Source: an uncultured Alphaproteobacteria bacterium
GTDB lineage: Bacteria; Electryoneota; RPQS01
Assembly (NCBI GenBank): GCA_964529255.1
Contig: CAZGVT010000003.1
Coordinates: 1-42,639 of the forward strand
Length of the DNA: 42,639 bases
Reading direction: 5' to 3'
Shown here: positions 1 through 42,639 of the stretch, piece after piece
Layout: each line of letters starts with the position of its first letter
Position numbering within the stretch: the stretch's first letter is position 1
Translations under genes and position numbers: made by a program
The notes under the pieces: generated by a model
What the model was told of the DNA's origin: nothing
Seen by the model: only the letters and a program-made list of their open reading frames with translations
The model's database searches: none

Positions 1-3000
1 AGCCTTCCATTGAATCACATAACGGTGGTTGGTTGAATCGAAATAGGTCCATACGCCGAGATTGGCGCCCGAAGTCTTCAAGTCGTCCCAGTACGGCGCC
101 ATCATCGCATTCGGCGCCTGCTGCGCGGGAATCGGGAAGTTGCGGAAACCGTCCATCCAAGCCTGCGAACCAAACGCGGCCCATCCGTTTGAGCAGATCG
201 TGATTGAATCGAACGTCTGCCCGTAGTACATGAAATCAAACGGCAGCGAACGAGCGACGGACCAGACCTGTGATACGGTCGTCTTCTCGCCGATGTCCGC
301 GATGTTCAGATTCGTGCCAAGGCCGGCGGAAATATCCAAATACTGGAACGTCGGATGCATCTCGTAGGACGCGTCAACGTCGTCATAGGCGTAGTAGCCA
401 AAGGCGTCGGGTCCGGTAGGATCGGTGTTCTGTGCGGTCCCGACTGAGATCGTGAATTGCGAGGTATCGACCAGTCCATTAGATCCGGTGACGATGAGCA
501 TCATCGGCGCAACATGTCCACGGAACGTCAGAGAATTTGCCCGTAGCCTGAATTGATCCGCGCTATTGGTCACCTGCTGATCGGGCCCGATGTCGCCAAA
601 GGTCCCGCTCACGTCTTCAACCTGAACGAACGGACTGAAAGACGTCAATTGAGCGGTCGCGCCCGCCAACGTGACTTCGCCATTATTGCGAACCGTCACG
701 CGAAAATCAGAGGTCACCCCGGGAGCAAATGGCGTGGTGAATTGCGAAGAAATGTAGTCTGCCGTCGCGCCGACGCATTCGAGATCAATTCCCGAAATCG
801 ATGTTCCGGAGTTCGAAGTAATCGCCAGGGTTAACAGGGCAGTTTCGAGATGCTGCATTGCCGGATTCACGGTAATGCGAAATGCCGTGCTGCCAAGCGC
901 GGAATCATTGGGCGCCAGATTCGTGAAGGTCGCCGTTCCGGTCACCACAGAAACGTGAGGATTGTGACTGGTCAGCGTCGCGGAGATACCCGTGGCTGTC
1001 GAACTGGTTCCAAAGTTCCGCAGGTAGATCGGAAGGTCGATGGTCTCCGTTGGATTGACAATCCCGTTGCTATTGCCGTTGCTGCCGCCGGAGTTGTCAT
1101 CGTCGACGGCGAATGAAGTGATCGAGACATACTGTTCGACTACCGCACAGGGAACCGTGGCCAGATAGGGCACGTGATTACGCTTCGTGATGGTCACCAG
1201 CAGATCGCCCGGCGTACGCACGTCAATCGGAATCTCGACATGGCCGGAGGGATCGGTCAACTCGCGAGCATACACCTCGGTACCTTTCCACAGCACCACC
1301 AGCGCGTCGTCGATGGGGAGGTTGGTACCCTGTTCGAGCACGTCGAGGGTCATGTGGCGCGCCCCAACACTGAGTTGCGGAACGTGCGTGACTGAAAGCA
1401 CTGTGGGTACGCGGGTCCACATGGAAAGTCCCGGCTCACCCATCAAGTTGTTCCAACGGGTAAAGTTCTGGGCCTCGCCGGAGCCGCTGCCAAAAGAAAG
1501 TGGAAGCCAGACTTTCCCCGCGTTCAAGGCGTGACCAATGTGTTCGATAAGCTGGGTGGTTATGGCATACAGCAAGCCACCGGCAAACGTCCCGTTGGGC
1601 GGCGCGTGCGTTCCGGCGGTCGACGTACCAATGCCACAAATCCCGCCTTTCAACACGGTCGGGCTGGTGCCGGCAACAAGATAGGACTCGGCCGTACCAA
1701 GTCCGGAAACGAATTCGTTGGCACCACAAGTCACGCACATCACTACCGGCAGTCTTGTGCCGGAGTTGCAGGTATTCGCGAGCGATGCGTCCATCTGACC
1801 GAGCCAGCTACCCCGCCAGAAGAAATAACCGACACCCGCTCCCAATTGGTCCCGCACAAGTTGATCCGACACGTGGCCGTTCACCCAATTAACTTGGTTG
1901 CTCTGCACGCCCGTATTCAGACGGAACTGCTGGGCCGTCCACTGCATCAGCGTATAGTTAGACGCAATCTCGTTGGCCACACCGGCATAAAGGAAGGACT
2001 TGGTGTACCAGAGCGTGTCGGTCATGTTCGGTGTGCGCTCATAGGCCATGATCTTGGCATTAATGATCGCCATCTGACTGCTCGATTCACCACTCAGTCG
2101 GCCGACGCCGATATCTTCGAGATCGTCCCCGTTGTTGCCGAGGGCAAATGTGTGGTCGTAGTTGCCGCCATCTGTCGGCACGCCGAAGGATGACGGGTCA
2201 CCCATGAGCGCCACGAATTCGAGCGGCGGATCCCAGTTTGCGTAGGCGGTCTGAATCGCCGTGCGCATCGTGTTCGCATTCCAATTCCCGCGAGCGTCGA
2301 CAACCACATCAAAACCGCGCCGAGTCTTCCAGACGCGAAGGCTGTCCGTCCACTGCAGATTCTGAGCATCGTTCTTGGTGATGATCATATAGCTGCCGGG
2401 GCGATCCGTCGCATTGATCAGAGCATTCTCATCGAGATTCGCTATCACAGATTCGTAGATCGGAACCCAATACTGCGACGGGCGCTTCGGATTCAACAGC
2501 TCGTTTTCGGATGGCTCGTCATTTGCTACCAGCTCCACGCTTAGCTGATTGTAGATTCTCGCCTGTTGCGTGACCGGATTGATCTGAACGGGATAAAGCG
2601 TGACGATCACGACGCGGAAGTCGCGCAAGATCATCGGCTCGGAAACCGTTGCAACCTGCGGAGGATACCACGCGTCCTGCGAGAAGATCGCCTCGTCGCG
2701 CGCGACTGCAAAGGTGTTGCCTTCTATTTGGAACGGCAGCGCATTGACATCGTCCATGATCTCAAACTCAGTGTTGCCGATGACGAGGTCAACCCCGCCG
2801 GTGTTCGGGATCCGGTAATATCTCGACACATGGGGAATGGTGGGCGCGCCCTCTTCGTAAACAAACGGCTCTCCCGACATCCCAAAGCTCTGGTAGGTCT
2901 CGAAGTCCAACAAATACTGATCGACTTGAACCTCCGGGCCCGTAAGCTCAATTGTCGTGTATTCCGGAGATGTTCGTGATACAATAAGCGGAGTCGGTGA

Positions 3001-3111
3001 TTCGCCAAATGCGTTGATTCCGACCGGGATTGGCAACGTTGCGAAAGACGCGGTGCTAAGTGCCAGCAATACGCCGATGGCGACAAATAACTTTCCGAGC
3101 TTTGATGTCAT
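1..3111 (-). CDS. Peptidase C25 (gingipain-like) family secreted protein; C-terminus runs off the window and ends in a NIDO-like module
   Basis: Absent from the ORF track because it is open to the window edge. I checked the frame codon by codon and found no stop from 3111 down to 1. ATG at 3111 follows GGAGGAA. N-terminus MTSKLGKLFVAIGVLLALSTASFA is a signal peptide. C25-type motifs LMGDPSSFGVP..NYDHTF..DIGVGRLSG and VVMCVTCGANEF are present. The last ~116 aa (FQYLDIS..FMYYGQTFDSITICSNGWAAF..APYWDDL) match the module repeated in the neighbouring giant gene. Confidence 0.8.
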   Translation of the reverse strand, partial: MTSKLGKLFVAIGVLLALSTASFATLPIPVGINAFGESPTPLIVSRTSPEYTTIELTGPEVQVDQYLLDFETYQSFGMSGEPFVYEEGAPTIPHVSRYYRIPNTGGVDLVIGNTEFEIMDDVNALPFQIEGNTFAVARDEAIFSQDAWYPPQVATVSEPMILRDFRVVIVTLYPVQINPVTQQARIYNQLSVELVANDEPSENELLNPKRPSQYWVPIYESVIANLDENALINATDRPGSYMIITKNDAQNLQWTDSLRVWKTRRGFDVVVDARGNWNANTMRTAIQTAYANWDPPLEFVALMGDPSSFGVPTDGGNYDHTFALGNNGDDLEDIGVGRLSGESSSQMAIINAKIMAYERTPNMTDTLWYTKSFLYAGVANEIASNYTLMQWTAQQFRLNTGVQSNQVNWVNGHVSDQLVRDQLGAGVGYFFWRGSWLGQMDASLANTCNSGTRLPVVMCVTCGANEFVSGLGTAESYLVAGTSPTVLKGGICGIGTSTAGTHAPPNGTFAGGLLYAITTQLIEHIGHALNAGKVWLPLSFGSGSGEAQNFTRWNNLMGEPGLSMWTRVPTVLSVTHVPQLSVGARHMTLDVLEQGTNLPIDDALVVLWKGTEVYARELTDPSGHVEIPIDVRTPGDLLVTITKRNHVPYLATVPCAVVEQYVSITSFAVDDDNSGGSNGNSNGIVNPTETIDLPIYLRNFGTSSTATGISATLTSHNPHVSVVTGTATFTNLAPNDSALGSTAFRITVNPAMQHLETALLTLAITSNSGTSISGIDLECVGATADYISSQFTTPFAPGVTSDFRVTVRNNGEVTLAGATAQLTSFSPFVQVEDVSGTFGDIGPDQQVTNSADQFRLRANSLTFRGHVAPMMLIVTGSNGLVDTSQFTISVGTAQNTDPTGPDAFGYYAYDDVDASYEMHPTFQYLDISAGLGTNLNIADIGEKTTVSQVWSVARSLPFDFMYYGQTFDSITICSNGWAAFGSQAWMDGFRNFPIPAQQAPNAMMAPYWDDLKTSGANLGVWTYFDSTNHRYVIQWKA

Positions 3112-3375
3112 GGAGTTCCTCCGAATTCGGGCCATATTATTCACATCGCGAGGCGCTGTGAAACTACTCTTCTTCAATTTTGGAAAGTAGCGAATTGCTC
3201 CACATCTCGCAACCTGTGCGGTACAAGGAGGTATATCCCTCCACGACTTACGACCGCCAAACTGCGCAGAAAATGCGCGTCTGCGAGCACGGCCTCATGC
3301 GCGCCCGCCCGGTCCGGAAGCTGATGAACCGGGCTCTGCATCCCAACCCGGTCGCTCGTGATCTTCCTATGGTAT

Positions 3376-3394
3376 TGTAAATTATTTATTTACA
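3376..3394. promoter_or_regulatory. AT-rich perfect inverted repeat TGTAAAT-tattt-ATTTACA in the divergent intergenic region; possible operator
   Basis: 7-bp arms with a 5-bp spacer, read directly. It sits in an AT island within otherwise GC-rich DNA, between the divergent C25 and giant-protein genes. Confidence 0.3.
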
Positions 3395-3563
3395 GCAACC
3401 CCGCGGATTGCGTGTGAGAGATCGGAGTCGAGTCCCCCTCATTCTGCTGTCTCGGCAAGCGCGCCTCTTATCTGAGCGACAGAGCCGCCCGGCGTTCAGT
3501 TGGCTTCTCGATGGCGGAGTGTTCAGGATGCAGCCGCTAATCTTCTTCGCTATGAAGGAGTCC

Positions 3564-3592
3564 TTGACTATTAGAGCAGAACTTGTTTTATT
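3564..3592 (+). promoter_or_regulatory. Putative sigma70-type promoter of the giant surface-protein gene (TTGACT-17 nt-TTTATT)
   Basis: -35 TTGACT at 3564-3569, 17-nt spacer, -10-like TTTATT at 3587-3592, about 50 nt upstream of ATG 3644. The -10 is weak. Confidence 0.35.
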
Positions 3593-3643
3593 GAATACTT
3601 AGACAATTTGTTTTCATCTGATTTCCCTAAGCAGGAGACATCC

Positions 3644-6600
3644 ATGAGCTGGCAAACGAAGGCTTTGGTTCTGATCGTACTGGGGACACTGATGGCGGCC
3701 GGTATTTCCAACGCCATGGGGTACGATAAGGCAGCAGTCATTCGACTCGAGGAAAAATTCCGCAGCGGCCAATCCCTGACCGCCGAGGAGCTTATTGAAG
3801 CGCGTCGTCTCGCCGAAGCGGGCGCACCCATTGACGCGGCCGCTATGGCGGGTGGTTCGCCCAATCCGGCCCAAGACCGGGGCCGGCGCAATCCGCTGGA
3901 CGAGTACAGTTGGGTTGAGACAGACTATGAGTGGGTAGACATCAGTGCGAACGGCACGAACACCGGGCTCACGGGTGACGACCAGAACCTTGGGCCGTTC
4001 GCGCTTGGATTCACGGTTTCGTATTTCGGGCAAGACTACACCTCACTTCGCGTATGCTCCAACGGTTTCGCGAGCTTCACCAGCACAGCGGCCACCTTCA
4101 CCAACCAGTCGATTCCGAACGCCAATGAGCCGAACAACTCGCTCTTCGGGTTGTGGGACGACTTGTTTCTGCCGAATGGTGGTCAAGTACTGTACTATGC
4201 GGACGACGCCAACGACCGGTTCATCGTGAGCTGGCTCGATGTGCCGCACATCGATGGTAACGGCAATTACACTTTCCAGATTATCATCAATGCCAGCGGC
4301 AGCATCGTTTACAACTACATGAGCCTGGCGGACGTGGGCAGCATTACCGTCGGCATCGAGAATCAGGGCGGCACGGAAGGCTTGCAAGTTTGCTTCGACG
4401 GAACGGGTACGCTGCCGACCAACGAATCTGCGTTCCTGATCTCCGAGCAGGACGGGATACCGGCACAAGTTACCAATCTCGTCGGGTCTGTCAATGGGAC
4501 GACGGTGACACTAAGCTGGCTCGATCCGACGCAGGACACGAACGGCAATCCGATTACGCTTACCAACGTTCAGGTCTGGCGCGGGCTTCCCGGTCAAGGT
4601 CAGTTGATTGCCACCGTTAACCCCGGAGTGCAAACCGCTGTTCATACGAACGCGCCGACCGGAGAGGCCGACTACTACGTTCGCGCTTATGCGAATCCTT
4701 TTTACGGCAGTGCCCGCTCGGTACATGTCGTAGTCGGTGATGCGAGCTATGTGGAGGGATTTGACCAAGGAGATGGACTTTGGGTGGCAGGAGGAGATGC
4801 CGACGGATTCGAGTGGGGTATCCCGCTGGACGGTCCTAACGCGCTGAGCGAACCCAATGTCTGGGGAGTCGACCTTGACGATTTCTATGAGGACAATCAG
4901 CACGCGTACGTTGATCTGGATATCGGCCTGACAGTTGTTTCGACCGACGCGAGCTTCGACTGCTGGATCTGGTATGCGGCGGAGAATTCCTGGGACGGAT
5001 GCAATTTCAAGGTCAGCATTGATGGCGGCAACACATGGGAGATCGTGACCCCCACTGAAGGCTATCCTTGGGCTTCAATCCAGGCGGATAACCAGTGGAT
5101 TGGAGGAGAGCCGGCTTGGACGGGAACATCGAACAGTTGGCTGCAGGTACACCTACCCATTGGTGTCTACGTGGGCGAGGCTCCTATCTTCCGATTTGAT
5201 TTCGGCGCCGACCCGATTATTTCAGGCTATGCCGGATTCTATTTTGACAATGTCGTCATCTGGGGGCTTCAGGAACCGGTGACGGCAACTGTCTCCGGCA
5301 CGGTGACGCTGGATGGCGGAAACGGCAACATTACTCAGGTGCAGGTGCGTTCGAACGGCATCGGGAATCCAATAACGAATCCCAATGCACAGGGGCAGTA
5401 CACTCTACAGAATGTGCTCGTCGGAGAGCGGACGATTACGGCGCTGTTGAACGGCTACCAGACGACTTCCATCATTGTTACCGTTCCCGAAGGCGGAATC
5501 AACAACGTGAACCTGCTGGTACCGCGCAATCCTCCGCCTGCGCCGACACTCACGTCCGCGTCGGTGAATGGCGAGACCGGTGTCGTGACCTTGAGCTGGA
5601 CGTTGGTTGCCGATCCGCTCGTGGACGAGTATTGGGTCATGCGCAAGATGCGCGAGGACGATGACTGGGTGCACGTGCAAACTTATACCGGAAATAGCGG
5701 CACCGATCAGCTCACGTTGTCGGGCATTTGGCAGTATGCGATCCGCGCGGTGGACACGGGTGCGTCGCAACCCATTCAGTCGGCCAATTCCAACCATGAA
5801 GAGGTTCTGTATGGCGAGATTCCGCCGACGGGACTGCATGCCAATGGAAATTTCGACGATCATATTCACCTCTTCTGGCTGCCTCCGGGAGTCTCTCCCG
5901 CGTTCCAGATATTCTACGACGACAGTAGCGCCGAGGCCTGGTACAGTGTGCAGGGACTCGCGCCGAGCGGTCCGCAGGATTATTTTGCGGTGAGGTTTAC
6001 CCCTCCGTCGATTGATTCTGTGGACTATCCGCTGCCGGTGCAGACCGCGAACATTTACTTCCAGATGTCGGATCCACCGCTCGCTCAGGTCCTTGTGTGC
6101 CCGGATGGCGGCGGATTCCCGGATCTTGATAATGCGTGGATCTCGTTTGTCGATCTCGCGGCCGATTCCAGCCCGGGCTGGTTACACGCTCCCGTCGACG
6201 GCGCCGTGCTGCTCGAAGACGATTCTGACTTCTGGGTCGCTTGGCAATTCGCTCCCGGATTGATCGGACCCTTGACGGGGTCGGATGCGACGCAGGTTGA
6301 CGGACGATCCTATTGGACGCTGGCTCCGCCGCAGTGGAACCAGTGGAATTTCCATGACTGGATGTGCCGTGTCTGGGTCGGCGGTGCAGGCGGTGCGGCT
6401 GCTCAGGGTCGCGGCTTTGTGCTTTCCACCGGAACTGCCTCAGGCTATCGCATCGATCAGGTTCCGACCGGCGGCACGATCACTTCAATGACATTGTCCA
6501 AGAACGGCGCTGATGAAGCCGAAGTTGCGATGGCCGGTCCGGTCCGCTCGGCCGTGACGAATGTGGCCGGAGATTTCTCCGACATTATCGGCAACCCCGG

Positions 6601-9600
6601 CCGGAGCATTCCCAGCAACCCGTACTCGGGCGCGCCAATGCTCAGCTATCGCGCGGACAACCGAAATACGTTGGATGATCTCGTGAACTACCGGGTCTAC
6701 CGGGACGGCGTGATGATCGCCCAGCCTGTCGAGTCGGAATACGATGATTTCGTGAATGAGGGCATCACCTACAGCTACTACGTCACCGGCTGGTACGATT
6801 CCAACGAAGAGTCCGGACCGACGGGTACGATTGATGCGACTGCGGCAATGGCTCCGGCCGCTCCGGCGAATGTAAACGGCGTGACTCTGAACAGCACGCA
6901 AATTCGCATTGAGTGGATCAATCCCACGGTCAATGCAAACGGTCAGCCGCTGATCGACTTTGCCGGCTGCCGCATTTTCCGTGACGGCGTTCAGATTGGA
7001 GAAGTTGGCGTCGGAGTGCAGCAGTACGTGGACACTCCGCCACTGCCAAACCGCACTTATTTGTGGGAAGTTCGGGGCTTCGACGAAGTGCCGAACGTGG
7101 GACCGGCCGGCAGCTTCGCGGGGTCCGTGATCGACCCGTGGGCTGAAGACAGCTATGACTGGATCGACATATCTCAGGACGGTATCAATACCGGCCTGAC
7201 CTTCGACGACCAGAATAACGGCCCGTTCAATATCGGATTCCCGTTCACTTTCTACGGGAATACGTACACCTCGATACGTGTTTGTTCGAACGGCTGGATT
7301 TCGTTCACCGACGTTTCGACCACGTATTTTAATCAGCCGATTCCGAGCACGTTCGCTCCGAATAACGCGATTTACGGAATCTGGGACGACCTTTTCCTCC
7401 CCACCGGCGGACAGATATTGTACCGCGCCGATCCGGGCCAGTTCATCGTGAGCTGGCTGGACGTGCCGCACATTGACGGCCAGGGCATCTTTACCTTCCA
7501 GATCATTCTCGATGAGTCGGGCGGGATCAAGATTAACTACCAAACCGTCGATCACGCCATGTCCTGGACTACAGGTGTGGAGAATCTGGCCGGAACTCAG
7601 GCCATCCAACTCTGCCATGACGGTGTCGGCGACTGGTGCGCGACCAGCGAATCGGCGGTCTCGTTCTGGGGAGCGCCACCGGTTTATGCAAATGTTTCCG
7701 GGCATGTGACGCTCGATGGCGGCGCCGGTAATCTTACTCAGGTGGCCGTGTCGGCAAACGGCGTCAGCCATCCGACGACCAATCCCGATGCTCAGGGTGA
7801 CTATACGCTAACCGACGTGGTAGTCGGCAATCGCCGGTTGATCGCGTCGCTCACCGGATATCATTCTGACACGATCAATGTGGCCGTGCCCGAGGGCGGA
7901 CTGATCGGTCAGAATTTCACGCTCGTGCGAGTGGACCCGCCGGTTCCCACCGGCCTGACCGGATCCGTGAACAGCGGTACCGGATTGGTGACACTGGATT
8001 GGGCCGACTCGCCCGATCCGCTGGTCGATGTTTATCGCATCTATCGGAAGCTTCAGACTGAAACTCAGTGGGTGCTTGTGCAGACGGTTTCACAGTCGAA
8101 TGCCACCGACCAGCTCACCGTAGACAATGTTTACAACTATGCGGTCTCGGCTGTCGACAATGGCGTGACTACACCTGTGGAATCGGATCTCTCAAGTTCG
8201 ATTACCATCCTGTATGGAGAAATTCCGCCCGTGCAGTTGACGGCAAACGGGAATTTCGACGACCACATTCATCTGTCGTGGTTCGAGCCGGGCACTCCGC
8301 CGGAAAGCGAGATGTTCTATGACAACGGCGCCAACTCGCCGAACATTGACGGTATCGGCTGGTGGGGCGGTCAACCTACCTTTGGCTGGCTTGTGGCCAA
8401 ATACTCAGGTAACGGCGAGATTGCCGTTACAAGGCTGAAAACCTGGATCACGAGTTTCGCAATGGAAGGTGATCCAATCCAGATCGGTCTATTCGCAGCT
8501 GATGACAGCGGGCTGCCGACCGGCGATCCCCTCAGTGTCGTCGACGATGTGCAGACCGCTCCTTTCGATGTCTTCAAAGAATGGGATATTGATCCGCCTG
8601 CGATTTTCCCCAGCGGGACCTTTTTTGTCGGCATGAGGCAGATGACTTTCAACTCCATCTGCCTCGGCGGCGATGACACGACTCCATTCATCAACAGCAC
8701 GTTCTACTATGCGTTCACGGCGGGAACGTGGACTTCATACGAGCCGGGGCTGCCCGTGATTCCGATGCAGCGCTGTTTCGTTATCGGCGACGTCGGCGGC
8801 GTGCCGATGGAGCTGGAATTGGCTCCGAGCCCGGCAGGCGAACTGTCGTCCGTGCTGTCACAACGCAGCCCCGCGAAAGTGGATGCTCGCGGCCCTGTCA
8901 AGGTCTCGTTGCAGAAAGGGGCTCCTGTGCAGATGTCGTGGGAGACCTTGATGAATAAGTACAACGCGGATCCGCGTGCCGCGGCCATGCCGAATATCAA
9001 GGCTGATTTCACAGCCGTGAATACTCAGCGCATGATGGAGCGAGCCGAGCAGGCGACGGATGTGCGCGTTCCATACGCTTCTACTGGCGGCGACGATCGT
9101 GACGGACGTCGCGGTACTCTGGATGACATTCTCTACTACATCGTGTACCGGAATGGCGTGGACATCGGACATCCGGTGGGTCTCAGCTATGATGATCCAC
9201 GACCGGAGAACACGCCGACGGATTACTACGTTACGGCCTACTACGACAACAACGAAGAGTCGCAGCCAAGCAATACCGTCAACGACGCGGTTTGCAACAT
9301 GGCGCCGGGAATGCCGCCGAGTATCAATCTCACTCCGGTTGGGCAATCCACGATGCGCGTCACGTGGACCGCGCCGACGCAGAATGCCGACGGCACGCCC
9401 CTCGTGGACCTTGCCGGCTATCGTATCTATCGCGACGGCGCACAAGTGGGAACGGTAGGTGCGGGGGTTACGCAGTACGACGACGTGCCTCCGGTGCCGA
9501 ACGAATTCTACTTGTGGAGCGTGCGCGGCATCGACGAAGTACCAAACGTCGGGCCGGAAGCCAGTCGCGTGGGTGCGGTGCAGAGTCCGTGGGAGGAAAT

Positions 9601-10984
9601 CGAGTATGAGTGGATCGATATCTCGCAAAACGGGACGGCGCTCACCCTCTCGGACGATTCGTACTCGGGCAATCTGAATATTGGATTCACGTTCAACTAC
9701 TACGGGCAGGATTACACTCAGCTGAAAGTCGGGTCCAACGGCTATTTGACGCTGGATGTCAACGATCCGTTCTGTCCGTACATCGAGACGGCGATTCCGA
9801 GCGCGGCCACGCCGAACAATGCGCTCTACTACTTCTGGGATGACATGAATCCGGGAGCCGGCGGTCAGGTTCTCTATCGTTCCGACGTGGCCGAAGGCCT
9901 GTTCATCGTCAGCTACCTCAACGTGCCGCACTTCGGTTCGGGTGAAACCTACACCTACCAGTGTATCCTGACCGAGAATGGCGGGATCATTTACAACTAT
10001 CAGACGGTCCCGATCAACACCAGCTGTACGATCGGTGTTGAGAATGCGACGGGCACCGAGGCCATCCAGTTGCTGTTCGACGGTTCCGGTCCGTTCCTCC
10101 CGACCGATGGGTCCGCAGTTTCCTTCTGGGGCGGACCGTCGGGTGAGTTGGCCGGAACCGTGATTCGTCAGAGCGACAACGAGCCGTTGCCGGACGTGGC
10201 GATCTACCTGGTTGGTCAACTCGATACCGCGTACACAGACGCTTCCGGCGATTATTCACTCGGCGCCGAACCGGGAACGTACACTGTCGGCTTTGTGCAC
10301 AGAGGATCATGTGACACGACGGTCGCGAATATCGAAATCGAAGACGACCAGACGACCACGCAGAACATGACCATGCGCAGCCCGTCGGTGACGTTTAGCG
10401 TGACGTCGATCTCCGAGGCGACGACCCCCGGCGTCAATGTGACAACTTCATTTACAATGGGCAATCCAACCGGATACTGCGACTTGGACTACCTGATCGC
10501 GGACAACGCCGCATGGCTGACGGCGACTCCGGCGCAAGGTTCGATTGTCGGCGGTCAGTCACGGGAAATCACGGTCCTCATGAATGTGCAGAATCTGAAT
10601 CCGGGCCAGGAATATCAGGCTACGATTCGGATCACGCACAATGCGCCGGGCGATACGTTCCTGATTCCGGTGACGCTGTTCATTTCGCTGGATGCGGATG
10701 ATCCAAGACTGGGTGTGCCCACGGAGTTTGCGTTCCACTCGAACTACCCGAATCCGTTCAACGCTACGACGGAATTCCGGTTCGACGTGCCGGCGGAAGC
10801 CCGCGTGGAAATAACCGTCTTGAATCTGCTCGGTCAGGAGGTTGCCACGGTGGTGAACGGCGTCTATCAAGCCGGTCGTCATCAGGTCTCGTTTGAAGGC
10901 AGCAATCTGGCTTCGGGTATGTACATCACGCGCATGAAGTCGGGATCGTACGCTGCAATGGGCAAGATGCTGCTGCTCAAGTAA
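3644..10984 (+). CDS. Giant (~2446 aa) multidomain secreted surface protein with T9SS-type C-terminal sorting domain
   Basis: ORF track gives 3608..10984 (TTG). I prefer ATG 3644, 6 nt after AGGAG, which yields signal peptide MSWQTKALVLIVLGTLMAAGISNA. It contains three NIDO-like modules (YEWVDIS / YDWIDIS / YEWIDIS ... SNG..SF ... WDDL), several Fn3-like units, three carboxypeptidase-regulatory-like units (SGTVTLDGGNGN.., SGHVTLDGGAGN.., AGTVIRQSDNEP..) and one MAM/LamG-like jelly roll. The C-terminus YPNPFNATTEFRFDVP..GMYITRMKSG..KMLLLK is a Por_Secre_tail-type sorting domain (nt ~10724-10981). Confidence 0.9.
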   Translation: MSWQTKALVLIVLGTLMAAGISNAMGYDKAAVIRLEEKFRSGQSLTAEELIEARRLAEAGAPIDAAAMAGGSPNPAQDRGRRNPLDEYSWVETDYEWVDISANGTNTGLTGDDQNLGPFALGFTVSYFGQDYTSLRVCSNGFASFTSTAATFTNQSIPNANEPNNSLFGLWDDLFLPNGGQVLYYADDANDRFIVSWLDVPHIDGNGNYTFQIIINASGSIVYNYMSLADVGSITVGIENQGGTEGLQVCFDGTGTLPTNESAFLISEQDGIPAQVTNLVGSVNGTTVTLSWLDPTQDTNGNPITLTNVQVWRGLPGQGQLIATVNPGVQTAVHTNAPTGEADYYVRAYANPFYGSARSVHVVVGDASYVEGFDQGDGLWVAGGDADGFEWGIPLDGPNALSEPNVWGVDLDDFYEDNQHAYVDLDIGLTVVSTDASFDCWIWYAAENSWDGCNFKVSIDGGNTWEIVTPTEGYPWASIQADNQWIGGEPAWTGTSNSWLQVHLPIGVYVGEAPIFRFDFGADPIISGYAGFYFDNVVIWGLQEPVTATVSGTVTLDGGNGNITQVQVRSNGIGNPITNPNAQGQYTLQNVLVGERTITALLNGYQTTSIIVTVPEGGINNVNLLVPRNPPPAPTLTSASVNGETGVVTLSWTLVADPLVDEYWVMRKMREDDDWVHVQTYTGNSGTDQLTLSGIWQYAIRAVDTGASQPIQSANSNHEEVLYGEIPPTGLHANGNFDDHIHLFWLPPGVSPAFQIFYDDSSAEAWYSVQGLAPSGPQDYFAVRFTPPSIDSVDYPLPVQTANIYFQMSDPPLAQVLVCPDGGGFPDLDNAWISFVDLAADSSPGWLHAPVDGAVLLEDDSDFWVAWQFAPGLIGPLTGSDATQVDGRSYWTLAPPQWNQWNFHDWMCRVWVGGAGGAAAQGRGFVLSTGTASGYRIDQVPTGGTITSMTLSKNGADEAEVAMAGPVRSAVTNVAGDFSDIIGNPGRSIPSNPYSGAPMLSYRADNRNTLDDLVNYRVYRDGVMIAQPVESEYDDFVNEGITYSYYVTGWYDSNEESGPTGTIDATAAMAPAAPANVNGVTLNSTQIRIEWINPTVNANGQPLIDFAGCRIFRDGVQIGEVGVGVQQYVDTPPLPNRTYLWEVRGFDEVPNVGPAGSFAGSVIDPWAEDSYDWIDISQDGINTGLTFDDQNNGPFNIGFPFTFYGNTYTSIRVCSNGWISFTDVSTTYFNQPIPSTFAPNNAIYGIWDDLFLPTGGQILYRADPGQFIVSWLDVPHIDGQGIFTFQIILDESGGIKINYQTVDHAMSWTTGVENLAGTQAIQLCHDGVGDWCATSESAVSFWGAPPVYANVSGHVTLDGGAGNLTQVAVSANGVSHPTTNPDAQGDYTLTDVVVGNRRLIASLTGYHSDTINVAVPEGGLIGQNFTLVRVDPPVPTGLTGSVNSGTGLVTLDWADSPDPLVDVYRIYRKLQTETQWVLVQTVSQSNATDQLTVDNVYNYAVSAVDNGVTTPVESDLSSSITILYGEIPPVQLTANGNFDDHIHLSWFEPGTPPESEMFYDNGANSPNIDGIGWWGGQPTFGWLVAKYSGNGEIAVTRLKTWITSFAMEGDPIQIGLFAADDSGLPTGDPLSVVDDVQTAPFDVFKEWDIDPPAIFPSGTFFVGMRQMTFNSICLGGDDTTPFINSTFYYAFTAGTWTSYEPGLPVIPMQRCFVIGDVGGVPMELELAPSPAGELSSVLSQRSPAKVDARGPVKVSLQKGAPVQMSWETLMNKYNADPRAAAMPNIKADFTAVNTQRMMERAEQATDVRVPYASTGGDDRDGRRGTLDDILYYIVYRNGVDIGHPVGLSYDDPRPENTPTDYYVTAYYDNNEESQPSNTVNDAVCNMAPGMPPSINLTPVGQSTMRVTWTAPTQNADGTPLVDLAGYRIYRDGAQVGTVGAGVTQYDDVPPVPNEFYLWSVRGIDEVPNVGPEASRVGAVQSPWEEIEYEWIDISQNGTALTLSDDSYSGNLNIGFTFNYYGQDYTQLKVGSNGYLTLDVNDPFCPYIETAIPSAATPNNALYYFWDDMNPGAGGQVLYRSDVAEGLFIVSYLNVPHFGSGETYTYQCILTENGGIIYNYQTVPINTSCTIGVENATGTEAIQLLFDGSGPFLPTDGSAVSFWGGPSGELAGTVIRQSDNEPLPDVAIYLVGQLDTAYTDASGDYSLGAEPGTYTVGFVHRGSCDTTVANIEIEDDQTTTQNMTMRSPSVTFSVTSISEATTPGVNVTTSFTMGNPTGYCDLDYLIADNAAWLTATPAQGSIVGGQSREITVLMNVQNLNPGQEYQATIRITHNAPGDTFLIPVTLFISLDADDPRLGVPTEFAFHSNYPNPFNATTEFRFDVPAEARVEITVLNLLGQEVATVVNGVYQAGRHQVSFEGSNLASGMYITRMKSGSYAAMGKMLLLK
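3926..10132 (+). repeat. Intragenic coding super-repeat: unit 1 3926-7153, unit 2 7154-9604, truncated unit 3 9605-10132
   Basis: The same domain order recurs. DNA-level similarity is visible, for example ttcatcgtgagctggct.gatgtgccgcacat at ~4221 and ~7443, and ctgtatgg.ga.attccgcc...aatttcgacga.ca.attca at ~5807 and ~8211. Unit 1 carries an extra Fn3 plus jelly-roll insert. Confidence 0.85.
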
Positions 10985-11005
10985 ACGAGTCGCGAATGGA
11001 AATGA

Positions 11006-11035
11006 GAAGGGCGAGCCCGCGCGGGTTCGCCCTTC
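11006..11035. terminator. Bidirectional hairpin terminator between convergent genes
   Basis: GAAGGGCGAgCCCGC-GCGGGtTCGCCCTTC long GC stem, 22 nt after the giant-gene stop and 27 nt after the DinB-like stop on the other strand. It is followed by ttgcattt. Confidence 0.6.
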
Positions 11036-11061
11036 TTGCATTTCGTCAAATCAATGAGTCG

Positions 11062-11547
11062 TCACATCCACGGCTCATCGGCTGACGGGCCATAAATGGA
11101 TGGGACTTTCGCTCCGGCGATCCGCAGATATACGGAAAATTGTCCGCGATGATGAATCATGTCATGGAGCGTGAGCCAGAGAATGTCGCCGCGCCGGACC
11201 TTGTCCATTTTGCCGGGACCGACCATGAAGTCCATCGGTGCATTCCAGTCGGCATCGGGCATGGCTTCGATGCGCCGAGCCATTGCAGCGGATTCTCTTT
11301 CGTAGCGCGCGATGATCTCGGGGATCGTGCCCGAGACCTTCGGGAATTTCGAAAAATCCAGCGCTCCCATGATTGCCGCTTCCTGCATGGTCAGCTCGCC
11401 GACGAATATGAAGGCCAGCTCTTTTGCGCTCATGGACTTCTCCGCAGGCTTGAGATCGGCCTTTTCCGGCGGAAAGTGTTTCAGCACTTTGATCGTACAC
11501 TGCACTTCGCGTTTCAGGTTTTCCAGAAATGTTGTTTTTTCGCTCAC
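11062..11547 (-). CDS. DinB/YfiT-like metal-dependent four-helix-bundle protein
   Basis: C-terminal LTLHDMIHHRGQFSVYLR with the DinB_2-type pattern. GTG 11547 follows GGAG. The TTG-extended ORF-track version (to 11688) is Arg-rich and would overlap the upstream gene. Confidence 0.75.
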   Translation of the reverse strand: MSEKTTFLENLKREVQCTIKVLKHFPPEKADLKPAEKSMSAKELAFIFVGELTMQEAAIMGALDFSKFPKVSGTIPEIIARYERESAAMARRIEAMPDADWNAPMDFMVGPGKMDKVRRGDILWLTLHDMIHHRGQFSVYLRIAGAKVPSIYGPSADEPWM

Positions 11548-11606
11548 TGCTTGCTCCGTTCGTTGATGAATGGGATCGCGCCTGCTGTTTGAAATCTGAT
11601 CGTTGT

Positions 11607-12338
11607 CTAAAATATCTTTGTGCCGACGTAAAGACCGCGCCGGGCGTTCCAGAGATCGTCGTCGAAATATACGACGCGAAATCCGCAAGACTCCATAATG
11701 GACCGCAACTCGTTAGTTGAGTGAAGTCGAAACCGATGTACTTCACTGAAGTGCGCTATGCTCTCCGGTGTGGCCACGAGATACTCGAAGTCGACGCTCA
11801 TCATCAAGTTCTCAAGTCGTGATCGCGCCATGCGACAGACTTTAATGTCTTCCTGCTCGGCGGTATGCATGTGCACGCCTCCCGGCTTCCATTGCTCCGG
11901 AGTCAGGAACGGTTCAAGAATGAACACACCTCCGGGTTTGAGGTGTTCGGCGGCGCGCCGCAGGCAGCGTTCCACGCGATCTAAGTCGAGCAGATAACCG
12001 ATTCCTCCAAACAAACAGGTGACCACATCGTACATCCGGCCGGTCGAGAACTCCGCGATATCCAAGCAAAAGTAGTGGCCCTCCGGGTTTCGCGCTTTCG
12101 CGATTTCCAGAAACGCGGAGTTCGTGTCGACGCCGTCCACAGAGTAATCGTAATCCGCAACCAGCCATTTTGCATGCAGCCCGCTGCCGCACGCCAAATC
12201 GAGCAGCGACCGCGCTCCGGGACGGTATTTCCCGATCAAGGCATGAAGTTTCGCCGCCTCTTCGCGGTAATTCTTCATCCGCTCATAGATCAGGTCGTAA
12301 ACATGCGCGCTGCGCGAGAACTCTACTTTTTCTCCCAT
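11607..12338 (-). CDS. Class I SAM-dependent methyltransferase
   Basis: Motif I LLDLACGSGLH, then VDGVDTNSAFLEIA, CLFGGIGYL and LKPGGVFILE. ATG 12338 (MGEKVEF..) overlaps the S9 peptidase stop by 16 nt. An alternative upstream start lies at 12386. Confidence 0.85.
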   Translation of the reverse strand: MGEKVEFSRSAHVYDLIYERMKNYREEAAKLHALIGKYRPGARSLLDLACGSGLHAKWLVADYDYSVDGVDTNSAFLEIAKARNPEGHYFCLDIAEFSTGRMYDVVTCLFGGIGYLLDLDRVERCLRRAAEHLKPGGVFILEPFLTPEQWKPGGVHMHTAEQEDIKVCRMARSRLENLMMSVDFEYLVATPESIAHFSEVHRFRLHSTNELRSIMESCGFRVVYFDDDLWNARRGLYVGTKIF

Positions 12339-14875
12339 CGCTTTTCCCAACCCTCCGGCTGGTCCTTCAGATACTTGTCGAACCACTCCAGCATCATTTC
12401 GCGGTGCTCGATCAAATTCTCGAATTTCTTGATGATATTGTGATTCTCGTCCGCGAAGCGCACATAGGAGACCTCCTTGCCGAGAATCTTCAACGCAATA
12501 AACATCTGATCGGACTCGCCCGGCGGGACATTGTTATCCGCTTCACCGTGCATGATTAAGAGCGGAGTCTTTACTTTGTCCGCATTGTAGAGCGGCGACT
12601 TCCGCACGAAGATCTCCTGATGAGACCACGGCAGGCTCCCGGGAAGCGCAAGATCACCGTACCAGTAGCCCCAAGTGCCCACGCCGAAATAGCTGGCGAT
12701 ATTGCTGATGCCGTACATGTCGATCAGCGAGGTAAACATGTCGGTCTTGGTCGCCAGATCAAGCGTAATAAATCCGCCGTAGCTCCCGCCGTAGGCTCCG
12801 ATTCGCTTTGCATCGAGATAGCTCTTCTCCGCGAGCAGTTTGGTGGTCCCCTCGATGATATCTTGCGTGGCTACCGTACCCCAGTCGTTGGAGTGCCAGT
12901 CCGCGAATTTCTGACCGTAACCGACGCAGCCGCGCGGATTCAACACGTAGACGACATAGCCGTTTGCGCACCACCATTGATAAGTAAAAGTAAATCGTTC
13001 ATCACGCGGAGAGACTCCGCCGTAGTAATAGACGACGAGCGGATACTTGCGACTCGGATCGAAATCATCGGGAAAGTAGAGCCAGCCGTCGATCTCATCG
13101 CCGTTGCCGTTCGTGAATTCCCAATCCTCATAGCGGGAGATTTTGAATTGCGAGACAATATCTCGATTGGGATCGAGCAGCATCGTTTCGCGGCGGCTGC
13201 GCGTATCATAGGCAAAAAGCGCAACCGGGGCGGTCGGGCTCGTTGCCGCATAGACGAATACCGAACCGTCGACGGACATGACCGGCGAGTCGATTACGCT
13301 GCGACCGGTTTTGAGTTCGGACCAACCACCCGCGTCGGGGCGAGAGAAGAGGCGAATTCCCCCGTGATAGTCGGCAGAGACCCACAAGCCTCCGCGCGGC
13401 GTGCACCAGAGATGCGCGCGGCTTTCGCTCTCCACCACACTGAAATCCTCGCCCGCCGAAAGCGGCTCCAACTGCTTCGTTGCCGGATCAAACAGATAGA
13501 CGCGGCCTTGATTTACATTATGAAAAACCGTATCCGACGGCTGTGATTCGAAGCCCGCTGCCGAGAACACCAGCTTTCCGCCTCCCGGAAGCCAGCACAG
13601 ATTGCGAATCGTCTCCGTGTACGCTCTGGAGAGCACGCGCTCGCCTTTGCGAGTGGAAAGATCATAGACCCAAAGTTCGGTATCCGTGTACGGCCGCCCC
13701 GTGCGCGGCACATAGCGAGTGAACGCCAACTTGTCTCCTTCTTTCGACACGGCAAATCCGGTCAAATGGAAATTCCCGGTGTCCGTCACCGGCCGCGCGA
13801 CTCCCGAACGGATGGTGTATTCCATTAACGAGATTCGCCGGTCAAAGTCATACACGCGATCCACGATTTCATCCAGCAGCTTGTACCCGGTTTTGTTCTC
13901 CGGCTCCTCTTCGCTCTGCGTGTAATACAGGTACTTCTCGTCGGGAGAGCAGACCACCTTTTCCAGCCCTTTCACATTGCTCAGGTAGGGCCGCGTTTCG
14001 TGAGTTTCGAGATGGTAGCCCCAAACCGTACTGCCTTCATCCCCCGACACCGTATAGCCGAGGATCGGCGACTGTGGGAAGAAGAACAGCGACGAAGGTC
14101 CGGACGGCCGCAATGTAGCCACGAGTTCAGGAGGAGAGATGCGATAAATTTCAATCCAGCCCGTCTTTTTGTATTTCTTATCCCTGCTCGAGTGAATCAC
14201 CGCTGCGTATTTTCCGTCCGAGGAAACGGCCGGAGAGGACAGCTCGTGGAACAAGCCCCAGTCGGAAAAATTCGCCATCCGTCTCGTCGCGTCCAGAGAG
14301 AGGTTCACAACTCCTCCCGTGGCACTATCCGGAACAAGTGCGGCTGAGACTCCCCATTCTTGAGGTGAGAGACTCTCCTCACTGACAAACTTGAGCAGCA
14401 ACAAGTGTTTTCCGGTATGCAGATCCAGTGTGCCGCTCAATTCGTAGAGCTTGTCTTTTGCGGAAGTTGCTTTGCCCACTGATTCTCCGTCAAGCCAGGC
14501 GGCGCAGGCGCGGCCCGATTTTACGGCGAGCTTGACCTCTTGCCGCCGAGCCGATTCAATGTAAGTTGCTGCGTAAATCGCATACGGATACGGTCCGCCG
14601 ATTTTGAACTTGAGACTGTCCCTATTTTGCGCCTCCCAGAGTGCGTTTTCAGTCGACGACCACTCCAATCGCTGTCCCACTTCAGGTCTGAAATTATGCA
14701 TATCCCATTCGACTTTGTCGGCAAGATCCACGATCTTGAACGCGGTATCGGCGAACACTTGCGGAGGAATTGCCAGCGGACCGGCGGTCAGCCAGCGGTC
14801 AATTTTGGTTGCACCGGCGGCCTGAGCGAATGTGATTTTGAAGAGGATCGCAAGAGCGAGGCAAGTAGTTTTCAT
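12323..14875 (-). CDS. S9 family serine peptidase (prolyl oligopeptidase / acylaminoacyl-peptidase type) with N-terminal extra domain and beta-propeller
   Basis: Signal peptide MKTTCLALAILFKITFAQA. TolB-like propeller repeats are present. The catalytic triad context is GAYGGSYGG (Ser), HGEADNNVP (Asp) and ADENHNI (His). Confidence 0.9.
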   Translation of the reverse strand: MKTTCLALAILFKITFAQAAGATKIDRWLTAGPLAIPPQVFADTAFKIVDLADKVEWDMHNFRPEVGQRLEWSSTENALWEAQNRDSLKFKIGGPYPYAIYAATYIESARRQEVKLAVKSGRACAAWLDGESVGKATSAKDKLYELSGTLDLHTGKHLLLLKFVSEESLSPQEWGVSAALVPDSATGGVVNLSLDATRRMANFSDWGLFHELSSPAVSSDGKYAAVIHSSRDKKYKKTGWIEIYRISPPELVATLRPSGPSSLFFFPQSPILGYTVSGDEGSTVWGYHLETHETRPYLSNVKGLEKVVCSPDEKYLYYTQSEEEPENKTGYKLLDEIVDRVYDFDRRISLMEYTIRSGVARPVTDTGNFHLTGFAVSKEGDKLAFTRYVPRTGRPYTDTELWVYDLSTRKGERVLSRAYTETIRNLCWLPGGGKLVFSAAGFESQPSDTVFHNVNQGRVYLFDPATKQLEPLSAGEDFSVVESESRAHLWCTPRGGLWVSADYHGGIRLFSRPDAGGWSELKTGRSVIDSPVMSVDGSVFVYAATSPTAPVALFAYDTRSRRETMLLDPNRDIVSQFKISRYEDWEFTNGNGDEIDGWLYFPDDFDPSRKYPLVVYYYGGVSPRDERFTFTYQWWCANGYVVYVLNPRGCVGYGQKFADWHSNDWGTVATQDIIEGTTKLLAEKSYLDAKRIGAYGGSYGGFITLDLATKTDMFTSLIDMYGISNIASYFGVGTWGYWYGDLALPGSLPWSHQEIFVRKSPLYNADKVKTPLLIMHGEADNNVPPGESDQMFIALKILGKEVSYVRFADENHNIIKKFENLIEHREMMLEWFDKYLKDQPEGWEKRWEKK

Positions 14876-14889
14876 GGTCAGTTCGTGAG

Positions 14890-15435
14890 TTAGCCGAACA
14901 GGAAATTACAGATTGTGACGCCGGCAACAAAGCCCGCGAGATTACCAATCAGACATGACGGCAGCGCGTGCCGGATGTTGCGTATGGAGACAGAACCAAA
15001 GTAGACGGCAATTATGTAAAACGTCGTTTCGTTGGAACCGTTTAAGACCGACAGCATGTTGCCGATCAAGGAATCCGGTCCATACGCCTTTAACCCTTCC
15101 GCAAGCACACCCTGCGCGCCGGATCCCGAAAGCGGCATGATAATCATCATCGGGAGCGTTTCGGGCGGCACTCCGAACGGTTCGAGCAGCGGAGACAGAA
15201 ACAATGCGATGGAGTCCATTGCACCTGAAGCGCGAAACATGCCGATTGCGACGAGCATGGCCACAAGATAGGGAATGATGCGCAACGCGACATTGAAGCC
15301 CTCTTTGGCACCCCCGACGAACGTCTCGTACACGCGCACTTTCTTGATTGCGGCGCTCACGACAATCAAGAGAATGATGGAGGGGATCGCCCAACGCGAG
15401 ACTATGTCCGTGCTTTGTGTGAGCCAATCACCCAT
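14890..15435 (-). CDS. spmB: Nucleoside-recognition (Gate) domain membrane protein, SpmB-like
   Basis: Polytopic membrane protein starting MGDWLTQSTDIVSRWAIPSIILL. Its start overlaps the SpmA-like stop (ATGGGTGA). This is the typical spmA-spmB pairing. Confidence 0.75.
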   Translation of the reverse strand: MGDWLTQSTDIVSRWAIPSIILLIVVSAAIKKVRVYETFVGGAKEGFNVALRIIPYLVAMLVAIGMFRASGAMDSIALFLSPLLEPFGVPPETLPMMIIMPLSGSGAQGVLAEGLKAYGPDSLIGNMLSVLNGSNETTFYIIAVYFGSVSIRNIRHALPSCLIGNLAGFVAGVTICNFLFG

Positions 15436-16024
15436 TCGCGGTGCCTGCTGCCTTAGCGGAGAAGCGTTGCATGAGCTTTGCCGACAAGAGTCCCACAATT
15501 GTGCTGACGGCAGTTGCGATGATTGTCGGAACGAGAATCGACGTCGGATTCGCCGCGTCCTTTCTCAGGGCAATGATCGTCGCGGGAATGAGCGTTATTG
15601 ATGTCGCATTGATCGTAATGAACGTGATCATCGCGTTGGTCGCGGTGGACTTTTCCGGATTTAATTCCTGGAGGTCCTGCATAGCTTTGAGTCCGAGCGG
15701 CGTTGCCGAATTGCCGAGCCCGAGAATATTTGCAGCCATGTTGGCAGTCATCGAACCCATCGCAGGATGGTCTTTGGGCACGTCGGGAAACAGCCGTCGC
15801 AGCAGCGGGCGTACCAATCGACCGAGTGTACCGACCATCCCGGCCTCCTCGGCGATTTTCATCAGACCCAGCCACAGGGCCATCACTCCCACCAGTCCGA
15901 TCGCAATCTCCACAGCGGTTTTGGCGGAGTTGAAAGCGGCTTTGGAGACCTCGTCCATCCGGCCATTCGCCGCTCCGACAACAAACGCCAGCACAATGAT
16001 ACCCGCCCAAATCCAATTGATCAT
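15428..16024 (-). CDS. spmA: Nucleoside-recognition (Gate) domain membrane protein, SpmA-like
   Basis: MINWIWAGIIVLAFVVGA...LGLGNSATPLGLKAMQDL. ATG 16024 follows GAGGA. The ORF track start at 16042 adds 6 aa. Confidence 0.75.
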   Translation of the reverse strand: MINWIWAGIIVLAFVVGAANGRMDEVSKAAFNSAKTAVEIAIGLVGVMALWLGLMKIAEEAGMVGTLGRLVRPLLRRLFPDVPKDHPAMGSMTANMAANILGLGNSATPLGLKAMQDLQELNPEKSTATNAMITFITINATSITLIPATIIALRKDAANPTSILVPTIIATAVSTIVGLLSAKLMQRFSAKAAGTANG

Positions 16025-16280
16025 TCTGTATTCCTCATCCACTTATCCCATGCTCGCCCACGAAGCATGTGATTGCCTTGCTCTCTGCCAAAGAATGCGC
16101 TAAAGATAGAGGCTTGTTTTCACATTCACAAGGAGAAATCGCTCGATCGAGAGAGTATCACCGCCGAGGTGTGCATGCGCCCAAGTATTCACTATTAGCA
16201 TATCTGACAAAACTGGTCAGATTTAGACCTCTTGGTTGCTTAAGTCCTTAATAAACAGCGTCTCAAAGAGCTTGTTTCCG

Positions 16281-16309
16281 TTGACATTCGATTTGCATTT
16301 GCGTATATT
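16281..16309 (+). promoter_or_regulatory. Consensus sigma70-type promoter upstream of ispG (TTGACA-17 nt-TATATT)
   Basis: TTGACA at 16281-16286, exactly 17-nt spacer, TATATT at 16304-16309. It lies 30 nt upstream of the first in-frame start of ispG. Confidence 0.6.
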
Positions 16310-16338
16310 GCTGGTTAACACTGGGATTAACCTCGGTC

Positions 16339-17532
16339 TTGTTCTGGAAGGAACTTCGTAACCTTTTGCAAACGATAGCTTTACCAGTTGTGACGGAACC
16401 ATCGCGTGAGGATCGCTCGGAATCGGGTATCGGGAAACGCAACAAGCGAGTTCGCGAGATCCGAATCGGGGCTGTGACCATCGGCGGCAATCACCCCGTG
16501 GCGGTTCAGTCCATGACGCTGACCGATACGCGGGATGCGCGCGCGACGTTGAACCAAATTCGGCAATTGGAAGAGGCAGGCTGCGAGATTATTCGCGTGG
16601 CCGTCCCGGACGACGAGGCTGCTGCTGCCTTGCCGCTGATCAAGCGGGAGATGAATGTGCCGCTCGTCGCCGACATTCACTTTCACTACAAGCTCGCGCT
16701 GAAGGCCATCGACGCCGGCGTGGACAAGATTCGCATCAACCCGGGAAATCTTGGCGGCGAGGGTCGCGCGAAGGTCGTGACCAAGGCGGCGCGGGAGGCG
16801 GGGATTGCGATGCGAGTGGGAGTGAACTCCGGCTCGCTTGAAAAGGACCTGATCGACAAGTATTGCGGCCCGACTCCGCAAGGCATGGTGGAATCCGCGC
16901 TTCGGCACATCGCATTCCTTGAAGATGAGGGTTTTTTTGATATTGTTTTGTCTCTGAAAGCCTCTAATGTGCCGCGCATGGTCGAGGCATATACGCTGAT
17001 GCGCGAACAAACCGACTATCCGCTGCATCTCGGAGTCACCGAGGCAGGGCCGCCGTCGACCGGGATTATCAAGTCCGCGATGGGAATCGGTTATTTGCTC
17101 GCCAACGGCATCGGCGAGACCCTGCGCGTCTCTTTGACCGCGGATCCCGTGGAAGAAGTTCGCGTGGGTTGGGAGATATTGAAATCCCTCGGACTCCGAA
17201 CACGCGGACCGAATCTCGTCGCTTGTCCGTCATGTGGAAGATGTGAAGTGGACTTGATTGATCTGACCACGCGAGTCGAGAAAGCGATTGCCGGACTGGA
17301 AAAGCCGCTGCACATCGCCGTTATGGGTTGCGTCGTGAACGGTCCCGGCGAAGCGCGTGAAGCGGATCTGGCTGTCGTCGGCGGTAAAAATAAAGGCATG
17401 ATCATGAAGGACGGCAAGATCATCGCCACGCTGAAGGAGGACGAGCTGATCCCGCGCCTGCTCGAAGAGGCGGACAAATACGATGTGAGCGGACGAGCGG
17501 ATGGCAGGCCGATGCTGGTGGCGGGGGCGTGA
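16339..17532 (+). CDS. ispG: 4-hydroxy-3-methylbut-2-en-1-yl diphosphate synthase (IspG/GcpE)
   Basis: RIGAVTIGGNHPVAVQSMT, PLVADIHFHY, RINPGNLG and C-terminal Fe-S ligand region CPSCGRC..GCVVNGPGE. The start is uncertain: TTG 16339 has no SD, and GTG 16390 is an alternative. Confidence 0.93.
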   Translation: MFWKELRNLLQTIALPVVTEPSREDRSESGIGKRNKRVREIRIGAVTIGGNHPVAVQSMTLTDTRDARATLNQIRQLEEAGCEIIRVAVPDDEAAAALPLIKREMNVPLVADIHFHYKLALKAIDAGVDKIRINPGNLGGEGRAKVVTKAAREAGIAMRVGVNSGSLEKDLIDKYCGPTPQGMVESALRHIAFLEDEGFFDIVLSLKASNVPRMVEAYTLMREQTDYPLHLGVTEAGPPSTGIIKSAMGIGYLLANGIGETLRVSLTADPVEEVRVGWEILKSLGLRTRGPNLVACPSCGRCEVDLIDLTTRVEKAIAGLEKPLHIAVMGCVVNGPGEAREADLAVVGGKNKGMIMKDGKIIATLKEDELIPRLLEEADKYDVSGRADGRPMLVAGA

Positions 17533-17554
17533 AATTGAACAATGAGGACGAGAG

Positions 17555-17833
17555 ATGCTGACTTCAAAGGCGGCCGCTGAGAGTGCCTTGAAGTACGTCA
17601 GCGATGTTTTCTCGCAAGATGTTGATGCGGGAAGAATCGTCAACGTCTTGATAGAGGAGATTGACCGTGACGAGAATGGCGACTGGCTCATTACGCTGGG
17701 ATGGGACCAGCGGCCCAACTATGCCTTTGGAACTGGTTTCCCGGTCTTGCCGGTACGACGGGTCTACAAACAATTCCGCATCTCTGCAACCAGTGGCGAA
17801 GTGGTCTGGATGAAAATTCGCAACGCCAATTAA
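17555..17833 (+). CDS. Hypothetical 92-aa protein; candidate non-canonical antitoxin of the downstream PIN protein
   Basis: ATG follows GAGGACGAGAG. The stop TAA lies 1 nt before the PIN gene ATG. I recognise no DNA-binding motif; the pattern is one helix followed by beta strands. Confidence 0.5.
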   Translation: MLTSKAAAESALKYVSDVFSQDVDAGRIVNVLIEEIDRDENGDWLITLGWDQRPNYAFGTGFPVLPVRRVYKQFRISATSGEVVWMKIRNAN

Positions 17834-17834
17834 G

Positions 17835-18308
17835 ATGAGGCCGGTGGCATCCGTCGTTCTGGATTCAAACCTATTCCTGTTGTACTGTGTCGGATGCTGG
17901 CGACCGGAACAGATTGCGATATTCAAGCGGACGTCAAGATACGAGGAGAAGGACTTTGATCTCTTGCAGAGATACCTCGTGCAGTTCCAAAGTTTGACTA
18001 TCACACCCAATACTGTCACTGAAGTCAGCAATCTATTGGGGCAACTCCATAATGATCATAGGGAAGAGATATTCGGCACACTCAAAGGTCTGATTTCGCA
18101 AAGTACCGAGCAATACGTCCCGAGCAGCGAGGCGTCCGATTCACCATGCTATCAGCGCTTTGGAATAACAGATGCAACACTCGAGCAACTGGCTCGCAGG
18201 GGACACGTTGTGCTTTCCGATGATTTCGCATTGACTGGCACACTTGTTAAGGCCGGGCTTCATGCGCTCAACTTCACGCAACTTCGCGTCCAGAACTGGG
18301 ATTCGTGA
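17835..18308 (+). CDS. PIN-domain nuclease (VapC-like toxin candidate)
   Basis: Four acidic PIN positions appear in canonical contexts: VVLDSNLF, NTVTEVSNLL, GITDATLEQLA and VVLSDDFAL. The protein is 157 aa and coupled to the upstream small ORF. Confidence 0.7.
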   Translation: MRPVASVVLDSNLFLLYCVGCWRPEQIAIFKRTSRYEEKDFDLLQRYLVQFQSLTITPNTVTEVSNLLGQLHNDHREEIFGTLKGLISQSTEQYVPSSEASDSPCYQRFGITDATLEQLARRGHVVLSDDFALTGTLVKAGLHALNFTQLRVQNWDS

Positions 18309-18320
18309 CCATCGTTTCTC

Positions 18321-18686
18321 ATGCCCTCCCCCAAAATCCCCATCACCGCCACCTTCGCTCGGATTCACGAGATCGAGCATCCGCACATCGTGGCGGAGGT
18401 GAACGATTTTCAGGTGAAGTTCACCAAGCTGAAGGGAGAGTTTGTCTGGCATCATCACGAGCAGGAGGATGAACTTTTTCTCGTGGTGAAGGGAAGCTTG
18501 AAGATGCAGTTTCGCGACGGGGACGTGATGGTGAACGAAGGCGAGATGATCGTTGTGCCGCACGGGGTCGAACACTGCCCCGTGGCGGAAGAAGAAACTC
18601 ATATTATCTTATTCGAGCGAAACTCGACGATTAACACCGGCAATGTCCGGAACGAGCGCACGCTCGAAACACTTGACCGAATCTGA
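18321..18686 (+). CDS. Cupin-domain protein
   Basis: Two-motif cupin signature: FVWHHHEQEDELFLVVKG and MIVVPHGVEHCP. Confidence 0.8.
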   Translation: MPSPKIPITATFARIHEIEHPHIVAEVNDFQVKFTKLKGEFVWHHHEQEDELFLVVKGSLKMQFRDGDVMVNEGEMIVVPHGVEHCPVAEEETHIILFERNSTINTGNVRNERTLETLDRI

Positions 18687-18712
18687 ATTTCGGCGGAAAG
18701 AGAATTCATAAG

Positions 18713-19267
18713 ATGCCCAGAGATTATCCAAAGCCCTCTCGTTCGACCGGCCCCAGACCCGGCGGATTCGCAAAGAAGAAACCGTGGGAACGCCGTGAAC
18801 GGCCCGAGGGCGGAGACCGACCGTATCGGAAATCGTTCGGCGAGAAGCGCACATTTGGCGCGCCGCGACGCGAGTTTGACGGACCGAAGCGCGATTTCGG
18901 CGACAAGAAGGACTTCCGATCCCCTCGCTATGACGAGGAACAGTTTACCGCCATTGGAAAAGTTGCCGATATCGTCGGCGTGGAACCACAGAGCAAATTC
19001 GATATGCTGAAAAAGCTCTGGGATTTCTTCCGCGACGAAAATATCATTGTTGCCGCAAAAGCGCGCCGCACCAGACCCGACGCGGGAGATTGGCGCGGCG
19101 AGTCGGACGGCGAGGAGCGACCGCGGGAACGCAGCTATTCAGACGACCGTCCGGCGAAGAAGACGTATCGCAAGCCAGCGGGTAATCATCCCACAGCATT
19201 GCGGGCAAAGAAGCTGGAAGGCGTAATCCGCAAAAAACTGGGGGATCGCAGAGTTCGCGACGAATAG
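18713..19267 (+). CDS. Highly basic, low-complexity protein with a central SWIB/MDM2-like segment
   Basis: Central IGKVADIVGVEPQSKFDMLKKLWDFFRDENII fits the SWIB pattern (LA.IvG....sR.e..KklW.YIk.n.L). It is flanked by Arg/Lys/Asp/Gly-rich tails with repeated (R/K)xFG / (R/K)DF motifs. Confidence 0.5.
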   Translation: MPRDYPKPSRSTGPRPGGFAKKKPWERRERPEGGDRPYRKSFGEKRTFGAPRREFDGPKRDFGDKKDFRSPRYDEEQFTAIGKVADIVGVEPQSKFDMLKKLWDFFRDENIIVAAKARRTRPDAGDWRGESDGEERPRERSYSDDRPAKKTYRKPAGNHPTALRAKKLEGVIRKKLGDRRVRDE

Positions 19268-19391
19268 TCAACGAACTACCTGCAATTCGCGTCGTCGCAT
19301 CAGTCTCGCCAAGAACTTCACGGACAAGTGCACGGATGTGTCTCGTCCGGCCTAGACAATCAACACCCGCTGATCGAAAACTGGAGAACGG

Positions 19392-19679
19392 ATGACCGTC
19401 AACATGACGACGATTGAAAACTACCGTCCTGAACCCTTCACGACGGACGACGAGAAAGTACAATTCGAGCTGCTCGAAAAACTCGTCACCTCGCTGCGGC
19501 CGATTCTTCTCGAAGAAGGCGGCGACGCACAGCCTGTTTCCGTGCGGGACGGAGTCGCGCGAGTCGCCTTCGGCGGCGGTTGCGAAGGGTGCGGCGGTGC
19601 GCTCGAGAACATGGAAGGCGGTCTCCGCCTAATGATCCTTGAAAGAGTCCCGGGTCTGAAGGAAGTTATCTTTGAATAA
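19392..19679 (+). CDS. NifU/Nfu-type Fe-S cluster scaffold/carrier domain protein
   Basis: LRPILLEEGGD..V..GVA.V.F.GGCEGCG (CxxC) is typical of the Nfu C-terminal domain. The protein is 95 aa. Confidence 0.85.
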   Translation: MTVNMTTIENYRPEPFTTDDEKVQFELLEKLVTSLRPILLEEGGDAQPVSVRDGVARVAFGGGCEGCGGALENMEGGLRLMILERVPGLKEVIFE

Positions 19680-19779
19680 AGGACCGGATTCGCAAGCGGA
19701 ATCGTCCCACCTCAAGGGGCGAGGGGCTGACCGCGTAGCTGCTGCAGCCGCAAAGGTCGGAGGAAACGGCAAGATCGTC

Positions 19780-20640
19780 ATGCCGGAGACGGAACAGCTC
19801 ACGGGTTTCACGCTGGTAGTCGAGAAGGTGTGGCTGTTCTTTTCCTCGGTGAAGTTGACGATTGTCCTGCTGATTCTACTCGCGGCGGCGATGTCCTACG
19901 GGACCTATATCGAGACCGTGATGTCCAACGGCGCGGCGCGGATCGTGATTTATCGCTCATGGTGGTTTGATTCGCTCATCGTCCTGCTGGCGATGAATCT
20001 GATCGGCTGCACCCTGCGCCGCGCGCCGTACAAACCGCATCAGGCATTCTGGCTCTCCACGCATGTTGCGCTGCTGATCATCATGGCGGGATCCATCGTC
20101 ACTCACCGCTTTGGTGTTCAGGGCCAGATGATGGTACCCGAAGGCGGTGTGGAGAGTGTGTATCACGAGGAGACGCTGGATCGCGAAAACCTGAACATGG
20201 TGCTCGGCAACCAGCGACGGCTGCCGTTCGATGTGCACTGCGATGACTTCGCGCAAATCCTCTATCCCGGCTCGGCGCAAACGCGCATCTTCCGTTCCAA
20301 AGTCTGGGTCGTGAAAGAAGACGGTGACACCGTGCGCTGGGATGTTACACTCAATCATCCGCTCGTTCACGAGGGTTTCAAAATCAGTCAGGCCTCGTGG
20401 GTGGATCTACCCGATGGCAGTCAAGCGACCATTCTCGGTGTGTCCTACGACCCGGGAATCCCCTTGATGTATGTTGGCGGCACGCTTCTCGTCCTGAGCA
20501 TGGCGGGCATTTTCTTTGTCAAGCCGTGGCTGAAGCGCAAATTCCCACCGAAGCCCGTGCAACGACACGTCAGGCTTCCGGAGGAGACGGAAATGACCCT
20601 GGAAACGAGCCCGGCAGCAATGCAGGCTTCCAAAACTTGA
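19780..20640 (+). CDS. ccsB: Cytochrome c biogenesis protein, ResB/CcsB family (compact form)
   Basis: FFSSVKLTIVLLILLAAAMSYGTYIE N-terminal TM, a TM with conserved His (WLSTHVALLIIMAG), a short periplasmic domain and a final TM. It sits directly upstream of ccsA. ATG 19780 is preferred; TTG 19672 would overlap the Nfu gene. Confidence 0.8.
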   Translation: MPETEQLTGFTLVVEKVWLFFSSVKLTIVLLILLAAAMSYGTYIETVMSNGAARIVIYRSWWFDSLIVLLAMNLIGCTLRRAPYKPHQAFWLSTHVALLIIMAGSIVTHRFGVQGQMMVPEGGVESVYHEETLDRENLNMVLGNQRRLPFDVHCDDFAQILYPGSAQTRIFRSKVWVVKEDGDTVRWDVTLNHPLVHEGFKISQASWVDLPDGSQATILGVSYDPGIPLMYVGGTLLVLSMAGIFFVKPWLKRKFPPKPVQRHVRLPEETEMTLETSPAAMQASKT

Positions 20641-20644
20641 AGGA

Positions 20645-22405
20645 ATGCGCATGAGGAGGCGTCTTTTGACCTCGCTGGTGTTGGCGCTGATGATGAGTAC
20701 GGCGATCATCCCTCCGTCCATCGCCTCGCCGGACAACGAATTTGACTGGGATCTTGCCGGACTCATCGCCGTACAACACGGCGGTCGAGTCAAGCCGCTT
20801 TCCACTTTTGCCCGCGATCTCGTCGCGCAGGTCCACGGTCACTCAAGTTACAAAAGCCAACACCCGCTGGAAACTTATTTCCATTGGATGTCCGACGGCG
20901 AGAAATGGTCAGAGGAGAAGCTGTTCTACCTTACCAAAGGACCGCTCCGTTCAGAAATGGAGCTGCCCAATGATGCGGGAAACTACTTCCGGATGTCCGA
21001 GTTGCAGGTAAACTCCGGCCTGATGCGGCTTGCGCGCGAAGGAGCGGCGGCCGATGAGAAGGGAGACAAGCCAAGTTTCACGCAGACAAAGGCCAATGAA
21101 CTGCTGGGCCGAATGCAGGCACTCTCGACGGTGTTCAGTCATCAATCCCCGAGGATGGTGCCACAACCCGGCGGCGATCCGCAGGCGGAGTGGATGACTT
21201 TGCCGGCGTTACTTTCCAGGTACGATGAAGGCACTCTGATTCCGGAAGACGGCCAAAAGGTTGACGATCCCTATCGCGCAATGGCCATTGCCTTTTCGGG
21301 TATGTACATGTCCGTGCGCGACAACCGGCCGGACATGTTTAACACATCGCTGGATGTGTTCCTTGAGAATCAAGCACTGATCCTCGCCGAGCAACCCACG
21401 GTGCTTTCAAAACTGCATTGGGAAGAAGTCTACCTCTGGTTGCAGCCGTACACGGTGGCGAAGTGGTTGCTCGTCGTCGCGCTCTTTGCACTGGGTTTGA
21501 GTTTGTGGCGGCGTTTGACCGTAGTGGAGTATGCCGGACTCTCCGCGCTGGTGGGCGCTCTCGTGTTCTATACCGGCGGCCTTGCGTTACGCGCATACAT
21601 CAGCGGACGCGCCCCGTGGTCGAATATGTACGAGTCGCTGCTGGCGATCGGCTGGTCGCTGCTCATCGTGGCCGTAGTCTACGAGTTGATTCGCCGCGAC
21701 CGCGTGATGGCGATGGTCGGATCGGCACTGGGGATTTTCATTATCGGAATTGCGCAATATGCCAGCCTGGATCGTGGCATCAATCCGCTGGTCCCCGCAT
21801 TGCAGAGCTACTGGCTGAACTATCACGTCATCATCACCCTCGCCAGTTACGCCTGCTTCGCAATTGCGATGGGCGTCGGCCACACCGTTCTGGTATCCGG
21901 CATTCGCAGCAAAGGTGCGATGACTCCTTCGCTGGCCGGGTTGGCAAAGGCGAATCTGAAAATTGTTCAGGTGGGAAGCCTGCTGATTATCACCGGCATC
22001 CTGCTCGGCGCCGTTTGGGCGAATGTGAGCTGGGGAAGATTCTGGGGTTGGGATCCCAAAGAGACTTGGGCACTCATTACGTGGTTCGTTTACATCATAC
22101 TCCTGCACGGCAGAAGCGCAGGCTGGCTCGGCTGGAGGGGATTCGCGGCCTGCTCCGTGGGCGCATTTCCGATCGTGATCATGACCTATTACGGAGTTAA
22201 TTTTTATCTGTCCGGATTGCACAGCTATGGAGCCGGGTCGGCGCCGGGTGTGCCGTGGCAGATGTTCGCCTACGTCGCCGCAGAAGGCGGATTCCTGTTC
22301 TGGGCTTTGTCACGGCTGAAAGGCACGCTCCCGACTCGACCGAAAAGTGGACAGGGAGCCGCTCAGAGCGTACCGTCACGAGTTCAAACTTCGGAGGTTG
22401 CATAA
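20645..22405 (+). CDS. ccsA: Cytochrome c-type biogenesis protein CcsA/ResC with a long N-terminal periplasmic extension
   Basis: The heme-handling WWD motif WGRFWGWDPKETWALITW is present, with multiple TM helices. Signal peptide MRMRRRLLTSLVLALMMSTAIIPPSIASP is followed by ~250 aa of soluble sequence. Confidence 0.9.
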   Translation: MRMRRRLLTSLVLALMMSTAIIPPSIASPDNEFDWDLAGLIAVQHGGRVKPLSTFARDLVAQVHGHSSYKSQHPLETYFHWMSDGEKWSEEKLFYLTKGPLRSEMELPNDAGNYFRMSELQVNSGLMRLAREGAAADEKGDKPSFTQTKANELLGRMQALSTVFSHQSPRMVPQPGGDPQAEWMTLPALLSRYDEGTLIPEDGQKVDDPYRAMAIAFSGMYMSVRDNRPDMFNTSLDVFLENQALILAEQPTVLSKLHWEEVYLWLQPYTVAKWLLVVALFALGLSLWRRLTVVEYAGLSALVGALVFYTGGLALRAYISGRAPWSNMYESLLAIGWSLLIVAVVYELIRRDRVMAMVGSALGIFIIGIAQYASLDRGINPLVPALQSYWLNYHVIITLASYACFAIAMGVGHTVLVSGIRSKGAMTPSLAGLAKANLKIVQVGSLLIITGILLGAVWANVSWGRFWGWDPKETWALITWFVYIILLHGRSAGWLGWRGFAACSVGAFPIVIMTYYGVNFYLSGLHSYGAGSAPGVPWQMFAYVAAEGGFLFWALSRLKGTLPTRPKSGQGAAQSVPSRVQTSEVA

Positions 22406-24397
22406 TTGCAAAAACCCCGGGTGGAGACCAGCCTGTCGCCCGTGATTACGCGGGTGGAAAGTCCGGCTGATCTGAAGAAACTAACCCTGGACGAGCTCGA
22501 GCAACTCTGTGTCGAATTGCGAGCGGAGCTCTGGGAGACGATTAATACGGTCGGCGGACACCTTGCCGCTTCGATGGGAGTTGTTGAACTCACCGTCGCC
22601 TTGCATCACACTTATGATGCGCCGCGAGACAAGATTGTTTGGGATGTAGGCCATCAAGGCTACATCCACAAGATGCTCACCGGGCGCCGCAGGGAGCTGC
22701 GCAGCATTCGCCAACTGAAAGGACTGTCAGGATTCCTGCGACGCGACGAAAGTGAATTCGATTGCTTTGGCGCCGGACACGCGTCCACTGCAATCAGCGC
22801 TGCCTACGGCATGGCGGCGGCGCGGGACTTGAAAGGCGAAGACTACAAGGTTGTGGCCGTCGTCGGCGACGGCGGGCTCACCGGCGGACTCGCGTTTGAA
22901 GCGCTGAATAATGCCGGACCGTCGGGACGAGATTTCACCGTCATCTTGAATGACAACGGCATGTCCATCTCGCGAAACGTCGGCGCCGTTCCAAAATTTC
23001 TCGCGCGCATGGAATCCAATCCAAAGCTCTCGCGAGTCAAAGACGAAGTCTGGCGACTGCTTGGCGAATCACCCGTGGGCGCGCGCACTCTGCAACGTCT
23101 TGCCGGCCGCATGGAAGCCTCCCTCAAGACCTTTATATCGCCCGGCATGTTGTTCGAAGATCTCGGCTTTCAGTATTTCGGACCGTTCGACGGTCACAAC
23201 TTGCGCGAAATCGTCGAGATTCTGCAAAACGTGAAGGCCGCGCACAAGCATCCGGTCATCATTCACGTCATCACGCAAAAGGGGAAAGGCCAGGAGTGCG
23301 CCGAAGCCGATCCGATCACGTGGCACGCGGTGAAGGGCATTCCGGCGAAAGTCGAACCCAAACTCGAGTCCGTCCCGCTGCCGGCGACGATGGCCTATAT
23401 GGACATTTTCGGCGAGCAGATGATTCGCGAGACCGCCCGAGATCGAAAGATCATCGCGATCACCGCCGCAATGAAAGAAGGCACCGGACTCGTTAAGTAC
23501 GCGACGACTCACCCGAACGAGTTTTTCGACGTAGGCATCGCCGAGGGACACGCGGTGACCTTTGCGGCGGGCATGGCGACCGAAGGGTTGCGCCCGGTGG
23601 TGGCGATCTACTCCACATTTTTGCAGCGGGCCTTCGACCACATCGTCCATGACTGCGCCTTGCAGAAATTACCGGTGGTGTTTTGTCTGGATCGCGGAGG
23701 ACTTGTCGGGGAAGACGGCCCAACGCATCACGGCTGCCTTGATCTTGCCTATCTTTCGTGCGTGCAGGGAATGATTGTCGCCGCGCCGCGTTCCGGAAGC
23801 GAATTCCGAAATCTGATGCGCACGGCCCTCATGCAAGACTTGGCGCCGTTTTCGATTCGCTATCCCCGCGACAAAGCACCGGATGTGATCGATTGGGACA
23901 CCGAACCCGAACCGATTCCCATCGGAAGCTGGGAAGTGATCCGCGAAGGCAGAAAAGTTCTCGTCCTGGCCATCGGCACCATGGTGGAAGCTTCGAGGCG
24001 AGTCATTGCCAGCGAAGAGCTGAACGTGACGCTGGTGAATTGCCGCTTCCTGAAACCGTTCGACGAGAAGTTGCTTGCCGAACTGCTGACAAGACACGAA
24101 AGTGTGATCACCATTGAAGAGGGTGCGGGCTGGGGCGGATTCGGTGCGTTGACTTCGAAGTATATGCTCGCCCATGGCCATCATCACAATTTTGCCTCGC
24201 TTCATCTTCCGGATGAGTTCATCGAGCACGGGAAGCGCGATCAGTTGCTTGCCATCGCCGGACTTTCGGATGCCCACATTTCCGAGGCGATCATTGGGAT
24301 GCTGAAAGGCAATCGCGCGCAATCCGAGCCTACTTTTTCGGTTGGTCAATCAATTCGGCGACTCGGTGACGATCATCAGGAGAATGCGGATTCATGA
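22406..24397 (+). CDS. dxs: 1-deoxy-D-xylulose-5-phosphate synthase
   Basis: GGHLAASMGVVELTVALH, WDVGHQGY, ThDP motif VVGDGGLTGGLAFEALNNAG and IAEGHAVTFAAGMA. TTG 22406 lies 8 nt after GGAGG. The stop overlaps the ispH ATG. Confidence 0.95.
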   Translation: MQKPRVETSLSPVITRVESPADLKKLTLDELEQLCVELRAELWETINTVGGHLAASMGVVELTVALHHTYDAPRDKIVWDVGHQGYIHKMLTGRRRELRSIRQLKGLSGFLRRDESEFDCFGAGHASTAISAAYGMAAARDLKGEDYKVVAVVGDGGLTGGLAFEALNNAGPSGRDFTVILNDNGMSISRNVGAVPKFLARMESNPKLSRVKDEVWRLLGESPVGARTLQRLAGRMEASLKTFISPGMLFEDLGFQYFGPFDGHNLREIVEILQNVKAAHKHPVIIHVITQKGKGQECAEADPITWHAVKGIPAKVEPKLESVPLPATMAYMDIFGEQMIRETARDRKIIAITAAMKEGTGLVKYATTHPNEFFDVGIAEGHAVTFAAGMATEGLRPVVAIYSTFLQRAFDHIVHDCALQKLPVVFCLDRGGLVGEDGPTHHGCLDLAYLSCVQGMIVAAPRSGSEFRNLMRTALMQDLAPFSIRYPRDKAPDVIDWDTEPEPIPIGSWEVIREGRKVLVLAIGTMVEASRRVIASEELNVTLVNCRFLKPFDEKLLAELLTRHESVITIEEGAGWGGFGALTSKYMLAHGHHHNFASLHLPDEFIEHGKRDQLLAIAGLSDAHISEAIIGMLKGNRAQSEPTFSVGQSIRRLGDDHQENADS

Positions 24398-25269
24398 AAG
24401 TGCTGATTGATCCGCGCGCGGGATTTTGCGGCGGTGTGCGGAGAGTCGTCAAGATGGCGGAAAAGGAACTTTCCAGCACTGGAGAGCAGCTCATCAGTCT
24501 CGGCGACATTATTCACAACGAAGTGGAGATCGCCCGGCTCAAGGAGCTGGGGCTAAGCAGCGCTAATCACGAGATTCTCGGCAACGGCGCCGCGCCTTCC
24601 AAGTTGCTGATTCGCGCGCACGGTGAGCCGCCGGAAACCTATGAAAAAGCCAAGGCGCTGAGCGTTGAAATCGTTGACGGCACCTGCCCGGTCGTGACGC
24701 GCTCGCAGAACATTGCCCGCACGCATTACTTGAACGGCGATCAAGTGGTCATCATCGGCAAACCTTATCACCCGGAAACGATTGGCATCGTCGGCCACTG
24801 CGACAATCAGGCGCTTGTGGTTTACGACCGCGAAGACGTGCAACGGCTGGATGCGGCACGCAAGACCTTTGTGCTCTGTCAGACAACCATTTCACGAGAA
24901 TGGTTCGAGGAGCGCATCGCATGGATCAAGGAATTCTGTTCCGAGGTCGAAGTGCAGGTGGAGAACACGCTCTGCCGATTCGTCGTGGGACGGGACAACG
25001 ATCTCATGAAATTCGCCCGCGAAGTCGACGTGGTCGTCATGGTCGGTGGCACGAAGAGTTCAAATACCAAAGTTCTGTTTGGGGTTTGTAAGGAAGTGAA
25101 TCCGCGCTCGCACAGCGTCGTCACTGCCGAAGAAATCGACTTCGAGTGGTTTCGTTCCGATGATGTCGTCGGTGTGACCGGGTCGGCCTCGACTCCGCAC
25201 TGGCTGCTGGAGGACGTGCGCAATTACATTGCCGAGAAATCGAGAGCTGAAGTGATTGAGAAGGCGTAG
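24394..25269 (+). CDS. ispH: 4-hydroxy-3-methylbut-2-enyl diphosphate reductase (IspH/LytB)
   Basis: MKVLIDPRAGFCGGVRRV, DGTCPVV and ENTLC supply the three cluster Cys. The length of 291 aa fits the family. Confidence 0.95.
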   Translation: MKVLIDPRAGFCGGVRRVVKMAEKELSSTGEQLISLGDIIHNEVEIARLKELGLSSANHEILGNGAAPSKLLIRAHGEPPETYEKAKALSVEIVDGTCPVVTRSQNIARTHYLNGDQVVIIGKPYHPETIGIVGHCDNQALVVYDREDVQRLDAARKTFVLCQTTISREWFEERIAWIKEFCSEVEVQVENTLCRFVVGRDNDLMKFAREVDVVVMVGGTKSSNTKVLFGVCKEVNPRSHSVVTAEEIDFEWFRSDDVVGVTGSASTPHWLLEDVRNYIAEKSRAEVIEKA

Positions 25270-25311
25270 GATTCTACGCGATCCGGCCGCGCGAGATGAG
25301 AAGGAGTGGCG

Positions 25312-26940
25312 ATGAAAGGTGTGCGTTTCATTTTTGCAATTTTTTCGGCAGTCTTCCTGATTTCCGCGCCCTCGGTGCGGGCGGAGCTCGTGCCGACAGC
25401 GCGCGGGCTGCAACTACAACAGCGCGGCGGCGTGCCTGTCTCGGGAGTGATCCTGTTCGAGCCGGCGCAACAGCATGTTCGACGTGCGTGGGATGACGTG
25501 GGGGTAAACGGTCGCTGTAATCAAGATCCGATCGGCGCTCGCCAAAACGAGATCACCGCGTTTGCCAATCCGCTGAATACGGATATCGTTTTGACGGGCT
25601 CCAATGACTATCGCAACGGCGATGCCTCCGGCGGTTTCTACCACACGATCAATGCCGGCGCGACCTGGTTCGATGCACTGGTTACCCGTGGGCCCGTTGG
25701 GACGTACGACGCAGCGGGCGATCCTGTCGCCGCCGTGGATCGCGACGCGAGAATGTATGCGTTGTACATTGCGTTTGATCGAGACCCGGGTGTGGACAAC
25801 GGCTTGTATTGCCAAACTTCGTCGGACGACGGCAGCACATGGCAGGCTCCGGTGCCGGTTGCCGAACATGTCGGTGAGCCCAATCCCGACTTCGAGGACA
25901 AACCTTACGCGATTTGTGATATTGTCCCCGGTTCGCCCTACTTGAACAATTTTTATGTCACCTGGACTCGTTTCTTCGCCGCCGGTGGAGCGCAGATTCA
26001 CTTTGCCAAGTCAGAAGATGGCGGCGCTACTTTCTCGGCTCCGCTCGCGATTTCGGGCTCAACCAATGCGCAGTTTTCCTGTCCTGCGGTCGGACCCAAT
26101 GGCGAGATCTACGTCGTCTGGTACACCTACGGCTCCGTGACCATTCGATTCGACTATTCGCTTGACGGCGGGACAACATGGCATCTGGATCGCGCGGTCA
26201 ACGGTTTCAATGATACCTTCCCGCAGAATCCTTGCGGCACTTGGCGCAGAGTCTCGTATCCGGTGATCGGCTGCGATGTGTCCAACGGCCCGCGACGCGG
26301 TTGGATCTACGTAAGCTGGGTGGACAATAGTGGTGGCGAGCCCGATGTCTTATTCGTGCGTTCCGAAGACGGTGGAACGACTTGGAGCGCGCCGGTTCAT
26401 GTGGAAGACGATATGAACGATCGCTGGCAGTGGTTCCACTGGATGACGGTTCATCCCGAAACCGGAGATATTGGCATCTCGTGGCTCGACCGGCGCGAAG
26501 ATCCTGCCAATTGCACCTATCGTACTTATGCGACGATTTCGACGGATGGTGGAGATACCTGGGCCGCAAATTTCCCCGTCGGAGATCAAGTGTCCGATCC
26601 GACCACATCAACATTCATCGGGGACTACTGCGGAAACACGTTTAAGAACGACGGTTTCTATGCCGCCTGGGTTGACCTGCGGAATGATGGTGGTGACGCT
26701 TACGCGGCGTGGTACCGTTTGGGATTTGCGGCACCCGATGCGCTGGTGATTCAAGTTACTGGCGCAGACTTGGTGCTACAATGGAACTCGGTCGGAGCGC
26801 CGTTGTACAATATTTACAGTGCGTCATCACCGGACGGCCCGTTTGATACGCTGGAAGGATCAACCTCGAATACGACATTTACAGATGTGAATCCGGTCGC
26901 ATTTACCAAATTTTACGAAGTCAGGGCGGCAACCGAATGA
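25312..26940 (+). CDS. Secreted BNR/Asp-box repeat beta-propeller (sialidase-like fold) with C-terminal Fn3-like domain
   Basis: ATG 25312 lies 5 nt after AAGGAG. Signal peptide MKGVRFIFAIFSAVFLISAPSVRA. Five Asp-boxes are present: SSDDGSTW, SEDGGATF, SLDGGTTW, SEDGGTTW and STDGGDTW. Confidence 0.85.
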   Translation: MKGVRFIFAIFSAVFLISAPSVRAELVPTARGLQLQQRGGVPVSGVILFEPAQQHVRRAWDDVGVNGRCNQDPIGARQNEITAFANPLNTDIVLTGSNDYRNGDASGGFYHTINAGATWFDALVTRGPVGTYDAAGDPVAAVDRDARMYALYIAFDRDPGVDNGLYCQTSSDDGSTWQAPVPVAEHVGEPNPDFEDKPYAICDIVPGSPYLNNFYVTWTRFFAAGGAQIHFAKSEDGGATFSAPLAISGSTNAQFSCPAVGPNGEIYVVWYTYGSVTIRFDYSLDGGTTWHLDRAVNGFNDTFPQNPCGTWRRVSYPVIGCDVSNGPRRGWIYVSWVDNSGGEPDVLFVRSEDGGTTWSAPVHVEDDMNDRWQWFHWMTVHPETGDIGISWLDRREDPANCTYRTYATISTDGGDTWAANFPVGDQVSDPTTSTFIGDYCGNTFKNDGFYAAWVDLRNDGGDAYAAWYRLGFAAPDALVIQVTGADLVLQWNSVGAPLYNIYSASSPDGPFDTLEGSTSNTTFTDVNPVAFTKFYEVRAATE

Positions 26941-27860
26941 GTCAAGTTGATGACAGTCTGACTTTGCCGGTCATTTCAGAGCATGCTACCGAGCGCAAGG
27001 GTCTCTCGAAACCAGAGTGGCTGAAAATCCGCCTCGGGCAGACAAAGACTTGGCATGGCGTGCTGCATATTGTCAGACATCAGAATCTGCATACGGTTTG
27101 CGAAGAAGCGGCTTGCCCGAATCGCGCGGAATGCTGGAGCCGGGGCACCGCGACTATCATGATCATGGGCGGCACTTGTACGCGCTCGTGCGGTTTTTGC
27201 AATGTGAAAACCGGACGGCCGCGACCGCTGGATCAGGATGAGCCAAGGCGCGTTGCCGAGGCGATTCGAGGGATGGGTCTGAAATATACTGTGATTACTT
27301 CGGTGGATCGCGATGAACTGCCGGACTGCGGAGCCGGCCATTTTGCCGCAACGATTCGCGCGGTCCACGCGTTAAATCCCCTGTGCAAGGTGGAAGTACT
27401 CACACCCGACTTCAAAGGAGTGCGGGATCTCGTCGATACGGTGTGTGAAGCCCGACCCGAGGTCTTCGCGCACAACATGGAAACCGTTGCCCGCCTGCAC
27501 TTGCGCGTCCGTCCGCAGGCCAAATACTGGAGAAGCCTGCAGGTGCTCGCGCGAGCCAAGCAGAAGGGGTTGGTAACGAAATCCGGAATCATGCTCGGCT
27601 TGGGCGAGACGCGTGAGGAAGTGCTTCAGGTGATGCGCGATCTTGCAGATGTGAATTGCGATTTGTTGACCATCGGGCAGTACATGCAGCCTTCATCGCG
27701 GCACTTGCCGGTTGAAGCCTATGTTCATCCCGACGTATTCGGTGAGTATGCCCGATTGGGGAAGTCGTTCGGATTGCGGCACGTGGAATCCGGACCGCTG
27801 GTCAGAAGTTCGTATCGTGCTGAGACGCAGGAAGCGCTGATGCGCGAACATCTTTTGTAA
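26937..27860 (+). CDS. lipA: Lipoyl synthase
   Basis: Auxiliary cluster motif CEEAACPNRAECW and radical-SAM motif CTRSCGFCNV. The start overlaps the upstream stop (ATGA). Confidence 0.95.
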   Translation: MSQVDDSLTLPVISEHATERKGLSKPEWLKIRLGQTKTWHGVLHIVRHQNLHTVCEEAACPNRAECWSRGTATIMIMGGTCTRSCGFCNVKTGRPRPLDQDEPRRVAEAIRGMGLKYTVITSVDRDELPDCGAGHFAATIRAVHALNPLCKVEVLTPDFKGVRDLVDTVCEARPEVFAHNMETVARLHLRVRPQAKYWRSLQVLARAKQKGLVTKSGIMLGLGETREEVLQVMRDLADVNCDLLTIGQYMQPSSRHLPVEAYVHPDVFGEYARLGKSFGLRHVESGPLVRSSYRAETQEALMREHLL

Positions 27861-27903
27861 CTGAATTCAGATAATCTGTGTACGATAGAGAGGAGCAGAC
27901 AAC

Positions 27904-28227
27904 ATGATTAACCTGTCACCATTGGCCGTCGAAAAGGTCAAGGACTTTATGTCCAGGGAGAACAAGTCGGACTGGAAATTGCGGATGGGCATCAAAGGCG
28001 GAGGCTGCAGCGGATTCCGATATGTGCTCGGATTTGACAATCAGGTCTCCGAACAGGATCAGGTCTTCGAGCAGGAGGGTGTGACCCTTGTATGCGATAC
28101 GCGCAGCTACCTGTACCTGAACGGCACGACCATTGATTTTGAAGACGGGCTGAACGGTTCCGGTTTTGTGTTCCGGAATCCGAACGCCAAGCGGTCGTGC
28201 GGCTGCGGTCAGAGTTTTTCCAGTTGA
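27904..28227 (+). CDS. erpA: A-type Fe-S cluster carrier (IscA/ErpA/HesB family)
   Basis: GIKGGGCSGFRY and C-terminal CGCGQSF, 107 aa, with GAGGAG as SD. The ErpA versus IscA assignment is family-level only. Confidence 0.85.
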   Translation: MINLSPLAVEKVKDFMSRENKSDWKLRMGIKGGGCSGFRYVLGFDNQVSEQDQVFEQEGVTLVCDTRSYLYLNGTTIDFEDGLNGSGFVFRNPNAKRSCGCGQSFSS

Positions 28228-28280
28228 TCGAGCGCCCTTTTCGCGCGATCATACCCAATTACCGCGGACATTTGATTCGG

Positions 28281-28321
28281 CCCTTCACCCCGCCGGGTGA
28301 AGGGTTCGGCTTTTCGCCGAA
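28281..28321 (+). terminator. Intrinsic terminator-like hairpins after the A-type carrier gene
   Basis: CCCTTCACCC-cgcc-GGGTGAAGGG (10-bp stem) is followed by TTCGGCttttcGCCGAA. Confidence 0.6.
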
Positions 28322-28339
28322 CGTCCCGCCCGTCAACTC

Positions 28340-28678
28340 ATGTCACATGTAGAGATCGCAATTACCGAGGAGAATCTCTGGTTCACTGAGCGGTATTTGA
28401 ATCTGTTCGACTATCTCGATCTGTTTCCCGCCGACGCCGTTGGAACGGAATCACAGCGGGGCGTGCGGTTGGTTTTTCACACGGATTTGGGGTTCGATAT
28501 CACGTCCGACATTGACGGCGGCAAATTGCAACTCCGAAACCGATCCAAACTGCACGGCTGGCTGCGCTTCACAACTGAGCACGGCCTGCGACCCGGCGAC
28601 ATGATTGTACTGGAGCGAATCGGTCCGCGCGAGTACAAGCTCGAATTGGTGCGAGCGGGCTCGAATGCGCGGGAGTGA
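28340..28678 (+). CDS. Hypothetical 112-aa protein (possible small beta-barrel, B3/AbrB-like; speculative)
   Basis: Composition is protein-like. The C-terminal pattern LHGWLRFTTEHGLRPGDMIVLERIGPREYKLELV resembles pseudobarrel DNA-binding domains. I recognise no family confidently. Confidence 0.45.
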   Translation: MSHVEIAITEENLWFTERYLNLFDYLDLFPADAVGTESQRGVRLVFHTDLGFDITSDIDGGKLQLRNRSKLHGWLRFTTEHGLRPGDMIVLERIGPREYKLELVRAGSNARE

Positions 28679-28689
28679 ACCCGAAAACC

Positions 28690-28897
28690 GGGCGTGTTGA
28701 TCGCACGCCCCAGACTATTGACAAACCCATCGATGTTTGAGGGGCCTGTCTTGGGAGCCGCGAGGTGGCTCTCAATTCGCCACGCGAGCACTCGCGAGTT
28801 CTCGAACCTGATCGGCCCGGCGGTTGGCTGCAAGCAGCCAACACTGCCCGGGCCTTTGTCAGCAAACTGGGCGTGTTGATCGCACCCCCCCTTTTTT
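28690..28897 (+). other. Structured GC-rich spacer bounded by a 17-nt direct repeat (GGGCGTGTTGATCGCAC at 28690 and 28869); the second copy forms a terminator with a T-tract
   Basis: Copy 1 forms a perfect 7-bp hairpin GGGCGTG-ttgatcg-CACGCCC just after the stop codon. Copy 2 is the same hairpin with one mismatch, followed by ccTTTTTTcTT. Nested hairpins lie between them (GGCCCGG..GTTGGCTG-caag-CAGCCAAC..CCGGGCC; CGCGAG-ca-CTCGCG; GTGGC-tctcaattc-GCCAC). Confidence 0.5.
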
Positions 28898-28926
28898 CTT
28901 CCCCATCAAAACAACAAATTGATTGA

Positions 28927-29220
28927 ATGGCCTTAATTCGCTTTCCGCTGGATGAATTGATCGGAGACGGTCTCGTGCGCGAGACGGAGTTCCGGGAGCA
29001 GCTCAATCGTTTAAACGTGGAACCCTATCGCGGCCAAGCCGTACTACTCCCGTGGATACATCATCTCGAACTGCCGATCTGGGTATATTTGATGGCCGTT
29101 GCCAAATTGTCCTCGGTAGTGGCAGTGCTCTCGTTCGGTGAGGCCTGCAGTCCGGTCACTTTGCTTCAGCGTGGCCGAATCTCCGATTCACTCGAAACGG
29201 GGAAAGATTCGCCGACTTGA
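28927..29220 (+). CDS. Small hypothetical protein, DUF2480-like
   Basis: GLVRETEFREQLNRLNVEPYRGQAVLL..LPIWVYLMAVAKLSSVVAVLSFGE resembles the DUF2480 pattern (LREKDFRE.L...dW..Y....V.......iP.WAYMl....L.p.a..v.FG), recalled from memory. Confidence 0.4.
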   Translation: MALIRFPLDELIGDGLVRETEFREQLNRLNVEPYRGQAVLLPWIHHLELPIWVYLMAVAKLSSVVAVLSFGEACSPVTLLQRGRISDSLETGKDSPT

Positions 29221-29245
29221 CAAACGATAGGGTATTGTTTATATT
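29217..29245 (+). promoter_or_regulatory. Consensus sigma70-type promoter of the tol-pal operon (TTGACA-17 nt-TATATT)
   Basis: TTGACA at 29217-29222 (overlapping the upstream stop codon), 17-nt spacer, TATATT at 29240-29245. The hexamers are the same as in the ispG promoter. Confidence 0.6.
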
Positions 29246-29328
29246 GCAGTACTTGGCACCTGAGGAGGCTGCCTGATTGGGTCCAGCTAAATTCTTAACA
29301 TTTTGTTTATTATCAATTTAGTAATCGC

Positions 29329-30021
29329 ATGACCCCGACTGAAGGAGGGCTGTGGGAGCTCGTACTGGTTGCCTCACCCTTTGCCAAATTCATTCTGCTT
29401 GTCTTGGCTGCGATGTCGGTGGCGTCGTGGACCATCATTCTTGAGAAGCTAATCCTCATGTCCCGCGTCCGGCGAGCCAATGCCGGGATGGGACATTACC
29501 GTTGGTCCAATTTCGATCCTCGTTCAATGGCCATGGAGGCGCGCCGCTACAGCGCGGCATTCACATCCAGGGCCTATCTTGCGGTTTATCGTGAACTATT
29601 GGATCGCGGGGGCGAGTCCTCCTATGACGGTGAACTCGTCGGGCGCGAGTTTTCCAGAGCCGTCACAGCAGAGTTGAATCGCGCTGAGCGTTTTCTTCCG
29701 TTTCTCGCAACTTGCAGTTCGGCAGGACCGTTTCTGGGATTGCTCGGAACGGTGTGGGGAATTATCAGCGCATTTCAGCGAATCGGAGTCTGGGGCGGGG
29801 CCAATATCGCGGTCGTTGCACCCGGTATCGCTGAAGCTCTGGTGGCAACCGCCGTCGGATTGTTCGCGGCGATACCCGCTCTGGTGGCCTACAATTTCAT
29901 CTCGAATTGGCTGCGCAAGGAGGCCGGTCGAGCCGAGGAATTCGGTGATGATCTTACCTACGTCGTGACCCGTCATTCCGGGCACACTCCCACTGCCACG
30001 CGCATTCGTCCCGTGCAGTAA
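29329..30021 (+). CDS. tolQ: Tol-Pal system proton-channel protein TolQ (MotA/TolQ/ExbB family)
   Basis: LPFLATCSSAGPFLGLLGTVWGIISAF and APGIAEALVATAVGLFAAIPALVAYN. The gene heads the tolR-tolB-pal cluster. Confidence 0.9.
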   Translation: MTPTEGGLWELVLVASPFAKFILLVLAAMSVASWTIILEKLILMSRVRRANAGMGHYRWSNFDPRSMAMEARRYSAAFTSRAYLAVYRELLDRGGESSYDGELVGREFSRAVTAELNRAERFLPFLATCSSAGPFLGLLGTVWGIISAFQRIGVWGGANIAVVAPGIAEALVATAVGLFAAIPALVAYNFISNWLRKEAGRAEEFGDDLTYVVTRHSGHTPTATRIRPVQ

Positions 30022-30027
30022 TCGATC

Positions 30028-30456
30028 ATGAAGCACGGCTCCTTCAAGGTTCACTACCGCCCGATTCCCGACATCAACGTGACTTCGCTTGTCGATGTGA
30101 CATTGGTGCTGCTGATTATCTTTATGGTTGCCGCGCCGATCATGAAGAATACGCTCAACATCGAAGTTCCGCAGGCCGTTACCGCAAAGCCGAATGATAA
30201 GGACGGGATCACGATCATCGTCCAGAAGAACGGCAAGATTTCGATCAATGATGTTTCCACCGATGAAGAGCGCTTCGATGCCGACTTCAGCCAGATGTGG
30301 AATCCTCAGAGCAGCGAACCGGTCTTTCTCAAGGCGGACGGCGGAGTTCCCTATGCCAAAGTGCTGACCATTGTGGATGCGCTGCGTGAGGTCGGCGTAG
30401 TCGATCTGGGATTGGTCGCGGAGCCCGGCGAGTCCCGGCACGGCCGCAGGCGGTAG
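30028..30456 (+). CDS. tolR: Tol-Pal system protein TolR (ExbD/TolR family)
   Basis: INVTSLVDVTLVLLIIFMVAAP TM with the conserved Asp, followed by an ExbD-like periplasmic domain. Confidence 0.9.
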   Translation: MKHGSFKVHYRPIPDINVTSLVDVTLVLLIIFMVAAPIMKNTLNIEVPQAVTAKPNDKDGITIIVQKNGKISINDVSTDEERFDADFSQMWNPQSSEPVFLKADGGVPYAKVLTIVDALREVGVVDLGLVAEPGESRHGRRR

Positions 30457-30463
30457 AGTTTCC

Positions 30464-31096
30464 ATGCGCGGCCCATTTGCGGGTTCGATTGGTCTGCACG
30501 TCATCGCTGTGCTGATCATGATCTTTGGAAGTCGACTCGGTGAAGGCCGGAAGACTCCGCTTCCGCAGGCGACCAACGTCCGGCTTGTCCGGCCGATGGC
30601 GACACCGGTTGCCGCACCCACTCAAAAGCAGCAGTCGGAACCGGTGATTCCCGAATCGAAACCGCCGCTTGAAATTCCCAAAGAGAAGAAGGAAAAGTCC
30701 GAGGCGAAGCCGGTGGAAATCCCGGACAAGCCGAAGCCCCGCAGTGTGCTGCCAAAACTGGAGCGGCGCGGAGAATCGGGAAACGTGCTCAAGCTGCAGA
30801 ATCCCGGATTCGATTACGACTTTTACCTCGGCTCCGTTCAGGCAAAGATCGAACAGTTCTTCCGTCCACCGACGGGGGTCAAAGGTCAATACATGACTAC
30901 CGTCGGATTCGTGATTCAGAAGGACGGTTCGGTTTCCGATATCCAGCTGGTTAAGAACTCCGGGAACTCGTTTCTTGACCTGGCTGCCGAGCGGGCCATA
31001 CGGGCGGCCGGAAAATTCGGACGATTGCCTGCGCAGTACGAACAGAATCAGCTTATTATCCACTACGAATTTGTGTTGAATCCTTCCGGCAAATAA
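30464..31096 (+). CDS. TolA-position energy-transducer with TonB-type C-terminal domain
   Basis: An N-terminal TM, a Pro/Lys/Glu-rich linker (PESKPPLEIPKEKKEKSEAKPVEIPDKPKP), then a TonB_C-like domain (GFVIQKDGSVSDIQLVKNSGNSFLDLAAERAIRAA). Confidence 0.75.
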   Translation: MRGPFAGSIGLHVIAVLIMIFGSRLGEGRKTPLPQATNVRLVRPMATPVAAPTQKQQSEPVIPESKPPLEIPKEKKEKSEAKPVEIPDKPKPRSVLPKLERRGESGNVLKLQNPGFDYDFYLGSVQAKIEQFFRPPTGVKGQYMTTVGFVIQKDGSVSDIQLVKNSGNSFLDLAAERAIRAAGKFGRLPAQYEQNQLIIHYEFVLNPSGK

Positions 31097-31105
31097 GCGA
31101 GTGTG

Positions 31106-32440
31106 ATGCGTAAGATTCAGAGCCGCGTGCGTGGTTGGTTGGGATACTTGTTGCTCATTGGCATTAGTTCGGTGCTTTTTGCGCAACCCATTCGCATCCG
31201 AACGGACGCCGCTTCGGTGGGCCGCATGGACATCGTGGTCTACCCGTTTACGTCCACCACGAGCGACGCCTATTCAGCGGATCTTGCAAACGTGTTGTAC
31301 GACGTCGTGAAAAACGATTTGGCTTATTCCGGCTACTTCAATGTGCTGGAGCCCGGTGATCTTCCGCCGGATACCGTCGTGCAGGTGCGGAGAGTGGGAA
31401 GCAGTTACGATACCTTGCGCACATTTTCAGGTTCGAGTGCCGCCCGCATTCAAGGCACCGTTGCGGCGGGATGGGATCGCATGACCTCGTCGATGAAGAT
31501 ATTCTTCCCGCCGAAGATCGTCGCCGAGTACGAACAGGACTTCAATTTCAGTTCCGACGGGGCGCGCGACGCCGGACACGAAATTGCTTCGTGGATTACC
31601 CAGATGCTCACCGGCGAAACCGGTGCCTATGCTTCCAAAATTGCATTTGTCGTAAAATCGGCCGGTACGAAAGAGATTTGGGTGATGGACTGGGACGGCG
31701 CCAATCCGCATGTGCTTACCCGGGACAACTCGACGAATATGTCTCCGACATGGTCCGCCGATGGCAAGAGCCTGTATTACACTTCGTTCAAATCGGGCAA
31801 TGCGGATATTTACAGGCTCGATCTCGCATCCGGCAGGAGCGCGCCGTTTGCCGCAACGCCGCGTTTGGACAGCGCGCCCTGCGTGTCGCCGGATGGCCAA
31901 TGGGTGGCGTTTTCCTCTTCTGAAGACGGCAATTCGGAGATCTATCGTATGCGGCCCGACGGCAGCGACAAGGCTCAACTCACGGTGAGCTACGGCATTG
32001 ACACATCACCGTCCTTTGCGCCCACCGGCAACGAATTGGTCTTCACATCGGATCGCGGCGGCAGCCCGCAAATCTACAAGATGGACATTGACGGCGCAAG
32101 TGTCCAGCGACTAACCTACTCCGGGAATTACAACGAAACCGCGCGCTGGTCGCCTCGCGGTGATATGATCGCTTTTGCAAGCCGGGAAGTCGGATTCCAG
32201 ATCTTCACACTCTCGCTGGCGGACGGCCGAGAGCGAAGAGTGACGGACCCGGGATCCAATCTTGATCCAAGCTGGTCCGCCGACGGCATGAAATTGGTCT
32301 ACGCGTCCGTCCAGGGCGGCAAAGGTTCGATCTGGACCTGCAACTGGGACGGCAGCGGAGCAAGACAGTTGACCTTCGGGCTGGAAGCGTCTCAGCCGCA
32401 ATGGGGGCCGGCTCTGCCTCAACTGACTTCGGAAAACTGA
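31106..32440 (+). CDS. tolB: Tol-Pal system beta-propeller protein TolB
   Basis: Repeated P.WSpDG..laf.S.r.G...iy blades (SPTWSADGKSLYYTS, CVSPDGQWVAFSS, SPSFAPTGNELVFTS, ARWSPRGDMIAFAS, DPSWSADGMKLVYAS). ATG 31106 is preferred over GTG 31103. Confidence 0.9.
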   Translation: MRKIQSRVRGWLGYLLLIGISSVLFAQPIRIRTDAASVGRMDIVVYPFTSTTSDAYSADLANVLYDVVKNDLAYSGYFNVLEPGDLPPDTVVQVRRVGSSYDTLRTFSGSSAARIQGTVAAGWDRMTSSMKIFFPPKIVAEYEQDFNFSSDGARDAGHEIASWITQMLTGETGAYASKIAFVVKSAGTKEIWVMDWDGANPHVLTRDNSTNMSPTWSADGKSLYYTSFKSGNADIYRLDLASGRSAPFAATPRLDSAPCVSPDGQWVAFSSSEDGNSEIYRMRPDGSDKAQLTVSYGIDTSPSFAPTGNELVFTSDRGGSPQIYKMDIDGASVQRLTYSGNYNETARWSPRGDMIAFASREVGFQIFTLSLADGRERRVTDPGSNLDPSWSADGMKLVYASVQGGKGSIWTCNWDGSGARQLTFGLEASQPQWGPALPQLTSEN

Positions 32441-32514
32441 CACACACTCTCTATTCACACGAATTGAGTCTTTCTCATAAATCGAATAACCTCTTTCCAT
32501 TGGGAGCAAAGAAC

Positions 32515-33042
32515 ATGAAACGAGTCTTGAGGATTTCGTCACTGCTCTTAGTGATGATTCTCTCGCTGGCGGTCGCCACAACGGGTTGCAAGAAGAAGAC
32601 AAAGACGTCCTCCGAAGACGGCAGCGGCAAGCCTGATATCGTCGACACCGGAAACGGCAATACCGGGGATTCCACTCCGCCCGCCCCGACCGACGACGAA
32701 GCCACCGCGAAATCACGCATTCGCACCGTCTACTTCGATTTTGATCGGTCCGACGTCCGCCCGGATATGCGCGATGAGATCAAGGAAAACGCCGATATCT
32801 TCCGGGAGTGGAGCAACTGGATGATCACCGTCGAGGGCCACTGCGACGAGCGCGGCACGACGGAGTACAATCTTGCGCTTGGCGAGCGCAGGGCAATCGC
32901 GGCAAAGCAGGCGCTGGTCGCCGAAGGCATTGCAGCCACGCGACTGACGACCGTGAGCTTCGGCGAAGAGCGAGCCGTGGATCCGGGTCATACCGAATCG
33001 TCATGGTCCCGCAATCGTCGCGCAGAGTTCCGCGCGAAGTAA
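32515..33042 (+). CDS. pal: Peptidoglycan-associated lipoprotein Pal (OmpA family)
   Basis: ATG 32515 follows GGGAG. Lipobox LAVATTGC. OmpA-like motif VYFDFDRSDVRP..ITVEGHCDERGTTEYNLALGERRA..NRRAEF. Confidence 0.9.
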   Translation: MKRVLRISSLLLVMILSLAVATTGCKKKTKTSSEDGSGKPDIVDTGNGNTGDSTPPAPTDDEATAKSRIRTVYFDFDRSDVRPDMRDEIKENADIFREWSNWMITVEGHCDERGTTEYNLALGERRAIAAKQALVAEGIAATRLTTVSFGEERAVDPGHTESSWSRNRRAEFRAK

Positions 33043-33043
33043 G

Positions 33044-33787
33044 TTGACTGTGCCGGTCGGTCGCCTGACTTATCTGCTGATTATCGCCGTTCCATTGCTG
33101 CTAACGGTCGGTTGTGCGTCGCGTAAGCAGATGATGGATCTGCAATCGCAGACTGATCGCATTGCCGCTCGCATCGACAGCTTGTCGGCGTCTCAGCAAC
33201 GCATTGAGTCGCTGGTGACTCAGCTCGGCGGAGAAGTGCGCAATTACAGCGCCGCTGCTCAGTTCGGATCTTCGTCGTTGCAGGAAAATGTGCAGGGTCT
33301 CACGGCCCGGCTCGATGACATCCTGAACCGGATGGACCGCTCGCTGGCCCCGCTCGAGGAGTGGCTCCGTGATCAAGGCAGCAAGGACAGCAGCGGCGCC
33401 AAGATTCTCGGCGTCGATTTCTTTGATGCCGCCCAACGTGATCTCGGCCTCGGCAACTACGATCTGGCGGAAATCGGATTTTTGCAGTTTCTCGAACAGA
33501 ATCCGCAGGGCGATCTCACCGATGATGCGCGGCTCGGTCTTGCCGAGTCGTACTATCACCGCAAGCAATATGACGAAGCAATTGAAGAGTATCAGCGGGT
33601 AATCGATCTGGATCGCAATGGCCCAAAGGTGCCGGCGGCGATGTTAAAGCTCGGACTTTGTTACCGGGCCCAACAGAACATTGCCGCCGCACGAAAACAG
33701 TGGGAAGAGCTGATCGAGCGATTCCCGCATTCAGAAGAGGCCGGAGTCGCCGGGCAAAGATTGTCCGAACTCAAAGGCCGGCGCTGA
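33044..33787 (+). CDS. cpoB: Tol-Pal associated TPR protein CpoB/YbgF
   Basis: Lipobox-like LLTVGC, an N-terminal coiled coil, and C-terminal TPR repeats (AESYYHRKQYDEAIEEYQRVI..LKLGLCYRAQQNIAAARKQWEELIERFP). It is the last gene of the tol-pal cluster. Confidence 0.85.
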   Translation: MTVPVGRLTYLLIIAVPLLLTVGCASRKQMMDLQSQTDRIAARIDSLSASQQRIESLVTQLGGEVRNYSAAAQFGSSSLQENVQGLTARLDDILNRMDRSLAPLEEWLRDQGSKDSSGAKILGVDFFDAAQRDLGLGNYDLAEIGFLQFLEQNPQGDLTDDARLGLAESYYHRKQYDEAIEEYQRVIDLDRNGPKVPAAMLKLGLCYRAQQNIAAARKQWEELIERFPHSEEAGVAGQRLSELKGRR

Positions 33788-33820
33788 CTTTCCCGGTGAA
33801 CAGCAATCCAATAGAACCAC

Positions 33821-33856
33821 AAACCCCATCGTCGGATACGATGGGGTTTGCTTTTT
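33821..33856 (+). terminator. Rho-independent terminator after cpoB
   Basis: AAACCCCATCG-tcggata-CGATGGGGTTT (11-bp stem) followed by gcTTTTT. Confidence 0.8.
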
Positions 33857-33869
33857 CCGGAGGCCGGTG

Positions 33870-34931
33870 ATGACGATCAATGGAACGGAATTCTCTCGGC
33901 GCAGATGGTTCATTCTGCTCCTGCTCGGACTGCTCCTCGTCGTGTTCTTGTATATTATTTCCGATCTGCTGCTCGGCGTTATCGGTGGGGCTTTGCTTGC
34001 CGGCATGACCAACCCAATCCACCGGCGGCTGTTGCGGGCAACCGGGAACCGGAAATCGACGGCCGCGTTGATGGCACTGGCTGTCACAACGCTTTGTGTG
34101 ATCGTTCCTCTATCGCTAATCATCCTCATCCTGGTGTCGGATGCCTCGCGGCTGGCTGGCGAAGCGCGGGCATGGTTTGAGCCGCATCGTCCGGTATTCG
34201 ATGCAACCATCGCAGAGATCACGAGCGGCGGAAGTCTGTACTTCTTTGACTACGAGATACCGGTAACCGAATTGACCACGCGGCTCGAAGAATCGGCAGG
34301 CAAGATCAGTGAGTTCCTAATTGGATTGGTACAAAAAACAGCTGGTACAGTCGCGCGAGGTTTCCTGTTGCTGGCCATTACCATGTACTCACTGTTCTTC
34401 TTTTACCGCGACGGCGACAAGTTTTACGACTGGTTGAAGAGCGCACTGCCGCTCAGCCCCGATCAATCGGAGCGTTTGCTCAGTGATTTCTTCGCCACGA
34501 GCAGGGCCAGCTTGAAAAGCGTCGGAATTATCGGCGCAATTCAGGGCGCGCTCGGAGGATTGGCGTTCTGGTTCTGCGGGATCCCCGCTCCGATCTTTTG
34601 GGCGATACTTATGACGGTCGCTTCCGTCATCCCTGCGATCGGCGCGCAGATCATTCTCCTCCCTGCCGGCATTCTGCTCATCCTTGTCGGCAAAACAGCC
34701 TACGGCGCCGGATTATTGCTCTGGAGTTGGATTGTGATTGCCAACATCGACCAATTGTTGCGACCGTATCTCGTGCGCCGCGATGTCGATCTGCACGAGC
34801 TGTTGGTCTTTCTCACGACGATTGGCGGGCTTGCCACGTTCGGTTTTTTCGGCTTTCTCATCGGACCCGTGATCGCGGCGCTCTTGAAGTCGACGTTTCA
34901 GATCTATCACGAGGTCAATGTGTCCTCCTGA
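33870..34931 (+). CDS. AI-2E family transporter (PerM/UPF0118)
   Basis: Polytopic protein. The conserved C-terminal region is VIPAIGAQIILLPAGILL..NIDQLLRPYLV..LHELLVFLTTIGGLATFGFFGFLIGPVIAAL. ATG 33870 lies 6 nt after GGAGG. Confidence 0.85.
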   Translation: MTINGTEFSRRRWFILLLLGLLLVVFLYIISDLLLGVIGGALLAGMTNPIHRRLLRATGNRKSTAALMALAVTTLCVIVPLSLIILILVSDASRLAGEARAWFEPHRPVFDATIAEITSGGSLYFFDYEIPVTELTTRLEESAGKISEFLIGLVQKTAGTVARGFLLLAITMYSLFFFYRDGDKFYDWLKSALPLSPDQSERLLSDFFATSRASLKSVGIIGAIQGALGGLAFWFCGIPAPIFWAILMTVASVIPAIGAQIILLPAGILLILVGKTAYGAGLLLWSWIVIANIDQLLRPYLVRRDVDLHELLVFLTTIGGLATFGFFGFLIGPVIAALLKSTFQIYHEVNVSS

Positions 34932-35584
34932 GCGACAACTGGAGGCATGACCACTCCGCCGGACATCACCAGTTTGATCGCCTCGTCAACCGTCAGATCG
35001 AGATCGACAGCATACTCCGGCCGGATGATCACGGTGAATCCTGAAGTTGGATTCGGTGTGTGCGGCACAAAGACGGAGAGCAGTACGGTTGCATTGCGTT
35101 CCGGAAGTTGCCACGAGCGCGTGCTGGTCACAAAGCCGATGGACCAGGTGTAATCATTGGGAAATCTAATGGCGACCACTCGCTGAAAACTCGCGCGATC
35201 CGCGAATACCGTCTGGATAAATTTCGTTACTCCCTCGTAGATCGCGCGAATCACCGGGATTCGCGTCACCAGCCGCTCAAAAAAGTGAAACAGCCTGCGA
35301 CCAACGACGCGTCTCACCAGCGCACCGACAAGGGCAATCAGCACTATCGTGATCAAAAAACCAACGACATCGGCAAGCCATGAGATCACTCCCAGCCATT
35401 GTTCCGGAGCGGGTAGCGATCCCGCCAGTGTGCGCAGGTACGGCGATACGAATCCGCCAAGCGCCCGCACCACAATTAGCACGAGATAGACCGTGATCCA
35501 CACCGGAGCGAGCACGAGCAACCCGGTGACAAAGTTTTTGCGAAAGTGCGCCGACAGCGACTTTCCTGGAGTATTGCCGGACAT
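34907..35584 (-). CDS. DUF502 family membrane protein
   Basis: FVTGLLVLAPVWITVYLV, RIPVIRAIYEGVTKF, FVPHTPNPTSGF and TVDEAIKLVMSGG match the DUF502 pattern. The 3' end overlaps the convergent AI-2E gene by 25 nt. Confidence 0.8.
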   Translation of the reverse strand: MSGNTPGKSLSAHFRKNFVTGLLVLAPVWITVYLVLIVVRALGGFVSPYLRTLAGSLPAPEQWLGVISWLADVVGFLITIVLIALVGALVRRVVGRRLFHFFERLVTRIPVIRAIYEGVTKFIQTVFADRASFQRVVAIRFPNDYTWSIGFVTSTRSWQLPERNATVLLSVFVPHTPNPTSGFTVIIRPEYAVDLDLTVDEAIKLVMSGGVVMPPVVAQEDTLTS

Positions 35585-35606
35585 ATTCAGTCTCCGTTGA
35601 GCGGAA

Positions 35607-35632
35607 AGCCCGACTTGTATTCAAGCCGGGCT
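35607..35632 (-). terminator. Hairpin (possible attenuator/terminator) between ftsB and the DUF502 gene
   Basis: On the minus strand, AGCCCGGCTTG-aata-CAAGTCGGGCT (11 bp including one G-U) is followed by TTCC. The U-tract is weak. Confidence 0.4.
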
Positions 35633-35658
35633 CTTGTTATTGCACGGATCCGTAAACG

Positions 35659-37283
<1,625 letters not shown>

Positions 37284-37314
37284 TCAGAGTTCGGGTAGAA
37301 ACGGTTGAGAAGGG

Positions 37315-37343
37315 AATATACGAAAGCAAGAAGGAAAACGCAA
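37315..37343 (-). promoter_or_regulatory. Sigma70-type promoter of eno (TTGCGT-17 nt-TATATT on the minus strand)
   Basis: Reverse complement reads TTGCGT (37343-37338), a 17-nt spacer, then TATATT (37320-37315). It lies ~38 nt upstream of the eno ATG. Confidence 0.55.
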
Positions 37344-37362
37344 ACTGGAGAACCGCGGGCCC

Positions 37363-37671
37363 TCACTCCTCCTCAGGAGAACCCTCGTCTCCCGTTTGGC
37401 CCATCAGGGAGTCGAAAATGTCCAGCGCCCGCGCATGGTACTCGGCGGGGACCTGAATTCGCCACTGTTTGCCCGGACTGTCCGTGCCCATGACCACTCC
37501 CAGACCTCCCGCCGCAAGGTCGGTCTTCACGAGATTGGGAATCCCTTCATCGTCGAGCACCTCTGTGACCATCGCCACCCACAATCCGCCCTCCAGCGGA
37601 GGCAGGCTTACCCATTCGGTGTAACCGCGTGCCTCGCCGCCCGCGGGCTCAGGAATCGTTTGCTTGGTCAT
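37363..37671 (-). CDS. Small acidic protein, DUF2007-like (putative signal-transducing fold)
   Basis: W..l......a.l....L.deGIP...k... followed by ..IQVPAEYHARALDIF fits the DUF2007 pattern. ATG 37671 overlaps the yhaM 3' end by 23 nt. Confidence 0.4.
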   Translation of the reverse strand: MTKQTIPEPAGGEARGYTEWVSLPPLEGGLWVAMVTEVLDDEGIPNLVKTDLAAGGLGVVMGTDSPGKQWRIQVPAEYHARALDIFDSLMGQTGDEGSPEEE

Positions 37672-38650
37672 GATCGTCAATGGGTTGGAAGTAGAAAAAC
37701 CGTTCCATCAGCTTTACATATTCGGAGAATGGCTGTCCGGCAGGAGTCTGGCTGCGAACCCGCCGAATCGCATCAATGCGGCTGTCAATTTCGTCACAAT
37801 AATGCAGTACTATCGCTTCAAGAGTCATCGGCTTCACCGGCGAGCCCATCGTTCCGTCCCCTTGGTGCGAGAGGATCAGATGCAGCAACTGGCGGCGAAT
37901 CTCGGCCGGGAAATCCGGCACAGCAGCCATTTGCTTCTCGACGAACAGCGTTCCCTGCGTGATGTGGCCAAGCAGCCGCCCCTCAACAGTATAGTCAATT
38001 GCAATTTCCGCCCCAAGCTCGAAAACTTTTCCTATATCGTGCAGAAGCGCGCCGGCGACGAGCAAGTCGCGGTGCAAGTCCGGATACAGCGGAGTGATCG
38101 CATCCGCCAGCCGCGCCAGCGACAACGTGTGTTCCGCCAGTCCGCCAATGGTAGCATGATGCCAAAGCTTGCCTCCCGAGGCCTGCAAGAACCGCGCAAG
38201 AAACTCCTGATCTCCGAAGATATTCTCAAGCAACGCGCGCAGCGGCGGGCTCTCCACCGTACCAACCATGCTCACCAGCCGGTGATGCAGCTCCTGTTCG
38301 CTGAGAAAAGAATGCGGAAGAAATGCGAGCCGGTCCGGAGCCTCCTCTGCGGTCGCCACGCGAACCCTGGAAATAATCAGGCCGGGAATGTCGCGATAGC
38401 GATCGGTGACGGCGTCGAGCTTGACGACGTCTCCCGCCTTCGCCTGCGACGCAAATTCTTCAAAGCCCTCCCACATTTTCGCATCGAGTGTTCCCGAGGG
38501 ATCCTGCAACTTCAGCTCAAGATAATTTCCACCCGACCGCTTGGGTTTCGATTCGATCTTTGTGAGCAAATAGAAGCCGATGACTCTATCACCGGCCGGT
38601 AGTTCACGAACACGCGCAAGAGGAATGGTGGTTTCAGGTGTACGAGACAT
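37649..38650 (-). CDS. yhaM: YhaM-like 3'-5' exoribonuclease (N-terminal OB fold + HD domain)
   Basis: OB-fold region VIGFYLLTKIESKPKRSGGNYLELKLQDPSGTLDAKMWE. HD domain HHATIGGLAEHTLSL..GALLHDIGKV..LSHQG. Confidence 0.8.
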   Translation of the reverse strand: MSRTPETTIPLARVRELPAGDRVIGFYLLTKIESKPKRSGGNYLELKLQDPSGTLDAKMWEGFEEFASQAKAGDVVKLDAVTDRYRDIPGLIISRVRVATAEEAPDRLAFLPHSFLSEQELHHRLVSMVGTVESPPLRALLENIFGDQEFLARFLQASGGKLWHHATIGGLAEHTLSLARLADAITPLYPDLHRDLLVAGALLHDIGKVFELGAEIAIDYTVEGRLLGHITQGTLFVEKQMAAVPDFPAEIRRQLLHLILSHQGDGTMGSPVKPMTLEAIVLHYCDEIDSRIDAIRRVRSQTPAGQPFSEYVKLMERFFYFQPIDDHDQANDS

Positions 38651-38657
38651 GAGTGAA

Positions 38658-39254
38658 TCAACTCACGTCGCCAACTTCCGAGAGAAGTCGCTTGATTTCA
38701 GAACAAAACCTCCTGAACGACGGGCCGTTTTGACATGCTGCGTCGATGTCAAGCCGGGCTGCAAATCGAGGCGCGTCATCTACGCCGGAATAGTTGCGCA
38801 AGTCGTCCATGTTGCGTTCCAGCTCCCGTTTCGCGTCTCGGATCGTCTCGATATTGGGCGGAGAAACCGCATTGGGCCGAATTCCGCAGACATCCCGCAA
38901 CGATTCTTTCGCGCTAAGAAACCATGCCTCGAATTCTCTTACCGCCGCGACGACAGAACATGGGTAGTGCCAGTTCGATCGTAACTCTTGCTGTAACGTT
39001 GTCTCAAGCGCAATGGGGTCGTCATCGTCCGAATCAAGTAGGAGCAAAAGCGCACAAGGCTGACGTGAGCTCTGGTATGCAAGCCTAATTCGTCTCTTTA
39101 GCTCGTCAGGTTTGACAATGCGGTTTCGGTACACTCGGTGAGTGGTGATTTGTAACTCGCCAACGTCCTCCACGCCGACGATTCGCCGTATCAGCCCCGG
39201 CAGTGCATTTACTTCCGTCTTGCCTTCCACAAGTACAATCAGCTGCTTTCTCAT
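38658..39254 (-). CDS. DUF4276 family protein (Toprim-like; candidate nuclease partner of the upstream ATPase)
   Basis: LIVLVEGKTE supplies the Toprim-type Glu and LLLLDSDDDD a DxD acidic cluster. EFEAWFLS is recalled as a DUF4276 hallmark. The start overlaps the ATPase stop (ATGA). Confidence 0.7.
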   Translation of the reverse strand: MRKQLIVLVEGKTEVNALPGLIRRIVGVEDVGELQITTHRVYRNRIVKPDELKRRIRLAYQSSRQPCALLLLLDSDDDDPIALETTLQQELRSNWHYPCSVVAAVREFEAWFLSAKESLRDVCGIRPNAVSPPNIETIRDAKRELERNMDDLRNYSGVDDAPRFAARLDIDAACQNGPSFRRFCSEIKRLLSEVGDVS

Positions 39255-40501
39255 GCAGTTTGTTCGGTTCCGGGGAAGAGCGGTCCAAAGAGATCAAAGT
39301 CCGAAATGGCGTCGGCAGCGGCATCTATTGCCAAGGTGAGCTCGTTAGAGCGCAGCAACTCCCCTGCATAAAAAAGACGGTCCCGAATTACATCGCGAAT
39401 AGCCGGAGTGACCGGGCCGACAAGCGTACGGCCTTGATTGTCCATCTCAACGACCCGCAAGAATGAATCTTCAACTTCTTTCAAGTCAATCAAGTCAGCG
39501 CTCTGAGTTGCAATGATGACCTGACGATCAAGAGATATTCCCTTCAGGACTTGGAATATGACCTCCGCCGCTCCGGGATGAATCGCTAATTCCGGATCCT
39601 CAATAGCGATCACAGGGTGATACCCGACTTGATACGCCGCAAGCAAAATCGCCAGAGACCGCAAGGTGCCCTCAGACATGTCGGCTGCCTGAAAGTTAAT
39701 GAGATGACCATTCCCATGCGACTTTTGGAACAACACCGTTTCCGTGGATGAACCGAGATCAAACTCCCCAGAAACCTCAGATCTCACCGACTCCACACGA
39801 CTCACACCAGAGACGATGTGCGACAAGAGGCTTCCAATCCGCTTATAGTATTCGCTACTCTCACTCTTTTCGCTGGCGATTTTACGAAGCACCGCGGCGG
39901 CGTTGCTCCCGTCGGATCGCAGATACTCACCGGAGTCAGGTACTTGCCACTTCCGAATCTGATCAGTCTTGAACGAGTAATAGCGCACATTTCTCAGAAT
40001 CTGAAGCACTGCGCCAAGATTGTTCCACCCCGAAAATGCGGTAACGAGACTAAGTTGGCCAGTGGATGCCAGTGGTTTCGTGCCGGTTGAGTTCTCTATG
40101 AACTCATTCCCGCATCGATAGTAGCCAAAGGCAGCAGTCTCCTGAGTACGTCGAACATAGCAGCGCTCCCGCCATGCCACTTGTGTGGCACTAAACGGAT
40201 CTGATTCGATCTCAAGACTGAAATCGGCCTGTCCGAAAATCGGTGAATCGCAGAGAATTCGGAATCCAAGCGGCCATCGGGCTCCGGCAACCCGGCAGTT
40301 TATCGCATCAATACCCCCAAAATCGCGCATAACATCAGCCGCATTTCTGTTGGCTATTTCGGAAACCATGCGCAGCGCATTCAGAAGATTGCTCTTCCCG
40401 GCTCCATTAGGTCCAACAAGAACAGTGAAAGGCTCAAGCATAACTCGAGCCCTTTCAATGCTTCTGAAATTCTGAATCCAGAATTCTCTGATTCTCGTCA
40501 T
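39251..40501 (-). CDS. ABC-type / AAA_21-like ATPase (SMC/RecF-like head, no fused effector domain)
   Basis: Walker A GPNGAGKS, signature-like MSEGTLRSLAIL, Walker B/D-loop VIAIEDPELAIHP and IIATQS at the H-loop position. The protein is 416 aa. Confidence 0.85.
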   Translation of the reverse strand: MTRIREFWIQNFRSIERARVMLEPFTVLVGPNGAGKSNLLNALRMVSEIANRNAADVMRDFGGIDAINCRVAGARWPLGFRILCDSPIFGQADFSLEIESDPFSATQVAWRERCYVRRTQETAAFGYYRCGNEFIENSTGTKPLASTGQLSLVTAFSGWNNLGAVLQILRNVRYYSFKTDQIRKWQVPDSGEYLRSDGSNAAAVLRKIASEKSESSEYYKRIGSLLSHIVSGVSRVESVRSEVSGEFDLGSSTETVLFQKSHGNGHLINFQAADMSEGTLRSLAILLAAYQVGYHPVIAIEDPELAIHPGAAEVIFQVLKGISLDRQVIIATQSADLIDLKEVEDSFLRVVEMDNQGRTLVGPVTPAIRDVIRDRLFYAGELLRSNELTLAIDAAADAISDFDLFGPLFPGTEQTA

Positions 40502-40505
40502 CGAG

Positions 40506-41717
40506 CTACAACCTATAACTCACCGTCAACACCGCCGCGCTCGATCGGATATCTTCCGTCAGGCCGTCAGTGACCTTCTCCGTATAGCTGGTCATGTGAT
40601 AGGCCGCGTCAAGCATAACGGAGCGATCCACCAGTACGCCCACGCCCAAAGTAAAAATGCTGCGGTCGTCTTCGCCTCCGGAATTCCGGAAATTGGATGG
40701 AGCAAAGCTATAACCGGCTCTGGCACGAGTGCCAAACGCGGGAAACAGGTACTCGCCGCCCAGACTCAAGCGAGTCGTCGATTGGTAATCGTCCTTGATT
40801 TGACGATTGGCTTCGGCCTCACTAACGTCCGTGAATGGCGTATGGCCGCGAAATTCCATCGCAGTCCAATCGCGATATTCCAAATCCGCAGCCGCAAGCC
40901 AGCGACCGGGACTCACGGAGGCGCCGAGGCGATAAACCGCCGGAAAGGTCATCCGATAGTCGATGTAGCCGTCGTCACTGTTGAACTGCCAATTCTCCTC
41001 GAACTTCATCGACATCGGAGTCTGGTACGTGACTCCGACTCGCGCAAAACGACCCGCGCGAAAGAGCCCGCCGACATTCGCGCCGAACGCGCGCATGTCC
41101 GTGTCAATCGTCTGCTCTTCGAGCCCAACGACCGCAAATTCCTCACCGATAAATGAGTACTCATCGCGCCCGGTCCAATACTGCAATCCCATGCCGAGCG
41201 CGAGATTGGGCGACACATCCACCGCCCCGGCCAGTGTCCAGAATCCCAACCGACCGGACTCCAGCTCATCAAACCAGTCGTAGCCCGAATTCCCGCCGGA
41301 GCCGCTGCCATCCACTCTCGTGCGCCGGTCAAATGCAGCCGCCTGTGCGTAGCCGACGGCAAAGCTCAACGCGCCTTGATAAACCGGAACGGGAAACACC
41401 ATGCCGATGTCGTTGATGCGCGTGCCACTCGTCTCGCCATCGTACGGACTGCCGAAGTAATCCGTATCATTTGCGTAGCCGGACCGCGCAAGCGACGCCT
41501 GCAGTTCGATCCGCTTGACTTGCGCGAGCCCGGCGGGATTCCACCAAACCGCAGAGAAGTCATCGGCGATTCCCGTGTACGTGCCTGCCATGCCCTGCGC
41601 CCGCGCGCCCGGCCCGAGATGCTGTCCGGTGGAAATCAGCAACCGTTCCGGCAACTGATCCTGAGCCGCCGCCGCCAATGCCAGGGACAGCAGTGTGATA
41701 TGAAGAATGTACTTCAT
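40506..41717 (-). CDS. Outer-membrane beta-barrel protein, FadL/PorV-like
   Basis: Signal peptide MKYILHITLLSLALAAAAQ. N-terminal GARAQGMAGTYTGIADDFSAVWWNPAGLA is typical of FadL/PorV-type barrels. Alternating beta-strand pattern runs to the C-terminus. Confidence 0.7.
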   Translation of the reverse strand: MKYILHITLLSLALAAAAQDQLPERLLISTGQHLGPGARAQGMAGTYTGIADDFSAVWWNPAGLAQVKRIELQASLARSGYANDTDYFGSPYDGETSGTRINDIGMVFPVPVYQGALSFAVGYAQAAAFDRRTRVDGSGSGGNSGYDWFDELESGRLGFWTLAGAVDVSPNLALGMGLQYWTGRDEYSFIGEEFAVVGLEEQTIDTDMRAFGANVGGLFRAGRFARVGVTYQTPMSMKFEENWQFNSDDGYIDYRMTFPAVYRLGASVSPGRWLAAADLEYRDWTAMEFRGHTPFTDVSEAEANRQIKDDYQSTTRLSLGGEYLFPAFGTRARAGYSFAPSNFRNSGGEDDRSIFTLGVGVLVDRSVMLDAAYHMTSYTEKVTDGLTEDIRSSAAVLTVSYRL

Positions 41718-41723
41718 CTGTTG

Positions 41724-42284
41724 TTATCTCCCGCGCCGACCACCGCGCTTGCCGTCATCGTCCTTCTTCTTCTCTTTTTGATCCTTCGGATCGGGCTGGC
41801 TCGGTGGTTGTGTCATCGGCGTTGATGGCGCCGGGGGTACATAGGAGCCGCCGCCCAGAGGAGGCGCATCACGTCTGCCGCGATCACGCGGACGCTCCGG
41901 CTCTCCCGGAATCCCTGGTCCACCCGGCCGGTACCACCACGGATCATAATATGGATAGTTCCACCATGGCACGGAATAGTAGTCGTAGTAGCCGTAGTAG
42001 GACCAGTAATAAGCCGGGTCGTAGTTGTAAAAGTCAAAGCCCCAGCGCGTGCGCGGACGGCCCCAATTGTACCAGCTATTGTCGTACTGCGGATAAACCT
42101 GATCGTCGTATTCCGGTTCGGTCAACGTCGTATCGATGGCCGTGGAATCGTAGCGATTGTACAGCGAATCGTACGGCCCACGCGCGGCGAGTTCCATGCC
42201 CGGTCGGTATAGTTTCGTGTAACAGCCGCCGGCAAGAATTGCCAATACGACTGCACCGGAAAGAACTAGAGTTGCGCGTTTCAT
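41724..42284 (-). CDS. Lipoprotein with extreme Tyr/Trp/Pro-rich core and basic tail
   Basis: Lipobox LAGGC. Core YNYDPAYYWSYYGYYDYYSVPWWNYPYYDPWWYRPGGPG. Tail KDQKEKKKDDDGKRGGRRGR. The stop lies 6 nt before the barrel gene start. Confidence 0.6.
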   Translation of the reverse strand: MKRATLVLSGAVVLAILAGGCYTKLYRPGMELAARGPYDSLYNRYDSTAIDTTLTEPEYDDQVYPQYDNSWYNWGRPRTRWGFDFYNYDPAYYWSYYGYYDYYSVPWWNYPYYDPWWYRPGGPGIPGEPERPRDRGRRDAPPLGGGSYVPPAPSTPMTQPPSQPDPKDQKEKKKDDDGKRGGRRGR

Positions 42285-42357
42285 GATCGTTGTGCTCTTG
42301 TTATGAGCTGTATACTTGATAGACTTATTTACTCTTTCAACCCGCCCGCGATTGCGG

Positions 42358-42639
<282 letters not shown>

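Follow-up and report, generated by a model that had tools for sequence, protein, structure and literature searches.

A two-gene module on the minus strand

Within the window (the whole stretch of DNA that was analysed, 42,639 nucleotides), an ORF check placed two adjacent genes on the minus strand, at 39251..40501 and 38658..39254. The upstream gene encodes an ABC-type ATPase of 416 aa and the downstream gene a DUF4276 protein of 198 aa. An earlier, sequence-only reading of this DNA had described an overlap between the stop codon of the ATPase gene and the start codon of its partner. This ATGA overlap is present at 39251..39254 and couples the two genes translationally. The features of the locus are as follows.

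39251..40501, minus strand: HEC-01A-type ABC ATPase without an effector domain, 416 aa (ORF, PADLOC, Pfam, AF2, Foldseek)
38658..39254, minus strand: HEC-01B-type DUF4276 protein, 198 aa, predicted Toprim-fold nuclease (PADLOC, Pfam, AF2, Foldseek)
39251..39254, minus strand: ATGA stop/start overlap from the ATPase gene to the DUF4276 gene, translational coupling (sequence)
40502..40505, minus strand: upstream insertion junction, a 4-nt spacer after the stop codon of a FadL-type porin gene (sequence and three related contigs)
38651..38657, minus strand: downstream insertion junction, a 7-nt spacer before the start codon of an HD/OB gene (sequence and three related contigs)

The ATPase has been annotated publicly as a 396-aa protein starting at Met21. 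Because homologues and the PADLOC model align with the protein from residues 3–4 onward, the 416-aa ORF is the better call.

The pair had been judged by eye to be more AT-rich than its neighbours, and this difference was significant: its GC content was 52.1%, compared with 56.3 ± 1.4% in segments of the same size. Only 0.37% of such segments had a GC content as low as that of the pair, and every one of them overlapped it, making the pair the lowest-GC segment. GC3 values were 0.53–0.57 in the two genes and 0.63–0.72 in every other gene tested. Promoter and terminator scans yielded counts not above those of shuffled controls. No tRNA genes or Rfam families were detected in the 42.6-kb window, and the locus therefore lacks both a tRNA-linked site of integration and an accompanying non-coding RNA. 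The window also encodes a T9SS sorting domain, a hint of the FCB group.

The ATPase has an OLD-like ABC head with two altered residues

The motifs GPNGAGKS, MSEGTLRSL, VIAIEDPELAIHP and IIATQS, which the ATPase had been said to contain, were all found in its translation. HMM searches matched the protein to Pfam AAA_21 (3.2e-25) and AAA_15 (1.2e-15) as well as SMC_N, and its N-terminus was also matched by the RecF, RecN, SMC and Rad50 models. The AF2 model was of high quality (pLDDT 90.6, pTM 0.91). In Foldseek searches, it matched PtuA, the SMC head, Ts OLD and Rad50 at E-values of about 1e-12 to 1e-10, the nearest solved structure being PtuA (1.3e-12). When a profile of the ATPase was compared with PDB sequences, the best match was Ts OLD (6P74, 9.7e-16), and PtuA, GajA and AriA were matched as well. 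The Walker A, Q-loop, signature, Walker B and H-loop elements could all be located on the ABC head fold; the following were assigned coordinates.

40391..40414, minus strand: Walker A (P-loop) GPNGAGKS, residues 30–37 (G30, G35 and K36 invariant among 182 homologues)
39653..39679, minus strand: ABC signature MSEGTLRSL, residues 275–283 (S276, G278 and T279 invariant among 182 homologues)
39590..39613, minus strand: Walker B VIAIEDPE, residues 297–304 (D302, at 39596–39598, replaces the family Glu)
39500..39511, minus strand: H-loop ATQS, residues 331–334, with Gln for His (comparison of 182 homologues)

The family consensus at Walker B is IEEPE, and position 302, presumed to be that of the catalytic glutamate, is Glu in 181 of the 182 homologues and Asp in the window copy only. 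The sequence-only reading had correctly pointed to a Gln in place of the H-loop His. The family H-loop reads T-T-H-S, with His in 171 of 182 homologues, Gln in 10, including a Streptomyces clade, and Tyr in one. The protein is thus an ABC ATPase of the SMC/Rad50/OLD clade that departs from its family consensus at E302D and H333Q. An ATPase with D302 and Q333 probably keeps ATP binding and dimerisation but may hydrolyse ATP slowly, and the two changes could point to impaired function. These naturally altered residues offer a possible means of uncoupling ATP binding from hydrolysis in mechanistic work.

The DUF4276 protein has a putative Toprim metal site

The motifs LIVLVEGKTE, LLLLDSDDDD and EFEAWFLS were likewise all present in the translation of the second gene, and the assignment to DUF4276 was confirmed by Pfam PF14103 (3.4e-19; 70.3 bits against a cut-off of 30.2), which matched over model positions 1–191 of 192. 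Strands and helices alternate in its AF2 model (pLDDT 89, pTM 0.87), on which the acidic motifs were placed.

39225..39227, minus strand: Glu10 (VEG), closing strand 1, putative catalytic or metal-binding Glu of a Toprim site (conservation; model strand E3–10)
39018..39035, minus strand: DSDDDD, residues 74–79, closing strand 3, putative DxD metal site (model strand E68–75)
38922..38936, minus strand: EFEAW, residues 107–111, second acidic cluster after strand 4 and hallmark of the family (E107, E109 and W111 at least 90% conserved)

Among 145 diverse DUF4276 members, Glu10 is kept in at least 90% and G11 is invariant; D74 is also invariant, and D76 is at least 90% conserved. The Glu plus DxD pattern of Toprim nucleases, which had been read from the letters, was borne out by the alignment together with the model, in which the conserved residues close strands 1 and 3.

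Structure comparison gave two best whole-length folds, namely the Toprim region of OLD and a phage RloB-like protein. The OLD region (6NK8) was the best whole-length PDB match in Foldseek (TM 0.50/0.50, E 0.024), and the RloB-like protein was the only significant match in BFVD (TM 0.54/0.51, E 9e-4). Foldseek returned no PDB match at E up to 1e-3, and the Toprim fold was therefore assigned from TM scores, from where the motifs fall and from the viral RloB match. Foldseek support for the predicted Toprim fold is modest. The DUF4276 profile matched nothing among all PDB sequences even at E up to 10, so that no direct structural homologue is available by sequence. HMM searches linked DUF4276 proteins weakly to RloB, OLD-like_TOPRIM, GajA and Old. 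The literature already describes DUF4276 both as a Toprim domain and as a homologue of MADS Mad4 (PMC12065111), and our assignment agrees with the published structural analyses (bioRxiv 10.1101/2024.01.29.577857; PMC12065111).

The pair matches HEC-01 and forms an inserted cassette

In a PADLOC check, both proteins matched HEC-01 models over their full length. Residues 3–395 of the ATPase aligned with model positions 8–387 of 399 in HEC-01A (PDLC04178, 1.2e-85), and residues 4–192 of the DUF4276 protein with positions 3–193 of 197 in HEC-01B (PDLC04196, 2.4e-52). The gene arrangement is that of HEC-01 as well: the genes are adjacent, both on the minus strand, with a 4-nt overlap. HEC-01 (Hma-embedded candidate 01 of PADLOC-DB v2) was discovered inside Hma (bioRxiv 10.1101/2024.01.29.577857). 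The pair is almost certainly a stand-alone member of this PADLOC candidate system. The combination of an ATPase with a DUF4276 module is not uncharted, being already catalogued as HEC-01, and the locus opens no new category.

The pairing is obligate. Homologues were conserved as a pair, the ATPase gene lying directly upstream in 75 of 77 homologous loci; the identical 4-nt overlap was found in 32 of 65 loci, and the gap was at most 20 nt in 59 of 65. A recurrent third gene was sought across 78 loci and only lineage-specific synteny was observed, with no other neighbour family in more than 7 of the 78. In most genomes, the pair therefore persists by itself.

In three related metagenome contigs (L088, L089 and L155), the FadL gene is followed directly by the HD/OB gene. 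Given this empty site, the pair represents an insertion of about 1.85 kb into a housekeeping gene array. Terminal repeats, direct or inverted, were sought where the insertion meets its flanks, and only short, chance-level matches emerged. The cassette is horizontally acquired, accessory and inserted, and the locus provides a clean natural example of it, inserted in isolation at a site whose empty form is defined.

The nearest database relatives of the pair share only 40–47% identity with it, and the DUF4276 profile matches 4,438 clusters at 50% identity. Relatives collected with the pattern [RK]EFE[AC]WFL numbered 265 among 185,579 species genomes and were distributed patchily across phyla, one archaeon included. 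Copies were observed at Streptomyces chromosome ends and on megaplasmids, beside an IS701 transposase and a recombinase. Plasmids and phages seldom carried subfamily relatives, which turned up in 3 of 72,556 plasmid records and 1 of 50,697 phage records.

Evidence for a role in defence

The sequence-only reading had taken the pair for a split OLD-like ATPase plus Toprim-type DUF4276 candidate immunity module; this was supported on every point that could be tested, with two qualifications. Its remark that the DUF4276 version has no experimentally defined function is partly true: homologues have been tested, HEC-01 with a negative and a positive outcome and mad3/mad4 within MADS. The HEC-01 representative examined by Payne et al. 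gave no protection from any phage in their test (bioRxiv 10.1101/2024.01.29.577857). In a cold-seep study, where HEC-01 was among the 12 most abundant system types in the genomes, one representative was reported to protect E. coli B from one or more of the phages T4, T5 and T7, with no fold reduction stated. The published anti-phage tests of HEC-01 thus conflict, one being negative and the other an unquantified positive. For MADS, mad3 and mad4 were both required for defence (Maestri et al.).

The other qualification concerns genomic context. Homologous pairs had been expected to be enriched beside known defence genes, and this did not hold for the subfamily. Most homologous pairs, that of the window included, lie among metabolic or housekeeping genes outside defence islands, and a few adjoin HmaA, type I methyltransferases or MADS-like genes; this was a survey of neighbours without a genome-wide background and hence carries no formal enrichment statistic. 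The result weakens the case for immunity, though it does not disprove it. HEC-01 is a widespread candidate defence family, and the present locus shows that the pair is autonomous and mostly found outside defence islands.

A predicted ATPase-gated nuclease and alternative explanations

By analogy with PARIS, OLD/Gabija, AbiL and Mad3/Mad4 of MADS, we regard the following mechanism as the likeliest. The ATPase, being of the OLD/PtuA/SMC type, would oligomerise via ATP-sandwich heads, bind the nuclease and hold it inactive. A cue from a phage or plasmid, either a protein or an abnormal nucleic-acid structure, would alter the ATPase in its nucleotide state or its conformation and so license the Toprim site (Glu10, Asp74/Asp76, Glu107/Glu109). 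The licensed nuclease would then cut nucleic acid, which may be the invading DNA or host or viral RNA, and the cutting would block replication of the invader, possibly at a cost to the cell. Complex formation, nuclease activity, trigger, substrate and anti-phage outcome are all predicted from these analogous systems. Defence by such a gated nuclease is, in our judgement, somewhat better than an even bet, and we hold the whole statement, that a horizontally acquired HEC-01 member acts in defence as an ATPase-gated Toprim nuclease, to be fairly probable.

A more speculative extension is that HEC-01-type pairs form a separate and autonomous branch of OLD-like immunity, spreading as single cassettes of about 1.8 kb into ordinary operons and not into defence islands. 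The nuclease might be sequestered and released as in PARIS, but with a trigger and a nucleic-acid target, possibly RNA, other than those of PARIS, Gabija and OLD. We regard this extension as possible but rather doubtful. If true, the window copy would be a natural variant with slow hydrolysis, from which the gating of the nuclease by nucleotide state could be learned.

Several other explanations were weighed. The pair could be a selfish, toxin–antitoxin-like addiction module, in which a DUF4276 toxin is curbed by the ATPase and loss of the module is harmful, with no net antiviral benefit. In favour of this, its two translationally coupled genes make up a compact unit, single insertions of the cassette are seen outside defence contexts, and one phage-defence test was negative; moreover, AriA was named "antitoxin" by its PDB depositors, and AAA_21 is a putative AbiEii toxin domain according to Pfam. 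However, a large ATPase followed by a small nuclease, with this domain set, fits the sensor–effector defence systems PARIS, AbiL and Septu and not classical toxin–antitoxin pairs, and Hma or type I RM loci enclose some of the homologous pairs. We consider pure addiction unlikely, and addiction and abortive infection are not mutually exclusive. An acquired cassette whose ATPase no longer hydrolyses ATP might also sit idle in the source genome as a remnant that is inactive or in decay. Measured against the family models, though, both ORFs are complete and unbroken, and the other invariant residues are kept (K36, S276/G278/T279, E301, P303/E304 and the whole Toprim acidic set). Decay would account for the sole Asp at Walker-B position 302 among 182 homologues, combined with the H-loop Gln, and for the lack of an own promoter signal above shuffled controls. 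Yet the E-to-D and H-to-Q changes are conservative, the H-loop Gln recurs in 10 homologues, and read-through transcription is likely because the pair is tightly packed in a co-directional gene array. A remnant is therefore improbable in our view.

The absence of any methyltransferase, helicase or other mad or hma gene from the 42.6-kb window, and of any third gene recurring across the 78 loci, speaks against an orphaned sub-module of a larger methylation-associated system of the MADS or Hma type, which would need partners that are absent here. That explanation draws on the discovery of HEC-01 embedded in Hma, on the few homologous loci with HmaA, type I methyltransferase or mad2/mad3-like neighbours, on the need for mad3 and mad4 in MADS defence, and on matches to the MADS3 and MADS4 models. 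These matches are weak, at 98 versus 420 bits and 22.8 versus 160 bits against the NCBIfam cut-offs, and we judge an orphaned sub-module to be quite unlikely. A housekeeping DNA repair or recombination pair, comparable with RecF–RecR or SbcCD/Rad50-type machines, appears highly improbable. RecF, RecN, SMC and Rad50 models do match the N-terminus of the ATPase, and the pair lies within a co-directional housekeeping array with 4-nt and 7-nt junctions. However, the same site is empty in the closest relatives, the pair stands out in GC and GC3, each lineage has different flanking genes, and the distribution is patchy (about 265 pattern-matched relatives in 185,579 species genomes).

Comparison with related systems

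The window pair shares its ABC ATPase clade and the type of its putative Toprim site with OLD class 1/2 and GajA. In those proteins, a single polypeptide of 500–600 aa carries both domains, which are encoded by separate genes here; Gabija also includes the GajB helicase. The models for Old and GajA matched only the N-terminal segment of the ATPase, or the DUF4276 protein at about 0.03, and OLD-like_TOPRIM (PF20469) scored 15.5 bits against a cut-off of 23.2; with its two ORFs, the pair is not a member of OLD/GajA. The Septu and retron-associated PtuA–PtuB systems are likewise two-gene combinations of an ATPase and a nuclease, but the PtuB effector is an HNH nuclease and not a Toprim domain.

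AbiL (AbiLi with AbiLii/RloB) and the RloA/RloB pairs of type I RM loci also combine an ATPase and a small Toprim-like protein in two genes, and the best viral fold match of the DUF4276 model was an RloB-like protein. The RloB model was touched weakly by 16 of 145 DUF4276 family members. In contrast, AbiLi matched the window ATPase at only 3.6e-15, and the window DUF4276 protein gave no match to RloB, which sets the pair apart from AbiL.

PARIS, too, is split over two genes, the ABC ATPase AriA and the DUF4435 Toprim protein AriB, and its ATPase, scaffold and sensor in one, sets the nuclease free (PMC11464382). The AriA model matched the C-terminal half of the window ATPase at 1e-25, although AriA scored far below HEC-01A on this protein. 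At E up to 1, the 198-aa protein matched neither DUF4435 nor AriB, which places the pair outside PARIS, and the trigger (Ocr) and target (tRNA-Lys) of PARIS should not be assumed for it.

Menshen combines an NsnB ABC ATPase with NsnC variants that carry a C-terminal DUF4276 Toprim effector domain (PMC12065111), and NsnB matched the window ATPase weakly (4.6e-20). The DUF4276 domain is a C-terminal module of NsnC, whereas it is a stand-alone protein in the window pair. Two genes flanked by a FadL-type porin and an HD/OB protein, as opposed to the three-gene NsnA–NsnB–NsnC arrangement, do not constitute a Menshen locus.

MADS contains a related AAA_21-type ATPase, Mad3, and a DUF4276 homologue, Mad4; mad3 has been linked to toxicity upon deletion of mad5 (Maestri et al.). 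MADS is an eight-gene, methylation-based system, in contrast to the two genes here. Its definition requires that MAD3 and MAD4 exceed the NCBIfam cut-offs and that the mandatory MAD6–8 are present. The two scores fell far below these cut-offs (98 vs 420 and 22.8 vs 160 bits), and mad1, mad2 and mad5–8 are absent from the window.

The closest likeness is to HEC-01. Its architecture is the same, with the ABC ATPase HEC-01A encoded ahead of the Toprim/DUF4276 protein HEC-01B, and an OLD-like metal site was noted in its published description (bioRxiv 10.1101/2024.01.29.577857). The window copy differs in that it lies between the FadL-type porin and HD/OB genes instead of within Hma or another defence system, and in that its ATPase carries the unique Walker-B substitution E302D.

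Identification of the gene pair and its assignment to HEC-01

An ABC-type ATPase gene and a DUF4276 gene had been proposed, in a sequence-only reading, to form a split OLD/PARIS-like candidate immunity module. Translation showed that both ORFs are genuine and lie on the minus strand, confirmed that the ATPase stop overlaps the DUF4276 start, and recovered all of the peptide motifs quoted in that reading. The features are as follows:

39251-40501, minus strand: ABC ATPase ORF, 416 aa (ORF translation)
38658-39254, minus strand: DUF4276 ORF, 198 aa (ORF translation)
39251-39254, minus strand: ATGA overlap between the ATPase stop and the DUF4276 start (sequence)

The public gene call for the ATPase (P0017) starts at Met21 and yields 396 aa, a start that would drop the first conserved strand of the protein (window 40442-40501, minus strand). 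Homologues, the PADLOC model and Pfam all align from residues 3-4, which favours the 416-aa start at 40501 over the annotated one.

Pfam analysis matched the 416-aa protein to AAA_21 (3.2e-25), AAA_15 and SMC_N, and the 198-aa protein to DUF4276 (70.3 bits versus a cut-off of 30.2), with nearly the entire model covered. In PADLOC-DB, the ATPase matched HEC-01A (PDLC04178, 1.2e-85) and the DUF4276 protein matched HEC-01B (PDLC04196, 2.4e-52), both over their full length. Payne et al. described HEC-01, 'Hma-embedded candidate 01', as consisting of an ABC ATPase and an associated TOPRIM protein; the predicted structure of the latter has the metal-binding site found in OLD from B. pseudomallei (bioRxiv 10.1101/2024.01.29.577857). 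Since both proteins match the published models full length, we assign the locus by sequence to this already catalogued candidate system. The proposal of a split OLD-like ATPase and Toprim candidate immunity module is supported; the novelty of the locus is low, as it is a fresh, rather divergent member of a known candidate family.

Conservation and genomic context of the pair

Among 185,579 species genomes, a pattern scan returned 265 DUF4276 relatives, of which the best 80 loci were examined. An ATPase homologue was located directly upstream on the same strand at 75 of the 77 loci with room upstream. Among the 65 loci with near-full-length ATPases, the identical 4-nt overlap was present in 32 and the gap between the two genes was at most 20 nt in 59, which indicates that translational coupling is a family trait. 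When all ORFs within 6 kb were clustered, no neighbour family qualified as a recurrent third gene, none being found at more than 7 of 78 loci, and the families that did recur (up to 7/78) reflected lineage-specific synteny. As judged from gene order, the two genes form an autonomous module. An exhaustive search with a DUF4276 profile gave 4,438 clusters at 50% identity, 941 of them at E up to 1e-30; in each of the top 150 clusters the protein stands alone and is about 200 aa long. In a few loci the upstream ATPase was undetected or its match fragmentary (L070, L075; L009, L056, L069, L084, L086), which may reflect pseudogenisation or rearrangement.

Enrichment in defence neighbourhoods, which the earlier reading had put forward as a test, was not observed for the subfamily of the pair. 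Raw counts were taken over 129 immediate neighbours (two genes per side at 35 diverse loci from L008-L081), and the commonest Pfam families were metabolic, e.g., metallophosphoesterase, ferrochelatase, histidinol dehydrogenase and sulfatase. PADLOC gave few matches at E up to 1e-10: mad2 models (4), mad3 models (4), HmaA (2, reaching 3e-166), type I methyltransferase (2) and AbiEii (1). One locus carried a second HEC-01 pair of another subtype (HEC-01A PDLC04177, 5.9e-135; HEC-01B PDLC04201, 3.6e-71). The contexts of the homologues P0003 and P0014 were metabolic too.

Insertion of the pair into a housekeeping region

Around the pair, the window genes are all housekeeping: GcpE, DXS and LytB (MEP pathway), cytochrome c assembly, lipoyl synthase, a TolB-like protein, enolase, DivIC, an HD/OB protein, a FadL-type porin and ornithine/aspartate carbamoyltransferase. 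Three further features of the window were recorded:

3608-10984, plus strand: giant 2,458-aa ORF with MAM-like, NIDO, CarboxypepD_reg and C-terminal type IX secretion sorting domains
16339-25269, plus strand: MEP genes GcpE/IspG, DXS and LytB/IspH clustered with cytochrome c assembly genes (ResB-like, CcsA-like), ordinary housekeeping
37363-37680, minus strand: 105-aa ORF between the HD/OB gene and enolase, overlapping the HD/OB gene by 32 nt

The domain content of the giant ORF indicates a large secreted or surface protein and hints at an organism of the FCB group. The 105-aa ORF has no Pfam family, was found at the equivalent position with 60-67% identity in L087, L089 and L090, and is probably a real small gene.

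Within a co-directional array, the pair follows the porin stop after a 4-nt spacer and is separated from the HD/OB start by 7 nt. The closest available relatives, the metagenome contigs L088, L089 and L155, keep the order porin, HD/OB gene, 105-aa ORF, enolase, with 61-70% (HD/OB) and 53-57% (porin) identity to the window proteins. On each of these contigs, roughly 90-215 bp separate the porin from the HD/OB gene that follows it, with neither an ATPase nor a DUF4276 gene in between. Because this site is empty in these relatives, the pair is a 1.85-kb insertion, which agrees with its anomalous composition. The AT-richness first noticed by eye held up on measurement: the pair has 52.1% GC versus a mean of 56.3 +/- 1.4% for same-size windows over the 42.6 kb, is the lowest-GC segment of its size in the window, and has a GC3 of 0.53-0.57 versus 0.63-0.72 in all other genes examined. 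A search for flanking repeats, tRNA genes or an integrase marking the insertion found none.

In Streptomyces sp. NBC_00989, whose chromosome is linear, the pair is present about 0.1 Mb from each end (L025, L028) with identical match statistics, and these copies probably lie inside terminal inverted repeats. The pair was also found on three Streptomyces megaplasmids, on one of which it adjoins an IS701 transposase and a recombinase. Relatives were rare in both the plasmid collection (3 records) and the phage collection (1 record). The sole phage-collection relative of DUF4276 (L168, MT835995.1, 22322-22864, 34% identity) lies close to the end of a 23-kb scaffold without annotation, an unverified human-gut 'Bacteriophage sp.'.

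Structural features of the ATPase and the DUF4276 protein

An AlphaFold2 model of the ATPase built on 34 homologues was confident (pLDDT 90.6, pTM 0.91), and Foldseek matched it to PtuA, SMC heads, Thermus OLD and Rad50 (E 1e-12 to 1e-10). The family profile matched Ts OLD at 9.7e-16, followed by PtuA, GajA, SMC and AriA. Walker A, Q-loop, signature motif, Walker B and H-loop could all be located. Asp302 (39596-39598, minus strand) is unique to the window ATPase, Glu being present in 181 of 182 homologues (family Walker B, IEEPE); as in the hhhhDE motif typical of ABC ATPases, this second acidic Walker B residue is presumed to be the catalytic base. At the H-loop, Gln333 (39503-39505, minus strand) replaces the His found in 171/182, the window ATPase being one of ten with Gln. 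The combination of Asp302 and Gln333 is unique among the 182 aligned homologues, and no other invariant residue is altered; ATP binding is therefore probable, and hydrolysis may be slow.

The DUF4276 protein also gave a confident model (pLDDT 89, pTM 0.87), in which strands and helices alternate. In a set of 145 diverse family members, two residues (G11 and D74) never vary, and E10, D76, E107, E109 and W111 are conserved in at least 90%. In the model and alignment, strand 1 ends with E10 and strand 3 with D74-x-D76, the canonical Toprim positions, in line with the Glu and DxD metal site initially proposed. Sequence profiles revealed no solved relative, and Foldseek against the PDB gave zero matches at E up to 1e-3; the only PDB match to span the whole protein with TM 0.50/0.50 was 6NK8, the Toprim region of OLD (E 0.024, probability 0.96). 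In a viral library, the single significant fold match was an RloB-like phage protein (E 9e-4, TM 0.54/0.51). Scanned singly, the 145 members gave weak matches to RloB (16/145), DUF3226 (17/145) and OLD-like_TOPRIM (3/145). The fold comparison of the model is thus suggestive, and the Toprim assignment is accepted on this analysis combined with two published ones (bioRxiv 10.1101/2024.01.29.577857; PMC12065111), the latter, on Menshen, listing DUF4276 and RloB among Toprim effectors.

Proposed mechanism and comparison with known systems

Expressed in E. coli, an HEC-01 representative did not protect the cells from any of the tested phages (Payne et al., bioRxiv 10.1101/2024.01.29.577857). In a cold-seep metagenome study, one HEC-01 cluster, picked at random, was reported to protect E. 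coli B from one or more of the phages T4, T5 and T7, the fold reduction for HEC-01 not being given. Our literature search found no mechanistic study of HEC-01, and defence is a candidate function of the locus. If PARIS, OLD/Gabija, AbiL and MADS are taken as guides, the heads of the ABC ATPase probably dimerise in an ATP-dependent way or assemble into higher oligomers, which would bind the DUF4276 nuclease and keep it inactive. An invader cue would shift the ATPase into another state and enable the Toprim metal site to cleave DNA or RNA, so that the invader would be stopped and the cell possibly killed. Such an ATPase-gated nuclease is, as a whole, the most likely mechanism.

Other explanations were considered. 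The pair might be an addiction or TA-like element that brings no net benefit against viruses, or an orphaned piece of a methylation-associated system. E302D and H333Q suggest a further alternative, that the window copy is functionally decayed. A RecF/RecR-like repair function is unlikely, as the empty site and the patchy distribution speak against it. What makes the locus useful is that the insertion is clean and its empty site defined, that there is evidence for the autonomy of the pair and for its usual position outside defence islands, and that the ATPase catalytic site is naturally altered.

Lesser matches of the pair were to MADS Mad3/Mad4, AriA, Old, GajA, NsnB and AbiLi; none reached membership level, and by sequence they place the pair in the OLD-like ABC ATPase and nuclease superfamily. 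The tree of AAA15/21 defence ATPases in the PARIS paper takes in DUF4276 partners (PMC11464382). In MADS, defence is reduced by deletion of mad3 or mad4, and mad5 can be deleted only jointly with mad2 or mad3, which implicates the ATPase in self-toxicity. The pair itself falls short of both MADS models, the window ATPase scoring 98 bits against MADS3 (cut-off 420) and the DUF4276 protein 22.8 bits against MADS4 (cut-off 160).
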